A stretch of DNA of 64,000 nt, from NCBI GenBank assembly GCA_938092135.1, contig CALLJL010000017.1, positions 62,259 through 126,258 of the forward strand, given 5' to 3'. Source of the stretch: an uncultured bacterium. Lineage in GTDB: Bacteria; Acidobacteriota; Aminicenantia; Aminicenantales; CALLJL01. Positions within the stretch are counted from its first letter, which is position 1. Each line of letters begins with the position of its first letter. The translations under genes and the position numbers were made by a program. Of the stretch, positions 1 through 64,000 are shown piece by piece. The notes below the pieces were generated by a model. The model saw nothing but the letters and a program-made list of their open reading frames with translations, ran no database searches and had not been told where the DNA came from.

Positions 1-86
1 CTTTCCACGGGCTTAGGCAAAAATTTTCTAATGCTCCGGCGGGAGCGGACTAATTCTAAGAATTTAGTTGATAAAAGTTTACTCAT
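1..86 (-). CDS. Nitroreductase-family protein, N-terminal fragment (gene continues off the left edge)
   Basis: Minus-strand ATG at 84-86, preceded by an AGGGAG RBS. It translates MSKLLSTKFLELVRSRRSIRKFLPKPVE, the typical nitroreductase N-terminus (RRSIRKF). The rest lies off-window. Confidence 0.45.
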   Translation of the reverse strand, partial: MSKLLSTKFLELVRSRRSIRKFLPKPVE

Positions 87-301
87 AGTTAACTCCCTCT
101 TCAACTTTATCTAAGTAACTTCCAGTTTTAAATTTAAAAATTTCTTTTGAATTCTAAACTATTTTGTATATTATCTGGGATAATTGTTTCTAAGTAAAAT
201 TAATAAAATAGAACCGCTGCAAGCCCGAATCTTTCGGTTAATTAGAGTTGATAAGACAAAATTATCAGCCAAGGTTTTGCAAGAGCAAAATTTGCGATTA
301 T

Positions 302-838
302 TTACTTTTCTTTTTGTATAGCAAACCAGTAGATAAAAAGCTCCTTTTCTAATTCCTTATAATTTTGGAATTTCCGTTGGATTATTTTCCAGAAATTCTC
401 ATTATGTTTTTTTTCGAGGAGATGAGCTAATTCATGATATATGATGTATTTAATAAGAAAAATGGGCAATTTTTGTATTTTTGTATTTAAGGTAAGATTT
501 TTCTTCGAGCTTATGCTTGCCCATTTTGTTTTCATATTTCTCCAGAAGATTCCATTTATTCTTACGCCTAAATCATCGGATGCATCCTTAATAAGCTTAT
601 TCAAAATTTCATCAATTTCATCTTTCTTCCTTTGATACAATTCCTTTTGGTAAGATTCTTTTAGACATTCATTTATAAAGCCAAGTTTTTTCATTATCCA
701 ATTTTTATACTTTTCGACGATAACTTCAGGAGAGTAGCCAAAAGGAAGGATTAAAAGAAGCTTTCCCGTTGAAAATTCTAGCCTTGGAAATTTTATATTG
801 CGAAAGGAGACTTCGTAAGGTATTTCAGGAAGCTCCAT
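302..838 (-). CDS. DUF45/YgjP-like (M48-related) HExxH metal-dependent hydrolase
   Basis: Contains the motif YIIYHELAHLLEKKHNENFW, matching the DUF45 signature HELxHLxxxNHxxxFW. The gene overlaps the hsdR 3' end by 14 nt, an arrangement often seen downstream of hsdR. Confidence 0.7.
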   Translation of the reverse strand: MELPEIPYEVSFRNIKFPRLEFSTGKLLLILPFGYSPEVIVEKYKNWIMKKLGFINECLKESYQKELYQRKKDEIDEILNKLIKDASDDLGVRINGIFWRNMKTKWASISSKKNLTLNTKIQKLPIFLIKYIIYHELAHLLEKKHNENFWKIIQRKFQNYKELEKELFIYWFAIQKEK

Positions 839-3800
839 AGTTTTTTACGCAGTCCATTAATTTTTCATGTAAAATATCCATTTCTTTCAACGATAATCCA
901 TATGTTTTCTTAATCATTCTTACAAACTTTCTTATCTCTCGTTCTATACTCCTCCTTGCTGTCGTTTGAGCAAGCCATCCAGGAAACATTAATACTCTTA
1001 ATTTTTCCGAAAGCTCCTTTATTTTATCAACAAATTCACCTTTCTTTTCAAGATTTTTCTCGAGCGTCAGAAGGAGAGAATACTCAAGGTCTGAAAAGTT
1101 TAGTGTTTTTTGTCTATGAGAGAGAGAATAGATTTCTTCAAATATTTTTACTCCTTCCTCATATATCTTTTCATAATCCTTTATTTTCTCTTTCCACATT
1201 TTAACAAGTCTTTCGACCTTCTCAACTAGAGTTTCATAAATCGGATTCCTGTGCCTTTCGACAAGAATTAATCTGTTAAGAGTAAAAAGAATATTAGCTG
1301 ACTTCTCTTTTTTATCCTTAATTTTTTCTTCTAATTGTTTAAGATACTGTTCATCAAGAGTAATTGAAGGAAGAGAACTTGAAAGCGTCTCAATCTCAGT
1401 AGATTTGTGAATTGACTCTATTGTTGTCTTATAATATTTCTCAATTTCAGCTTCATAAATTGATTTTTGGATGACCGTTTTCATGTAATAGGTGTAAATA
1501 GCCGAGAGCCATTTAAAGGAATCTAAATACTCAATTTTAACTATGTCTGGACCAAGAAGCTCAAAGAGTTTATTGAGCTTTCTATATTTACCTACAAATT
1601 CTTTTTCAGTAATCGGAGAAGATGTAAGAATATCAATTGCGTCGACCAAAGTTTTCCTCTGATAATCCCTTTTTAAGTCTTTAAATATTTCCAGGCTTTC
1701 CTGAAGCAAGTTCACAAATTCTTGCTGAATATTTTCATAACTAAAAAGGACTCCTTCAATGTCTTCTTTGCTGTAAATTTCAATAGCTCTTTTAAATTCT
1801 TTCAATATTCCAACATAATCTATGACCAGACCAGCTTCTTTTAAATCCCTATAAGGTCTGTTTGTTCTGGCTATTGCCTGAAGCAGTCTATGCTCTTTAA
1901 GAGGCTTATCAAGATATAACACTTGAAGAATCGGAGCATCAAATCCTGTTAAAAGCATATCAGTCACTATCAATATCTTGGGATACTCCTCCTCTTTAAA
2001 TTTTCCAATAATTTCTTTTCTAATAGTTTCAATATCTTTCCCTGCGTATCTTTGTCTTGTCTCTGCCACTGCTTTTAAGAGGCTGGGCTCATCTCTTTCT
2101 CTATAGGTCATTACAACTTCACAATATTCCTTTGGAAGAAGTTTATTCAGCTCAAGGCGATAAAGTTCGCAGGCTTTTCTGCTTCCAGCTACAACCATGG
2201 CTTTGAATCTTCCAACAACATTCTCCTTAAAATGTTTAACTATATCCTCTGAAATAACCTTTATTCTATTAGGATTTTCAAGAAAAGCTTTAATAGAATT
2301 GATTTTTTTTCGCACAGATTCTTCTATTTCTTCCCGCATTTCTTCTGGGATTTCTTCAAACTCCGATTCCAAGAATGCTTCCAGTTGTTCTTTTTTCAGG
2401 TGAACTTCCCTTTCAAGTCTTGGTTGATAGACAATTTTCACGGTAAAGCCATCTTTTATAGATTCCGTTATAAAATATTTATCGAGATAAAGCTCTTCTG
2501 GTGGATAACTAAATTCGAGATAAGTGTCTCTTTCCCTTTTTGAGATGGGAGTTCCAGTGAAGGCAAAAAAGAAAGCATTTCTTAAAATTGACTTCATTTG
2601 AGCTGCAAGGGTTCCATATTGTGTCCTATGCGCTTCATCGACAAAGACAATTACATTATTTCTATTCATAATAGTTTCTTTTGTCCTCGACATCTTTTCT
2701 ATTTCTTTTCCCAAATGATTCAGCTCATTGTATCTAAACTTATGAATCAGAGTTATAAATGCTCCTCTCTTTCCTCTGTAATCATCAGATTTTAAAATCT
2801 CTTTTAATTCTTCAACCGAATTTATTTTTTCAGGTTTTATAATATCAAGGGCATTAAATTCTCCGTCCAGTTGCTCTTCAAGGTCAATCCTATCCACAAT
2901 AAAAAAAACTGTGGGGTTTTGAAGTTCCTTTAAATAATAAAGTTTGTGAAAGGCAAAAATCATTGTAAGAGTTTTCCCACTACCTTGCCAGTGCCATACT
3001 AGCCCTTTATTCTTTTCATCTTCACCAATAACATTTTTCTTCACCCTTTCAACTATTTTGCTTACGGTTCTATATTGCATATATCTTGTGACAACCTTTG
3101 TTGCCTCTCCTCGCTCAATCCTGAAAAAAAGAAAATTCCTAAATATATCCAGAAGTACTTCAGGCAGAAGAAAAGAAGAGAAAATAGAATAGGAAGGATG
3201 AATCTCTTTTCTCTTTATTTTCTCTTCATTATTCTCTGTTCTTAATTCGCCTTCTTCCATTTTCCACTCTTCGGCATTCACCTCATCTTTCCATGGAACA
3301 ACTGGAAAGTACTTGGCCACTGCTTCAACGGCAACACCAATTTGAGCATATTTGAACAATTCAGGAACTTTCTTCTCGTAATCCTTTATTTGTCTGTAAG
3401 CATTGAACCAGCTTTCAGCAACATTTGTCGGGTCTTTGCCTTCAATTATTACAAGAGGTATTCCATTTATATACAAAACTAAATCCGTTCTAATCCTTTC
3501 TCTCCCATCATAAATTGCTTGTCTTGTTATTATAAACTCGTTATTATTAATGTCATTAAAATCAAAGAGCTGAACATATTTTACTACTCTTTCTTTTTCA
3601 AACTTAACGGGGATTCCAAATTTATAAAAATTTAAAATTTTCCTGGCTCCCTCAATGCCAGTGCCGGCAAGGGTCAGTTCATTAATTGCCTTTTTTATCT
3701 CTTCATCACCGATGTTAGCTTCTTTGTTGATTCTTTCAAGGGCTCGCGATAGGTTTGGAATTAGAAGAGGCTCTTTGTAGCTTTCCCTTTCGAGGCTATC

Positions 3801-3878
3801 AGCTGGAATAAAACTCCATCCTTTCTCCTGGAGTAGGCTGGAAATGTAATCTTCAACGATTTTCTTTTCTTTAAACAT
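825..3878 (-). CDS. hsdR: Type I restriction enzyme R subunit (HsdR)
   Basis: 1017 aa. Has a Walker A motif WQGSGKTLTM, a DEAH box VDEAHRTQ and SF2 helicase motifs, and sits with the other Type I R-M genes. Confidence 0.9.
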   Translation of the reverse strand: MFKEKKIVEDYISSLLQEKGWSFIPADSLERESYKEPLLIPNLSRALERINKEANIGDEEIKKAINELTLAGTGIEGARKILNFYKFGIPVKFEKERVVKYVQLFDFNDINNNEFIITRQAIYDGRERIRTDLVLYINGIPLVIIEGKDPTNVAESWFNAYRQIKDYEKKVPELFKYAQIGVAVEAVAKYFPVVPWKDEVNAEEWKMEEGELRTENNEEKIKRKEIHPSYSIFSSFLLPEVLLDIFRNFLFFRIERGEATKVVTRYMQYRTVSKIVERVKKNVIGEDEKNKGLVWHWQGSGKTLTMIFAFHKLYYLKELQNPTVFFIVDRIDLEEQLDGEFNALDIIKPEKINSVEELKEILKSDDYRGKRGAFITLIHKFRYNELNHLGKEIEKMSRTKETIMNRNNVIVFVDEAHRTQYGTLAAQMKSILRNAFFFAFTGTPISKRERDTYLEFSYPPEELYLDKYFITESIKDGFTVKIVYQPRLEREVHLKKEQLEAFLESEFEEIPEEMREEIEESVRKKINSIKAFLENPNRIKVISEDIVKHFKENVVGRFKAMVVAGSRKACELYRLELNKLLPKEYCEVVMTYRERDEPSLLKAVAETRQRYAGKDIETIRKEIIGKFKEEEYPKILIVTDMLLTGFDAPILQVLYLDKPLKEHRLLQAIARTNRPYRDLKEAGLVIDYVGILKEFKRAIEIYSKEDIEGVLFSYENIQQEFVNLLQESLEIFKDLKRDYQRKTLVDAIDILTSSPITEKEFVGKYRKLNKLFELLGPDIVKIEYLDSFKWLSAIYTYYMKTVIQKSIYEAEIEKYYKTTIESIHKSTEIETLSSSLPSITLDEQYLKQLEEKIKDKKEKSANILFTLNRLILVERHRNPIYETLVEKVERLVKMWKEKIKDYEKIYEEGVKIFEEIYSLSHRQKTLNFSDLEYSLLLTLEKNLEKKGEFVDKIKELSEKLRVLMFPGWLAQTTARRSIEREIRKFVRMIKKTYGLSLKEMDILHEKLMDCVKNYGAS

Positions 3879-4018
3879 GATATTTTAGAGCCTGAAAAAT
3901 GAATTTCTCATCAATTCTAGTTTATTAATGACTTAATCTTTTCTACAAAAGGTTTCGCTTTCTCAAGCCATTCTTCAACTTGCTTCTTTTCGAACTCAAC
4001 GAATTCTAAATAACCTCC

Positions 4019-4372
4019 TCACTGTCTTGCTTCAAATAATCTATTATAAAATCGCCCCTCTTCTGTCCCTATAAGACCTTGTTTTATAATGTATCTATGG
4101 AAATAGGCCTTAACACCGGAATGTTTTTTAAATTTTAATCCTTTTTGGAGCAATAATGCACTCACAATATAAAAGCAGGCATAACAAATTCTGTTCACAG
4201 AGAAGGAAAGCCTGTTTGCTTTTAGCTCATCTTCTGCAGAGCAAAGGGATTCTAGGGATCTTTCTACCCAGTATTTAATAATTTCTTTCTTCTTTTTAGC
4301 ACTTTCCTTCACAAGGGAATTCCTTCCTTTTCTATAAAATAATGAATAGGAAGAGGACTTAGTTTTTCCCAC
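4019..4372 (-). CDS. HEPN-domain protein (toxin-like partner of the MNT gene)
   Basis: 117 aa. The C-terminal region (CYACFYIVSALLLQKGLKFKKHSGVKAYFHRY) resembles HEPN (PF05168). The annotated start overlaps the upstream MNT gene by 64 nt, so the true start may be a non-ATG codon further in. Confidence 0.65.
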   Translation of the reverse strand: MGKTKSSSYSLFYRKGRNSLVKESAKKKKEIIKYWVERSLESLCSAEDELKANRLSFSVNRICYACFYIVSALLLQKGLKFKKHSGVKAYFHRYIIKQGLIGTEEGRFYNRLFEARQ

Positions 4373-4677
4373 TCCTTTTTTGATAGAATAAGAGGACTTA
4401 TATTTGTGTCAAATTCAATATTTATATCAAACACTATGTCTAAAATTTGCTTCCTAATCTTTTCATTTATTTCGCCAGATAGAATTATTAAAATATCAAG
4501 ATCAGATTCTTCATCAAACTTACCTGTTACCTTTGATCCAAAAAGTTTGATCTCGGTTCCATGATATAATTTTTCAACCGCAGATTTAAGTTTATAAAGA
4601 GCTTCTTGTTCGAGCTTAGTGAAATACTTCTTAACTCTATTTCTTTGCTTCAAAATACTTTTTCTTTTTATTGTCAT
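4309..4677 (-). CDS. Minimal nucleotidyltransferase (MNT) domain protein
   Basis: Carries the motif LFGSKVTGKFDEESDLDILII, i.e. GS...DxD of PF01909. It is paired with the HEPN gene. Confidence 0.75.
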   Translation of the reverse strand: MTIKRKSILKQRNRVKKYFTKLEQEALYKLKSAVEKLYHGTEIKLFGSKVTGKFDEESDLDILIILSGEINEKIRKQILDIVFDINIEFDTNISPLILSKKEWEKLSPLPIHYFIEKEGIPL

Positions 4678-4706
4678 TGTTTTGATTTTCTTTCATCCAT
4701 TAGGCT

Positions 4707-5975
4707 TCATGTTCCACTTTTATAATCTAATTTTACCCTTCTCCTTCCTGTAAGCAAATCTTCCATTAATCCTTTCTTAACTCTTTCAAGCTTATCTTTC
4801 CTTTTTTCCAGCATCTCCAATCCCTTGTCAATAGTACTCAGGATTTCAGCAATTTTTTGTTGCTCTGGGAGAGGGGGGAGGGGGAGAGGAAACCTTTTGA
4901 GGTCATCTTTTCTAATAGCTTGAAAAGTTGAACCTCCAGAAATACTCTCAAGCTTTTTGCCTTTATACTTTAAATAATAAAATAAAAACATATAATTTGA
5001 TTTATCTGCCTTACTTCTTATTGCCGCTAAACCTCTGCCAATGCAAACCTTTGCAAGAGAAATATTAACATCTCCAACCGGAGCTCTTACCGAAATTAAA
5101 ACGTCGTTTTTTTCTGCTATTTTTATTGGTTTAGAACAGTAAATACTAGGTAATGGATAAATTTCGCCAAATTCCATCTTCCCCTGAAGAAAAGGCAGTC
5201 CTTCATTTGAAGTATTATAGGTGGAGGAAGGAGGCGACTGACCCATTATTACTTCAAAAATTTTATTGTCCCCCAACCTCACCACCTCCCACTCCTTCGG
5301 AATCTTTCCAATCTCTGTGTCTTTAAACTCCTTATGTCCTATGCCTTTGGTAAGTAGCTTCTCCATCAAGCCTTTCTTTAGCCTCTCGGTCTTCTCAATA
5401 GCCAGCTTTACCTTCTCAATTGCCAAATCCACTGTGCTCAGAATTTCAGCAATCTTTTTCTGTTTAGGAAGAGGAGGGAGGATGACCTTAAAATTTTCTA
5501 ACTGATCTTTTGATAATTCTTTAAACGTGCTTCCGCTGCTCAGGTTTTGTAATTCCTTCTTTTTATTTAAGAAATAATAACAATAGAATTTTGGAAAAAT
5601 ATTCTTTTCATCTTTTGGTATTAATCCTTTGCATCCTTGATTAAATGTGGCCCTTTCTTTAAGTATAGCAACATAACCTACTGGAGCCCTGGTTGATATT
5701 ATAATTGAATTTATTGGCATCAAAGTTAAGTTACTCTCTTTCATTGCCTTTTCGGTAATTTTTCTTTCACTTTCTTTTATTTCTATTTGCCTATTTAATT
5801 TGCTTAAATCAGATGGTGTAATCCAATTTATTGTTCCATTTTTCCAATAATCGCTATTTTTAGTTGATGGCGTCGTGCCAGTTTCAACTATAAATAAATC
5901 GTTCACTTTATGAACCTCCCAATCTTCCGGTATCTTCCCTATGTCCGTAACTTTAAAATTATGTTTTTTTTTCAC
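4707..5975 (-). CDS. hsdS: Type I restriction-modification specificity subunit (HsdS), two target-recognition domains (TRDs)
   Basis: 422 aa. Two TRDs are each followed by a conserved repeat ([18 protein letters not shown].. and [18 protein letters not shown]..), the typical HsdS architecture. Confidence 0.85.
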
Positions 5976-5987
5976 TTTATTAATCTT

Positions 5988-6977
5988 TTAGGGGAAAATT
6001 CTTAATTGTTCTTTTTCTAAAATTTCATAATTTTGCGTCATTTTATTCTTAAATTCCCATATATTCTCAAATTTCCATTCACCATTTCTGATGTTCGCTT
6101 TTGAGATTGTAAAGGCCTTGAAATGTTTTGAATATTTAAAATTTTTCCCTCTTTTAAATTTTTCTAACATTAATTTTACAGGATATGAAATTATAGCCTT
6201 TTTGTCCTCTACCCTATCACCTACACGTGGATTTTTTTGATAATAGAGTTTTGTTTCTTTGAAACAAGATTGAACCACACTTCCAAGCAGCATGTCTGCT
6301 AATTGAAGAATATTAGCGTGTTTATATTCTTCAGAACACCTAACATATTTTTTATGATCAGAATTTAAATGAACTAATTCTGCTGTATCTGGGATTTCTA
6401 CATAAGAACGAACTTTTTTTCTTAGATCATAAATTATTCTAAATTCATTTAATTTTCGATGACAAGGCTGACCGTCTGTTATTATCTTTAAAATTTTTAC
6501 CTTGTGTTTATTGTCATAAAGATAATGAAGCGTGCCCTTTAATAGCATTCTTAGTAGAGTTTCCCCAAATCTCAATTCTTTTTCCTTCCTATTTTCTCCC
6601 CCATAACTCGATATCAGATCCAATTTTGGTTCCTCATAAAATATCACTCCTAATTTGCAAAAAGTATTTTTTTGTTTAAGATATTCTACCGCTATTTGAA
6701 CTATATTTTTTTCAGCATTATTTTGCTTAGTCCACTTCTGTCCTGAAATCTCAGAAAAATGAAATTTGTGATTTGCACCGAAATTATTTCTTACTTTCTC
6801 AATGTCATCAAAAAGATCAGTTAAAGGCTTGAATGTTATTGGTGGCATGCTTAATAAATTTCCTTTTTCTCTGATGGTGATTTTAACAGGAACCAAAAAT
6901 AATACATGTCCTTTTAAATTCTGATATTTTGTTTCATCGTGATATACGATAACTTCACTATAGGTTTCTTTGTTCAT
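5988..6977 (-). CDS. DUF3800-like protein embedded in the R-M operon
   Basis: 329 aa. The N-terminal VIVYHDETKY resembles the YIDESG start of DUF3800, and the internal ILQLADMLLG resembles its QLAD motif. The assignment is tentative. Confidence 0.4.
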   Translation of the reverse strand: MNKETYSEVIVYHDETKYQNLKGHVLFLVPVKITIREKGNLLSMPPITFKPLTDLFDDIEKVRNNFGANHKFHFSEISGQKWTKQNNAEKNIVQIAVEYLKQKNTFCKLGVIFYEEPKLDLISSYGGENRKEKELRFGETLLRMLLKGTLHYLYDNKHKVKILKIITDGQPCHRKLNEFRIIYDLRKKVRSYVEIPDTAELVHLNSDHKKYVRCSEEYKHANILQLADMLLGSVVQSCFKETKLYYQKNPRVGDRVEDKKAIISYPVKLMLEKFKRGKNFKYSKHFKAFTISKANIRNGEWKFENIWEFKNKMTQNYEILEKEQLRIFP

Positions 6978-7002
6978 ATTTCTACTTCCTCTTCAGGCAC
7001 AT

Positions 7003-7296
7003 TCAAGTCTTTCTCCTTGCTCTCTTTATAATGTCGCCCTTAGAATTTATTACTCCTATTCCTGTTCCTTTAGTTACAGCCAGAGCAGTGCGAAGATTTT
7101 TATCATTGGTAGCTATATATCTTGCTTTTGAGGATCTTTTTACCTGATTTATGCCATGATATATCCCACTTTTTGTAGTCTCTACTTCGATAGCTCTATT
7201 GGGTGTCACAATATCAATCCCTCTGTGCTTTTTATACTGGACACCCAGCTTCTTCGCTATGTTTTCAGCAATTTGGTCATGTCTACTCTTGCTCAT
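7003..7296 (-). CDS. Small hypothetical protein, possibly PD-(D/E)xK-like (YraN/Hjc-like core)
   Basis: 97 aa. The stretch RGIDIVTPNRAIEVETTKSG resembles the GEIDLI...VEVK core of YraN-type nucleases. This is weak. Confidence 0.3.
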   Translation of the reverse strand: MSKSRHDQIAENIAKKLGVQYKKHRGIDIVTPNRAIEVETTKSGIYHGINQVKRSSKARYIATNDKNLRTALAVTKGTGIGVINSKGDIIKRARRKT

Positions 7297-7343
7297 GTGT
7301 TCATCATCACCTCCTTTCTATTTCCCAAAAATTAATTAGCATT

Positions 7344-7571
7344 TTATCTTTCTTCCAATTCTTCTAAATATTCCTCAATCTTTTTGTCCACATCTTCAAG
7401 TTCCTTTTCAATTAACTTAATTTCTTCCCACTCTCTCTCCACATCAATTTCTTCCCTTTCCTCCTCTGGAAATACATAAAGAGTTACATTAAGGTTGTAA
7501 TCGTTTTCTCTTATCTTTTCAGCGTCAACAATTTTGGAGAAGCCCTCTATTTCTTTAAATTCGTGATACAC
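7344..7571 (-). pseudogene. hsdM: C-terminal tail of HsdM, in frame with the upstream hsdM ORF across a TAG codon
   Basis: Translates YHEFKEIEGFSKIVDAEKIRENDYNLNVTLYV, the conserved HsdM C-terminus (ENDYNLNxxRYV). Exactly 66 nt (22 sense codons) separate it from the TAG at 7638-7640. Confidence 0.7.
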
Positions 7572-7637
7572 CTTTGAAATCTTATTTATGTGTTCATCTG
7601 CGAGCCTATTTAATTTTCTAACTTCTGGATGTTGCTC

Positions 7638-9092
7638 CTATTCTTGGCTTGCATTTATAAATAGAATCTTTCCTTTCCTTCCTTCTGGTTTGCTCTTTCT
7701 GAGAATTAAAATTGCACCAGGAGCCCCAGTATTGTAGAAAAGCTTTTCCGGAAGCAAAATAACAGCTTCTATCAAATCTTTATTAAGAATTCCTGCTCTT
7801 ATTGCTCTTTCTCTTCCACCTCTAAAAAGACATCCATTGTCGATAACAACTCCTACCCGGCCATTCTTCTCATCTGCGGAAGATAGCATGTGCTGAATCC
7901 AGGCCCAATCCGCTGACTGATTAGGAGGAAATCCATATTTAAATCTTTCCTTCCAAAATTCTCCTTTTTTCAGAGTTTCCTCTCCATATCCATCCTGATT
8001 CCAGGGAGGATTGGCTATAACAATATCAAATTCCATTATTCGGTCAGCAGATTTAAACTTAGGATAAAACAAAGTATCCCCAAGAGAAAGGTGGACATTT
8101 CTTATATCATGTATGAAAAAATTCATTTCTGCTAAAGCAAGGGTCATATGATTTGCCTCCTGCCCGTAGAGGAAAAGTTTGTTGGCTTCATCCTTTCCAT
8201 GCTTCTCCTCTACATGTTTGTAAGCACCAATGAGCATACCGCCAGAACCCATTGCTAGGTCATAAACTTTCTCATTGGGTTTCGGGTCAAGAATTTTAAC
8301 AAGAAGCTTTATATCTTCCCGAGGAGTATAAACCTCGCCCTCTTTGGCCTTCTGAGGAGCAAAATATCTCAAAATCCATTCGTAGGCATCGCCAAGAAGG
8401 TCAGCAGAGACATGATGAAGGGGTTTAGCGCTAAAGAGCTCCACAAGCTGGCGCAATATTTCTGCATTTTCTCGGCTCACTGCGAATTGAATAAAGTCCA
8501 CATTTTCAAATACATCTTTAAGGTCAGGATTTCTTTCAGCAAGAATTTTCATAGCCTTAGAGAAATTCTCTGGTAACCTTGCAGGGTCTCTTCTTATATT
8601 TTCCCAGAGAAGTTCTGGTTCAATATCAAAATCATGATATAAAGATTTGCTGGCTTCTTCTCGCGCCTCTTCCTCAGATAGTCCATCAGAAATTGCTTCG
8701 TTGTATGCGGATTCAAACTCAATCTCCCATTTGTCACTTATTCTTTTGTAGAAAAGAAGAAAGAGAATGAAAGTATAATCAACCCTGGTTCTTATAAGAT
8801 CGGCAGCTCTTTTCAAAAGAGCTTCAAGCTCGCCTCTTGTAAGTTCACTTTCACCAATGGCAAGGAATTGCGATATTATTTTTTCACTCCTTTCAAGGGT
8901 ATATATCCTTTTTCTCGCATCCTCAGGGTCAAATTCAGCTCTGAGCCACCCTTTCTTTCTTAATTCAGAAAGAATTACATTCATCTGTTCTTCGCTGTCT
9001 TCAAAATCTCTTTTGAGGACATTAAAGGCATCTTCAAATCTAAAAGGAGAATCTTCATATTCTGTCCATAATGCCATGTACCTTTTCTCCAA
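7638..9092 (-). CDS. hsdM: Type I R-M DNA methyltransferase subunit (HsdM), truncated by an in-frame TAG
   Basis: 484 aa. Has the N6-adenine methyltransferase motifs DLAMGSGGML (motif I) and VIANPPW (motif IV). It ends ...ILFINASQE and then hits TAG. Confidence 0.85.
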   Translation of the reverse strand: MEKRYMALWTEYEDSPFRFEDAFNVLKRDFEDSEEQMNVILSELRKKGWLRAEFDPEDARKRIYTLERSEKIISQFLAIGESELTRGELEALLKRAADLIRTRVDYTFILFLLFYKRISDKWEIEFESAYNEAISDGLSEEEAREEASKSLYHDFDIEPELLWENIRRDPARLPENFSKAMKILAERNPDLKDVFENVDFIQFAVSRENAEILRQLVELFSAKPLHHVSADLLGDAYEWILRYFAPQKAKEGEVYTPREDIKLLVKILDPKPNEKVYDLAMGSGGMLIGAYKHVEEKHGKDEANKLFLYGQEANHMTLALAEMNFFIHDIRNVHLSLGDTLFYPKFKSADRIMEFDIVIANPPWNQDGYGEETLKKGEFWKERFKYGFPPNQSADWAWIQHMLSSADEKNGRVGVVIDNGCLFRGGRERAIRAGILNKDLIEAVILLPEKLFYNTGAPGAILILRKSKPEGRKGKILFINASQE

Positions 9093-9936
9093 CCATTTAG
9101 GAAGATATAAGTTTTTAGATTGTCTATTATTAAATAAGTTTTTTTATTCATACTTATTCAATGAATAGTATTAAGCTATTTGTCATGCCCAAGACGATAA
9201 TTTTTTTAATTATTATTAAGTTAGATTCCGAGGTAAAAATGTCAGAAATCTATCCCTCAGGCAGGCCGGAGGCTTAATTGCTACTTTCAGGCTTCTTATC
9301 TCATCTGCCCATAGAGATTTATTACATCTTTGTCTGTTCTTAGACAAAAACGGCAGTTTGAATATCTGCCCATAGGCTTTCTTGCGAATCCTTTTAGGCT
9401 TAAAGACTTGCCGAGAGTAAAATTTATGCTTGCTGAGGCATTAGAGAGCTACAACGTCACAAACTAACAATAAAGGTCTTTTTTTGTTCTAAAAAGGCAA
9501 TGGCATATTTTGTTTGCCAATTCGCCATCATAAATCCTCTATAGGTAACTGCTTCGACCGAAACTCCTTCACGCTCTCATTTTAGCGCTTCACCATAGCC
9601 AAGACCTGTGAAGCTACGCCTCTTTTTTCCCTAACGCCCTCCTAACTACTCTATTCTCCTAGGAAAAGCACCTTAATCAAATACTCCTGAACCAAACTAA
9701 TCAGCGCCACCTCAAAGTGATTCCTTTCCATTTCTTTATGCCAACGTAAAGTAACCTCTTTTATTTCGAGATTTTCTTCTTAAAAAGAGAGTTTTCGATG
9801 GCTCCCTTCCCATGATCAAATTGCAAACTATTTTGTCCACGGCAACTTTAAAGCATTTTGTATACCAGCTTTTTAAATAGCAAATAATTATTGCCACAGG
9901 CATCTGATTTAATTATTATAGGCATGTTTTTTCTCC

Positions 9937-10422
9937 TTGAGGAGGACTGAGCTTATGGAAAAAAGGATTATCACTTTTTGTTTGATTTTCTTTGGGATAA
10001 TATCGTCTCTTCCAGTTTCAGCCGAGAATTACGGCATAGGATTCATTTTTGTCGATCCTACTGGTCTGAGCGCTAAAATGTGGTTTGGCCACCGACAGTC
10101 TCTGGCTGGAGCGATTGGCTGGGCGAGTGAGAAAAACAATCCTCTTCTTATCCAAATCGATTATCTCCCCCCGTCTCTTCACCTTTTAAGCGACGTGAAT
10201 CTTAAAGTGAACTTTTACTATGGCCTCGGCGGACGTCTCGTTTTTAATGGCGAGGCCGAAGGAGGCTTTCGCTTTCCCCTTGGTTTTGACTTTCTTGCCC
10301 AGAAAGCTCCTCTGAATTTTTTCTTTGAAATAGTTCCAGTTTTCTTGTTTTCTCCTGAAGCTAAGCTTACTCTGAAGGGAGCTATTGGGATTAGGTATAT
10401 CTTCAGTCATCTAGGTCAATGA
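9937..10422 (+). CDS. Secreted/outer-membrane beta-barrel-like small protein
   Basis: Has a signal peptide and ends in aromatic residues (..IRYIF). The likely true start is the ATG at 9955, which has a GGAGGA RBS. Confidence 0.45.
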   Translation: MRRTELMEKRIITFCLIFFGIISSLPVSAENYGIGFIFVDPTGLSAKMWFGHRQSLAGAIGWASEKNNPLLIQIDYLPPSLHLLSDVNLKVNFYYGLGGRLVFNGEAEGGFRFPLGFDFLAQKAPLNFFFEIVPVFLFSPEAKLTLKGAIGIRYIFSHLGQ

Positions 10423-10529
10423 CCTTAATTTATTAATTTAAAAATTAGCTAAAAAATGTAAACAAGGCTAAATTCTTAATGAAAACTAAAATGGGTTTAT
10501 CCCCGTAAAAATAAAAGAAAGGAGATTAA

Positions 10530-11537
10530 ATGAATCTACGAAAAATTTTTGGCGTAGCTTGTATCGCCCTTCTCTTTCTTTTCCCTTTATCCTGTGCCCG
10601 GAGAGCCAAAGCCCCTCAAGCTGGCCGGGCTAAGGCAATGGATTTAATCCAGCTTCTCCCTAAAAATTGTTTTGGGATTTTTGCCTGGGATGTTCGGCGA
10701 ACCATGGACACTTCTTTAGCCCGCCATTCCCTCGAGGACAAGGAAGTAAAAACCAAAATTGAGGAAATCAAGAATCAAATCGGAATTGACCTAACTAAGG
10801 ATGTCTTTCTAATTGCTGGCGGTATAATGAGTGCGGAAGGAAAGGAGCAGCAGCCTGCAGCCATTATCAATTTGCGCTATAATCAAGATAAAATTTTAAA
10901 TTTCATCAAAGAAAAGATTCCTCAAGCCCTTGATGAAATTGTTTACGAGAAAAAAACCATTTTTAAAATAGCTTCTGAGAAAGAGCCCCCGACAGCCTTC
11001 ACCTTTTACAATGAATCGAATATTTTTGTCGGCACCATTGAAGGCATTGAGAAAATTATCGATGTTTGTGTCGGCAAAGCTGAAAGTATCCGCATGAACG
11101 ATGAATTTAATTCTCTGCTTAAAAAAACCAAAACCGAATCTTTAAGCTGGAGTGCTTTCCTTCTACCGCCTGAAGCCATGGCTGAATTAGCTAAAAGTAA
11201 TGTTATGCTCAGTTCCCTTGAGAAATTACAATCCCTAGCTATATCTTTTGATTACAAGAATAAAAATCTTGTTGCTGAAATTACGGCCAGGGGAAGCGAT
11301 GAAACCCATCATAAGCAATTAGCGGAATTCCTATCCGGGATGAGAAGTATGGGCGTAATGATGGCCAATAAATATCCTGAAGTGGTCGATGTCCTGAACA
11401 GGCTAGAAATAACGTCAACCCCCCAACAGGTAAGTCTCAGTTTTACTTTACCTGAGGACCTTCTGATTAAACTGAGTGATCGAATGAAAAAGGAAGTGGA
11501 GGCTAATTTACCTCGCCTTATGGAAAGAAACTTCTAA
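10530..11537 (+). CDS. Lipoprotein, function unknown
   Basis: Signal peptide with a lipobox (FPLSC). Confidence 0.5.
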   Translation: MNLRKIFGVACIALLFLFPLSCARRAKAPQAGRAKAMDLIQLLPKNCFGIFAWDVRRTMDTSLARHSLEDKEVKTKIEEIKNQIGIDLTKDVFLIAGGIMSAEGKEQQPAAIINLRYNQDKILNFIKEKIPQALDEIVYEKKTIFKIASEKEPPTAFTFYNESNIFVGTIEGIEKIIDVCVGKAESIRMNDEFNSLLKKTKTESLSWSAFLLPPEAMAELAKSNVMLSSLEKLQSLAISFDYKNKNLVAEITARGSDETHHKQLAEFLSGMRSMGVMMANKYPEVVDVLNRLEITSTPQQVSLSFTLPEDLLIKLSDRMKKEVEANLPRLMERNF

Positions 11538-12364
11538 TCCTCAGCTTTCGGTTCCTTAAACTCAAAAAGAAGGCAGGCGAGAGAAAGGAAAAAGAGGCTT
11601 ATGCCCAAAAGAACAAGAATAGCGTATAAAGGTTTAGTTGGCTCCAGCTGAAAGGTTAGGAAGGAAAAGCGTCCTGAGGAAGGAAGAGGAATAATTGATT
11701 TTATATAGTGAATAATCGCCAGACGCTGAGTCGAACCAGGGAAATACTGAATCACATTTTCCCAGCCGAAACTGAAAATAAGTCCAAAGAAGACGGAGCG
11801 ACGCATGGCTGCGCCCAGAAAGGCAAAGAAAGCAGTATAAGCCAAAAGGCCAAGGCCTAAAACCCCGATGTCCCTAATCAAAAAGCCATAAAGGGAAGTT
11901 TTAGACAAGCTTTCTAAATTCAAAATAACAAAAGAAACAACGAGTCCAGTTGCAATAAAAATACCCGCAAGAACGAGGGTGGATAAATATTTGCCAACAA
12001 CAATAGCGGGTCGCGGCACCGGCCTTGTCACTAAATAAGCCCAGGTGCCGGCTTCGAGATCCTCAGTACAAATAGAAGTGCCATAAAAGAGAGTTAAGAC
12101 TAAAATTAAAAATTGAAAAACAAAAAGAAGGACAGCATTGTTGAAGAAATACAGGCCGTCAAAACTGGTATCAGGGGATAATGTCTGGTGAATTCTTAAT
12201 GAAAGGGCAATAAAAATTGGTGAAAAACAGAGCAGAGCAAAAAGACGGCTTTTCTTGCTTCTCTTTCCCTGAAATAGTGAAAGCTGAAAAACAATTTTAG
12301 TTCCAGTCCAAAAAAGTGAACCCTTCTTTTCTCGCTCTCCTTGCTGAATCATTGCTCCGCTCAT
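11534..12364 (-). CDS. ABC-2 type transporter permease
   Basis: Multi-transmembrane protein whose start overlaps the upstream ATPase gene as ATGA. Confidence 0.55.
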   Translation of the reverse strand: MSGAMIQQGEREKKGSLFWTGTKIVFQLSLFQGKRSKKSRLFALLCFSPIFIALSLRIHQTLSPDTSFDGLYFFNNAVLLFVFQFLILVLTLFYGTSICTEDLEAGTWAYLVTRPVPRPAIVVGKYLSTLVLAGIFIATGLVVSFVILNLESLSKTSLYGFLIRDIGVLGLGLLAYTAFFAFLGAAMRRSVFFGLIFSFGWENVIQYFPGSTQRLAIIHYIKSIIPLPSSGRFSFLTFQLEPTKPLYAILVLLGISLFFLSLACLLFEFKEPKAED

Positions 12365-13290
12365 GCTTTTCCTATTAAATAATCAAAGACAGCCTGAAGA
12401 TTATCGTCAGGCGAAGTAATTTCTTCAATTGATATCTCGCCTTTGGCCACCAATTGGAGAAGAAATTCAAAAAATTTATCTCGGTCTCGGGTTTCAACGA
12501 GAAGGTCCTCATCATTTTCCCCAAAATAGGCCTTGACCACATAGGATTTCTGGATAAGAAAGGCGGCCAGCCGCCTCGAATCGACCGTTTTAATGGAAAC
12601 GACATGGGGATGGCGTTCAATTAAATCGCGAATCTCATGGATTTCTCCTTGAGCGAAAACTTTACCTTGATGAATGAGAATAATCTGCTTTGTGAGAGCC
12701 TCGATCTCAGGCAAAATGTGGCTCGAAACAATGACCAATCGACCCTCGCGGCCAAAGTCACGGATTAATCGGATCATCTTTCTTTTACCCAGCGGATCCA
12801 ACCCATTAAGCGGTTCATCGAGAATAAGTATTTCAGGGTCATGAGCAAGGGCTTGAGCTAATTTCAATCTCTGGCGCATTCCTCGGCTATAACTTCTTAT
12901 TGGTCGATCAGCATCAGCCTCGAGCTCAACAAGAATGAGCATTTCCTTTGCCTTTTCAGCTGCCTCTTTCTCGGAAAAATGATGAAGTCTGAGCATCCAG
13001 TAAAGAAATTCTCGGCCAGTAAAGCCCTCAAAAAAAGCATCCTGCTCGGGACAATAACCGAGCCGATAAAATAAATCAGCCCTTCCTCTCACCGGCCGAC
13101 CATCTATGGTAACCAACCCGAGGCTTGGTCTTATCTGGCCTGTAATTAATTTAAGGAGAGTTGACTTGCCGGCTCCGTTGGGACCTAAAAGCCCAGTGAT
13201 TCCAGGACCAATCTCAAGATTGACATCACTTAAGCCCAAGACATTGCCATACCAGCGAGAAAGATTCTTGGTCACAATCAGCGGCTTCAT
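12361..13290 (-). CDS. ABC transporter ATP-binding protein
   Basis: Walker A GPNGAGKST, the ABC signature LSGGMRQRL-like (YSRGMRQRLKLA), and Walker B ILILDEP. Confidence 0.85.
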   Translation of the reverse strand: MKPLIVTKNLSRWYGNVLGLSDVNLEIGPGITGLLGPNGAGKSTLLKLITGQIRPSLGLVTIDGRPVRGRADLFYRLGYCPEQDAFFEGFTGREFLYWMLRLHHFSEKEAAEKAKEMLILVELEADADRPIRSYSRGMRQRLKLAQALAHDPEILILDEPLNGLDPLGKRKMIRLIRDFGREGRLVIVSSHILPEIEALTKQIILIHQGKVFAQGEIHEIRDLIERHPHVVSIKTVDSRRLAAFLIQKSYVVKAYFGENDEDLLVETRDRDKFFEFLLQLVAKGEISIEEITSPDDNLQAVFDYLIGKA

Positions 13291-14159
13291 CGAATAACCT
13301 CAACGGCCTTGATCTTGCGAATTATGAAATAGCCGGCCAAAAAACAAAAAAGGCCTAGGGTAAGTAATGACCAAAACCAGGGAATTGGTTGCACCGGCTT
13401 AACTCTAAAGGCAAAAGAGGCTACCTGTTGTAGATTAAATTTAATCGAAAGGAGAGAAAGGAAAGGTCGGCGAAACCAGTTATAGAGAAAAGCATAGAGA
13501 AAATCGGAAAAAAAATAAACGGCAAAAACGATTACCGATACATATCTGGAATTGCGGCTAAGGCAGGAAAGAAAAAGGGTATAGAGGCAGAAGAATAAAG
13601 TTAAAAAAAGACTATAGCCTATGATTGATAGGGGAAGCCAGGGATAACTTCTAAGAAGGCTGAAATTGCCGGCAAAAAGCATCTTGATTAAAATAAAAAT
13701 AATTGCCGGAAAAATGGTCAATGTGAGAACAAAAAAAGCGACGACCGCTGCTTTTCCCACGAGATAATCCTTCTTTTTTAAAGGACGGCTAAAATAAAGA
13801 GGCAGAGCATTAAAACGAAAATCATCGGCTATTAAGCCGGCACCAGCAAAGACCATTATGAGGATTAACATAAAGAGGAGAAAATCGCTGGCGAGATAAC
13901 TTTTAAAAAAATTGGGATTAACCTCAAACAAAACCAGTCGGCCACCTCGCGTCATAAACTTAAAATCTTCAATTCTTTCTGAAATATATATAGCCACAAT
14001 AAAGAAAAAGGCAGGTAAAAAGGAAAGAGCAAAGACAGGTCGAAAATATTTTCGGCGGAATGCCAGTTTAAGATTAAGCCTAGTTATAGGCCACCAGGGC
14101 CAACGCCTTTCAATGAACTGACCATTCCAATGACTATATCCATGTTCTCTTATCATCAA
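13287..14159 (-). CDS. ABC transporter permease (membrane protein)
   Basis: Multi-transmembrane, translationally coupled to the genes on either side. Confidence 0.5.
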   Translation of the reverse strand: MMIREHGYSHWNGQFIERRWPWWPITRLNLKLAFRRKYFRPVFALSFLPAFFFIVAIYISERIEDFKFMTRGGRLVLFEVNPNFFKSYLASDFLLFMLILIMVFAGAGLIADDFRFNALPLYFSRPLKKKDYLVGKAAVVAFFVLTLTIFPAIIFILIKMLFAGNFSLLRSYPWLPLSIIGYSLFLTLFFCLYTLFLSCLSRNSRYVSVIVFAVYFFSDFLYAFLYNWFRRPFLSLLSIKFNLQQVASFAFRVKPVQPIPWFWSLLTLGLFCFLAGYFIIRKIKAVEVIR

Positions 14160-15067
14160 TCAACTCCCACAGCTCGGGCAAAAAAATCTTCCAAGCTATA
14201 TTGGCTCGGCTTAAAATGCCTGATTTGAATACCGGCTTTCAGGGCAGCCACAAATATTTCTTTTGAGTCGACCTCAGAAGGAAGATAAAGCCTGATCAAA
14301 CCGTCCTCAGTTATCTCAGCCCGACAGCCAAGAGGCCTAAGTTCCTCCAACCATTTCTCTTTCTCGCCTTTAATCTTAATTTCGTATAAACGAAAATTCA
14401 TTGTTTTTAATTCTTTTATTTTCCCCTGAGCCACCACCTTTCCCCGATTAAGAATAACCACATTTTCACAGACAGTTTCGATATCAGACAGGATATGAGA
14501 GGAGAGCAAGATTTGAATGCCCTTTCCATTAGCCAAATCCTTGATTAGCTCCAAAACCTCGACCCTTCCCTGGGGATCAAGATTACTGGTCGGCTCATCA
14601 AGGAAAAGAAGCTTCGGGTCGTGGACTAAAGCCTGAGCCAGTTTAAGTCGTTGCCTCATGCCGGCAGAATAGGTTTCGAGAAGTCGATAACGGGCCTCAC
14701 CTAAGCCGACATAAAATAGAACTTCATGGGCCCTTTTCATAGCTTCCTGGCGGGGCATACCGGCTAATTCGCCAAAAAAGGCCGTAAAGGTAACAGCATC
14801 CATGCCAGGAAGAAAGCAATCATCCTCAGGCATATAGCCAATAAATTGACGAATTTTTTTCTGCTCAGAAAGAATATCATAACCGAGAATCTGTCCATAA
14901 CCTTTTTCGGGTCTGAGAAAGCCAAGCAGAATTTTTATTAGAGTGGTTTTGCCAGCTCCATTGGGGCCAAGGAGACCAATTGCCCCACCTTCAAGAGACA
15001 AGCTAACATCATCGAGGGCCTTAATTGGCCCATAGCTAAAACTAATATGGTGAACCTCAAGGCTCAA
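14156..15067 (-). CDS. ABC transporter ATP-binding protein
   Basis: Walker A GPNGAGKTT, signature YSAGMRQRLKLA, Walker B LLFLDEP. Confidence 0.85.
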   Translation of the reverse strand: MSLEVHHISFSYGPIKALDDVSLSLEGGAIGLLGPNGAGKTTLIKILLGFLRPEKGYGQILGYDILSEQKKIRQFIGYMPEDDCFLPGMDAVTFTAFFGELAGMPRQEAMKRAHEVLFYVGLGEARYRLLETYSAGMRQRLKLAQALVHDPKLLFLDEPTSNLDPQGRVEVLELIKDLANGKGIQILLSSHILSDIETVCENVVILNRGKVVAQGKIKELKTMNFRLYEIKIKGEKEKWLEELRPLGCRAEITEDGLIRLYLPSEVDSKEIFVAALKAGIQIRHFKPSQYSLEDFFARAVGVD

Positions 15068-15152
15068 CTCTTATCCTTTCCTCTTTTTACAAAATCTTCA
15101 TAACTAAATTTAAAAAAATTGTTATCATAAAGGGGAAACAGGTTGCAACTGC

Positions 15153-16832
15153 TCATTCTTCTAATTTCTCAGAGCCAAATATTTCGGGACACACAGCATA
15201 CCCATCGCCTTCAACCAAAGCTCGATAGGCCCTTTCAATTCTATCCCAGTTCTTTTCCCGATCAAGGGACCAATACCTTCCCATAACAGTCACTAACTCG
15301 CCGCAATTTAACTCTTTCGTCTTTTCCTGCACCTTCTTCATGTAATGAATCCCACTTTCAGGTCTTTCCCCCCGGCGGCCGATAAAAGCATGGATATAAA
15401 CCTTTTTTAAATCCTGGGCGCGGGCCATTTCCAAAAGACCAAAAAGATGGCGGATAGTGCCATGGGAACTATAATGGGAAACAATGCCCATTAGATGAAG
15501 AGAGTGGTTGGAAAGAAGGGCCCGGCTCATGGCCTCGAGGAGAATTTCATTCTTAAAGAAACTCCCATCAGCCAGGCTATGGTCTATTCTTACTCGGTCA
15601 AGCCATAAACGGCGACCTGCCCCAAGATGAAGATGGCCAGCTTCGGAGTTACCCACTGTCCCAGGCGGCAGGCCCACCGCTTCTCCTGAAGCTTCAAGCA
15701 GAGAATGGGGAAAGGTGAACCATAAGAAATCAAAATTGGGGGTTAAAGCTTCGGTGATTAGATTGCCATAGGTATTTTCTCGGATTCCCCAGCCATCAAG
15801 AATTAATAGAACTAAAGGAGCTTGAGAAAAGGAATTTCGATTATAAAAATTGGAAATTCTTTCCTTTTTTTCTGAAGGAACATTTCGAGGAGGGTTGAGA
15901 ATAAGACTCTTCCCGGTCATCTCTTCAGGTTTAGGGAGACCAAGAAGCTCAAGGACGGTTGGCGCTACATCGGCCAGTTCACCCCTTTCTTTTAATTTAA
16001 TTTTTGTTGCCTCTTTAAAACGAAAATCGCCTAAAATGAAAGGGACAGGATTTTTAGTATGGCCAGTATTTATGGCTCCCTCTGGATAGAGCCATTCTTC
16101 TACGGTTCCATGGTCAGCGGTAACAATTAAACAGACTTGGGCCTGCGAACAGGCAGTCACTATTTTGCCTAAACAGCTATCTACTTTCTCCACGGCTCTA
16201 ATCACCGCCTCTTTATTTTCATAATGGCCGATGACATCCACGTTGGCCAGATTAGCGATAATTAAATGGTGGCTTCTCTCTTTTATTCTCCTTATGACCT
16301 CCTGGGAGATTTCTTCAGCCTTCATTTCGGGTTCATTTTCATGGGAATCAAGGGTTGAAGAAGGAATGATGATTCTTTCTTCCCCGGGAAAAGTGGCCTC
16401 TCTTTTTCCATTGAGGAAAAAACCAAGATGGGCTGCCTTTTCTGATTCAGTTATCTTAACAACTCTTAAACCATGGCGGCAGACAGTTTCGACTAAGGTA
16501 TTTCTCAGCTCAACCTCATTCGGAAAGGCTACTTTGACCTTTAGGGATGGAGCATAAGCCACGAGCGTGACAAAAAATAGCTTAGGAAATTTTCTTCTCT
16601 GGAAATGAGGGAAATCCTCTTCAGTCAGGCTCTGGGTTAGTTCTATTTCTCTTTCTCCTCTAAGATCGTAAAAAATGACGGAATCCCCATCTTCCAGACG
16701 ACCGACTGGCTGATAATAGGAATTATATCTGATAATCGGCTCCAGGGTTTCATCACCCTGCCCTTTCTGATAAAGAGTTCTGATGGCCGCAGTAAAACTG
16801 GGGAAAAATTTTTTTTCAGCCAAGGAGATCAC
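15153..16832 (-). CDS. gpmI: 2,3-bisphosphoglycerate-independent phosphoglycerate mutase (iPGM), apparently circularly permuted
   Basis: Residues 1-~310 match the canonical iPGM C-terminal half (ESEKAAHLGFF, ANLANVDVIGH, TADHGTVEE, NPVPFI, MTGKSL). Residues ~335-559 match the canonical N-terminal half (LILDGWG, ASGEAVGLPPGTVGNSEAGH, HLMGIVSHYSSHG, IHAFIGRRGERP, GRYWSLDREKNWDRIERAY). Confidence 0.8.
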   Translation of the reverse strand: MISLAEKKFFPSFTAAIRTLYQKGQGDETLEPIIRYNSYYQPVGRLEDGDSVIFYDLRGEREIELTQSLTEEDFPHFQRRKFPKLFFVTLVAYAPSLKVKVAFPNEVELRNTLVETVCRHGLRVVKITESEKAAHLGFFLNGKREATFPGEERIIIPSSTLDSHENEPEMKAEEISQEVIRRIKERSHHLIIANLANVDVIGHYENKEAVIRAVEKVDSCLGKIVTACSQAQVCLIVTADHGTVEEWLYPEGAINTGHTKNPVPFILGDFRFKEATKIKLKERGELADVAPTVLELLGLPKPEEMTGKSLILNPPRNVPSEKKERISNFYNRNSFSQAPLVLLILDGWGIRENTYGNLITEALTPNFDFLWFTFPHSLLEASGEAVGLPPGTVGNSEAGHLHLGAGRRLWLDRVRIDHSLADGSFFKNEILLEAMSRALLSNHSLHLMGIVSHYSSHGTIRHLFGLLEMARAQDLKKVYIHAFIGRRGERPESGIHYMKKVQEKTKELNCGELVTVMGRYWSLDREKNWDRIERAYRALVEGDGYAVCPEIFGSEKLEE

Positions 16833-16946
16833 TTTTTATTTCCTAGTTCCTTTCAATTTTTCTTGAAATAATTATTATAATCAAATCATTTTTTTGGCCA
16901 AAATTTAAAGTAGCCTTTCTAATCTGTTTAGGATTAAAATAATTAT

Positions 16947-17297
16947 ATGAAAGAAAATATCCATCTTTCTTCAGGTTTTTGGGTAATGTTAGCCTTTTTC
17001 TTCCTCGCTTTCTGGCTTGTTTCTCCTTTTATTAAAATTGATTCGTCTGATTATGAACACGCCCAAAGAAACATGTATCGTCTTTTTTTTGGCCTCTTCA
17101 TTTTAATTATTGAGCTAGGCATTCTATCTTTCGAAACCTTTTCACCTCAAGGATTCGCCCGAAAAGTCTCCAACATGAGAGCTGTCGCTGTCTTTGTCTT
17201 TGGTCTTCTTCTTCTTGCCTTCATTATTTTTATTGTCGCTCAATCGGCCGTTATCTATTTAAGAACCGGTCTAAATCAAATCGAATCTCCCTATTAA
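16947..17297 (+). CDS. Small integral membrane protein, function unknown
   Basis: Three to four hydrophobic helices. Confidence 0.35.
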   Translation: MKENIHLSSGFWVMLAFFFLAFWLVSPFIKIDSSDYEHAQRNMYRLFFGLFILIIELGILSFETFSPQGFARKVSNMRAVAVFVFGLLLLAFIIFIVAQSAVIYLRTGLNQIESPY

Positions 17298-17396
17298 TTT
17301 TTTCTTATTCTAGTCTTTTTTCTTTCCTATTTTTTAGGCATAAATTTTTTTAAAATGATTAAATCCTTCGAAAATATTTATGTCTTGAGAAAAAAT

Positions 17397-18401
17397 TTAT
17401 GGAGATTTATTTTTTTCGGGGAAAGAAAGGGTCAGTAGGCTCATCGGGTCAATTCGGCTTTCACCCACCCTGACACTCCAGTGAAGATGGGAACCAGTCG
17501 AAAGTCCGCTACTGCCAACAAGACCAATGACCTCTCCCTTTTTTATCCCTTGGCCCCGCCGGACAAGAATTTTGTCAAGATGATGATAGGAGGTAAAAAG
17601 CCCTAAACCATGATCGATAATAACCATTTTACCTGAAAAATAAAAATCGGAAGCTAAAACTATCCGCCCAGCGTTAGAGGCCACAACTGGCTCTCCCCGT
17701 GCCGCGGCTATATCAACCCCATTATGAAAAGAAGTTCTTTGATTATTATAAAGACGCCGGTCCCCAAACTGAGCAGTTAGCCTCCCGGAATGGGGCAGAA
17801 TAAAAGAACCATCTCCAAGCCATTCGGGCGTCACTATGGATAAAATTACCTTTAAAATTTCAGTTTCCCTTTCAATTCTTTCGCGCACTTCAAGGGGAGG
17901 CTTGATATACTGGGGGGCTACCTGAAGCTTTCTCGCTCGAAATTCTCTAGGTCTGAGATTAATAGGGAATTCAAATAATTCCCAGCTTTTATCTTCCCGC
18001 TGAGCAAAGAGTCGGAAGATGTGCTCGCCTGGTTCGAGCTCTCCATCAAGACCAATGAAGGCAAAATAAATTTGATCTGAGGATTGACGAAAGGGAAAAA
18101 AATAAAATTTTTGTCCCTTATAGGTTATCCAGGCCCTTTCAATTTTCGTCCAGCCATCAAGTCTAGCCAGGACTATCTCGCCAGGTTTAAAGGAGTGGGC
18201 CTCCAATCGAAGTCTTAAGCCAGAAGGTGTTGTCAGCTCAATTTGATTTTTATTCTCCTCAATTTTAATCGGATAAGAAAAACTTCCCTCGAAGGAAAAA
18301 TTCCGGCCGGCGGCCAATAGCCCGATAAAGGAAAAAATCAAAGAGTATGAAAATAAATTTTTTATTCTGGATAGGCAATCAATTTTATAGAAAACTATCA
18401 T
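17397..18401 (-). CDS. M23 family (LytM-type) peptidase
   Basis: C-terminal HLHWSVRVGESRIDP and HNGVDIAA motifs, plus an N-terminal signal/anchor. Confidence 0.8.
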   Translation of the reverse strand: MIVFYKIDCLSRIKNLFSYSLIFSFIGLLAAGRNFSFEGSFSYPIKIEENKNQIELTTPSGLRLRLEAHSFKPGEIVLARLDGWTKIERAWITYKGQKFYFFPFRQSSDQIYFAFIGLDGELEPGEHIFRLFAQREDKSWELFEFPINLRPREFRARKLQVAPQYIKPPLEVRERIERETEILKVILSIVTPEWLGDGSFILPHSGRLTAQFGDRRLYNNQRTSFHNGVDIAAARGEPVVASNAGRIVLASDFYFSGKMVIIDHGLGLFTSYHHLDKILVRRGQGIKKGEVIGLVGSSGLSTGSHLHWSVRVGESRIDPMSLLTLSFPEKNKSP

Positions 18402-18500
18402 AGTCTTATAAGCTTTTTATTCAAAAAAAAGAAATTTTCTTAAAGTTTGGGAATTTAAACTTCAAAAAGTACATCTTAAAATCTTTTAATCCTTTCTGGC

Positions 18501-20183
18501 CTAAGCTCTTTTTAAAATTTTTCCGGGAAGAATTTCTTTCTGGTCACCCTCTTCAATGACTAATTGTCCATTGACCATGACGGCCACAATTCCTTCTGAA
18601 AAAACATGAGGAGACGTCCAAGTAGCCCTGTCTTTAATCTTTGAAGGATCAAAGAGGACAAGATCGGCTTTATAACCAGGAGCAACAATTCCTCTATCCT
18701 TTAAACCAAGCTTGACTGCAGGTAAAGAAGTAATTCTTCGAACGGCTTCGCCCAGGGAACAAACCTTCTCTTCTCGGACATAGTGTCCAAGAAATCGGGG
18801 AAAGGAGCCATAACTACGGGGATGAGGCCGAGATTGACTGAGAATCCCAGAAGGTGAGTAGACAGAACCATCACAACCGATAAAAGTATAGGGTAACGAC
18901 AGAATGCGCTTTAGATTATCTTCACTCATGATAAAAGAAATCATTCCTACCTGCCCCTTTTCATCCACCAAGAGATTTCGCAGGAAGGTAAAAATGTCGA
19001 CACCGCTTTCCTGAGCTGCCTGAGCAATTGATTTACCCTGGAGATGGCGATTTTTTTCATTAAGAACTGATGAAATTAAAACTTCATTCCAGGAACCGAG
19101 CTTTTTCTCCTGTTCGGCAAGATGATTCCTCAATTCTGGTTCAAATCGCCTATCCTGAAGTCTTTTTAAAAAGGCTTCCACACCCCCTTCCCTAACCCAG
19201 AGTGGAAAAAAGATGCTTAGTCCTGTCGAAGCTGCCACATAGGGGTATCTATCTATAGTTAAATTCAAGCCTTCATTTCTCGCTTTATTAATTAATTCTA
19301 TAGCCTGATCAATTTTTGGCCAATTGCGACGATAGGCTGTTTTAAAATGGGAAATTTGAACCTTAACCCGGCTACGTTGGCCAATTTCGATAGCCTCCTC
19401 AAGGGCTTCAATGAGCCTATCGCCTTCATCTCTAAGATGGGTAGCATAAAGGCCATTATATTCGGCCACAACCTGGCACAATTCAATAATTTCATCTATA
19501 TTGGCGAAACTCCCGGGAGTATATTCAAGGCCAGTGGAAAGGCCCAGGGCTCCACCCTCGAGGCAGGTTCTAAGCCATCGCTTCATCTGGGCCATTTCCT
19601 GAGGGGTTGGTGGTCGATTATCTTCCCCGATAACAGCTGCCCTGATCGTTCCATGTCCTGATAAGGTTGCATAATTAACCGCCAATCCGCGCTTCTCAAG
19701 AAGCCCCAGAAATCCATTGATATCCTGCCAGGTAAGCTCAAGGTTATATTGCCTCCGAAGATTTTCCTTTTCTTTTTCAAAGAGAGACCCAATGAGAGGA
19801 AAGGGCGAGGAGCCACAATTACCAGATACAAGGGTAGTTATTCCCTGATGGATATGGCTTTCAGCTTTGGGATTAATTAAAAGTTGGACGTCAGTATGGT
19901 CATGGATATCGATGAATCCAGGACAAAGGACATAACCTCGACTATTAATGACCTTTTTAGCTCGCCTCTCCTCAAACTGACCAATGGCTATAATGGAATC
20001 CCCCTCAACGGCTACATCAGCTTCAAAGCCTTCTTCTTTCAATCCATTAAAAATAAGAGCGCCCTTAAAAAGAACATCAAATTCTTGACGGCTCCGACAA
20101 CCCTTGAGCAAAAGATTTGAGCTGGAGGTGGCCGACATAACTAAACTGGAAATTGTAGCCTTAAGAAAAGATCTTCGCTTCAT
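18501..20183 (-). CDS. Amidohydrolase-family N-acyl-D-amino-acid deacylase-like protein with a Tat signal
   Basis: RRSFLK twin-arginine motif and a GFIDIHDHTD metal-binding motif. Confidence 0.65.
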   Translation of the reverse strand: MKRRSFLKATISSLVMSATSSSNLLLKGCRSRQEFDVLFKGALIFNGLKEEGFEADVAVEGDSIIAIGQFEERRAKKVINSRGYVLCPGFIDIHDHTDVQLLINPKAESHIHQGITTLVSGNCGSSPFPLIGSLFEKEKENLRRQYNLELTWQDINGFLGLLEKRGLAVNYATLSGHGTIRAAVIGEDNRPPTPQEMAQMKRWLRTCLEGGALGLSTGLEYTPGSFANIDEIIELCQVVAEYNGLYATHLRDEGDRLIEALEEAIEIGQRSRVKVQISHFKTAYRRNWPKIDQAIELINKARNEGLNLTIDRYPYVAASTGLSIFFPLWVREGGVEAFLKRLQDRRFEPELRNHLAEQEKKLGSWNEVLISSVLNEKNRHLQGKSIAQAAQESGVDIFTFLRNLLVDEKGQVGMISFIMSEDNLKRILSLPYTFIGCDGSVYSPSGILSQSRPHPRSYGSFPRFLGHYVREEKVCSLGEAVRRITSLPAVKLGLKDRGIVAPGYKADLVLFDPSKIKDRATWTSPHVFSEGIVAVMVNGQLVIEEGDQKEILPGKILKRA

Positions 20184-20225
20184 TCCTCACTTTCCTAAAT
20201 CTTTTAATTTAAGCTTTCATATGCG

Positions 20226-21104
20226 TTAAAATAAGTTCTTAAAAGAAAAGAAAAGGCTTAGGGCTATCCCCTCTTTTACCGGATAAATAACTAAGGAAAA
20301 CCTTCTCTTTTCAGGCCGATGGAGGTTAACGACGCCTCGGCCGATAAAATAACCGAGGGCTGAACCAACTAAAACATCGGACATCCAGTGAGCTTCATCA
20401 TGGACGCGAGAAAGGGCAGCCAAGGAAGCTAAGGAATAAGCTAAAATATCGATTATTTGATTATCACTTTCGCCGGCAATTGAGGCCGCTACAGAAAAGG
20501 CGGCGCTCGCATGACCAGAAGGAAAAGAGGTATATCGGTGAGAAGTTGAAAAGGGGTGAAAACTCTGACTTCCTTCCCAGGCATGAGGCCTGGCGCGCCC
20601 GACGAGGAACTTCAAAGAAGCTACGGAAACCGATGAAATGGCCAGGCTTTCCAGACTTAAAAGGGCTGTTCGGCGCCATTTAGGTTTTTTCATGATCTCT
20701 CCAAAGCCATAGAGAGCTCCGCAAAAGCCTAAGAGCCAGCCGCCATCGCCGGCTCGAGTAAAAATTCGGGACAAATCATTACTGAAATCTGAGCGCCTTT
20801 CCGCCACCCAATTAAATATATCTTGATCAAGGGTAAAGAAAACGGTTCCTGTTCCGAAAACAGCAGCCAGATTCATTATATCTGGCCCTTCCCAGTTAAG
20901 GGGGGAAACCAAAAGGCGAAAAAAATCCTGGCCAATTTGAACAAAATAGGCCGGACCAATTCTATCCTCAGTTAAAGAAAGGCTTTTCTGCTCCCTTTTT
21001 TCTTGAAAATAGGATGGCGAAGCTGAAGAGGTTAAAAAAAGGGTTAAAATGGCCAAAATCAAAACTATTAGGACTAGATCCTTCCACTTAAAATAATTGG
21101 CCAT
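20226..21104 (-). CDS. PAP2-family phosphatase
   Basis: The PAP2 motifs KFLVGRARP, FPSGHAS and SRVHDEAHWMSD. Confidence 0.75.
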   Translation of the reverse strand: MANYFKWKDLVLIVLILAILTLFLTSSASPSYFQEKREQKSLSLTEDRIGPAYFVQIGQDFFRLLVSPLNWEGPDIMNLAAVFGTGTVFFTLDQDIFNWVAERRSDFSNDLSRIFTRAGDGGWLLGFCGALYGFGEIMKKPKWRRTALLSLESLAISSVSVASLKFLVGRARPHAWEGSQSFHPFSTSHRYTSFPSGHASAAFSVAASIAGESDNQIIDILAYSLASLAALSRVHDEAHWMSDVLVGSALGYFIGRGVVNLHRPEKRRFSLVIYPVKEGIALSLFFSFKNLF

Positions 21105-21291
21105 TTTTATATTCCTAATTTTTCCCTTTCAACACTTCTAAAATTTTTACTTTCATTTTCTCCCTGTTTTTCTTTTCTTCTGGCTATTTTTTTATTCTTT
21201 TTAATCCCTTCCTCTTTCTTCCTTCTACAAAAAGCTTCCAGGCTCATCTTTCCTTATTTAATCGTCAATCTCTTCCTTTTTTTAATCTCCA

Positions 21292-22581
21292 TTACTTCAT
21301 AAGCTCTTCAATTACGGTTACTGTTCTTTCAGTAGCTCCTTGCAATTCCCTGAGAATAGCTCGGGCTTTTTCCCCCATTCCTTTGAGATTCTTGTCCTCA
21401 GTTTTTAAGAAAACTTCCAAAAGCTCTTTTTCCCCTGAAACCTCAAGGGAAGCTTCTTTTTCGAGGAAATGACGGGCAAGATAAGCAAAGTTCTCCATAT
21501 GAGGACCGAAAATAATGGGCTTACTATAAAAAGCCGGCTCAAGGAGATTATGTCCCCCTCGTTTGATAAGACTTCCACCGATAAAAGTTAAATCGGCTAG
21601 CCAATAAAAAAGGGGTAAATCGCCAAGGGTATCAACAATTAATACCTCCCAGTTTAAATCAGGTGAATCGATGTTATCCTTTCCATTTTTTAACAGCGAC
21701 CATCTCTGCCAACGAAGGGAAAATTGAGAACAGAGGCGGCTAATTTCTTCCCATCTTGGTGGATGTCTCGGGGCAATAATTAATTTGAAGTCTGGCCTTT
21801 GTTGCTTTAACTTTGAAAAGGCTCTCAGCAAAATCAATTCTTCCCCTGCGTGAGTGCTACCGGCAGTAATAATTTTTTGTTGAGGTGAAAGACCAAGCTT
21901 CTGCCGAAAAAGCGGCATCTCCTTTTCATCAAATAAAGGAAGTTCCACTTCTGTTTTAAGGTTGCCACTAATATCTATTTTTTCGTTAGGCAGGTCAATT
22001 TCTAGAAGTCTCTGTTTGTCCGCCATAGATTGAACTAAAAATAGGTCAATTTGATTCAAAATAGGCAGAAAAAGAAACTTGAATTTTTTTATTCGCCGGA
22101 AGGATCTTCGACTTATCCTGCCATTGATAACGATTATTTTAAGACCGTTTCGGCGGGCCATACGGATTAGATTGGGCCAGAATTCAGATTCGGTCAGGGC
22201 TAAAACCCGTGGTTTCAACCTCCTTAGAAAACGATTTAGGCACCAGGGTATGTCGACGGGAATTGGCCATATTAGAGCATTGGAGCCCAGTTTTTCTCTG
22301 GCCAGCCTTATCCCTGCGGGGGTTAGACTGGTAACCACAAATCGCCAGGAAGGATGAGACTGCTTTAATTTATTAAGCAATCTCTGCAACGATAGAACCT
22401 CGCCAACAGAAACGGCGTGAAGCCATAGACAGGGCTGATCAATCCCGGCAGGTGGCAAGGAAAAAGTCAACCTCTCCGTCAATTCCAGTTTTTCTCTCTT
22501 TTTCCATTTGAAACGAAAAAAGAAAATGGGAAGATAAAACAAAAGAAAGAAAAAATAAAGCAAAGTATAAAAATAAATCAT
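21292..22581 (-). CDS. kdtA: 3-deoxy-D-manno-octulosonic acid transferase
   Basis: The WLHAVSVGE motif and a GT-B C-terminal domain. Confidence 0.8.
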   Translation of the reverse strand: MIYFYTLLYFFFLLFYLPIFFFRFKWKKREKLELTERLTFSLPPAGIDQPCLWLHAVSVGEVLSLQRLLNKLKQSHPSWRFVVTSLTPAGIRLAREKLGSNALIWPIPVDIPWCLNRFLRRLKPRVLALTESEFWPNLIRMARRNGLKIIVINGRISRRSFRRIKKFKFLFLPILNQIDLFLVQSMADKQRLLEIDLPNEKIDISGNLKTEVELPLFDEKEMPLFRQKLGLSPQQKIITAGSTHAGEELILLRAFSKLKQQRPDFKLIIAPRHPPRWEEISRLCSQFSLRWQRWSLLKNGKDNIDSPDLNWEVLIVDTLGDLPLFYWLADLTFIGGSLIKRGGHNLLEPAFYSKPIIFGPHMENFAYLARHFLEKEASLEVSGEKELLEVFLKTEDKNLKGMGEKARAILRELQGATERTVTVIEELMK

Positions 22582-22686
22582 TCTATTGGGAATATATCTT
22601 AAAGTTTATTTAGCCGCAATATCTGGAAAAGATATTTCCTTTTTGCTATTTTTATTTTTCTTTAAGATTTCTTTAAGGAGAAAGCG

Positions 22687-22891
22687 GATGGCCTCAGATG
22701 ATAAGGTTCAAACAGAAACTGAAAAAAAGAAAAAGAACAAAAAAATTAATAAAATGACCCTTGAGGAAATTGAAAAAAAAATCCAGGAAGTTCAACAAAC
22801 CCAGGGTGGCCTTAGCTCCATTTATGCCCGCCACTTGCTCCGGCGGCGGGAGGTTCTCCTTGGTCTGAAAAAAGAAAAGGGCAAGCCTTAA
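22687..22891 (+). CDS. Small lysine-rich hypothetical protein
   Basis: An AAGGAG RBS sits before the ATG at 22687. The product is 67 aa and basic. Confidence 0.3.
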
Positions 22892-22967
22892 AGGACTGCC
22901 TCCTTGAAGTTCAATTTTACATTTATTTATATTTCTGTTAGTATAGTTATCAATGAGGAGTTGAAAA

Positions 22968-23234
22968 GTGCTGGATAAAGAGACTAAAAGTAAAATCATT
23001 GAAACTCACCGCCGGAGTCCAGAGGACTCAGGTTCTCCGGAGGTTCAAATTGCTCTTCTCACCGAAAGAATAAATCTTTTGACCAAACATTTAGCTACCC
23101 ATCGTCACGATTTTTCGAGTCGGGTTGGTCTAATGAGACTTGTGGGCAAGAGAAAAAGGCTTCTCGCTTATTTGAAGCGAGAAGACCCAGATCGGTACCA
23201 AAATTTGCTGCAAAAACTTAATCTTAGAAAATAA
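22968..23234 (+). CDS. rpsO: 30S ribosomal protein S15
   Basis: Translates ...GSPEVQIALLTERINLLTKHLATHRHDFSSRVGLMRLVGKRKRLLAYLKR. Confidence 0.9.
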   Translation: MLDKETKSKIIETHRRSPEDSGSPEVQIALLTERINLLTKHLATHRHDFSSRVGLMRLVGKRKRLLAYLKREDPDRYQNLLQKLNLRK

Positions 23235-23256
23235 TTTTATTTTTAGCGGGGGTCAA

Positions 23257-25428
23257 ATGTCCGAAACTATTAGTCTTGAAATTGGCGGCCGCACCATGAC
23301 GATTGAAATAGGCAAAATAGGCCGTCAAGCTGACGGATCAGCCCTGGTCCGTTATGGCGATACCATAATGTTCTGTGCAGCGACCTCCAAGAAAGAAATC
23401 AAAGAACCGCGGAATTTCCTGCCGCTCATCGTCGATTATCGGGAGAATACTTATGCTGCCGGTAAAATTCCCGGAGGTTTCTTCAAGCGGGAAGGCAAGC
23501 CTTCAGAAAGGGAAATTCTGGTCAGCCGATTGATTGATCGCCCGATTAGGCCTCTTTTCCCTTCTGGTTATTATTATGACACCCAGATAGTGGCTCTTCT
23601 ACTTTCAGCCGATTTAGAAAATGAACCCGATACCTTAGGCATAATCGGGGCTTCAGCCGCCCTTTACTTTTCAGATATTCCTTTTTTTACCCCGGTTGGA
23701 GCGGTCAAGGTCGGCTTAATTGATAATCAATTGATTATTAATCCTACTGGCTCGCAGCTTGAGCAGAGCCTGCTAAACATGACTGTGGCTGGTACCGAAG
23801 ATGGTATTGTTATGATTGAAGCAGGGGCCATTGATGTGGAAGAGGAAAAAATTGTTGAGGCCATTGAATTAGCTCAAGAACCAATCCGCAAAATTATCGA
23901 GCAACAAAAAGAACTATATAGACGGCTAAATATTAAAAAGAGAGAATTTGTTCCTCTGGAAATTAACCAGGAAAAATTGCAGACAATGAAGGATAAAATC
24001 TCGGCTGAGCTCCTGGAGGCGATGCAGGGAAAAACAAAAAAGGAAAGAGAGGCTAATGTTGAAGCTATATTCAAAAAACTAATAGAACAAGTTCCCGCTG
24101 AAAATGAAGAGGAGATTGAGGAAATCAAAACCTATTTTTATGAACTGCAGCGCCAGCTTGTTCGTCAACTGATCCTGGATGAAGGCAAAAGAATAGATGG
24201 CCGAGGTTTCGATGATATTCGGCCCATAAGCATTGAAGTCGGTTTGCTTCCCCGAACCCATGGCTCAGCCCTCTTTACCCGGGGGGAAACCCAGTGTCTG
24301 GCCACTGTTACCTTAGGCACCTTTGAAGATGTCCAGATTCTTGATGGTATCGGAGAAGAAGCCGAAAAGAGATTTATGCTTCATTATAATTTCCCTCCTT
24401 TCTCTGTCGGCGAGGTGGCCTTCCTTCGAGCCCCTGGCCGAAGGGAAATTGGTCATGGAGCTTTAGCTGAAAGGGCTATCCTTCCTGCCATTCCGGACGA
24501 AGATAGCTTCCCCTATACGATTCGAATTGTCTCCGATATTCTTGAGTCCAATGGCTCTTCCTCCATGGCCACCGTCTGCGGCGGTGTTCTTTCCCTAATG
24601 GACGCGGGCGTTCCTTTGACAATGATGGTGGCTGGAATTGCTATCGGCTTGGTTAAAGAAGGTGATCGCTATGTTCTCCTCACTGATATTGCTGGCTACG
24701 AAGACCATTTTGGCGACATGGATTTTAAGGTTGCGGGAACTGAAAAAGGCGTAACGGCTATCCAGATGGATTTAAAAATACCTTCCATTTCAACCCAGAT
24801 TATTCACGAAGCCCTGATGAAAGCTAAAAAAGCCAGGGCCATTGTTTTAGAAAAAATGAAGGAAGTTTTACCTGCGCCCCGACCTGAACTTTCGCCCTAT
24901 GCTCCCAGGATAATTACCCTTTTTATTAACCCTGAGAAAGTCAGCGAGGTTATTGGCCCAGCAGGCAAGGTTATTAAAAAAATAATCGCTGCCACCAATA
25001 CGAAAATTGATATTGAAGAAACGGGGAAAATCACTATCGCCGCCCCTAATATGGAAGGAGCTGAAAGAGCCAAACAGATGATTCGAGAAATTACAGTTGA
25101 AGCCGAGGTGGGTAAAGTTTATACGGGAAAGATAGTCAGGCTTGAAGATTATGGAGCTTTTGTCGAAATTCTGCCGAACATTGTGGGTTTACTGCATATC
25201 TCCGAGGTAGCTCATCACCGAATCCGAAATATCAGAGATGTTTTTAAAATTGGCCAAACAGTAACCGTTAAGGTAATCAGCATAGATGAGGACCATAAGA
25301 TTCGATTAAGCAAAAAGGCCCTGGAAGAACCGCCTCCACGGCCAGCTGGAACCAAACCTTGGGGACAAAGAGAGCCGAAAAGGCGTGGCTTTTATCATCA
25401 GCCCTTTAAAAATTTAAGAAAATATTAA
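23257..25428 (+). CDS. pnp: Polynucleotide phosphorylase
   Basis: 723 aa with two RNase PH domains and C-terminal KH and S1 domains. Confidence 0.95.
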   Translation: MSETISLEIGGRTMTIEIGKIGRQADGSALVRYGDTIMFCAATSKKEIKEPRNFLPLIVDYRENTYAAGKIPGGFFKREGKPSEREILVSRLIDRPIRPLFPSGYYYDTQIVALLLSADLENEPDTLGIIGASAALYFSDIPFFTPVGAVKVGLIDNQLIINPTGSQLEQSLLNMTVAGTEDGIVMIEAGAIDVEEEKIVEAIELAQEPIRKIIEQQKELYRRLNIKKREFVPLEINQEKLQTMKDKISAELLEAMQGKTKKEREANVEAIFKKLIEQVPAENEEEIEEIKTYFYELQRQLVRQLILDEGKRIDGRGFDDIRPISIEVGLLPRTHGSALFTRGETQCLATVTLGTFEDVQILDGIGEEAEKRFMLHYNFPPFSVGEVAFLRAPGRREIGHGALAERAILPAIPDEDSFPYTIRIVSDILESNGSSSMATVCGGVLSLMDAGVPLTMMVAGIAIGLVKEGDRYVLLTDIAGYEDHFGDMDFKVAGTEKGVTAIQMDLKIPSISTQIIHEALMKAKKARAIVLEKMKEVLPAPRPELSPYAPRIITLFINPEKVSEVIGPAGKVIKKIIAATNTKIDIEETGKITIAAPNMEGAERAKQMIREITVEAEVGKVYTGKIVRLEDYGAFVEILPNIVGLLHISEVAHHRIRNIRDVFKIGQTVTVKVISIDEDHKIRLSKKALEEPPPRPAGTKPWGQREPKRRGFYHQPFKNLRKY

Positions 25429-25448
25429 AAACGACAAAAATACTGAAA

Positions 25449-25934
25449 TTGAGGTCGCACAAAATTAAAAGAAAAGGATTTACTCTCGTTGAATTACTTG
25501 TCACAGCAGCTATTCTGGCTATTCTGGCCGGGGCCATCTTGCCTATGGCTCAGGTAGCAATAAAAAGAGAAAAAGAAATTGAGCTGCGCCGGGCCTTAAG
25601 AACCATAAGAGAAGCTATTGACGCCTATAAAAAATTGGCCGATGAGAAAAAAATCGAGGTCAAAGAGGATAGTGATGGTTATCCCCCTGACCTTGAAACT
25701 TTGGTTAAAGGCGTAGAAATTACGGAACCTGGCGAAAAAGGCAGACAGAAAAAAGTTGTCGTCCGTTTTTTAAGGAAGATTCCCCTTGACCCCATGACCA
25801 ATTCCTATGATTGGGGATTATTATCTACCCGGGACAAACCCGACTCTGACACCTGGGGAGGGGAAAATGTCTTTGATGTTTATACCAAAAGTCCAGGCCG
25901 AGCCCTTGATGGGACAAGATACCGTGATTGGTAA
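25449..25934 (+). CDS. Type IV pilin / pseudopilin-like protein
   Basis: Prepilin leader and the KGFTLVELLV cleavage/N-methylation motif. Confidence 0.7.
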   Translation: MRSHKIKRKGFTLVELLVTAAILAILAGAILPMAQVAIKREKEIELRRALRTIREAIDAYKKLADEKKIEVKEDSDGYPPDLETLVKGVEITEPGEKGRQKKVVVRFLRKIPLDPMTNSYDWGLLSTRDKPDSDTWGGENVFDVYTKSPGRALDGTRYRDW

Positions 25935-26325
25935 AAAAAGGCCAGGTTTTACCTTGATTGAATTAATAATCGTTTTTACCCTAATAGGTATTCTTGTCAG
26001 TTTAGCTTTACCCCAATATAAATACGCGACAAAAAAAGCGAGGGAAGCTGTCCTCAAGGAAGATCTATATATATTAAGAAAATTGATCGATCAGTATTTT
26101 TCTGATAAAGGCAAATATCCCCCTTCTCTTCAGGCCTTGGTAGATGAAGGCTATTTAAGGCGATTACCGATCGATCCCTTTACAGGTTCCGATAAAACTT
26201 GGGAAGAAATTCGCGAAGAACTTTCAACTGAAGATATTATTAGTGGTCGGGAAGCTGGGGTAATTGACGTTCGCTCCGGTTCCAAAGAAATAGCCATAGA
26301 TGGTACCCCTTATAATACTTGGTAA
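25909..26325 (+). CDS. Type IV pilin / GspG-like pseudopilin
   Basis: Has the GFTLIELIIV motif. The start is uncertain: ATG at 25909 or GTG at 25924. Confidence 0.6.
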   Translation: MGQDTVIGKKRPGFTLIELIIVFTLIGILVSLALPQYKYATKKAREAVLKEDLYILRKLIDQYFSDKGKYPPSLQALVDEGYLRRLPIDPFTGSDKTWEEIREELSTEDIISGREAGVIDVRSGSKEIAIDGTPYNTW

Positions 26326-26327
26326 AG

Positions 26328-26843
26328 ATGAAACTCCAAGTTCGTGGCGTGATGCTCATTATGCTCATCATTCTTATTGCAACTCTAAATATAGGCTTAA
26401 TGGTAGCCGTTCCTGTCTGGCAGACCCAAATTCAGAGAGAAAAGGAAGAAGAGCTTATCTTCCGGGGCCGCCAATATGTAGAGGCTATTCGTCTTTATCA
26501 ATTAAAACATCCCGGTCAATTTCCTAATTCCCTGGATATCCTTTTAAAAGAGAGATGCCTGCGCCGACTTTTTAAAGATCCCATGACTGAAGATGGCGAA
26601 TGGGATTTAATTCTGGCGATAAGCTCTCCCTCAATCCGGGGAGGTAGCGCTCAACGAATAATGATTGCCCCCCCTGAAGCTACCAAAGGGATGGTCAATC
26701 CTCAAATCATTGGGGTCGTCAGCCGGTCCAGAAAAAAATCGATTAAAATTTACAACAATCAAAATTATTATAATCAATGGCTTTTCTATTACGGCCAAGA
26801 CCCCCAGAAAATGCCTGAGATAATTCGCTGGGGTGAAAAATAA
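26328..26843 (+). CDS. Pilin-like / GspG-domain protein lacking the canonical Glu5
   Basis: Hydrophobic N-terminal helix, then a GspG-like region (YVEAIRLYQLKHPGQFP). There is no G-F-T-L-I-E motif. Confidence 0.45.
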   Translation: MKLQVRGVMLIMLIILIATLNIGLMVAVPVWQTQIQREKEEELIFRGRQYVEAIRLYQLKHPGQFPNSLDILLKERCLRRLFKDPMTEDGEWDLILAISSPSIRGGSAQRIMIAPPEATKGMVNPQIIGVVSRSRKKSIKIYNNQNYYNQWLFYYGQDPQKMPEIIRWGEK

Positions 26844-26849
26844 TAGACA

Positions 26850-28007
26850 GTGAATTCAATTCTTATAGTCGCCGGTGAAAATTCGGGTGAAAAATATGGC
26901 GCTGATTTAATCCGAGCCTATTTAAGGCTAGATCCTCAGGCTAAATTTTTCGGTATTGGCGGCCAAGAAATGGCCGCTTGTGGCGCTGATATCCTCTTTC
27001 CCATTGAAGAATTAAATATTGTTGGGATTTACGAAGCTATTGTCAGCTACCCCAGAATCCGACGGATGCTTTCTTGCCTTAAAGAAGAAGCGCTTAAAAG
27101 AAAGGCCCAGGCGGCAGTCCTCATTGATTCACCTGATTTCAACCTCAGGCTGGCCAGGCTCCTTCATAATGTAAATATACCAGTTCTTTATTATATCAGT
27201 CCTACCATCTGGGCTTGGAGGCCAGGCCGTCTTAAGCTAATTAAGCGCTTTGTGAATAAAATGTTGCTTATTTTTCCTTTAGAAAAAGCCATATATGAAA
27301 AAGCTGGGATACCCGCAGTTTATGTAGGCCATCCTCTTCTGGCTCGCTTAAAAACAAAAATGACTCGTTCCGAATTCAGGCTTAAATATAAATTGCCTGA
27401 AGAAACCCCTTTAATTGCCCTCCTTCCCGGGAGCCGACCTTCTGAGATAAAAAATCATGGGTCGATTATTAATAAAGCATTAAAACTAATAAAAGCTAGA
27501 ATAAAAGCCAGCTTCATCCTTATCCAAGCTAAAACCGTAGATAAAAAAGTAATCGAAAAATTTTTCAGGCCAAGCGATGATCTTATTATTTTAGCTGAAG
27601 ATGAAGATAAATACGATGCCATGGCCTCCTCTGACCTTGTTCTCGCCGCTTGTGGCACAGCTAATATGGAAGCCTGCCTCCTTGAAGTTCCCCTCATTGC
27701 CTTTTATCGAATTTCTCCCCTTATTTATTCTCTAGGTAAAAAACTCGTTAAAATCGATACTTACAGCATAGTTAATATTTTAGCTGGAAAAAGGGTTGTG
27801 CCTGAACTTATTCAATCGCAATTTACGCCGGAAAAAGTATCAACCGAAGTTATTGAACTTTTATCATCTCCAGAAAAAATTGGAGCGATGAAAAGGGAAT
27901 TCAGGCTCATTCGCCAGCTCCTCGGTGAAGAAAAGGCGCCCCTTCGAGCCGCGGCTGAGCTTAGCCTTTTAATTGACCAAAGTCAAAAACAATTTTCTAA
28001 AACTTAA
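26850..28007 (+). CDS. lpxB: Lipid-A-disaccharide synthase
   Basis: GTG start. The N-terminal ILIVAGENSGEKYGADLI is typical of LpxB. Confidence 0.85.
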   Translation: MNSILIVAGENSGEKYGADLIRAYLRLDPQAKFFGIGGQEMAACGADILFPIEELNIVGIYEAIVSYPRIRRMLSCLKEEALKRKAQAAVLIDSPDFNLRLARLLHNVNIPVLYYISPTIWAWRPGRLKLIKRFVNKMLLIFPLEKAIYEKAGIPAVYVGHPLLARLKTKMTRSEFRLKYKLPEETPLIALLPGSRPSEIKNHGSIINKALKLIKARIKASFILIQAKTVDKKVIEKFFRPSDDLIILAEDEDKYDAMASSDLVLAACGTANMEACLLEVPLIAFYRISPLIYSLGKKLVKIDTYSIVNILAGKRVVPELIQSQFTPEKVSTEVIELLSSPEKIGAMKREFRLIRQLLGEEKAPLRAAAELSLLIDQSQKQFSKT

Positions 28008-28168
28008 AATTCGATTAAATTTAGATTAATTATTGAAAAGCAAAATTAAAATTGAGATTTTAAAAATCCTCGTTTTAAAATCTTTTTCAAAAATAAATAA
28101 GAATTCACCAGCAAAAACATATTGATTTTGAAATATATGGCTTTTAAGGTGAGATTTAAATAAGTCAT

Positions 28169-28222
28169 GGAAAGGAAAGGAAAGGAAAGGAAAGGAAAGA
28201 AAAGAAAAGAAAAGAAAAGGGA
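28169..28222. repeat. Pentanucleotide microsatellite (GGAAA)6(GAAAA)4
   Basis: Read directly from the sequence. It lies between the convergent 3' ends of lpxB and the yitJ-like gene. Confidence 0.9.
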
Positions 28223-28259
28223 AAAAACCGAACTATTTTTACCTCAAAATTTAGGAAAG

Positions 28260-30104
28260 CTAAAGAACCTCAAGTATCCTGAGAGCCGCATCATATCGGC
28301 CTAAGGGAGGCGAAATCTGGATGCCTTGAACCATATCCTTGATCTTCTCAACAATTTCTTGGGCAATTGCGATCCCCTCCTCTCGGGCTCTTTCGGGACC
28401 GATTGCTTGGGCTCGGCGCATACGCTCCATAATTTCCTCAGGAACTCTAGCCCCTGGAACCTCATTATGCATGAATTCAGCATTGCGCAGGCTGGCTAAA
28501 GGCCATACTCCCGCAATAATCGGCAGATGATACCTTTCAACTCGGTTTAAAAAATCTTCTAAGAGTTTGACGTCAAAAACAGGTTGAGTAATGGCAAATT
28601 CGGCGCCCGCCTCCACCTTCCAATGAAAGCGGGACATTTCATAATCGATGTTTACAGCTCCAGGATTAACGCCCACACCAATAAGAAAGCTTGTTGGCGA
28701 GGGTAAACGACGTCGGCCAATGTCAAGACCTTTATTAAGAAAACTGACCAGGTTGGTTAAACCAATTGAATCAATATCAAAAACAGCCGTGGCATCGGGG
28801 TAATCACCTAGCTTAGGGGGATCTCCAGTAATTAGCAGAAGGTTTCGGATTCCATGGGCATGAATCCCGAGAAGGTCGGATTGAATACCCAGGAGGTTTC
28901 GATCGCGACAAGTATAATGAAGAATGACTTCAATACCAGCTTTAGCCTGAAGAAGAAAAGCCAAAGCCATGGAGCTCATTCGGGCACTCGCCCGAGGACC
29001 ATCGGGGATATTAACGCAATCCACGCCTTTTTCCTTCAACTTTCTTGCCACTTCAATAGCCTCGGAGGGATCACAACCTCTGGGAGGCACGACTTCAATA
29101 CTTACCACGAATTTTCCTTCGCTAAGTTTCTTTCCTAAAGCCGATTTCTCAGCCATAGGCTTTGGTTTTAGCTCCTTAGCCTCTTCAATTTCCTCCTGAA
29201 TTAAAATAATTTGGGGCTTGGCGGGCTGAAGAGATCGGATAGCTCCTCTTATCGCTCGAATATGGGCAGGAGTTGTGCCACAGCAGCCGCCAACAATACG
29301 CACTCCGTTAAGGATAAAACGGCGGGAATATTCAGCCAAATAATCGGGTGAACAGAGATAAATATTTCTTCCTTCAATATTTCTCGGCACTCCCGCATTG
29401 GGCATAGCAGAAAGTGGCTTTGAAGTTACCTTAACCATTCTTTCAATGCATTGAAGCATCGCGGCCGGACCAACTGAACAATTCACCCCAATGACATGGG
29501 CCCCCCATTCCTCAAGTTTTCGAGTAAATACCTCAGGAGTGGTCCCATAGAGACTGTTTCCGTCCTCCTCAATGGTCATCTGGGCCACAATTAACTTATC
29601 AGGGGCCTCTTTCTTCACAGCTTTTATCGCCTGATGAATTTCATTGATATCCGAAAAGGTTTCTAAAATGAAAAGGTCAACCCCGCCAGAAAGAAGAGCG
29701 GCCACCTGTTCCCTAAAGGCTTCTTCAACTTCTTCAACCGAAGTAGGACCCCAAGGCTCTATTTTTACGCCAAGGGGACCGATTGACCCGGCGACCCAGA
29801 CTCTCTTCCCAGCTTCTTCCCTGGCAATGGCTGCTCCAGCCTGATTAATTTCCTTGACTTTATCCTCAAGTCCATATTTTTTTAATTTAAATCGATTGGC
29901 CCCGAAGGTATTGGTTTCAATTATTTCAGCTCCAGCCTCAATGTATTCCCGATGAATTGATCGAACCAAATCAGGATTCGTTAAATTTACTTCATCAAAA
30001 CATAAATTAAGATAAATTCCCTTATTATATAACATCGTGCCCATAGCCCCATCGGCCAGTAAAACCCTTTCCTGAAGCAGGCCCAACCACTCTTCAATTT
30101 TCAT
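28260..30104 (-). CDS. yitJ: Bifunctional homocysteine S-methyltransferase / 5,10-methylenetetrahydrofolate reductase (YitJ-like)
   Basis: An N-terminal homocysteine-binding domain with the zinc-ligand motif VGGCCGTTPAHI, fused to a C-terminal MetF (MTHFR) domain. Confidence 0.8.
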   Translation of the reverse strand: MKIEEWLGLLQERVLLADGAMGTMLYNKGIYLNLCFDEVNLTNPDLVRSIHREYIEAGAEIIETNTFGANRFKLKKYGLEDKVKEINQAGAAIAREEAGKRVWVAGSIGPLGVKIEPWGPTSVEEVEEAFREQVAALLSGGVDLFILETFSDINEIHQAIKAVKKEAPDKLIVAQMTIEEDGNSLYGTTPEVFTRKLEEWGAHVIGVNCSVGPAAMLQCIERMVKVTSKPLSAMPNAGVPRNIEGRNIYLCSPDYLAEYSRRFILNGVRIVGGCCGTTPAHIRAIRGAIRSLQPAKPQIILIQEEIEEAKELKPKPMAEKSALGKKLSEGKFVVSIEVVPPRGCDPSEAIEVARKLKEKGVDCVNIPDGPRASARMSSMALAFLLQAKAGIEVILHYTCRDRNLLGIQSDLLGIHAHGIRNLLLITGDPPKLGDYPDATAVFDIDSIGLTNLVSFLNKGLDIGRRRLPSPTSFLIGVGVNPGAVNIDYEMSRFHWKVEAGAEFAITQPVFDVKLLEDFLNRVERYHLPIIAGVWPLASLRNAEFMHNEVPGARVPEEIMERMRRAQAIGPERAREEGIAIAQEIVEKIKDMVQGIQISPPLGRYDAALRILEVL

Positions 30105-30149
30105 TTCTTTCCTCCCCGGCTCTTAGGAAAAGGAAGTTATATGATTTTC

Positions 30150-30608
30150 TTATCTCAAAGGCGGTAGAATAAAGTCAAGACGATCCCCAATTTTAAGACC
30201 ATGTTTTCTCACCGAACCGCTAACAAGTTCTAAAACATAACGGGCTGGTCTTTCTGGAGTATAGGAGGGGCAAGGTTCAGATGGACAGGGGGGCACATCT
30301 TCCTCAATGTGGACAATCAGGCGATTGGAATCGAGCCAGAGCATATCTAAAGGAAAATATGTGTTTTTCATCCAAAAAGAGTAGTAATCTTCTTCTTCAA
30401 ATATGAAAAGCATTCCCTGGTCCTCTTTCATTCCCTTTCTGAACATAAGCCCCAGCTGTCTCTGCTCTTCTGTAATCGCCAATTCGGCTGTAATTTTATA
30501 ACCATCAGGAAAGGTTATTTTGATAAATTTTCTTTCATTTATAGAAAGATTAACAATAATTAAAAGACAGAACCCAATAACCAGTAATTTTTGGCCCTCT
30601 TTTCTCAT
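30150..30608 (-). CDS. DUF192 domain protein
   Basis: Signal/anchor plus PLDMLWLDSNRLIV, a DUF192-like core. Confidence 0.55.
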   Translation of the reverse strand: MRKEGQKLLVIGFCLLIIVNLSINERKFIKITFPDGYKITAELAITEEQRQLGLMFRKGMKEDQGMLFIFEEEDYYSFWMKNTYFPLDMLWLDSNRLIVHIEEDVPPCPSEPCPSYTPERPARYVLELVSGSVRKHGLKIGDRLDFILPPLR

Positions 30609-30632
30609 TTCATCTTTTTATTTTTTTAAATT

Positions 30633-31265
30633 TTAATGGGCAGTAATTAAAGGAACAAAACGAACAGGTAACAACTTTTTCTTTCTAAGACCGGCTTTTT
30701 CTTTTGTTACCAGAAAAAGCTCCTGAAAGGTTGAACCTACGGGAATAACCATTCGTCCATTAAGTTTAAGTTGTTCCTCAAGCGGCCGAGGTATTCTGGC
30801 CGGGGCCGCAGTAACAATAATGGCATCATAAGGGGAATTTTCTTCCCAACCAAAAGACCCATCGCCAATCTTGAAATGGATATTCCGATAACCCAGTTTG
30901 GCCAGCAGTTCCTGAGCCCGAAGAGAAAGCGAGGCGATTATTTCAACGGTATAAACCTCACTGACGATTTCAGCCAAAATAGCGCTTTGATATCCAGAAC
31001 CTGTGCCCACTTCGAGAACTTTGTCCTCTTGCTTCAAATTAAGGGCTTCCGTCATATAAGCAACTATATAAGGTTGGGATATAGTTTGTCCCTCGCCAAT
31101 GGGAACAGGTTCATCATTATAGGCATAATCAATCATATCCGGAGGAACAAAAAGATGACGGGGTACTTTTTTCATGGCCGATATGACTCTTTCATCTTTG
31201 ATTCCCCGAGCCACAATTTGAGTCTCGACCATTCTTAATCGGTTTTCTAACCAGGGATCTTCCAT
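30633..31265 (-). CDS. pcm: Protein-L-isoaspartate O-methyltransferase
   Basis: SAM-binding motif VLEVGTGSGYQ and DAIIVTAAP. Confidence 0.85.
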   Translation of the reverse strand: MEDPWLENRLRMVETQIVARGIKDERVISAMKKVPRHLFVPPDMIDYAYNDEPVPIGEGQTISQPYIVAYMTEALNLKQEDKVLEVGTGSGYQSAILAEIVSEVYTVEIIASLSLRAQELLAKLGYRNIHFKIGDGSFGWEENSPYDAIIVTAAPARIPRPLEEQLKLNGRMVIPVGSTFQELFLVTKEKAGLRKKKLLPVRFVPLITAH

Positions 31266-31292
31266 TCCAGACCCCCCGAAATTTTAGAAATT

Positions 31293-32744
31293 TCAATAGG
31301 CCCGGGCAAAATAAACATATTCAGAGGCCAGCTGGCCACAGTAAACGCAATTTCCTTTGCCCTCCTTAACTTTTTCAAGGGGAATCACCCTGATCGTGGC
31401 CGCTGTCTCTTCTTTGATGGACTCTTCACAGGTTTCTTGACCACACCACCAGGCTCTGATAAAGCCACGTCTATCCTCAATTATTTTTTTGAAATCTTCA
31501 TAGTTATCGACATCGTGGGTGTTTCTTCGCTGGAACTCAAGAGCCTGATTAAACATATTTTTCTGGATTTCTTCTAAAAGATTGGTTATCTTCCCTTCTA
31601 AGTTATCCATACTTGTAGTCAATTTTTCACCATTATCCCGGCGAACAAGAACAACTTGCTGCTGATTGATATCTTTTGGTCCTATTTCGAGACGAAGGGG
31701 AACGCCTCTCATTTCATATTCAGCAAATTTCCATCCCGGAGTGTATTCTTCTCGGCTATCAAGCTTTACTCTGATTTTCGCAGCCATTAATCTCCTTTCC
31801 AAGTCAACGGCCACAGGGAGAACAGTTTCTTTCCACCGGCCAATGGAGATGGGGACGATTATAACTTGAATCGGAGCAATATGAGGAGGCAACCTAAGCC
31901 CCGAATCATCTCCATGACTCATAATTATTGCTCCAATTAAACGAGTTGAAACTCCCCACGATGTCTGCCAGACGTATTGAAGATTCTGATTGGAATCTTC
32001 AAAGCGAATATTAAAAACTCGGGAGAAATGCTGACCAAGATGATGGGAGGTGCCCATCTGCAAAGCTCGTCCATCCGACATCAAAGCTTCCACTGAATAA
32101 GTCTCTAAGGCACCAGCAAATTTCTCGCGGGATGTCTTTTTTCCGACAACGACTGGAATGGCCAACTCAGTTTCGATGAATTCCCGATAGAGATTTAAAA
32201 TTTTGAGTGTTTCCTCTCGAGCTTCTTCTTCAGTGGCGTGAGCCGTATGTCCTTCCTGCCATAAGAATTCAGTTGTACGAAGAAATGGTCGCGTTACTTT
32301 TTCCCAGCGAACAACATTGGCCCACTGATTGATTAAAATCGGCAAATCTCTCCAAGATTGAATCCATTTAGAGTACATGGCGCCAATAATGGCCTCAGAA
32401 GTAGGCCTCACTGCCAGCCTTTCTTCAAGCTCTTCCTGACCACCATGGGTTACCCAAGCAACCTCAGGAGCAAATCCCTTAAGATGCTCCATCTCCTTTT
32501 TGAGAAAGCTTTCAGGAATGAAAAGGGGAAAATAGGCATTAACGTGACCTGAAGCTTTAATCCTTCGATCAAGGAGCTGTTGAATATTCTCCCAAATAGC
32601 ATATCCATAAGGACGAATTACCATCATCCCTTTCATGGGAGCATAATCCGCCAGCTCTGCTCGGCGAATGACATCCACATACCATCGAGAGAAATCTTCG
32701 CTTTTTGGAGTTATTTGGGTTACCAGACGTTCTTCCTTCTTCAC
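31293..32744 (-). CDS. proS: Proline--tRNA ligase, archaeal/eukaryotic-type
   Basis: Class II aaRS motifs, no bacterial insertion domain, a C-terminal Zn ribbon (CVYCGQ), and a terminal Tyr. Confidence 0.9.
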   Translation of the reverse strand: MKKEERLVTQITPKSEDFSRWYVDVIRRAELADYAPMKGMMVIRPYGYAIWENIQQLLDRRIKASGHVNAYFPLFIPESFLKKEMEHLKGFAPEVAWVTHGGQEELEERLAVRPTSEAIIGAMYSKWIQSWRDLPILINQWANVVRWEKVTRPFLRTTEFLWQEGHTAHATEEEAREETLKILNLYREFIETELAIPVVVGKKTSREKFAGALETYSVEALMSDGRALQMGTSHHLGQHFSRVFNIRFEDSNQNLQYVWQTSWGVSTRLIGAIIMSHGDDSGLRLPPHIAPIQVIIVPISIGRWKETVLPVAVDLERRLMAAKIRVKLDSREEYTPGWKFAEYEMRGVPLRLEIGPKDINQQQVVLVRRDNGEKLTTSMDNLEGKITNLLEEIQKNMFNQALEFQRRNTHDVDNYEDFKKIIEDRRGFIRAWWCGQETCEESIKEETAATIRVIPLEKVKEGKGNCVYCGQLASEYVYFARAY

Positions 32745-32997
32745 CGCTTAACCTCTCCGTTTAAACGCTGTCATTCTAACGATTTATGAGGAATTTTGTC
32801 AAGGATTGGATTTATCAAAATCTTAATAAAGTATATGCTTTTTTTATTATAAGAAATGGTTAAGATTAATTAAGTAGGGTGAAAGAAGAGAAGTTATCCT
32901 CAAGCCTATTTTCACCCCTTATTTCATCGACAGAGGTGATTGACCCTTTATTTTCCAGCCGACATGATAAAAATGAAAAAATAAGAGGAAGAAATCC

Positions 32998-33357
32998 ATG
33001 AATTTTGATAGAGTGAATAATGATGGGCCAATAACTATTGGCGGCGACAAAGTTTTTAATCTCCCCTTACCTACCCTGGTCGAAGGAGAAACTCCTACCG
33101 GCGAGAGCTTCCAAGAAAAGACAGTGCTTAATTACATAAGCCACCAAGGAGCTATTTTTCAGCTTAAAAGTCCAGTAACTATAGGCACTCGATTGCGGCT
33201 GGCCATCGATCTGCCGCGTGCCCTGGCTGAAGACAGAAATCTTAAACTGATCATCCGGGGTCAGGTAATTTTAGTTGAAAGGTTGATGAACAGGAAAAAA
33301 CGACAGCGAATAACCCTAAAATTTGAAAATAAATATTTTATTAAAGAAAAAATTTAA
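32998..33357 (+). CDS. PilZ-like domain protein, degenerate paralog of 34337..34768
   Basis: Aligns with the downstream PilZ protein but lacks the RxxxR motif. NYISHQG stands in for the D/NxSxxG motif. Confidence 0.45.
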   Translation: MNFDRVNNDGPITIGGDKVFNLPLPTLVEGETPTGESFQEKTVLNYISHQGAIFQLKSPVTIGTRLRLAIDLPRALAEDRNLKLIIRGQVILVERLMNRKKRQRITLKFENKYFIKEKI

Positions 33358-33541
33358 TTTTTGAGAATATTTCTTTTTTAAATCGTCATATTATTGTCTT
33401 TATTTCTTAGCTCATCCAAGGCGTTGCCGGAGGAGAAGAAAGATTAAATTCTTTCCTCTCCTCCAGTTCAAAAAATTAAATTCATTAATCCCTAATATAT
33501 TTTTAAAGGTTAATATATAAATCCGTTAATTTGAATCTCCC

Positions 33542-33570
33542 TTGACAATCCTTTTTTCTCTCAATAAAAT
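33542..33570 (+). promoter_or_regulatory. Sigma70-like promoter: TTGACA, 17-nt spacer, TAAAAT
   Basis: TTGACA at 33542-33547 and TAAAAT at 33565-33570, 48 nt upstream of the regulator's start codon. Confidence 0.4.
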
Positions 33571-33617
33571 CACTTTGAAAAGAGATTCATTTTGAGCGGC
33601 GAAGGGAGCAAAAAGTA

Positions 33618-34307
33618 ATGCCTAGGAGAAGCCAAAAAGCCCCGGAAATTGAAAAAATAAAGTTGCTTGTTTTTTGCCCTTCGGAGCTTGTTTTGGCCGG
33701 CATTCTCAAATCGCTTGAGCTGGCTAAGGATATCACTGTTATCCACATCGAAAGGGGCCCAATTGAAAATCTTATGGAAGCGATGAAGAAATTGAAACCG
33801 CAGGTCATTCTTTTTGCCAATACAGAAATGCTTCCTAATCTCAAGGAAATCTGCAAGGCCATAAAGGAATTCCTCAAAGCCCAAGGGCAGGGCCATCTTC
33901 TTCTTCTTGGCAATATTTCTTCCCATGAAGAAATTGTAGGGTTGATGAACGCCGGGGCCCGCGGCTATTTTGACCTAAATAATCCCTCGCAGGAGCTCCC
34001 TGAAGCCATTCGAGTTGTCCAGCGAGGCGAAATTTGGCTTCCCCGCGATAAAATGAGTTCAATTATGGATAGAATTATCTCGGTCGTGGGCCGAGATTTC
34101 AAAGAAAAAACCCTCGATCAGTTAACCCCTATGGAATTTCAAGTCCTGAAGCTTATCGGCCAAGGTCGATCAAATGATGAAATTGCCAAAATTTTGTTCA
34201 TAAGCAAAAATACAGTTCGCTCCCATATCAAAAGTATTTATGCTAAATTAAATACCCATAGCCGTCTTCAGCTTGCCCTTTATGCCATTAACTCGGCCCT
34301 CTTTTAA
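33618..34307 (+). CDS. LuxR-family transcriptional regulator with a pseudo-receiver domain
   Basis: C-terminal LuxR HTH (SNDEIAKILFISKNTVRSHIKSIY). The N-terminal receiver-like fold lacks the acidic pocket and phospho-Asp (ILFANTEM where D is expected). WLPR at residues 140-143 resembles the VpsT W[FLM][TS]R c-di-GMP motif. Confidence 0.7.
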   Translation: MPRRSQKAPEIEKIKLLVFCPSELVLAGILKSLELAKDITVIHIERGPIENLMEAMKKLKPQVILFANTEMLPNLKEICKAIKEFLKAQGQGHLLLLGNISSHEEIVGLMNAGARGYFDLNNPSQELPEAIRVVQRGEIWLPRDKMSSIMDRIISVVGRDFKEKTLDQLTPMEFQVLKLIGQGRSNDEIAKILFISKNTVRSHIKSIYAKLNTHSRLQLALYAINSALF

Positions 34308-34336
34308 ATCAACACCTGTTTTCGAGGAGAAAGTCA

Positions 34337-34768
34337 ATGAGAAATGGTCAAGAAGGAGGGAAAAAAAGAGCGAAATTTAGCCAGAAAAAAACTTCTTTAA
34401 AAAGGTCAGTCCGCTTACCCATCATAGTCAGCAATCGTCGCCGAGAATGGCGTTTCGATTTGCCGCTTGAGGCTGTGGTCAAAGGACAATTGCCCCAGGG
34501 TAAGCCCTTTGAAGAAACAACCACCATTGAAAATATTAGCTCGGGCGGTGCCTATTTTGGCCTCAACTCAGAAGTTGTTATCGGCTCCAAGCTTGACCTC
34601 ACTATTAATTTACCTGAGAAACTAACCGAGGGAAGGAAAATGCAGCTTGTGGTCAGTGGCACCACTGTCCGCTTGGAAAAAGCAGAGAAAAAAGGCAAAA
34701 AACAGGGAGTGGCCGTGCGCTTCGGCCGGAATTATAAATTTGTAGCTGTTGGCAAATCAGAAAGTTAA
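34337..34768 (+). CDS. PilZ domain protein (c-di-GMP receptor-like)
   Basis: RRREWR (the RxxxR motif) and NISSGG (the D/NxSxxG motif). Confidence 0.6.
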   Translation: MRNGQEGGKKRAKFSQKKTSLKRSVRLPIIVSNRRREWRFDLPLEAVVKGQLPQGKPFEETTTIENISSGGAYFGLNSEVVIGSKLDLTINLPEKLTEGRKMQLVVSGTTVRLEKAEKKGKKQGVAVRFGRNYKFVAVGKSES

Positions 34769-34798
34769 ATTAAATTTTGTTAATAGCCCACCTTAATT

Positions 34799-35437
34799 AT
34801 GCCTTTTCTTAAAGTGGCCCTAACCGGTGGAATTGCTTGTGGCAAATCCATTGTCGGTCAATACTTAAAAAAGAAAGGCTGCTACTGGCATCAGGCTGAT
34901 GTTGTCGCCCACCGGCTCATGGCTCCAGGAAAAAAAGCATGGAAAGCTATTGTTGACCATTTCGGCCTCGAAATTCTCAATGACGATGGAACCATAAATC
35001 GTCGTAGGTTGGGAGATATAGTTTTTTCTAATCCAAAAGAAAGAGAATTTCTCAATCACCTCATTCATCCCCTCGTCTTGAAGAAAAAAGAAGAAACTCT
35101 CCGGCGGCTCGAGAAAACTGGTAAAAGTGGCATTTTTATTTCTGAGGCTGCCCTAACCATTGAAGCTGGCTTTGCCTCCTTTTTCGATAAAATCATTGTA
35201 GTCTATTGCCCAGAGGAGATCCAGGTTGAACGCCTCATGGCAAGAAACAATCTTTCCCGGGAAGAAGCCTTAAAGAGAATTAAGGCTCAATTGCCGTTGG
35301 AGGAAAAGCTTAAATATGCTGATTATATTATTGATGCTTCAGGAACAATCGAACAAACAATTGCCCAGACTGAAAAGGTTTATCAATCCCTTCTCCAGGA
35401 TCTTGAAGCTAAAAAGTTAGCCCTTTCAACTTTTTAA
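34799..35437 (+). CDS. coaE: Dephospho-CoA kinase
   Basis: P-loop VALTGGIACGKS. Confidence 0.85.
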   Translation: MPFLKVALTGGIACGKSIVGQYLKKKGCYWHQADVVAHRLMAPGKKAWKAIVDHFGLEILNDDGTINRRRLGDIVFSNPKEREFLNHLIHPLVLKKKEETLRRLEKTGKSGIFISEAALTIEAGFASFFDKIIVVYCPEEIQVERLMARNNLSREEALKRIKAQLPLEEKLKYADYIIDASGTIEQTIAQTEKVYQSLLQDLEAKKLALSTF

Positions 35438-36391
35438 ACAGGCGGCCAAAAGGGGGATCATAATTTCGTGGTGACCAATAAAATAATATCCTTTGCCTTT
35501 ATTGCCCACTATCCTTCTGATGACATTCTGTTCGGGCCGATAATGACGGATAAAATCAAAAACAGCTGTGGTAAAATTTTCCAGCAACTTCCCCTGATTA
35601 CGAACATAGCTGACAGCTTTTAGAAAAACTTCGGGCAGGATAACCGCTGAGCCAACATTGAGGTAAACGCCACCTCCCTCAAGTTTCTCCACCTGGGAGC
35701 AGAAAATAAAAAAATCGCGCAGGGAAGTCTTACCAATGGCTTCACCACTAGCCTGGGGATGCATATGAATGACGTCAGTGCCAATGGCCACATGAACTGT
35801 GACCGGTAAATTTAAACGAAAGGCGGAAGCAAGGAGACTCAAATTTTTATAGGGAAAATCAGAGCCAGCAATCATTTCTCCCACAGCTTCGCCCAAACCT
35901 AAACTTTTTTCAGCTCCGCGGATTATAGCCTGATTTAAAAACTGCGCCGTTTCTCTGGTCATTCCAAAGGAACCCGATTCAAGCTGGCTGGAAACATCTT
36001 CAGAGGTCTGACCACAATAGGCAATTTCAAAATCATGGATAATACCTGCCCCATTTAAGGCCAGAGCCGAAATAAACCCTCTTTCCATCAAATCAATAAG
36101 GATGGAATTTAAGCCAACTTTAATAACATGGGCGCCCATTCCCAAAATAGTCGGTTTTCTTAACGAAACAGCTTTTCTGATCGCGGCGACGAGTTCCCGA
36201 AAATTCTTAGCTGCCAGAATATCAGGCCAGCTTTCAAGAAATTGATTAAAGGGTTTATCCGGTGAAAAAGGGGAGCCAAATTGAGTCACATTGACCTTGC
36301 TTAATCTTTCTTTAATTGAAATTGTTTTTAGATCTGAGGGCATAATTTCTTCCGTTAAGAACCAATTAATCCTGTGTGTCTTCAGATTCAA
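35426..36391 (-). CDS. Deoxyhypusine synthase-like protein
   Basis: VGLNSILIDLMERGFISALALNGAGIIHDFE aligns with the deoxyhypusine synthase (DHS) core [31 protein letters not shown]. The start may be the internal Met, since the annotated 5' end overlaps the HU gene. Confidence 0.45.
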   Translation of the reverse strand: MNLKTHRINWFLTEEIMPSDLKTISIKERLSKVNVTQFGSPFSPDKPFNQFLESWPDILAAKNFRELVAAIRKAVSLRKPTILGMGAHVIKVGLNSILIDLMERGFISALALNGAGIIHDFEIAYCGQTSEDVSSQLESGSFGMTRETAQFLNQAIIRGAEKSLGLGEAVGEMIAGSDFPYKNLSLLASAFRLNLPVTVHVAIGTDVIHMHPQASGEAIGKTSLRDFFIFCSQVEKLEGGGVYLNVGSAVILPEVFLKAVSYVRNQGKLLENFTTAVFDFIRHYRPEQNVIRRIVGNKGKGYYFIGHHEIMIPLLAACLKS

Positions 36392-36659
36392 GGATCAATC
36401 CCTTCAATTCTCGTCCACAAAAGAATTTTATCCTTTTCCCTTCAGGAATCGCGATCTGGCTCTTACGGCGAATATCCCGGCCAAAACCTGTTTTTTTATT
36501 CAATACCCGGAAACTACCAAAGCCTCTTATCTCGATCTTACCGGTCTCGATAAGTCCTTTTTTTAAATATTTAAGAATGACTTCAACGAAAGCAACTGAT
36601 TTTGAATGACTCAAATTGATGTTTTTTTCTATAGCTGCAACAAGATCATTTTTAATCAT
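36366..36659 (-). CDS. HU/IHF-family DNA-binding protein
   Basis: GFGSF arm motif; 97 aa. Confidence 0.8.
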   Translation of the reverse strand: MIKNDLVAAIEKNINLSHSKSVAFVEVILKYLKKGLIETGKIEIRGFGSFRVLNKKTGFGRDIRRKSQIAIPEGKRIKFFCGRELKGLILESEDTQD

Positions 36660-36792
36660 TGGGATTCCTCCCGTTTGAAAAATTAACGATATGATTATTT
36701 AAATTCAAACTTTCTGTCAAGAGTTAAAGAAAATAGCTGACTCGATTATTTCCATTGACTTAAAATCATTTCCCTTTTATAATTTTAACATC

Positions 36793-38082
36793 GTGGTTAA
36801 ACTTTTTCTCCCTGTTTTAATTTTTCTCTCCCTATTTGCATCGGTAGTCCAGGGGGCGATCTTATTAATTGAAGTGGATGCACCTATCCACCCCATCACC
36901 TCTGAATATATCCGTCAGGCCATTGATCGGGCTGAAAAAGAAGACGTCAAGCTTTTAATTATTCAGCTCAACACACCCGGTGGACTCGACTCCTCAATGA
37001 GAGAGATAATTTCCCGAATTTTAAGCTCAAAAATACCTGTCGCCACCTATGTTAGCCCAAGTGGAGCCAGAGCTGCCTCCGCAGGCTTTTTCATTGGGAT
37101 CGCCTGTGATCTTTTTGTTATGGCTCCAGGAACAAATACCGGGGCAGCTCATCCGGTAGGTATTTCTATTACTGGACAGCAAATGGATAAAACTATGGAG
37201 GAGAAGGTTCTTCAAGATTCTATCTCCTATATAAAAACAATTGCTGAGAAAAGAGGTCGCAATGTGCAAGCCGCGGTAAGAGCGGTAAAAGAAAGCACTT
37301 CTTATACCGAAAAGGAGGCCTTGGAAAACAAATTAATTGATTATATTGCCAGCAATATAAACGACCTTATCGGTTATTTCGATGGGAAAAAAATTAAGCG
37401 CTTTGACGGCCAGGAAATTCTTTTAAGCTTGAAAGATGAGCCTCTTATTACTATGCCTATGTCGAAGAGACAAAAATTCTTAATCACCATTTCCAACCCT
37501 AATTTTGCCTATATATTATTAATGCTTGGGCTTCTTGGGCTTTACTTTGAATTTTCTAATCCCGGAGCCATTCTCCCTGGGGTTCTGGGAGGTATTTCGC
37601 TCCTTCTGGCAATTTTCGCTTTCCAGATTTTGCCTATAAATTATGTTGGCCTCCTCCTTATTCTTTTGGCTATTGGTCTTTTGATCCTTGAAGTTAAAGT
37701 CCAAAGTTATGGAGTTTTAACCGTCGGCGGAATTATTGCCATGATTATTGGCTCAATGATGTTAGTCAACTCACCTTTGCCTGAATTGCGTCCGAGCATT
37801 CATATCATCATCCCGGTAGCTATAAGCCTGTCGCTAATTTTTCTCTTTCTCATCATTCTGGTGGTTAAGGCCCATATGAGACGAGCAATTACCGGTCGTG
37901 AAGGCTTGATTGGCGAAACCGGAACAGCCCAAACTGACCTTAATCCTTCGGGTAAGGTATTTGTTCATGGGGAAATCTGGAATGCTGAAGCCCCTGAATT
38001 CATCCCTAAGGGAACAAAGGTTCAGGTGGTTGAGGTGCTTAACGGATTGAAAATCAGGGTAAAGAAGGCACAGGCTAATTGA
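36793..38082 (+). CDS. NfeD-family membrane-bound ClpP-class serine protease
   Basis: N-terminal ClpP-like domain, transmembrane segments and a C-terminal OB domain, upstream of an SPFH gene. Confidence 0.8.
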   Translation: MVKLFLPVLIFLSLFASVVQGAILLIEVDAPIHPITSEYIRQAIDRAEKEDVKLLIIQLNTPGGLDSSMREIISRILSSKIPVATYVSPSGARAASAGFFIGIACDLFVMAPGTNTGAAHPVGISITGQQMDKTMEEKVLQDSISYIKTIAEKRGRNVQAAVRAVKESTSYTEKEALENKLIDYIASNINDLIGYFDGKKIKRFDGQEILLSLKDEPLITMPMSKRQKFLITISNPNFAYILLMLGLLGLYFEFSNPGAILPGVLGGISLLLAIFAFQILPINYVGLLLILLAIGLLILEVKVQSYGVLTVGGIIAMIIGSMMLVNSPLPELRPSIHIIIPVAISLSLIFLFLIILVVKAHMRRAITGREGLIGETGTAQTDLNPSGKVFVHGEIWNAEAPEFIPKGTKVQVVEVLNGLKIRVKKAQAN

Positions 38083-38109
38083 TAAATTAACTTTCTAAAG
38101 GAGGGAAAA

Positions 38110-38871
38110 GTGATTACCTTTCCCACAATCATAGGAGCTTTGATTCTTCTTTACATTCTCAATTCCATTAAGATTCTAAGGGAATATGAAAGAGGAGTCA
38201 TTTTTCGTCTCGGAAGAGCTTTACCCAGGCCAAAAGGACCAGGAATTATTCTTGTTTTCGCTCCCATTGACCGCATGGTTAGAGTTAGTCTTCGACTCGT
38301 CACTATGGATATTCCCCCTCAAGATGTTATTACCAGAGATAATGTTTCAGTCAAGGTTAATGCGGTCGTATATTTTCGGGTCATGGATCCTTTAAAGGCA
38401 ATTATTGAAGTTCAGGATTATCTTTATGCGACTTCCCAGCTCGCTCAAACCACGCTGAGAAGTGTCTTAGGAGAGGTTGAGCTTGATGAGCTTCTGGCTG
38501 AAAGAGAGAAGCTCAATACCAAGCTTCAGGAAATAATCGATCGGCAAACTGACCCGTGGGGCATAAAGGTTCAATTAGTGGAAATTAAACATGTGGATCT
38601 TCCTGATACCATGATTAGAGCTATTGCCCGCCAAGCTGAAGCTGAAAGAGAAAGAAGGGCAAAAATTATTCATGCCGATGGTGAATTCCAAGCCGCCGAA
38701 AAACTCACCCAGGCAGCTACCATCCTTTCCCAGAATCCCACTGCCCTTCAATTGCGTTTTCTGGGAACTTTGACTGAAATCGCCAGTGAAAAAAGTTCAA
38801 CTATAATTTTCCCCTTACCTATTGAGCTCTTGAGGGCTTTCACCTGGAGAGAACAGAAACCTCAAAGCTGA
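38110..38871 (+). CDS. SPFH/band-7 (stomatin-like) protein
   Basis: Band-7 core. This is the classic NfeD-stomatin gene pair. Confidence 0.85.
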
Positions 38872-38872
38872 A

Positions 38873-39514
38873 ATGAAAACAAAGCAAATTAGAGAACTCC
38901 AGGTTTCGAGTTCTCAGTTGGCCCTAATTTTCCTGTCTATTCTTGGGGTTGCCATTGTAATTTTTCTTTTAGGCGTTTCTGTAGGTAAAAAATATAGAGA
39001 ATCTCAATTTGAAGCCTCAGAACATAAGGCTACCGCCTTGCCTAAGGTAAAGACTTTATCTTCTGATATTCTCCCTGAAAAAAAAGCTGAATCGAGCTTG
39101 GTCGCTGAAAAAATAGCTGAGCCTGAGCTGCAAACGCAAGTTCAAAAAACTACATCAGAGCCAAAGAAACTCCTTGAAACTCCACCGGCCAACAAAGAAA
39201 TAAAGGCAGAGAAACCTGAATTTAAGCCACCCATTAAGGTCATGCAGGAGATTAAAATTGCCCAACCGAGCCCCCAGAATTATTTTGTTCAGATAGCTGC
39301 TTTTAGCCGGAAAGAGGCTTGCAATTCTGTGGTTCAAGAATTAAAAAAAGCTGGCTATCAGACAGTTGTTCTTGATCCTTTTCCTAACGATAAAACGCCT
39401 TTATATCGGATAAGAATAGGTCCATTTAGCTCCGAAAAAGAAGCTGAAGCTGCTCGAAACAAAGTAAGGACATTAATTCCAGCTGCATCTAAAGCCTTTA
39501 TCGTTCGCTATTAA
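38873..39514 (+). CDS. SPOR-domain protein
   Basis: C-terminal SPOR repeat (YFVQIAAFSRKEA...YRIRIGPFSSEKEAEAA). Confidence 0.65.
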   Translation: MKTKQIRELQVSSSQLALIFLSILGVAIVIFLLGVSVGKKYRESQFEASEHKATALPKVKTLSSDILPEKKAESSLVAEKIAEPELQTQVQKTTSEPKKLLETPPANKEIKAEKPEFKPPIKVMQEIKIAQPSPQNYFVQIAAFSRKEACNSVVQELKKAGYQTVVLDPFPNDKTPLYRIRIGPFSSEKEAEAARNKVRTLIPAASKAFIVRY

Positions 39515-39680
39515 GAATCTGGCTGATTAATCCAATTCTAAAATTTATATAAAACTTTTTAAATCAATTTAAATTTAAAAATTTATTCTTTTTAATTGAG
39601 GCTTCAGTATAAAGCTTAAAAGGATTTATTTTAAAATTGGATTGAAATAACCCAAAAAAGAAAGCAGAATATAAAATTCG

Positions 39681-41201
39681 ATGAGAAGGAATATTCCCTC
39701 GCTCTGGCTAGCCATAGTTTCAGGAATTTTGGCGGCTTTAGCCTTTCCAAAGTTTAATTTCAATTTCTTAATCTGGATTGCTCTAATCCCTCTTTTTTTC
39801 ATTCTTTATCAATCGGGCCAAAAAAAAGCTTTTTTGGCTGGTTGGCTGGCGGGCCTTAGCTTTTATGGTCTCCTTCTTTATTGGATTCCCTATGTTCCGG
39901 CCCATTATGGTAACCTATCCCCTTTTCTAAGTTTCATCATTTACTTGATTTTTATTTCATTCCTGGCTCTTTTCTGGGCTCTGTTCTCGTGGCTACAGGC
40001 GAGACTCAATCAATATTTTCACAGTTTAGCTTATCTTCTGGCAGGCCTCCTTTGGGTTTCCTTTGAGTATATTCTAACCTTTTTTTTAACTGGTTTTCCC
40101 TGGGGTTTGCTTGGCTATGCCCAGGCTCAAAATTTACCTCTTATTCAAATATCAACGATAACGGGAGTTTATGGAGTTTCCTTTCTCATTGTCCTTGTGT
40201 CGGCTTCTTTTGTTCAATCATTTCTCACTCGAAAAAAATCTCCCTTTTTTTTGAGCCTAACCTTAGTATTGTCTCTACACCTCATCGGTTTTCTCCAATT
40301 GAAAAAGCCCATATATTCTTCCTTTTCGGAGTTTAAAGCGGCTGTGATCCAGGGCAATGTTTCCTCCGATGTTTATTGGGATTTTACTCCTGAGACTGAA
40401 ATTGAAAGGCTTTTTGAGCACCACCTAAATCTTTCCCAAGAGGCTATAAATCGGGGAGCAACTTTTGTCGTCTGGCCCGAATTTTCAGTCCCTCTTTGCT
40501 TTAGCTGTCCTGAAGAAAGGTATGTTAACTTCAGGCAAAGGCTCGAAAATTTGGTTAAAGAGACAAAAGCTACTTTGCTTCTTGGAACAAACGAAAGATC
40601 TGCCGGGCCTGAAGAGACTGAATTCTACAATACGGCTCTTTGTTTGAACCCCGATCTTTCCTTTTCCACCTATTACAAAATGCATCTTGTTCCCTTTGGT
40701 GAATATGTTCCATATAAAAAAATTTTTTATTTTATTGAAAAAGTCACCCATGCCATCGGTGATGTAACTCCAGGAAAGGAACACCGTCTCCATAACTTTC
40801 AAGGTTTGGCTTTTGGTTCACCCATCTGTTACGAAATAATTTTCCCTGATCTCGTTAGAAAATTTGTCGCTAAGGGGGCAACTTTTCTGGTAACTATTAC
40901 TAATGATGGCTGGTATGGCCGATCTTCAGCCCCATATCAGCATTTTCAAATTGCCCTTTTCCGGGCGGTGGAAAATCGGCGATATTTACTCCGTTCAGCA
41001 ACAACAGGCATAAGCGGAATAATCGATCCCTATGGCCGGGTCATTGAGCGCTCCAAATTGATGACAGTTGATTGTCTTGTTGCTTCGATCAAACCTCTAA
41101 AAAACTTGACCTTCTATTCCCGTTATGGCGACATCTGGAGCTGGTTCAGCTTGACTTTAAGCTTGCTTCTCGTTATTCTTTCTTTGTTAAAAAAACGATG
41201 A
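39681..41201 (+). CDS. lnt: Apolipoprotein N-acyltransferase
   Basis: N-terminal transmembrane region plus a CN-hydrolase domain with the E/K/C triad (WPEFS, KMHLVPFGEYVP, PICYEI). Confidence 0.85.
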   Translation: MRRNIPSLWLAIVSGILAALAFPKFNFNFLIWIALIPLFFILYQSGQKKAFLAGWLAGLSFYGLLLYWIPYVPAHYGNLSPFLSFIIYLIFISFLALFWALFSWLQARLNQYFHSLAYLLAGLLWVSFEYILTFFLTGFPWGLLGYAQAQNLPLIQISTITGVYGVSFLIVLVSASFVQSFLTRKKSPFFLSLTLVLSLHLIGFLQLKKPIYSSFSEFKAAVIQGNVSSDVYWDFTPETEIERLFEHHLNLSQEAINRGATFVVWPEFSVPLCFSCPEERYVNFRQRLENLVKETKATLLLGTNERSAGPEETEFYNTALCLNPDLSFSTYYKMHLVPFGEYVPYKKIFYFIEKVTHAIGDVTPGKEHRLHNFQGLAFGSPICYEIIFPDLVRKFVAKGATFLVTITNDGWYGRSSAPYQHFQIALFRAVENRRYLLRSATTGISGIIDPYGRVIERSKLMTVDCLVASIKPLKNLTFYSRYGDIWSWFSLTLSLLLVILSLLKKR

Positions 41202-42350
41202 TGAAAGAAGAAAGTATCAAAAAAACCCAATTGCCAGATCTTCTCGTTCGCTTAAAAGAAGCTTTAGCTAGGTTTGACGAAGTTAGAGGTTTTCTTTGAC
41301 CCAGAGGCGAAAGAAAAAGAAATTGCCTCTATAAATCAAGAGCTTAATCAGCCGGAAATCTGGAAGAATTCCAGTAAATACCAGTTTTTGCAACAGACTA
41401 AAAAGCGTCTCGAAAAAGATTTAAGTTCCTATTATCGTCTTCAGGAAAAAAAAGAAGAGCTTGAGGTCCTCGCCGAACTTGCCCATGAAGGGGAAAATGT
41501 TGAGGAAGAAATACAAAAGACGCTAACTACCTTTGAAAAAGAAATTGAAGAGGCTGAGCTTAGAACCCTCTTTTTTGAAGCTGACGACGCCCGCAATGCG
41601 ATTCTGACAATCCATCCGGGAGCCGGAGGAACTGAGTCTCAGGATTGGGCTCAAATTCTCCTTCGTATGTATCTTCGCTATGCCGAAAGAAAAGGTTTTA
41701 AGACGGAAATTCTTGACCTTCTGGTTGGGGAAGAGGCTGGAATCAAAAGTGCGACCATTCGTATAGAAGGCGATTACGCCTATGGATACCTCCATCAAGA
41801 GTCAGGAGTTCATCGTCTTGTCCGCATCTCCCCCTTTGATGCCAACAAGCGCCGCCATACCTCTTTTGCCGCTGTTTTTGTTTATCCTGAGGTTGAGGAA
41901 GATATTGAGATTGAAATAAATCCAGAGGATTTGAAAATAGAAACTTTTCGGGCTTCAGGTCATGGCGGCCAGCATGTCAATGTCACCGATTCAGCTGTTC
42001 GCATTACCCATCTGCCAACGGGTATTGTGGTTCAGTGTCAGAATGAAAGATCCCAGCATAAAAATAAAGCTATGGCCATGAAAATTTTAAGAGCGAGACT
42101 TTATGAATATGAAAAGAAAAAACAGCTCGAGAAATGGGAGAAAATCGAAGCCAGCAAGACTGAAATTGCCTGGGGCAACCAGATTCGTTCCTACGTGCTT
42201 CATCCTTACAAATTGATTAAAGATTTGAGGACTAAAGTTGAAACTTCCGATGTTGACAGCGTTCTCGATGGTGACCTCGATGAATTCATCAAAGCCAGTC
42301 TTATCTGGCGAAAGAAAAACATGAGCCAGATAACGAATAAAAATAAATAA
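41198..42350 (+). CDS. prfB: Peptide chain release factor 2, with a programmed +1 frameshift at CTT TGA C (41294-41300)
   Basis: Frame 0 reads MMKEESIKKTQLPDLLVRLKEALARFDEVRGFL and then TGA. The +1 frame continues DPEAKEK...SGQHVNVTDSAVRITHLPTGIVVQCQNERSQHKN. An SD-like AGAGGT lies 3 nt upstream of CTT. Confidence 0.9.
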
Positions 42351-43157
42351 TTATTCTTTTAAAGACTTCTCCCTTTTTTTTATCTCTTCCCAAATTTCAT
42401 CCATTTCCTGGAGATTGGCCTGCCCCAGTTCTTTACCTCTGCTTTTTAAAATTTTTCGGAGCCAATTAAAGCGACGCCTGAATTTCTGATTAGCCTGCCT
42501 TAAGGCTAATTCGGGATTAACTCCCTTAAGACGGCAGACATTGACCAAAGAAAAAAGGAAATCGCCTATTTCTTCTCTAAATATTTTTTCATCGGCGGAA
42601 TAAATTCCAGCCTTAAGCTCAACCAATTCCTCTTCTAGTTTTTCTAAGGCTGCTTCAGCCGAGGGCCAATCAAAGCCAAACTGAGCGGCTCGTCGGCCAA
42701 GGAAAAAGGCTTCAAGAAGAGCTGGCATTTCCCTAAAAATGCCCCCTAGGGGATCCTCTCTTGCTTTTTCTCTGATTTTAGCTTTTGACCACTCATTTCT
42801 TACCTCTTGAGCACTTTCAAGCTTGGCTGATCCAAAAACGTGGGGATGGCGGCTGATCATTTTCTGGTTGATACCCTCAAGGACTCGATTTAAATCAAAC
42901 AATCTCTTTTCCTCATAAATTCGAGCTAAAAAGACTATTTCCATGAGAACATCACCAAGTTCTTCGGCTACCTCTTCAGGCTTGCCTTCTAAAATGGCTG
43001 CAGCCAGTTCATAAGCTTCTTCCAGGAAAAAATTAAGGATCGACTTTTCATCCTGAATTCTGTCCCAAGGACATCCTTTTTCACTTCGCAAAGTGGCCAT
43101 AATATTAACAAGCTGATCAAATTTTTCCGCCACGCTTGAACCTGGCGCCATAATCAC
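42351..43157 (-). CDS. mazG: MazG nucleoside triphosphate pyrophosphohydrolase
   Basis: Two MazG EExxE-type motifs (EEAYELAAAI, EELGDVLMEIVF). Confidence 0.85.
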   Translation of the reverse strand: MIMAPGSSVAEKFDQLVNIMATLRSEKGCPWDRIQDEKSILNFFLEEAYELAAAILEGKPEEVAEELGDVLMEIVFLARIYEEKRLFDLNRVLEGINQKMISRHPHVFGSAKLESAQEVRNEWSKAKIREKAREDPLGGIFREMPALLEAFFLGRRAAQFGFDWPSAEAALEKLEEELVELKAGIYSADEKIFREEIGDFLFSLVNVCRLKGVNPELALRQANQKFRRRFNWLRKILKSRGKELGQANLQEMDEIWEEIKKREKSLKE

Positions 43158-43269
43158 CTCCTTGAATTGGTCCTTAAGAAGAGCTATTATATTTATCTAA
43201 TAAATCAACCTAAAATAATTAAAAATCATATTCTCCTAAAAATTCCAGTAGAAAAAAACGGAAATAATT

Positions 43270-43566
43270 ATGGGGGCCGAAAAAGAAAAGGAAGAAAAGG
43301 AACAATTCCTTCCGCCTCTTGAATTTAGTTCCATAGTTATGCCCCTTTATACGCAAGCCCTTGTCAGTTTAGGCATGCTGACTGATCCAAAAACTGGAAA
43401 TAAAAATGAAAACCTAAAACTGGCGCAGCGACTCATCGATCTGCTCGATCTTTTAAAAGATAGGACTCAGGGACGGTTAAAAGCGGAAGAAGAGGAATTC
43501 CTCTCAACCTGTCTTTACCAGCTAAAATGGCATTATCTCGAAAAAATAAAATATATAAAAACCTAA
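43270..43566 (+). CDS. DUF1844-like small protein
   Basis: The pattern F..L..SLGMLTDPKTGNKNENL..AQRLIDLL..L matches the DUF1844 consensus as recalled from memory. Confidence 0.4.
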   Translation: MGAEKEKEEKEQFLPPLEFSSIVMPLYTQALVSLGMLTDPKTGNKNENLKLAQRLIDLLDLLKDRTQGRLKAEEEEFLSTCLYQLKWHYLEKIKYIKT

Positions 43567-43571
43567 ACACC

Positions 43572-44492
43572 ATGAGAATTTTCACTTCCCTTGATGAAAA
43601 CTTTGTTTCCTTAGGGTCAACTGCTGTCGCCATTGGTAATTTTGATGGCTTACATTTAGGCCATCAAAAAATTATTAAAACTTTAGTTAGCGAGGCTAAG
43701 GAACTTGGTCTAAAATCGGTTGTTTTAACCTTTTCTCCCCATCCAGAAAAAATTTTAGGCCAGGAAACTATCCGGATGATCCAAACAATCAACCAACGCC
43801 TTGAAGGTTTAAAAGGCCTTGGAGTTGAAGCCGCTCTGGTCATTCCTTTTAACGATCATTTTTTCCGACTTCAACCAGAGGAATTTATTCAGGAAATATT
43901 GATTTTTCGTCTTCAGGCCAAACTGGTAGTTGTCGGCAAAGATTTTCGCTTTGGTTATGGCCGCCAAGGAAACCCAGATTATCTCGCCGAGGCTGGAAAA
44001 AAATCTGGCTTTAAAGTTAAGATAATTCCTCCTGTAATGATCAATAATGAAGTTGTTAGCAGCAGTTTAATTCGGACCATGCTCGAAAAGGGTCAAGTAG
44101 ATAAAGCAGCTATTTACCTTGGGCATCCCTATGAAATTGAGGGTACTGTGGTTCAGGGTGATTCAAGGGGTCAAATCTTGGGCATACCCACAGCTAATAT
44201 TGCCCCAAGAAATGAGATCTTACCCTCAGGGGTTTTTATTACTGAAAGCGAAATTCAGGATAAACTTTTTCCATCAGTAACCAACATAGGTAAAAGACCT
44301 ACCATTAGCTCATCATCTCAGACCATGGAGTCCCATCTTCTGAACTTCAGGGGGACAATTTACGGCCAAGAAATCAAAACCAAACTGCTCAAGAAAATAA
44401 GAGACGAAAGAAAATTTCCCGACCTTGAATCCCTGCGCCAGCAAATCCTCCAGGATATCGAACAGGCCCGTCAGTTCTGGGCTAAGAGGTAA
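43572..44492 (+). CDS. ribF: Bifunctional riboflavin kinase / FMN adenylyltransferase
   Basis: VAIGNFDGLHLGHQ motif and a C-terminal riboflavin kinase domain. The start is taken as the ATG at 43572. Confidence 0.85.
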   Translation: MRIFTSLDENFVSLGSTAVAIGNFDGLHLGHQKIIKTLVSEAKELGLKSVVLTFSPHPEKILGQETIRMIQTINQRLEGLKGLGVEAALVIPFNDHFFRLQPEEFIQEILIFRLQAKLVVVGKDFRFGYGRQGNPDYLAEAGKKSGFKVKIIPPVMINNEVVSSSLIRTMLEKGQVDKAAIYLGHPYEIEGTVVQGDSRGQILGIPTANIAPRNEILPSGVFITESEIQDKLFPSVTNIGKRPTISSSSQTMESHLLNFRGTIYGQEIKTKLLKKIRDERKFPDLESLRQQILQDIEQARQFWAKR

Positions 44493-44565
44493 ATCTTCAG
44501 ACATGATAGCCCCTCTTTCTTGACTTTTTAAATTAGATATAGCATTTTATCGGCAAACCATCTGA

Positions 44566-46089
<1,524 letters not shown>

Positions 46090-46106
<17 letters not shown>

Positions 46107-47367
46107 GAATGGCCGGGTAATTGATCCAGCCTCAAAAACCGACGAAACCTTAGATATCCTGATTGAGAATGGTCAGATTGCGGCCATCGATTCTCGAATC
46201 GATATAAAAGATGCTGAAATAGTTGATGCCTCCCGTTTGGTTGTGGCCCCCGGTTTTATCGATATGCATGTACATTTAAGAGAACCAGGTCAAGAATATA
46301 AGGAAGATATTGCCAGTGGCTCTTTAGCGGCAGCTAGAGGCGGTTTTACTTCTATTTGTTGCATGCCTAATACCAGGCCACCTAATGATAATAGCGGTAT
46401 AACTGAATACCTTTTGACTGAAGCCAAAAAAAGGGCAGTGGTTAATATTTTCCCCATAGCGGCCATCACCCGTGGTCTCGCCGGCGAAGAGCTTACTGAT
46501 ATGGCTGACTTGAGTCAGGCCGGGGCCGTAGCTTTCTCTGATGATGGCCAGCCCCTATCTAATAGTTTGGTTATGCGCCGAGCTCTTGAATACAGTCTAC
46601 TTCTGGATAAATTAATCATCGACCATTGTGAAGATAAGAATCTTTCGGCCGGCGGAGCAATGCATGAAGGGGAAATATCAATTCGTCTTGGCCTTCCCGG
46701 TATACCTGCAGCAGCTGAGGAAATAATGATCGCCCGAGATCTCATTCTCGCCGAATCAACCCGAAGCCGCATCCACATCGCCCATATTAGCACAAAAGGC
46801 GGCATCGAGCTTGTTCGTTTGGCCAAGAAAAAAGGAATAAATATCACCGCCGAAGTTACTCCCCATCATCTCATCCTTTCCGATGAATATTTAGTTAATT
46901 ATGACCCTAACTTCAAGGTTAACCCTCCTTTACGCAGTCAAGAGCACCGGCAGGCCCTTATTGAAGGCCTTAAAGATGGAACAATTGACACTATCGCTAC
47001 TGATCATGCTCCCCATGCCCCTGAAGAAAAGGAGGTTGAATTTGACCAAGCCCCCTTTGGTCTGATTGGCCTGGAAACAGCTGTTTCTTTGATGCTTGAT
47101 CGCTTTGTCCACAAGAATATAATTTCCTTAGAAAAGCTGATTCACCTTATGTCTTTTCAACCAGCCCAGCTTCTCAAGCTTAAAAACAAGGGAAGAATTG
47201 CCATTGGGGCCGACGCTGATCTAACCATTCTTAATCTTCGAAAAGAGGTGGTGGTTGATGTTAATAAGTTTGCCTCTAAGAGCCGCAATTGTCCCTTCCA
47301 TGGCTGGAAGCTTCGGGGATCGGTAGCTATGACAATAGTAGGGGGAAAAATCGTTTATCGAGCCTGA
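46090..47367 (+). CDS. pyrC: Dihydroorotase
   Basis: [10 protein letters not shown] motif. The start is probably the GTG at 46090, which overlaps the pyrB stop. Confidence 0.8.
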
Positions 47368-47378
47368 AATTAATCATA

Positions 47379-48137
47379 ATGTCTGTTTCAACTGGAGATA
47401 AACTCAAAAATTTGCAAAAACGGCTTGGATTTAATTTTTTTGATCCCTCTTTACTTCGCCAGGCTCTCACCCATAGCTCCTATGCTTATGAACATCCAGA
47501 GGAAGACTTGCGGGATAACGAGATTCTCGAATTTCTGGGGGATTCAGTCGTCGGTTTGATTATTGCCGATTACTTCTATCATCTTTATCCCGATTTTTCT
47601 GAGGGCGATTTGTCGAAATACAAATCCTTGGCGGCCAGCACTGACTTCTTAGCCAATCTGGCCCGCAAAATAGGTCTGAACAACTTTATTTTTTTGGGTA
47701 AGGGAGAAGAAAAAAGCGGTGGCCGCAAGAAAAAGACTATTTTGGCCGGCGCTTTTGAGGCCTTGATTGGGGCTATTTACCTTGATCGCGGATTTGAAGA
47801 GGCCAAAGCTTTTCTCTATCGTTTATTGCGACTTTTCTTCCAACAAAAAATTCTTCCTTCGAGGTTGATTAACAATTATAAATCGGCTTTGCAGGAACAT
47901 TTTCAAAAGGCAAAGCTTCCTCCTCCTCGATACCGAACAGTCAAAGAAACTGGACCTAATCACGATAAAAGCTTCTTAGTTGAAGTTTGTCTAGAAGATA
48001 TTCCTTTAGCCCGAGCCACGGGCTCCTCTAAAAAAGAGGCCGAGCAAAGAGCCGCTGAAAAGGCTCTTAAAGGCCTACTCGGCAAAAAATTAAAAGGCTT
48101 ACATCACAGGAGCTTCTCTTTTGAAAGCGAAGATTGA
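47379..48137 (+). CDS. rnc: Ribonuclease III
   Basis: NEILEFLGDSV signature and a C-terminal dsRBD. Confidence 0.85.
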   Translation: MSVSTGDKLKNLQKRLGFNFFDPSLLRQALTHSSYAYEHPEEDLRDNEILEFLGDSVVGLIIADYFYHLYPDFSEGDLSKYKSLAASTDFLANLARKIGLNNFIFLGKGEEKSGGRKKKTILAGAFEALIGAIYLDRGFEEAKAFLYRLLRLFFQQKILPSRLINNYKSALQEHFQKAKLPPPRYRTVKETGPNHDKSFLVEVCLEDIPLARATGSSKKEAEQRAAEKALKGLLGKKLKGLHHRSFSFESED

Positions 48138-48468
48138 TCTTTATGAATTTGGCCTAATGGTTATTGAGGGGCAGGAATACCGGCGCGATCTCATTATTTT
48201 GCCTGATCGAATCATCTATCCTTGGTGGCGACTTGAAGGCCATAGCCTCGATTTAGAGGACTTGAAAGATGCCTGGCAGGAAAAAGCAGATTTTCTCGTG
48301 GTTGGAACAGGAGCCTACGGCCTGATGAAAGTAAAAGAAACTGTTAAAAAAAAGGCTCTTGAACTTGGTCTAACTTTAATTATTCAACCGACTTATCAGG
48401 CCGTCGAAAGCTATAATCAAAATCTAAAGGTGGGAAAGGTCATCGGAGCCTTTCACTTAACTTGTTGA
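48121..48468 (+). CDS. Mth938-like domain protein
   Basis: 115 aa, with the pattern LIILPD...ADFLVVGTG typical of the Mth938/DUF498 fold. Confidence 0.45.
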   Translation: MKAKIDLYEFGLMVIEGQEYRRDLIILPDRIIYPWWRLEGHSLDLEDLKDAWQEKADFLVVGTGAYGLMKVKETVKKKALELGLTLIIQPTYQAVESYNQNLKVGKVIGAFHLTC

Positions 48469-48484
48469 TTGAAGGATAGAAAAA

Positions 48485-49108
48485 ATGGCTATGTGTCATC
48501 AATGCGGTCGAAGAAAAGCCAAGAGGCATTGTCCGGCTTTGAGAGCCGAACTCTGTCAGCTTTGCTGTGGAGAAATACGGCAAAAAAGAATAAATTGTCC
48601 ATCTTCCTGTCCTTATCTCAAGCATCAAACTTATCAGGAACAAAGAAAATGGGAAAAATTTAAAGGCCAAGCAAAAGAGACTTTATCCGATGAGAAATTG
48701 GCCTGGCTGGCCGCTCAAATCGAAATGGCCCTTTACCAAATTGCCAAGCATCAAAGGGACTTCAACGACTATGAGGCTTTTCGAATCCTTAGTAATGCCC
48801 GCGATAAAATTGCCGCTGGTGATAAAAGAATAATTCTTCCTAAGGAAAAAATTGAAGAAAAAACCAACCCTGCAGATCTCATTATTGAACTTATTAATAA
48901 AGCACGCTACGAAAAGGGACTCCTGCTTTCTGTCCCTTCTTCTGGATATAGTCGTGAAGAAAAATTGCGCTGTCTCGATGCTTTAATGGGCATAATTTAT
49001 GAAATCACTGGGGGGGATTTCAATCAGCAAATTTATCTTAAAGATCTGGCAAGAAGAGCTGAGAGGGCTAAAAAAGAGCAACGCAGCCAGAAAATCATTG
49101 TTCCTTAG
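48485..49108 (+). CDS. Cys-rich hypothetical protein (N-terminal zinc-ribbon-like)
   Basis: CHQCG...HCP...CQLCCG...CPSSCP. Confidence 0.4.
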   Translation: MAMCHQCGRRKAKRHCPALRAELCQLCCGEIRQKRINCPSSCPYLKHQTYQEQRKWEKFKGQAKETLSDEKLAWLAAQIEMALYQIAKHQRDFNDYEAFRILSNARDKIAAGDKRIILPKEKIEEKTNPADLIIELINKARYEKGLLLSVPSSGYSREEKLRCLDALMGIIYEITGGDFNQQIYLKDLARRAERAKKEQRSQKIIVP

Positions 49109-49166
49109 GTTAATTTCTTAAACCATAAAGGTTAAATTAAAGGAAAACTGTTATCTTTGATCTCAC

Positions 49167-50186
49167 CTATTTTCCAAGAAGGGAAGATAGGACTCGAAGA
49201 GAAGGAAAATGGTCAACCACAATTTTTATTGTCGCCAAGATAGGCACAGCTAGGATCATTCCAGGAATTCCCCATAGCCAGCCCCAGAAAAAAAGGAAAA
49301 AGAGAACAACCAAGGGGCTGAGACCCAAACTCTGGCCCATTATTTTTGGTTCAAGTATATTGGCCACGACAAAATCAGTAGCCACAAGCAAAAGGAAAAT
49401 CCAGAGGGCTCGCCAAAAACTACCAAACTGAAGAATTGCATAAAGGGAAGGCAAGATGATTGATATTATTGTACCAAGGCTAGGAATGTAATTAAGAATA
49501 AAGGCCAAAACTCCAAAAAGCAAGGCAAAATCGACTCCAAAAAGGGCTAATATGAAAGCCAACATTGATCCAGAAAAAAAACTAATAAGAGTTTTAATAA
49601 GAAGGTATTTTTGAATTTCTTTATCAATCTGATCGATCAGATTAGCTATAAATTGGGACCGTTCAGATTCTAAATATTTCAGAACCTTTAACTTCAATTT
49701 GCCTCGGCCAGCTAACATAAAAAAGAGGAAAACCAAAATTAGGAGCAGTTTTGTCAAAAAAGAAAAAAAGGTTCCAAGAGAGGCCAAAATAAAGTTGGCC
49801 AGTCGGTTAAAGTCTAGGTTTTCGAGCAAAGCATATCTTGAATAATTGATGCCTATTTCAATCATCTTTTTCTTAACCCATTCAAGAAAGAAGTTGAATT
49901 GATGGCTGTAAGTGGGAAGTTTATCCGCTAGGGCTTTCCCGCTTGCGTAGATTAAAATACCAAGGAAATAAAGAACTGTAAAAGCAATGGCCACAGAAAA
50001 AATAAGGGCAATTGAACGAGGAATTTTTAACCGAGCCGAAAGGTCGATCAAAGGAGAAAATAAAAAATATAAGAAAAGAGCGATAAAAAATGGGAAAAGC
50101 ACCGGCTTCGCTAAGCGGAGAATAAGACCACAGATGAAAATTAAAAGAAGAACTTCAATAATTAATCTTATAGGCTTTTCGGTCAT
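49167..50186 (-). CDS. AI-2E family transporter (UPF0118)
   Basis: About 340 aa, 7-8 transmembrane segments, and a C-terminal GIPGMILAVP. Confidence 0.65.
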   Translation of the reverse strand: MTEKPIRLIIEVLLLIFICGLILRLAKPVLFPFFIALFLYFLFSPLIDLSARLKIPRSIALIFSVAIAFTVLYFLGILIYASGKALADKLPTYSHQFNFFLEWVKKKMIEIGINYSRYALLENLDFNRLANFILASLGTFFSFLTKLLLILVFLFFMLAGRGKLKLKVLKYLESERSQFIANLIDQIDKEIQKYLLIKTLISFFSGSMLAFILALFGVDFALLFGVLAFILNYIPSLGTIISIILPSLYAILQFGSFWRALWIFLLLVATDFVVANILEPKIMGQSLGLSPLVVLFFLFFWGWLWGIPGMILAVPILATIKIVVDHFPSLRVLSSLLGK

Positions 50187-50190
50187 CCAG

Positions 50191-51165
50191 TTAATTGAGC
50201 CTTTGAGAATTAATTAGGGAAAGCATCTCCCTAATAAAGGCATAGGCCAGGTCGTCGTCAGCTTTAGGCAAGCGGATAAGACCAAGTAGAAACGAACTAT
50301 GCCGAATTAAATAAATATTAGCAAAGTGCCTTGTAAAAGCCTGAAAAAATGAATCTTTTTCTCGGTATACTTCTGCTGATAGAGCCAGCTCTTTTCTCCA
50401 TCTTGATTCCATGGTTTCAGCTTCAGCCTCATCCTGGGCTTTAATAAAAAAAGCTTCGAAATTAACCCCCTCCCTTTCATAACTAGCCAAAAAACCATGG
50501 TGAAGATAATCAAAACCTAAAAAGTTTTTTAAAATAAATTTAACCGAATTTCTTTTAAGCCCCAAAGGCGGAAAAAAAGCAAGGGGCGATCCCCAGTTTT
50601 TATCAGCCGGAATAAGCCTGGCAATTTCCTGACCGAAAAGCAAAAGCGTTTCCTCTCCTTCTTTGCCCTCAAGAAAGGAGAAAATCTTGACATAATAGGA
50701 ACTAACAAAAAAATGAAGAGTCCCTTGTTCCAGGTAGCCTTCAAAACCAAGGTCAATAAAATTTCCCTCAGGTGGTTTTTCCGAACTGTAAATGCCAAAG
50801 GCATTCAGAGTTTGACCTAAATCATAAATTTCAATTGTAATCGCAGGCTCCTTATCCTTTTCTCGCTTATAAAAGGCTACGATTAATCCCTGAAAATCAT
50901 AGGCCAGATAAGCTTCTGAGGCTCCATTGATATACTCAAAAAGATTTTCCGGTCCATAGAATTCTGGATTCTGACTAAGAACCCAGCCTGAAATTTTCGG
51001 CAAAAAGTTGATTAGCTTCTCTCTTACAGTTGCGGCTAATAATAAGTCGGTGAAAATAAACAAACCTAAAAAAACAAAAATAAGAATTTTTTTATAACCC
51101 ATCTTTTTCCAGCTCATACTTAATAATTTAGCTAATTTAATTACCTCATTCAAGGTAAATTTCAA
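50191..51165 (-). CDS. Secreted hypothetical protein
   Basis: N-terminal signal/anchor. No recognised domain. Confidence 0.4.
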   Translation of the reverse strand: MKFTLNEVIKLAKLLSMSWKKMGYKKILIFVFLGLFIFTDLLLAATVREKLINFLPKISGWVLSQNPEFYGPENLFEYINGASEAYLAYDFQGLIVAFYKREKDKEPAITIEIYDLGQTLNAFGIYSSEKPPEGNFIDLGFEGYLEQGTLHFFVSSYYVKIFSFLEGKEGEETLLLFGQEIARLIPADKNWGSPLAFFPPLGLKRNSVKFILKNFLGFDYLHHGFLASYEREGVNFEAFFIKAQDEAEAETMESRWRKELALSAEVYREKDSFFQAFTRHFANIYLIRHSSFLLGLIRLPKADDDLAYAFIREMLSLINSQRLN

Positions 51166-51293
51166 GGAATAAACTTATCAATCAGTTTGATCAGGTGAAT
51201 TTGATCTTATTGGAAAAAATTGGGGGAAAGAATTCAATCGATTAAAACCATCAAGGTTTGACTTAATTCAATTTAAGCGATACCTTTAAATAT

Positions 51294-52190
51294 ATGTCTA
51301 GTAGACCGAAAGTTGTTATCATCAGAGCAAGAGGGCTTTTTTCTGAATTTCGGCCTGATCCAAAACGCCTTCAGGCCATGATAATTAAAGGTCTCACTTT
51401 GCTTACCTCTGAAAACGAGATTAAGCAGGCTATAGAAAAAATTTTTTCGCCTTCTGATCGAATTGGAATTAAAATCAACACAATTGCTGGACCTAGGTTG
51501 TCCACTCTGCCTGAGCTAGCTTTGGCTTTAGTCTCAGTTCTTACCGCGGGGGGAATACTCCAAAGAAACATGATTATTTGGGATAGAACCAATCGTGAAC
51601 TCAGAGATGCTGGTTATCCCATTCAAACAGCCCGAGACAAGCTCAAAATCTTTGGCACTGATAATCCTGGAGCCGGTTACGAGCAAGAGCCCTATTCTTT
51701 CCGCAATATAGGCAGCCTTTTTTCTACTATCCTAACCAATTTTGTTACCGCTTCAATCAGTCTGGCCATCCTTAAAGATCATGGCTTAGCAGGAATTACA
51801 GCAGGAATGAAGAATTATTTTGGTGCTGTCCATAATCCAAATAAATATCATGACAACCACTGTGATCCCTTCGTGGCCGAGCTTTTGGCTTGCCCGCCAA
51901 TTAAATCTAGACACCGACTAACTATTCTCGATGCTCTCGTCGTCCAATTCCATAAAGGCCCATCATTTCATCCCCGCTGGGCTGCTCAATATGAAGGGCT
52001 TATTTTTGGCCTCGACCCTGTAGCCACCGATACTGTAGGCTGGAGCATTATCGAAAAATTAAGATCAGAAAAGGGATTACCCAGTTTAAAAGAAGAAGGA
52101 CGGTCGCCCAACTATTTAGAAACAGCCCGTGTCCTTGGTTTAGGAGAAAATGATTTAACAAAAATTCAAATTATTGAAGAAGAAGTGTAA
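51294..52190 (+). CDS. DUF362-like domain protein
   Basis: The pattern KVVIIRA....GIKINT is DUF362-like. The assignment is tentative. Confidence 0.45.
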   Translation: MSSRPKVVIIRARGLFSEFRPDPKRLQAMIIKGLTLLTSENEIKQAIEKIFSPSDRIGIKINTIAGPRLSTLPELALALVSVLTAGGILQRNMIIWDRTNRELRDAGYPIQTARDKLKIFGTDNPGAGYEQEPYSFRNIGSLFSTILTNFVTASISLAILKDHGLAGITAGMKNYFGAVHNPNKYHDNHCDPFVAELLACPPIKSRHRLTILDALVVQFHKGPSFHPRWAAQYEGLIFGLDPVATDTVGWSIIEKLRSEKGLPSLKEEGRSPNYLETARVLGLGENDLTKIQIIEEEV

Positions 52191-52202
52191 AATAAAAATA
52201 GA

Positions 52203-53324
52203 ATGAAAAGAAGAGATTTTCTTAAGTTAAGTTGTGGATTGTGTTTATCCCTCCGCCCTGGGAAACTTTGCAGCGAAAGTCTTTTCCCTTTAAATCTTAA
52301 ACAACCCAATTTGTCAAAGGTCGAAGCCCGTTATTATGAAAAGCTCCCCGATCGTGAAATTAAATGTACCCTTTGTCCTCGTTATTGCCATTTGGGAGAT
52401 AAAGAAAGAGGATATTGTGGGGTCAGAGAAAACGATGGCGGAATCTACTATACGCTGGTTTATGGCAAGGTTTGCGCTGTTAATGTTGACCCTATTGAAA
52501 AAAAACCCTTTTTTCATTTTCTGCCCGGCACCCTGGCCTTTTCTCTGGCTACAGCTGGCTGTAATGTCAATTGCAAATTCTGCCAGAACTGGCAGATTTC
52601 CCAGGTCAGACCCGAACAGGTTGAGGCTTTTGATTTGCCACCAGAAGCTGTGGCCTTAGCCGCTCAAAGAAACAATTGCCTTTCGGTGGCTTACACTTAT
52701 ACTGAACCTGTTATCTTTTTTGAGTATATGGTCGACAGTTCTATCGCCTCAAGGAAACGGGGCTTAAAAAATGTGGTTGTTACAGGAGGACATATCAACC
52801 CTGAACCCCTTGAGGATCTTATTAAAGTTGTGGATGCCATTAAGGTTGATCTCAAATCCTTTTCCGAAGCTTTCTATAAAGAATATGTGCGGGGGGAATT
52901 GAAGCCAGTTCTGGAAGCTATAAAATTAATTCATCAGAGAAAAATGTGGCAAGAAATTGTTTATCTAGTAATTCCAACGCTTAATGACCAAGAAACGATG
53001 ATCCGTCAAATGTGCCGGTGGCTACTCAAGGAGGTCGGTCCAGACGTTCCCCTTCATTTTTCTCGCTTCCATCCCATGTATCTCCTTAAAAACCTCCCTC
53101 CAACGCCTATTTCTACCCTAGAAAAGCTTTACTCAATCGCCAAGCAAGAGGGTCTGCGTTATGTTTACATAGGCAATGTGCCCGGCCATAAGGCCGAAAG
53201 TACCTATTGTCCATTCTGCGGTCAGTTGCTTATTGAAAGGGTAGGCTATCAGATTGAGAGGATTGAATTGCGGGATGGGAAATGTCGCTATTGTCACGCT
53301 CCCATTCCAGGAATTTGGACTTGA
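52203..53324 (+). CDS. Radical SAM enzyme of the AmmeMemoRadiSam family (PflA-like)
   Basis: CTLCPRYCHLGDKERGYCGVREN followed by CNVNCKFCQNW (CxxxCxxC). The annotated N-terminus carries an RRDFLK extension. Confidence 0.7.
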   Translation: MKRRDFLKLSCGLCLSLRPGKLCSESLFPLNLKQPNLSKVEARYYEKLPDREIKCTLCPRYCHLGDKERGYCGVRENDGGIYYTLVYGKVCAVNVDPIEKKPFFHFLPGTLAFSLATAGCNVNCKFCQNWQISQVRPEQVEAFDLPPEAVALAAQRNNCLSVAYTYTEPVIFFEYMVDSSIASRKRGLKNVVVTGGHINPEPLEDLIKVVDAIKVDLKSFSEAFYKEYVRGELKPVLEAIKLIHQRKMWQEIVYLVIPTLNDQETMIRQMCRWLLKEVGPDVPLHFSRFHPMYLLKNLPPTPISTLEKLYSIAKQEGLRYVYIGNVPGHKAESTYCPFCGQLLIERVGYQIERIELRDGKCRYCHAPIPGIWT

Positions 53325-53332
53325 GCCAGATT

Positions 53333-55465
53333 ATGTTTCCTTTCCTTCTTGGTTTTCTTTCCATTTCTATGCAAATTTTTCTTCTTCGGGAATTTCTCGT
53401 TCAGTTCTATGGCAATGAAATCATTTATGGCTTTGTCCTTGGCTTTTGGCTGCTCTGGGGTTCTTTAGGAAGTTTGCTAGCATCAAAATTCAGTCTTCAA
53501 AAAAAGCACCTTCCTCTTTTATTTGAGATCGCAATTTTCTCAAGCCTGGTGGTCTTTTCTGGCCTTCGTTTCATTCGATTTCTTTGGGGAAAGCCGTTTG
53601 GAGAAAGCCTAGGGATAAGTTCATCCTTTTTTACTGCCCTTATCTGTTGCTTTTTACTCAGTTTTCCCTTCGGTCTGCTTTTTTTTCTCAACGTTGCTTA
53701 TCTAAAGGGAGATCTTACCAAGGTTTATCTTCTTGAATCCCTTGGAGCCTGTCTAGCTGGCCTTATCGTCGATCTTGGACTTATTCCCTTCTTTACCTGC
53801 TGGCAGTCGATCGCCCTTCTGGGAATTTTCTCTCTTTTATTATTATTATTATTTTCTCCCAATAAAATTAATTTGGTTGCTTCAGCCTTAATTTCTATTG
53901 CTCTTTTCCTATTTATTATCTTTGATTTTCAGACTCAGAAAATAGCCACCAAACCCCTTCCCCTAATAAAAAGCCATGACAGCCCCTTTGGTCGTTGGCA
54001 AGTAGTTAAAATTGATGAGCAAATTACTCTTTATCAGGACGGGCTAGCAGCGGCCTCTATCCCTGACCCCGCCGAAGCTGAAGAAATCACCCATTTTGCC
54101 CTTCTTCAGAGACCGGAAGCTAAAAAAATACTTCTAATTGGGGGGGGCTTCAGTGGGGCCATCGAAGAAATTTTAAAGTATCCTCAGACTTCCCTGGACT
54201 ACGTTGAAATCGATCCTGACATTATTCCTCTTCTGAAAAGTCTTTTGCCCTCTGAAAAAAAATCTTTTTTTGATTCGCCAAGATTGACAATTCATCATTT
54301 AGATGGCCGAGCCTTTCTTCAAAAAACAAAAGAAATCTTTGATGTCGTCATTGTGGCCATTCCAGAGCCAGCCACCGCTCAGCTTAATCGATTTTACACT
54401 CGCGAATTCTATTCTTTAATTAAAGATCGACTTTCCAATGATGGGGTTGTCTCGATAAGGGTTTCTTCAGCCGAGAATTACCAAAGCCTGAGTCTGACTC
54501 TTTATTTAAATAATATCTATGCCACTTTGTCTTCTGTTTTCTCTAATATTGAAATAATCCCAGGGGACACCAATATTTTCTTGGCTTCCGATGGTCAGCT
54601 GTCCATTAATCCCGATTTTCTCGTTACCAATCTCAAAAAATATCAGATAGAAACCCGATTTATCCGAGCCCAGACTTTAGCCGCTAGATTGAGTCCTCTT
54701 AGAGTCGAAAGACTAAAATCGAAAGTTTCCTCTCTTTCTTCCTCCATTAATAGCGATTTGCAACCGAAAGGATTTTTTTATTTTCTAATTCATTGGGCCT
54801 CTCAGTTCGGCCTAAACGAAGCTAGAATTCTGGAATTTTTCGCCAAGATTCCTCAGATTTTTCTAATTTTTTTACCTCTTCTTCTTTGTCTAACTATTTT
54901 TTTCTTCCTCTTCATTGTCAGGGGAAAGGCCGCCTTGCCAGGATTGCCCTTAATTGTTCTTGGCTTTACAAGCCTGATGGCCGAGGTTTTAATTCTTCTC
55001 TGGTTTCAGATAAGATTTGGCTATATTTATGAAAAAATAGCTCTCCTCATTGCCTTTTTTATGTTTGGCCTCTTTGCCGGCGCTTTCTTTAGCCAGAAAT
55101 TTACTTCCCCTAAAGGCCAAAGTCTTTTGGCCGATCAGACCCTGATCTTAGTAATTCTCATTTTCCTCCTTATTCTCTTACCCGTCAAAATAAGCAGCTT
55201 TATTCCCTATTTCTTTCTTTTTCTTCTCGGAGTAGCCGGGGGGCATCTTTTTGTAGTTAGCAACCTGCCTTTGATAAAAGGGGGACAGAGTTATGGTTTA
55301 GGTTATGGTCTTGACCTCGCCGGTTCATTTCTGGGAGCTATTCTGGGATCTCCTCTGTTCTTCCCCATTCTTGGCCTACCGAAATCAATTCTTAGCCTTC
55401 TTATTCTTAACTTAAGCTGCCTTTTTCTTCTTCTCTTCTATCGACCAGGTTTCAACCACAAATAA
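53333..55465 (+). CDS. Polytopic membrane protein fused to a spermidine-synthase-like (SpeE-fold) domain
   Basis: The central ILLIGGGFSGAIEE...VEIDPDII...FDVVIVAIPEP forms an aminopropyltransferase fold, flanked by many transmembrane helices. Confidence 0.65.
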   Translation: MFPFLLGFLSISMQIFLLREFLVQFYGNEIIYGFVLGFWLLWGSLGSLLASKFSLQKKHLPLLFEIAIFSSLVVFSGLRFIRFLWGKPFGESLGISSSFFTALICCFLLSFPFGLLFFLNVAYLKGDLTKVYLLESLGACLAGLIVDLGLIPFFTCWQSIALLGIFSLLLLLLFSPNKINLVASALISIALFLFIIFDFQTQKIATKPLPLIKSHDSPFGRWQVVKIDEQITLYQDGLAAASIPDPAEAEEITHFALLQRPEAKKILLIGGGFSGAIEEILKYPQTSLDYVEIDPDIIPLLKSLLPSEKKSFFDSPRLTIHHLDGRAFLQKTKEIFDVVIVAIPEPATAQLNRFYTREFYSLIKDRLSNDGVVSIRVSSAENYQSLSLTLYLNNIYATLSSVFSNIEIIPGDTNIFLASDGQLSINPDFLVTNLKKYQIETRFIRAQTLAARLSPLRVERLKSKVSSLSSSINSDLQPKGFFYFLIHWASQFGLNEARILEFFAKIPQIFLIFLPLLLCLTIFFFLFIVRGKAALPGLPLIVLGFTSLMAEVLILLWFQIRFGYIYEKIALLIAFFMFGLFAGAFFSQKFTSPKGQSLLADQTLILVILIFLLILLPVKISSFIPYFFLFLLGVAGGHLFVVSNLPLIKGGQSYGLGYGLDLAGSFLGAILGSPLFFPILGLPKSILSLLILNLSCLFLLLFYRPGFNHK

Positions 55466-55486
55466 ATTTAAAAAAAGATAATTTTC

Positions 55487-55516
55487 TTGACACAAAAATT
55501 ATTTTGTGCTTAATTG
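55487..55516 (+). promoter_or_regulatory. Putative sigma70-type promoter of the hdr-kor operon (TTGACA, 18-nt spacer, TAATTG)
   Basis: TTGACA at 55487-55492 with an AT-rich -10 region, about 75 nt upstream of hdrC. Confidence 0.3.
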
Positions 55517-55590
55517 TATTCTCATTTTGGCTTTAAGGTAGAGAGTATCCCCTTGATAAAAATAGAGCCCGCCAGGAAAGGAAAAAACCA

Positions 55591-55998
55591 ATGAAAGTTA
55601 ATATTTCCCAGAAAAAAATACGTGATTCCTTTGTTCAAAAGGTTCAGGAGTTAAGTGGCCAGAATCTTCTGGTCTGTTATCAATGTGGCAAATGCTCGGC
55701 TGGCTGCCCGGCCGTGTCTGAGATGGATATTTTACCTAATCAAGTGATTCGCTTTGCCCAGCTGGGTTTAAAGGAGGAACTCCTTAATTGCCGGGCCATC
55801 TGGGCCTGTGCCTCCTGTTTGACCTGCAATGTCCGTTGTCCCAAGGGAATTAAAATAGCCGAGGTTATGGAGGCTATAAGACAGATCCTCCTGCGTCAAA
55901 GGCTGGATCACGTTGATATTAATAAGATTCCCCCTGAGAAAAGGAAAGAATTTCCGGCTATTGCATTGATCAGTAATTTTAGAAAATTTACCTCGTGA
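55591..55998 (+). CDS. hdrC: Heterodisulfide reductase subunit C
   Basis: Two CxxCxxCxxxCP motifs (CYQCGKCSAGCP, CASCLTCNVRCP). Confidence 0.8.
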   Translation: MKVNISQKKIRDSFVQKVQELSGQNLLVCYQCGKCSAGCPAVSEMDILPNQVIRFAQLGLKEELLNCRAIWACASCLTCNVRCPKGIKIAEVMEAIRQILLRQRLDHVDINKIPPEKRKEFPAIALISNFRKFTS

Positions 55999-56058
55999 AT
56001 CTAAATATGAACAAAAATAAATTAATTATAAATTTTCAGTTTCAAAGGAATAATAATA

Positions 56059-56937
56059 ATGAAAATAGCCTATTACCCAGGCTGTACGCTTAAAGCCCAT
56101 GGAAAAAATTTTGAAGAATCGGCTCTCTGCACCTTAAAAGAACTAGGATTTGAAGTCATTGAACTGCCTCGCTGGAATTGCTGTGGTACCGTTTTCTCCC
56201 TTACCGCTGATGATGTTATCCATCACGTGGCTCCTCTTCGGAATTTAATTCGCGCTAAGGACGCGGGTTTTAATTCAGTCGTTACGCTTTGCGCAATGTG
56301 CTATAATACTTTAAAGCGCTCCAAGGCCCGCTACGAGGAAAATCCTGACATCCGAGACAAGATCAATCGGTTTATGGATGAAGAAAAAATTAATTTCAAC
56401 GGATCCTTTAAAATACTTCACTACCTGGAGCTTATTCGAGATGAAGTAAAATTAGAAAACCTAGCCTTTAAGATCGTCAAGCCTTTAAAGGGGCTTAAAG
56501 TCGCCAGCTATTATGGCTGCCTCCTGGTGAGGCCTAGAGAAATAGGCTTTGACGACATGGAGAACCCCACCATTATGGACAAGCTGGTGGATACCCTTCA
56601 GGCTGACTCAGTTGATTTTCCCTATAAAACAGAATGCTGCGGGGCTTATCAGACTGTTGACAAACCTCAGGTGGTTATCCTCAGAGCTGCCCAAATTCTG
56701 AAGTCAGCTCGGGAAAGAGGAGCCGAGATTGTGGAGGTAAGCTGTCCTCTTTGCTTTTTTAACCTTGATTACCGCCAGAAAGAAATTCAGCAGATAGAAG
56801 CTGACTTCAAACCGATTCCTGTTCTCTATTTCACCCAGCTGATAGCCATAGCTCTGGGATGTCCGGAGAATAGCCTCAGGTTCGATCTCCATGAGGTCGA
56901 TCCCAGGCCAATCTTGAAACAAAAAGGTCTCATCTGA
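56059..56937 (+). CDS. hdrB: Heterodisulfide reductase subunit B
   Basis: Two CCG domains (WNCCGTVF, ECCGAYQ). Confidence 0.85.
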   Translation: MKIAYYPGCTLKAHGKNFEESALCTLKELGFEVIELPRWNCCGTVFSLTADDVIHHVAPLRNLIRAKDAGFNSVVTLCAMCYNTLKRSKARYEENPDIRDKINRFMDEEKINFNGSFKILHYLELIRDEVKLENLAFKIVKPLKGLKVASYYGCLLVRPREIGFDDMENPTIMDKLVDTLQADSVDFPYKTECCGAYQTVDKPQVVILRAAQILKSARERGAEIVEVSCPLCFFNLDYRQKEIQQIEADFKPIPVLYFTQLIAIALGCPENSLRFDLHEVDPRPILKQKGLI

Positions 56938-56944
56938 GGGAACC

Positions 56945-57223
56945 ATGATCTATTTTGGTGAATTAAAACCAAAAAAAGGATTAATTCATATCAATAAAGA
57001 TCGCTGCAAGGGATGTGGTTTTTGCGTCGAATACTGTCCGCGAGATGTGCTCGAAATGTCAGAAGAATTTAATATCAAAGGCTATCATCCCCCTCGAGTT
57101 GTTAACCCTGATAATTGCTGTTACTGCCAGCTTTGTGAAGCCATCTGCCCAGAATTTGCCATTTTTGTAACTCTCAAAGAGGAGGAAGAACGTGAGCGTG
57201 AGAAAGAAATCAGCCGACCCTAA
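56945..57223 (+). CDS. korD: 2-oxoacid:ferredoxin oxidoreductase delta subunit (2x[4Fe-4S] ferredoxin)
   Basis: CKGCGFCVEYCP and CCYCQLCEAICP. Confidence 0.75.
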   Translation: MIYFGELKPKKGLIHINKDRCKGCGFCVEYCPRDVLEMSEEFNIKGYHPPRVVNPDNCCYCQLCEAICPEFAIFVTLKEEEEREREKEISRP

Positions 57224-58364
57224 GGGCGTCCTCACTGGAGTCCATTATCTTGATGGCGATTATGCCATTGCGGAAGGGGCTCTGGCGGCAGGATGCCGAT
57301 TTTTTGCAGGCTATCCCATAACCCCATCAACTGAAACAGCGGAAAGGTTTGCTGAACGCATCCCTTTAGTGGGAGGTGTCTTCATTCAAATGGAGGATGA
57401 AATTGCCTCGATTGCAGCTTTAATCGGGGCATCCTGGGCGGGCGTGAAATCAATGACTGTGACTTCAGGCCCTGGCTTTTCTCTTATGATGGAAAACATA
57501 GGCTTGGCCTGCATGATGGAAGTCCCAATCGTCATTGCCAATGTTCAGCGGGGAGGCCCTTCCACAGGCTTACCAACTTTAACCGGTCAGGGAGATATGA
57601 TGCAGGTTAAATGGGGTTCCCATGGCGACTATGAAATAATTGCCCTTTCACCAGATTCACCCCAGGAATGCTTTGACTTAACTATAAAGGCCTTTAATCT
57701 ATCGGAAATGTATCGAGTTCCTGTCTTTATTATGACTGATGAATGTGTCGGTCATATGCATGAAAAAGTGGTCATTCCTCCAGCCGAAGAAATTGAAATC
57801 ATCGAAAGAAAGTGGTATGAAGGACCAAAAGATAAATATCTTCCCTATCAGCCCGACGTTGATTTAGTTCCTTTCATGGTTAAAGCCGGAGATGGTTATC
57901 GTTTCCATACAACGGGATTAACCCATGACCAAAGAGGTTATCCAGTTATTAATGCTGAGGCTCAGGATTGGTGCGTCCGTCATATCTGCGACAAAATTCG
58001 CCTTAATGCTGATAAAATAATTGAATATAAGGAAGACGAAACTGATAATGCTGAAATTGTTGTCGTTTCCTATGGAATCACTTCCCGGGTAGCCTGGAAG
58101 GCTATTCAGGATGCCAGGAAAGCAGGAATCAAGGTTGGTTCTTTAAGATTGATCACTGTCTGGCCTTTTCCTGAAAAAAGAATTGAAGAATTGGCAGGGA
58201 AAATTAAAGCCTTCGTTGTGCCTGAAATTAATCTTGGTCAGATAAAAAGGGAAGTTGAAAGAGCTGCTAAAGGCAAAGCTCCCGTCTATCCAGTTTCCCA
58301 CTGCGGTGGCTGGGTTCATAACCCTGATGATATTTTAAAAGTAATCAAGGAGGCGGCAAAATGA
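57192..58364 (+). CDS. korA: 2-oxoacid:ferredoxin oxidoreductase alpha subunit
   Basis: N-terminal EGALAAGCRFFAGYPITPSTE, typical of the POR/KOR alpha subunit. GTG start overlapping the korD 3' end. Confidence 0.85.
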   Translation: MSVRKKSADPKGVLTGVHYLDGDYAIAEGALAAGCRFFAGYPITPSTETAERFAERIPLVGGVFIQMEDEIASIAALIGASWAGVKSMTVTSGPGFSLMMENIGLACMMEVPIVIANVQRGGPSTGLPTLTGQGDMMQVKWGSHGDYEIIALSPDSPQECFDLTIKAFNLSEMYRVPVFIMTDECVGHMHEKVVIPPAEEIEIIERKWYEGPKDKYLPYQPDVDLVPFMVKAGDGYRFHTTGLTHDQRGYPVINAEAQDWCVRHICDKIRLNADKIIEYKEDETDNAEIVVVSYGITSRVAWKAIQDARKAGIKVGSLRLITVWPFPEKRIEELAGKIKAFVVPEINLGQIKREVERAAKGKAPVYPVSHCGGWVHNPDDILKVIKEAAK

Positions 58365-59230
58365 GGCCTGAGGATCGTCTCGAAAAAAAGCATCCCATGG
58401 AAGAATTTCTGCGAATGGATAGAATGCCCCATATATGGTGTTCCGGCTGCGGAATTGGTATTGTGGTAACTTCATTTATAGAGGCCTTGCAAAAAAGTGA
58501 AATTAATCCCGACAAGGTTTGCGTTGTTTCGGGCATTGGTTGCACCGGTCGAGTAGCTGGCTATTTAAGACTTGATTCCTTTCACACAACTCATGGTCGA
58601 CCAATACCTTTTGCTACCGGTTTAAAGTTAGCCAACCCTGACCTAAAGGTTGTGGTTTTCAGTGGTGATGGAGATATTGTTGGGATTGGTGGTAACCACT
58701 TTATTCATGCTGCCCGCCGCAATATGGATTTAGTTGTCATTTGTGTCAATAATTTTAATTATGCAATGACTGGCGGTCAGGTGGCTGCTACCTCGCCCAT
58801 AGGTGCCAACCTTTCAACAGCTCCCTACGGTAACTTTGAATACCCCTTTAATCTTCCCTATCTTGCTGAAGCTTGTGGAGCTACTTATGTCGCCCGCTGG
58901 ACCTGCCTCCATATTAGACGATTGACCAAGAGTATTCAGGAAGCCCTCCAGAAAAGGGGTTTTTCCTTTATTGAGGTAATAACACCTTGTGTTACTCTTT
59001 ATGCCCGTCGTAATCGATTGGGCGATGGTCTTAATCTCCTTAGGTACTATTATGAAAATTCAGAAATCAGGCACGGAGCTGACACTCGCACTCTGGACAT
59101 TGGCTATCAAGGGAAAATAATAGTAGGTAAGTTTGTGGATATTGAAAAACCAACATTCCTCGATTGTATGAATAATCATTTGCGCAAGGTTCTTGGCAAT
59201 AAATACCAACCTTGGGGAGTTAAATCATGA
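58361..59230 (+). CDS. korB: 2-oxoacid:ferredoxin oxidoreductase beta subunit (TPP-binding)
   Basis: CSGCGIG and the TPP motif SGDGD...N. Confidence 0.85.
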   Translation: MRPEDRLEKKHPMEEFLRMDRMPHIWCSGCGIGIVVTSFIEALQKSEINPDKVCVVSGIGCTGRVAGYLRLDSFHTTHGRPIPFATGLKLANPDLKVVVFSGDGDIVGIGGNHFIHAARRNMDLVVICVNNFNYAMTGGQVAATSPIGANLSTAPYGNFEYPFNLPYLAEACGATYVARWTCLHIRRLTKSIQEALQKRGFSFIEVITPCVTLYARRNRLGDGLNLLRYYYENSEIRHGADTRTLDIGYQGKIIVGKFVDIEKPTFLDCMNNHLRKVLGNKYQPWGVKS

Positions 59231-59847
59231 ATGAAATTCGGTTCTCTGGATTCGGTGGTCAAGGAATAATTCGCCAAGGGCTAATCCTTGGTAAAGCCTT
59301 ATCCCTTTATGACAATAAATTTGCGACCATGACCCAAAGCTTTGGTCCAGAGGCTAGGGGAAGTGCCTGCAGTTCTCAAGTCGTTGTTTCGGACGAGAGA
59401 GTGCTCTATCCCTATGTAACCAAGCCAGAAATTCTTGTCGCTATGTCCCAGGAGGCCTATGAAAAATATGAACCTGAGCTAAGAGAAGGAGGTACTCTCA
59501 TTATTGATTCAGATCTGGTTCGGCTTAAGCCTTCTAAAAGAAAAATAAAAATTTATAGCATTCCCTCAACTCGCTTTGCTGAAGAAATTGGAAACCGAAT
59601 TTATGCCAACCTTGTTATGCTCGGCTTTTTTGCCGCTGTTACTAAAATTGTCTCCCCTGAAGCCATCAAAAAGGCTTTACCTGGACTGGTTCCATCCCGT
59701 TATCTTGATATGAACATTAAAGCATTCGATAGGGGCTTTAATTATGGCCTTGAAGTTTTAGAAAAGGAAGCTCAATCTAAGGTGGAAAAAGAACCTAAAG
59801 CTGAAAAAAAGACAGCTAAAGCCAAAAATGAGGGGATGGAAAAATGA
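59227..59847 (+). CDS. korC: 2-oxoacid:ferredoxin oxidoreductase gamma subunit
   Basis: GFGGQG motif. Confidence 0.8.
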   Translation: MNEIRFSGFGGQGIIRQGLILGKALSLYDNKFATMTQSFGPEARGSACSSQVVVSDERVLYPYVTKPEILVAMSQEAYEKYEPELREGGTLIIDSDLVRLKPSKRKIKIYSIPSTRFAEEIGNRIYANLVMLGFFAAVTKIVSPEAIKKALPGLVPSRYLDMNIKAFDRGFNYGLEVLEKEAQSKVEKEPKAEKKTAKAKNEGMEK

Positions 59848-61796
59848 AGCGGACCGGCGTCTTTGTCTGTCATTGCGGAATAAATATTGCCGGCACGGTT
59901 GATGTAAAAAAAGTAGCCGCTGAATTGGCCAAGCACCCCGGAGTAGTTCATGCTGAAGACTATGTTTATATGTGCTCTGACCCCGGCCAGAACTTGATCA
60001 TTCAGGCTATAAAAGAGAAAAAACTGGACTCAGTGGTCGTGGCTTGCTGCTCCCCGACCCTTCATGAAACCACTTTTCGGAATGCAACTAAAAAAGCTGG
60101 TTTAAATCCCTATCGATGTGAAATAGCCAATATTCGAGAGCAATGTAGCTGGGTCCATCGGGAAAAAAGCAAAGCCACACAAAAAGCTATCAGCATAACT
60201 CGTGGTGTGGTCGAAAAAGTTAGAAGGAATGAATCTCTTGAAGATGTCAGCGTTCCGGTAACTAAGAGGGCCTTGGTAATCGGCGGAGGTATTGCCGGTA
60301 TTCAGGCTTCCTTAGACATCGCCGATGCTGGCTATGAAGTTATCCTGGTTGAAAAATCGCCTTCCATCGGCGGTCATATGAGCCAACTTTCGGAAACCTT
60401 CCCTACCCTTGACTGTTCCCAATGCATTCTAACCCCGAAAATGGTGGAAGTCTCAAAACATCCCCGAATCAAATTAATGACTTACAGTGAAGTTCAAGAA
60501 GTTTCTGGTTATGTTGGCAATTTCAAGGTTAAAATTCTAAAAAAGCCCACCTATGTGGATCCCGATAAATGCACTCTTTGCGACGAATGTACCAAGGTTT
60601 GCCCCATTGTTGTTCCTAATGAATTTGATATGGGCCTAACAGGAAGAAGGGCTATTTATATTCCCTTCCCTCAGGCTATTCCTGCCTCTTACACCATTGA
60701 TGAAAAAGCCTGTCCAGGGATGTTTGATACAGCTATTGCCTGTGGCAAATGTGCCGATGTCTGTAAGCCTGGGGCCATTAACTTTGATATGAAGCCAGAG
60801 ATTGTTGAGGTTGATGTGGGGGCTATCGTTGTGGCCACAGGCTATGACCTTTACGATAAATCAATGATGGCTGAATATGGTTACGGCCAATACCCCGATG
60901 TGCTCGATGGGCTCCAGTTCGAACGTCTGCTTTCGGCATCCGGTCCCACCGGAGGCAGAATTCTGAGGCCTTCCGATAAGAAAGAACCAAAAGAAGTGGT
61001 TTTTATTCAGTGTGTAGGTTCCCGTGATCCTGAACTCCATTGGCCTTATTGCTCAAAAATCTGCTGCATGTACACGGCCAAACACGCTATGCTTTACAAA
61101 CATCATGTTCACGATGGCCAGGCCTATGTTTTTTATATAGATATCCGCTCAGGGGGCAAAAACTATGAGGAATTTGTTCACCGAGCGGTCGAAGAGGACG
61201 GAGTTCTCTACCTTCGGGGAAAGGTATCCCGAGTCTTTGAAGACAATGGAAAACTCATCGTCTGGGGGGTAGATACGCTTACGGGTAAACAAATCGAAAT
61301 TGCTGCCGATATGGTTGTTCTCGCCATGGCCATTCGACCTTCCAAAGGAATGGATGAACTAGCCAAGAAGCTCAAAATTGCCCTTGATAAGGATGGCTTT
61401 TTAGCCGAAGCCCATCCCAAGTTAAGGCCCGTCGAAAGTATGACCTCAGGAATATTTTTGGCCGGTGCAGCTCAGGCTCCCAAGGATATACCTGAGGCAG
61501 TTGGTCAGGCTTCCGGGGCAGCGGCCAAAGCTATGGCCATTTTATCCAGGGACAGGCTTTTCCATTCCCCCACTGTGGCCCGGGTAATTCGCAATCTATG
61601 CACAGGCTGTGGTATGTGTGTTAGCGTTTGTCCCTTTGAAGCTATTTCCTTAAAAGAAGGCAAAGCTGAGGTTAATGAAATCCTCTGTGAAGGATGCGGA
61701 ACCTGCTCGGCCTCCTGTCTGCGTAATGCCATCCAGGTTAAGAATCTTACTCCTCATCATATCCAAGAAATGATTAAAGCTTGTCTTGGAGGCTAA
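59844..61796 (+). CDS. hdrA: Heterodisulfide reductase subunit A (FAD and Fe-S clusters)
   Basis: FAD motif VIGGGIAGIQASLDIADAGYEVILVEK and four ferredoxin-like CxxCxxCxxxC(P) motifs. Confidence 0.9.
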   Translation: MKRTGVFVCHCGINIAGTVDVKKVAAELAKHPGVVHAEDYVYMCSDPGQNLIIQAIKEKKLDSVVVACCSPTLHETTFRNATKKAGLNPYRCEIANIREQCSWVHREKSKATQKAISITRGVVEKVRRNESLEDVSVPVTKRALVIGGGIAGIQASLDIADAGYEVILVEKSPSIGGHMSQLSETFPTLDCSQCILTPKMVEVSKHPRIKLMTYSEVQEVSGYVGNFKVKILKKPTYVDPDKCTLCDECTKVCPIVVPNEFDMGLTGRRAIYIPFPQAIPASYTIDEKACPGMFDTAIACGKCADVCKPGAINFDMKPEIVEVDVGAIVVATGYDLYDKSMMAEYGYGQYPDVLDGLQFERLLSASGPTGGRILRPSDKKEPKEVVFIQCVGSRDPELHWPYCSKICCMYTAKHAMLYKHHVHDGQAYVFYIDIRSGGKNYEEFVHRAVEEDGVLYLRGKVSRVFEDNGKLIVWGVDTLTGKQIEIAADMVVLAMAIRPSKGMDELAKKLKIALDKDGFLAEAHPKLRPVESMTSGIFLAGAAQAPKDIPEAVGQASGAAAKAMAILSRDRLFHSPTVARVIRNLCTGCGMCVSVCPFEAISLKEGKAEVNEILCEGCGTCSASCLRNAIQVKNLTPHHIQEMIKACLGG

Positions 61797-61798
61797 AA

Positions 61799-62221
61799 AT
61801 GGCCGCCGAATTTGAACCCAGAATAGTTGCTTTTCTGTGTAAATGGTGCTCTTCAGCTGGTGCTGATTTGGCTGGAGTAAGCCGAATGGAATATCCCCCC
61901 AATGTTATCCCTATTCAGGTCATGTGTTCTGGCAGTGTCTCTCCCCTTTATGTTTTTTCAGCCCTGAGCCATGGAGCTGATGGCGTCTTGGTTTCCGGAT
62001 GTCACCCCGGTGATTGTCATTACATAAAAGGAAACTATTATGCCCGTCGCCGTTTAGCTTTGGTTAAAAAACTTCTGGAATATATTGGTTTAGAACCCCA
62101 GAGATTTCAGATGTCCTGGGTCTCAGCGACGGAAGGAGTTAAATTTAGCCAGTTAATATATGATTTGGTTAAAGAACTTAAACCTCTTGGACCTCAAACT
62201 AAATTCAGGAGAAATTACTAA
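61799..62221 (+). CDS. mvhD: MvhD/FlxD-like [2Fe-2S] protein
   Basis: FLCKWCSSAGADLAG...MCSG...GCHPGDCHY. ATG at 61799 with a GGAGG RBS. Confidence 0.85.
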   Translation: MAAEFEPRIVAFLCKWCSSAGADLAGVSRMEYPPNVIPIQVMCSGSVSPLYVFSALSHGADGVLVSGCHPGDCHYIKGNYYARRRLALVKKLLEYIGLEPQRFQMSWVSATEGVKFSQLIYDLVKELKPLGPQTKFRRNY

Positions 62222-63252
62222 TGGTCAGCCTCGATCAATTAAAAGAAGAGGTAAAGAAGGCGCTCAGTTCGGGAAAAGTAAAATATTTTATCGGCTATGA
62301 AAATATTGGTTCTGGCTGGCAGGTTCGACCAGCCTTTATTCGCCAGCCCGAGGATGTTGATCGTTTGGTGTGGACGCCGGCTTGCTTCCACAATCTTGTT
62401 CGTTTTCTTCATGACGAGAAGAGACGCCGGGCTCGAGAGAAAAATCCTGACATCCGGCCCGTGGGTTTAGTCGTCAAAGGATGCGATTCAAGATCTATCA
62501 ATGTTCTCCTTCAGGAAAAATACATTGAAAGAAACGATGTTTATATTATCGGAGTTTCCTGTGAATTAACCGGCGTGATCAATATCACCAAGCTCAATCA
62601 ACATCTTAATGGTCTCAAACCTCAGAAAGTTCTTTTCGGATCAAAGGGAACATTTAAGGTTATCGTTGATGACAGAGAAATAGAAATTGAAGCTCCGGAC
62701 ATTTTAGCTGATCGCTGTCTTGAATGCCCGGCTAATTTTCCGGTGATCGCTGATGTTATTTTAGGTGAAGAAATTAAGAGAAATCCTGGCAATCGCTACC
62801 AATCAATATCAGCTTATGAAAAAATGGCCCTTGACGAAAGATGGTCCTTCTGGCAGCAACAATTTAGCCGATGTTTGCGCTGCTATGCTTGCCGTTCTGT
62901 TTGCCCGATGTGTTATTGTGATGAATGCGTTGCCGATAGCATCGCCTATGCGGTCACGGCCGAGACCACTGCTGACGAAAAAGCCCAAAAAACAAGATGG
63001 GTCGAAAGAAATCCTGAGCTTTCTGAAAATATTTTTTATCATCTTGTAAGGGCTATTCATTTAGCCGGGCGATGCGTCGATTGTGGTGAATGCGAACGAG
63101 TTTGTCCAGTCGAAATTCCCCTCCGCTTATTAAATAAAAAAATGGAAAAGGAGGCCAAAGAGCTCTTTGGCTATGAGGTTGGTTTTGATCCTGCCCAACC
63201 TCCTCTAATTGCCTGTTTTCGCGATAATGATCCTCAAGATTTTATCAGGTGA
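62221..63252 (+). CDS. Fe-S oxidoreductase, FlxC/FrhB/HydB-like
   Basis: VKGCDSRS plus C-terminal CxxCxxCxxxCP-type clusters (CLRCYACRSVCP, CVDCGECERVCP). Confidence 0.55.
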   Translation: MVSLDQLKEEVKKALSSGKVKYFIGYENIGSGWQVRPAFIRQPEDVDRLVWTPACFHNLVRFLHDEKRRRAREKNPDIRPVGLVVKGCDSRSINVLLQEKYIERNDVYIIGVSCELTGVINITKLNQHLNGLKPQKVLFGSKGTFKVIVDDREIEIEAPDILADRCLECPANFPVIADVILGEEIKRNPGNRYQSISAYEKMALDERWSFWQQQFSRCLRCYACRSVCPMCYCDECVADSIAYAVTAETTADEKAQKTRWVERNPELSENIFYHLVRAIHLAGRCVDCGECERVCPVEIPLRLLNKKMEKEAKELFGYEVGFDPAQPPLIACFRDNDPQDFIR

Positions 63253-63255
63253 AAA

Positions 63256-64000
63256 ATGATGGAGAAAACAATCCTCAAATCATCCTTTCCTCAATGGATT
63301 AAATCCCTCCAATCATTTAAGGTTTTTATTCCCAAAAGAGAAAATTTTGGCTGGGAACTGAGCTCGAACAATCAAATTCTAGAAATTGCATCTGATTATA
63401 CTTATCCTGTAGTTCCACCTAAAAAATTAATTTTTCCCCAGGAAGAAATCTTTTTCGAATTTGAACAAAATCCCGATAATGGAATAGAGCTCAAAGAAGT
63501 TTTACCTGAAGAATCGCCTCAGGTAATTTTTGGCGTCAGACCCTGTGACGGTCGAGCAGTTGAGGCTATGGACCTCGTTTTCGGTGGCTCCTTTGAAGAT
63601 CTTTATTATTGGCGAAGACGCCGCCAGACCACTCTCGTTGGCCTCGCCTGCCATCAGCCGCCTTCTGAAAACTGTTTCTGTCTTTCTGTTGAAGGAAGTC
63701 CCTATTCAGAAGATGGTTTGGACATTCTTTTAACCGATCTTGGTGACCGCTATTTCGTTAAAGCCTTGACCGAAAAAGGGGAAAAATTGCTGAGCGAGGC
63801 GCCTTCTCTTTTTAAAGAGATTACCCCTAAAGATAGGGAGGAAAAAGAAAGGGTTCATCTTGAAGCCCAGGGTAAAATAAAGCGTCACCTTAATGGGGCT
63901 AGAGAATTGCCTGAAAAGATAAAGGCTATCTTTGATTCCAATTTCTGGGACGAAGAATCATCGAACTGCCTTCGCTGTGGCATCTGCACATATCTCTGCC
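63256..64000 (+). CDS. Fe-S oxidoreductase, FlxB/HydB/AsrA-like, 3' partial (runs off the right edge)
   Basis: ATG at 63256 with an uninterrupted ORF to the window end (translated by hand; not in the supplied ORF track). Has VIFGVRPCDGRA and a downstream CLRCGICTYLC cluster motif. Confidence 0.55.
   Translation, partial: MMEKTILKSSFPQWIKSLQSFKVFIPKRENFGWELSSNNQILEIASDYTYPVVPPKKLIFPQEEIFFEFEQNPDNGIELKEVLPEESPQVIFGVRPCDGRAVEAMDLVFGGSFEDLYYWRRRRQTTLVGLACHQPPSENCFCLSVEGSPYSEDGLDILLTDLGDRYFVKALTEKGEKLLSEAPSLFKEITPKDREEKERVHLEAQGKIKRHLNGARELPEKIKAIFDSNFWDEESSNCLRCGICTYLC

Follow-up and report, generated by a model that had tools for sequence, protein, structure and literature searches.

A 2-oxoacid oxidoreductase gene set interleaved with hdr and flx genes in Ca. 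Aminicenantes suggests an NADH-bifurcating complex with fumarate reductase

Gene content, order, and conservation of the operon

The 64-kb window analyzed here, the whole stretch of Ca. Aminicenantes DNA under study, ends in a cluster in which the genes of a 2-oxoacid oxidoreductase (KOR) stand between hdrB and hdrA, raising the question of whether this enzyme is wired to the bifurcating flavin of HdrA and, if so, which donor and which high-potential acceptor complete the circuit. From position 55591 to 64000 (+ strand), ORF calls with Pfam and NCBIfam assignments give the order hdrC-hdrB-korD-korA-korB-korC-hdrA-mvhD/flxD-flxC-flxB, with every cofactor motif intact. All ten ORFs lie on the + strand, and eight of the nine junctions overlap or span at most 7 nt (60, 7, -32, -4, -4, -4, +2, -1, and +3 nt in gene order). 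A purine-rich, Shine-Dalgarno-like motif precedes each start codon, and minus-strand ORFs in the region reach just 66 to 83 aa, all inside + strand genes. Translation of kor and hdr genes is coupled, as at the ATGA overlap of korC and hdrA. The original prediction is correct as to gene identities, a single operon, and a KOR complete in its four subunits. The best explanation is that 13 genes form an operon of roughly 13 kb, the first ten of them inside the window, and that the locus belongs to the Tfr-Hdr-Kor-Flx module originally reported from rTCA gene clusters of Gammaproteobacteria.

Position 55487, previously taken as the start of the cluster, is not a gene start, but coincides with a TTGACA hexamer upstream of hdrC. 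Read from the sequence, this hexamer opens a candidate sigma-70-type promoter (55487-55515, + strand; TTGACA, 17 nt, TTAATT) with a perfect -35 hexamer and a weak -10, inside the 125-nt AT-rich gap 5' of hdrC and about 100 nt upstream of that gene. The site is absent from the list returned by a consensus promoter scan, and we infer its promoter function from the hexamers. Across the operon, internal promoter-like sites are no more numerous than expected by chance, and terminator-like sites, at most about 2 sd above shuffled sequences, are not convincing.

A comparison of synteny, as the original prediction had proposed, found the interleaved hdr-kor order in 42/42 Aminicenantes loci, each from a different species-level genome, an arrangement far above chance. 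In 11 of the Aminicenantes loci flxCBA is missing, and three of these also lack mvhD. NADH is therefore not a universal donor, and in the minimal HdrABC-KOR-Tfr version the mid-potential input is not visible. An unrelated contig of 60% GC (L085) carries the same 13 genes at 31-60% identity in the permuted order hdrCB-hdrA-flxDCBA-korDABC-tfrBA, so that their linkage is functional and not a matter of chance order.

Subunits of the Hdr, Flx, and KOR parts

The operon opens with an hdrC-like gene (55591-55998, +; 135 aa; Fer4_8, Fer4_17) for an Fe-S subunit with two [4Fe-4S] motifs of the form CxxCxxCxxxC, at residues 29 and 73, that matches the NCBIfam models of QmoC, HdrC, and the middle part of TfrB. 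The hdrB-like gene (56059-56937, +; 292 aa) encodes two CCG domains, corresponding to non-cubane [4Fe-4S] sites, with the motifs C-x31-CC-x35-CxxC and C-x38-CC-x34-CxxC. Its product scores nearly equally against the NCBIfam models of HdrB (164.5 bits) and SdhE (160.6 bits), the CCG subunit of type-E fumarate reductase, and reaches about 136 bits against methanogen HdrB structures. HdrA (59844-61796, +; 650 aa), a bifurcating-type flavoprotein, aligns end to end with methanogen HdrA 5ODC_A (737 bits, residues 3-633 against 5-635) and scores 859 bits against the HdrA2 model; it comprises an N-terminal cluster, the FAD domain, an inserted ferredoxin domain, and a C-terminal ferredoxin domain. Downstream, mvhD/flxD (61799-62221, +; FlpD, 176 bits) encodes a [2Fe-2S] connector, for which we prefer the ATG at 61799 over the alternative TTG at 61781, the equivalent ATG being used in the gene calls of the closest relatives. 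It is followed by genes for a flxC-like Fe-S protein (62221-63252, +; 343 aa; FrhB_FdhB_C and Fer4) with two CxxCxxCxxxC motifs and a ShyB/HydB/AsrA-like, flxB-like Fe-S protein (63256-64000, +), incomplete at the window end and about 346 aa in relatives.

The KOR gene set is complete, comprising korD (56945-57223, +; 92 aa), whose ferredoxin-like delta subunit carries two Fer4 domains with two [4Fe-4S] motifs; korA (57192-58364, +; 390 aa; POR_N and PFOR_II) for the alpha subunit; korB (58361-59230, +; 289 aa; TPP_enzyme_C) for the TPP- and [4Fe-4S]-binding beta subunit; and korC (59227-59847, +; 206 aa; POR domain) for a gamma subunit with a C-terminal tail rich in Lys and Glu. By sequence, KorA groups with KOR/OGOR and not with POR: it exceeds the cutoff of 411 for NCBIfam PRK08659 with 575.6 bits, and among PDB entries it scores 406 bits against 1YD7, 302 against H. 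pylori OorA (8YS5), and 226 against MmOGOR (6N2N), compared to just 56 against POR. The best NCBIfam matches of KorD (OGOR_delta, 71.6 bits, cutoff 125) and KorB (2-oxoglutarate ferredoxin oxidoreductase beta subunit, 244 bits) both fall under cutoff, while KorC scores 207.9 bits against PRK08537. As the OGOR-specific models for KorD, KorB, and KorC all remain under cutoff and the sole pass is a generic 2-oxoacid alpha model, the identity of the KOR substrate is based on context. Genes linked to relatives of this HdrB clade encode fumarase, malic enzyme, succinyl-CoA synthetase, and Tfr; distant members of the clade include L084, L086, and L089, with Tfr, fumarase, malic enzyme, and sucCD, and L088 and L090, linked to KOR and Mvh hydrogenase. 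Together with the KorA grouping, this context points to succinyl-CoA/2-oxoglutarate, narrowing a substrate previously regarded as wholly open.

Electron acceptors and competing readings

As predicted, a flxA-like gene for an NAD(P)H-binding protein lies past the window in the closest relatives, in which flxB is followed by flxA-tfrB-tfrA (L002, L003, L082, and L083); the contig of L081 stops just after flxA. These three genes lie outside the window and are placed here from relatives with 84-88% HdrB and 96-97% KorA identity. Their FlxA carries NAD_binding_1 and DHODB_Fe-S_bind domains, their TfrB-like protein is a 262-aa SdhB/TfrB-N-like Fe-S protein that lacks a CCG domain, and their 555-aa flavoprotein has TfrA as its best NCBIfam match (339.6 bits). 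HdrC, HdrB, and the 262-aa protein each match a different part of the TfrB model, which in Methanothermobacter is a single fused protein. The two-gene tfrBA forms the operon end in 36/37 Aminicenantes loci long enough to judge. As the operon runs on to tfrB-tfrA, the high-potential acceptor is probably fumarate, and not a free disulfide at HdrBC as originally proposed. In 39/39 TfrA-like proteins, Asn stands where E. coli FrdA has its covalent-FAD histidine (H44). Within the SdhA/FrdA family, efficient succinate oxidation needs covalent FAD, and the non-covalent enzymes are fumarate reductases; the substitution thus favors the reductive direction of a putative Tfr.

We propose, with somewhat better than even confidence, that the Tfr-Hdr-Kor-Flx operon encodes an NADH-bifurcating complex feeding both KOR and fumarate reductase. 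FlxA would oxidize NADH, and FlxB, FlxC, and FlxD (MvhD) would relay the electrons to HdrA and its bifurcating FAD. The high-potential electron would travel by way of HdrC and then HdrB to the Tfr-like iron-sulfur/flavoprotein pair, reducing fumarate to succinate, with transfer from HdrB to TfrB presumably direct or through a thiol. The low-potential electron would pass through the ferredoxin-like domains of HdrA to KorD and on to the KorB cluster and TPP, where succinyl-CoA and CO2 would yield 2-oxoglutarate by reductive carboxylation. We propose that KOR is fed inside the complex, by analogy with the CO2-fixing enzyme of the Fdh-Hdr-Fmd megacomplex, which low-potential electrons reach internally, without free ferredoxin. 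The net reaction would be 2 NADH + fumarate + succinyl-CoA + CO2 -> 2 NAD+ + succinate + 2-oxoglutarate + CoA, at about -33 kJ/mol by our own calculation from textbook potentials (NAD -320 mV, fumarate +33 mV, and the 2-oxoglutarate couple about -500 mV). Points that count against this proposal are the placing of flxA, tfrB, and tfrA from relatives, the OGOR-specific models under cutoff, the loci that lack flxCBA or mvhD, the two CCG sites kept by HdrB, the related KOR-Mvh-Hdr operons in which Tfr is missing, and the fermentative heterotrophy ascribed to Aminicenantes together with the lack of ACL and other TCA genes in the window.

The same enzymes and net chemistry could also arise without a supercomplex, a reading that we consider unlikely yet worth weighing, in which the operon co-regulates separate Flx-Hdr, KOR, and Tfr, and Flx-Hdr reduces ferredoxin and a thiol/disulfide carrier (e.g., DsrC-like), both free, for use by KOR and Tfr. 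Mitchell et al. 2024 (PMC11636981) allowed for this indirect option, a four-subunit KOR can work alone as a complete enzyme, as OorDABC of H. pylori does, and HdrB retains two complete CCG disulfide-reducing sites; the KOR-Mvh-Hdr operons without Tfr (L088 and L090) require some soluble high-potential acceptor, so that a soluble disulfide substrate for HdrB is possible. However, across the 42 loci the operon contains neither a ferredoxin nor a DsrC-like gene, the 262-aa TfrB-like protein carries no CCG domain that could oxidize thiols, the kor and hdr genes are translationally coupled, and their linkage outlasts permutation of gene order (L085 and L088).

NADH-driven reductive carboxylation at KOR, fed directly from the HdrA flavin as first suggested, is the best-supported reading, whereas its reverse, in which electrons from 2-oxoglutarate and succinate oxidation merge at HdrA and reduce NAD+, is disfavored by the TfrA signature and by the potentials, the oxidative direction being endergonic by about 33 kJ/mol at standard potentials (own calculation). 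HdrA-type bifurcation is in principle reversible, Aminicenantes are seen as heterotrophs that could oxidize glutamate-derived 2-oxoglutarate, and by our own estimate near-equilibrium is conceivable at physiological metabolite ratios; even so, we regard such confurcation as improbable. If true, it would represent quinone-independent succinate oxidation in an anaerobe.

Very doubtful is the version first suggested, in which Flx-Hdr-KOR uses an unidentified disulfide acceptor at HdrBC and KOR specificity is open; the Tfr genes would then be unrelated passengers. The intact CCG sites, the OGOR-specific models under cutoff, and KOR-Hdr loci without Tfr in Acidobacteriota and Mvh-type relatives agree with it, but tfrBA persists in the Aminicenantes operons even where flxCBA and mvhD are lost, hdrC-hdrB directly adjoin tfrB-tfrA in L084 and L089, and the published gammaproteobacterial cluster has tfrAB too. 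Assembly artefact or chance adjacency finds no support and is refuted by identical junctions in the 42 species-level genomes, which come from many projects, and by the same arrangement in three independent assemblies of the closest relatives (Logan, ENA, and JGI).

Known systems and the Aminicenantes setting

The placement of KOR between hdrB and hdrA, which had been thought unprecedented, was already reported by Rubin-Blum et al. 2019 (PMC6315080) in gammaproteobacterial sulfur oxidizers, as tfrBA-hdrCB-korDABC-hdrA-flxDCBA. The cluster is listed there for an Escarpia tubeworm symbiont, rTCA gene clusters are described as conserved across tubeworm symbionts, Thioflavicoccus mobilis, and one gammaproteobacterial MAG, and the authors proposed that electrons from NADH are bifurcated directly to OGOR and a fumarate reductase, the same mechanism as proposed here. 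Co-expression of the gammaproteobacterial cluster, across intergenic regions, was shown by Mitchell et al. 2024 (PMC11636981), and a review of April 2026 still terms the complex 'suggested'. Likened by gene order, the clusters of the Escarpia symbiont, Ca. Endoriftia persephone, and T. mobilis are identical to ours from hdrC to flxA and likewise hold a two-subunit Tfr-like fumarate reductase in an operon-like unit, though tfrBA lies 5' there and at the 3' end here. In contrast to those clusters, the Aminicenantes locus has no aclAB, idh, pntAB, or rnf nearby (ACL and other TCA genes are absent from the 64-kb window), some variants lack Flx or MvhD, and the host lineage is generally described as a fermentative heterotroph, whereas the gammaproteobacterial hosts are autotrophic sulfur oxidizers.

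Other systems share parts of this module. In Desulfovibrio vulgaris (Ramos et al. 2015), FlxABCD-HdrABC similarly joins an NADH module, made up of FlxA, FlxB, FlxC, and an MvhD-like FlxD, to HdrABC, with flavin-based NADH bifurcation proposed, but is ordered flxABCD-hdrABC beside alcohol dehydrogenase, lacks KOR and Tfr, and presumably reduces free ferredoxin and DsrC. The 'succinate operon' of Pseudoclostridium thermosuccinogenes (PMC7282089) combines fumarate hydratase, Flx-Hdr, and a soluble two-subunit fumarate reductase, with fumarate as the proposed high-potential acceptor as here, but has no KOR and is assumed to reduce free ferredoxin. HdrA, HdrB, and HdrC are homologous to those of methanogen MvhAGD-HdrABC (5ODC) and Fdh-Hdr-Fmd (7BKB), complexes with H2 or formate as donors, CoM-S-S-CoB as high-potential acceptor, and formylmethanofuran dehydrogenase, not a 2-oxoacid synthase, as CO2-fixing partner. 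In Methanothermobacter thiol:fumarate reductase TfrAB, the TfrB domains jointly covered here by three separate genes form one fused protein, with scores here far under equivalog cutoffs, and bacteria are not expected to contain its CoM and CoB thiols. Helicobacter pylori OorDABC (8YS5; PMC12307629) has the same delta-alpha-beta-gamma architecture, with an Fe-S chain from TPP via the beta-subunit cluster to two delta-subunit clusters, but is free-standing and oxidative, works with soluble acceptors, and is not linked to Hdr.

The Aminicenantes locus is thus a new host and setting for a kind of system published in 2019; what is new is the phylum, a heterotrophic setting that lacks ACL, and the Flx-less variants. 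Such loci belong to a wider modular family, whose donor module is Flx or Mvh and whose acceptor is KOR, Tfr, or both.

Architecture, surroundings, and conservation of the operon

Ten co-directional genes lie on the + strand at positions 55591-64000 of the window, and Pfam and NCBIfam identities of the called ORFs confirm the predicted order hdrC-hdrB-korDABC-hdrA-mvhD-flxC-flxB. The first gene encodes an HdrC-like protein of 135 aa with two ferredoxin-type CxxCxxCxxxC motifs, and the second an HdrB-like protein of 292 aa with two CCG domains, in which both non-cubane cluster motifs are present (C-x31-CC-x35-CxxC and C-x38-CC-x34-CxxC). These are followed by korD (92 aa, two CxxCxxCxxxC motifs), korA (390 aa, POR_N and PFOR_II), korB (TPP_enzyme_C), and korC (POR domain), which together provide the delta, alpha, beta, and gamma subunits of a 2-oxoacid oxidoreductase (KOR) with intact TPP and three [4Fe-4S] sites, as judged by Pfam, NCBIfam, and PDB matches and by motifs. 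The seventh gene, hdrA (650 aa), precedes mvhD/flxD (FlpD), an flxC-like gene (FrhB_FdhB_C and Fer4), and an flxB-like gene related to sulfhydrogenase beta and AsrA that the window end truncates. From end to end, HdrA matches the bifurcating HdrA of known structure from Methanothermococcus thermolithotrophicus (5ODC_A; 737 bits, residues 3-633 against 5-635), including the inserted ferredoxin domain, and the alignment and Cys motifs identify an FAD domain, an N-terminal cluster, and inserted and C-terminal ferredoxin domains. In this domain set, in the two CCG domains of HdrB, and in the two [4Fe-4S] motifs of HdrC, the proteins resemble methanogen-type bifurcating HdrABC. All NCBIfam Hdr equivalog scores of the window proteins fall below their cutoffs, and CoM-S-S-CoB is an unlikely substrate in a bacterial host.

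The genes are closely packed, with successive junctions of 60, 7, -32, -4, -4, -4, +2, -1, and +3 nt, a purine-rich motif before every start codon, and only short minus-strand ORFs contained within the + strand genes. Position 55487, where the original prediction had the cluster begin, is not a gene start; it is the site of a perfect TTGACA hexamer in an AT-rich gap upstream of hdrC, a candidate promoter. Within the operon, promoter-like sites are no commoner than in shuffled sequence and terminator-like sites are modestly commoner (16 versus 10.1 ± 3.0), with none convincing; counts this near the shuffled expectation speak neither for nor against internal signals. The overlapping or tight junctions, and the lack of a convincing promoter or terminator between the genes, are indirect evidence that they may be transcribed together. 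A low-complexity tail of about 30 residues, rich in Lys and Glu (EKEAQSKVEKEPKAEKKTAKAKNEGMEK; 59740-59847), closes the korC product just before the overlapping hdrA start, and other loci have 6-291 nt between the end of the korC match and the start of the hdrA match.

Upstream genes are of the housekeeping kind (pyrimidine synthesis, RNase III, radical SAM, and a SpeE-like protein). Immediately before the operon, at 51294-55465, are three genes, for a DUF362 protein, a radical-SAM protein, and a polytopic membrane protein of 727 aa whose central domain resembles spermidine synthase; the last two genes overlap by 43 nt, and the trio is conserved ahead of the operon in most Aminicenantes loci. 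The remainder of the 64 kb holds only housekeeping genes and a type I restriction-modification system at 825-9092 (-) (hsdR 825-3878, hsdS 4707-5975, hsdM 7638-9092). A single 614-aa ORF at 28260-30104 (-) fuses homocysteine S-methyltransferase and methylenetetrahydrofolate reductase domains. Neither tRNA genes nor Rfam families at gathering thresholds were detected anywhere in 1-64000.

A KorA scan of species-representative genomes returned 80 loci, the closest being Candidatus Aminicenantes MAGs with up to 95% identity. When all window proteins were searched by tblastn, the kor genes lay between hdrB and hdrA in 42 of 42 Aminicenantes loci, two of which are cut at the 5' end and one of which (L030) lacks korC. 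Three independent closest-relative assemblies (Logan SRR8369165, 88% HdrB identity; ENA ERZ27247713 and JGI 3300025546, 84%) have the same junctions and the whole neighborhood in common, beginning with dihydroorotase, RNase III, DUF362, the radical-SAM gene, and the SpeE-like membrane protein. The interleaving proposed from the window alone is thus borne out by synteny in related genomes, and mis-assembly, the artifact that could have produced it, is excluded by this conservation across loci and independent assemblies. The best 120 HdrB homologues in a word-indexed search were all from Aminicenantes, and an exact look-up of the window HdrA gave no match. Many MAGs titled "uncultured Eubacteriales bacterium" (L003, L006-L010, L012-L015, L017, and others) fall inside the Aminicenantes clade with 78-93% KorA identity and full synteny, and their record taxonomy is probably wrong.

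Continuation past the window end and variation in Aminicenantes

Further 3', the operon runs on as flxB-flxA-tfrB-like-tfrA-like in two of the closest relatives (L082 and L083) as well as in L002 and L003, and the contig of a third close relative, L081, stops shortly after flxA; this agrees with the expectation that an flxA-like gene would follow. There, flxB encodes about 346 aa (Fer4_22), flxA 274-309 aa (NAD_binding_1 and DHODB_Fe-S_bind, HydG/AsrB-like), the tfrB-like gene an SdhB-like Fe-S protein of 262 aa, and the tfrA-like gene a flavoprotein of 555 aa (FAD_binding_2). With FlxA drawn from the relatives, the set resembles FlxABCD (Ramos 2015), having an MvhD-like FlxD, Fe-S proteins FlxC and FlxB, and an NAD(P)H/FAD/[2Fe-2S] FlxA. 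Beyond tfrA lie unrelated genes (NUDIX, PilZ, and glyS in relatives), on the opposite strand in several loci, and no rTCA genes (aclAB, idh, pntAB, rnf) were found among the neighbors upstream of the operon or downstream of tfrA.

Across the 42 Aminicenantes loci, hdrA is followed by mvhD-flxCBA-tfrBA in 25 (type I), by mvhD-tfrBA with mvhD divergent in 8 (type II; L016, L022, L024, L025, L037, L038, L040, L042), and by tfrBA directly in 3 (type III; L033, L035, L039), while 5 contigs end too early to tell. The remaining locus, L030 (8407-13979), runs from hdrCB-korDAB directly to hdrA and then to opposite-strand genes, with neither korC nor tfr. Types II and III retain hdrCB-korDABC-hdrA-tfrBA, and HdrCB, KorDABC, HdrA, and TfrBA form the invariant Aminicenantes core, with L030 as the exception. 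Eleven loci therefore lack the Flx module, three of them MvhD as well, and the NADH module is dispensable in Aminicenantes operons. Because a type I locus can be the sister of a type II locus in the KorA tree (L011 and L016), the Flx module was lost repeatedly. No mid-potential electron donor is encoded in the type II and III operons. Immediately upstream of the kor operon in L024 (type II) is a second Hdr-type cluster (1-8300) of hdrB-like, hdrA-like, HdrL-like, mvhD, and flxC-like genes, which could be a donor module.

Identity of the oxidoreductase and of the high-potential branch

KorA scores 575.6 bits against the NCBIfam 2-oxoacid alpha model PRK08659 (cutoff 411); the OGOR-specific delta, alpha, and beta models stay below their cutoffs and the generic alpha model passes. 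Its PDB matches are the Pyrococcus furiosus 2-keto acid:ferredoxin oxidoreductase alpha subunit (1YD7, 406 bits), Helicobacter pylori OorA (8YS5, 302 bits), Magnetococcus OGOR (6N2N, 226 bits), and POR (56 bits), and by sequence similarity KorA is near KOR/OGOR-type structures and distant from POR. The Tfr, fumarase, and sucCD context in relatives supports 2-oxoglutarate/succinyl-CoA as the candidate substrate pair; the H. pylori OOR paper gives no 2-oxoglutarate-binding residues by which a KOR might be typed. Of the clusters that make up the electron chain of OorDABC, the outer two reside in the delta subunit (H. pylori OOR paper), which would make KorD the natural contact for HdrA.

On the high-potential side, regions of the fused Methanothermobacter TfrB model are matched by HdrC (120-221), HdrB (262-473), and the 262-aa Fe-S protein (19-185), the last of which contains no CCG domain. 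Against the HdrB model, HdrB scores 164.5 bits, and it scores as well (160.6 bits, over its full length) against SdhE, which is the CCG-bearing subunit in type-E fumarate reductases. Because these parts match TfrB and SdhE and the TfrB-like protein has no CCG of its own, HdrCB and TfrBA look like one fumarate-reducing unit. The best NCBIfam match of the 555-aa flavoprotein is TfrA of Methanothermobacter thiol:fumarate reductase, at 339.6 bits against a cutoff of 718, and unlike in TfrAB the Fe-S subunit is unfused to CCG; TfrBA is hence not a TfrAB member, although it may function as Tfr does, drawing on HdrB and HdrC as separate subunits. A primary reading of the flavoprotein as L-aspartate oxidase is rejected, since nadB models reach 270 bits versus 340 bits for TfrA and since genes for an SdhB-like Fe-S subunit and HdrCB invariably accompany it.

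Alignment to the Escherichia coli and mycobacterial enzymes places Asn at the position of FrdA H44, the covalent-FAD histidine, and retains the equivalents of the catalytic Arg and His, R287 and H355. The Asn recurs in 39 of 39 TfrA-like proteins of Hdr-linked operons, a signature of FAD that is bound non-covalently, like that of the soluble fumarate reductases working in one direction. Non-covalent FAD is the mark of such one-way enzymes, and the reaction would probably run toward succinate.

Kinship with a hypothetical module, modular relatives, and proposed coupling

The original prediction took a KOR between hdrB and hdrA to be unrecorded; the arrangement had already been published for the Escarpia symbiont, as frdB/tfrB-frdA/tfrA-hdrC-hdrB-korD-korA-korB-korC-hdrA-flxD-flxC-flxB-flxA-aclB-aclA-idh (Rubin-Blum et al. 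2019, PMC6315080), in rTCA gene clusters conserved in tubeworm symbionts, Thioflavicoccus mobilis, and a gammaproteobacterial MAG. Co-expression, intergenic regions included, was shown by Mitchell et al. 2024 (PMC11636981), and a survey from 2026 continues to describe the complex as suggested, with homologous co-location absent from the other autotrophs it examined (PMC13147460). The Aminicenantes operon belongs to this known, still hypothetical module, with which it shares korDABC inserted on one strand between hdrB and hdrA and, with relatives supplying the genes past the window end, flxDCBA directly 3' of hdrA and a two-subunit Tfr/Frd-like fumarate reductase. It differs in carrying tfrBA at the 3' rather than the 5' end and in not being embedded in rTCA genes, with no ACL nearby; the likeness rests on gene order. 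A related "succinate operon" in Pseudoclostridium thermosuccinogenes combines Flx, Hdr, and fumarate reductase without KOR and was proposed to encode a bifurcating fumarate reductase (PMC7282089). We found no published account of the module in Aminicenantes and no published KOR-Hdr linkage elsewhere; what is new is the phylum, the presumably heterotrophic setting, the position of tfrBA, and the lack of a neighboring ACL.

Representatives of the window's HdrB clade (42-50% HdrB identity) extend the pattern. On a 60% GC metagenome contig (L085, 9543-20876), all 13 genes recur in another order and at 31-60% identity, as hdrC-hdrB-hdrA-mvhD-flxC-flxB-flxA-korD-korA-korB-korC-tfrB-tfrA, and their linkage is independent of order. 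Two further loci read sucCD-fumAB-hdrA::mvhD-hdrC-hdrB-tfrB-tfrA-malic enzyme (L084) and fumAB-malic enzyme-hdrCB-hdrA ... tfrB (L086), and these C4-dicarboxylate enzymes point to a putative malate-fumarate-succinate-succinyl-CoA-2-oxoglutarate route. Three others carry a group-3c-type [NiFe] hydrogenase (mvhD-mvhG-mvhA) and look like H2-driven versions of the same system: hdrA-mvhDGA-hdrCB-tfrBA without KOR (L089, 4314-13251), korDABC-hdrA-mvhDGA-hdrCB (L090, 1552-10858), and korDAB-mvhDGA-korC-hdrCB-hdrA, in which the hydrogenase genes split korC from korDAB (L088, 3776-12843). The kor genes are interleaved in the latter two, and such KOR-Mvh-Hdr operons without Tfr imply another high-potential acceptor at HdrB. 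In the KorA tree, the Aminicenantes clade is interleaved throughout, its WOR-3-like sister has hdrA on both sides, and in an Acidobacteriota clade korDABC is followed either by hdrA-flxDCBA or by an approximately 975-aa HdrL-like protein together with MvhD and HdrD. Two loci from WOR-3-like and Thermoanaerobaculia genomes (L043, 11890-17422; L050, 13294-18216) have korDABC followed by the approximately 975-aa HdrL-like double HdrA, then MvhD and an HdrD-like Fer4 and CCG fusion, without Tfr; inserted in the L043 cluster are also genes for a 23S-rRNA-intervening-sequence protein and a Dam-type methyltransferase. Given this variety of layouts, KOR and Tfr are recurrent, separable partners of NADH- or H2-fed HdrA modules.

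For the complete operon, we infer a physically associated complex in which FlxA would oxidize NADH and the HdrA flavin would bifurcate, sending electrons through HdrC/HdrB directly to TfrBA and fumarate, and, by way of KorD, from HdrA to the TPP site for the conversion of succinyl-CoA and CO2 to 2-oxoglutarate. From textbook potentials, two-electron transfer yields about 68 kJ when fumarate is the acceptor and requires about 35 kJ when it is the 2-oxoglutarate couple, making the coupled reaction exergonic by about 33 kJ/mol and its reverse unfavorable. Since the 64-kb window otherwise holds housekeeping genes and type I restriction, an anabolic or NADH-sink reductive branch is more likely than a full rTCA cycle.

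It is possible, if somewhat doubtful, that KOR serves generally, across many uncultured bacterial phyla, as a plug-in acceptor of low-potential electrons for HdrA-type bifurcating complexes, with exchangeable donors, an optional Tfr, and a 13-subunit machine in Aminicenantes. The donor may then be Flx for NADH or Mvh for H2, and the second acceptor a Tfr-like fumarate reductase; the Aminicenantes machine may perform two reactions of the reductive TCA branch, fumarate reduction and succinyl-CoA carboxylation, without free ferredoxin, as a bacterial counterpart, by analogy, of the methanogen Hdr-Fmd CO2-fixing megacomplex. The variants lacking Flx or MvhD may represent a novel 2-oxoglutarate:fumarate oxidoreductase or be fed by another donor.

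The source of low-potential electrons for 2-oxoacid synthases in anaerobes is central to understanding both the reductive TCA cycle and anaerobic anabolism, and the Hdr-KOR-Tfr idea has so far been tied, as a hypothesis, to one gammaproteobacterial lineage. Here, the module is fixed throughout an entire class-level lineage of presumed heterotrophs, and the related loci supply numerous sequence variants that could be expressed heterologously. Of greatest value among the by-products is genomic evidence for a widespread modular family of Hdr-coupled KOR and Tfr modules, in which both are recurrent, separable partners of one HdrB clade with NADH or H2 input, turning what was a curiosity of symbionts into a design that is modular and widespread. 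If direct coupling is true, fumarate reduction inside one complex would pay for reductive carboxylation.
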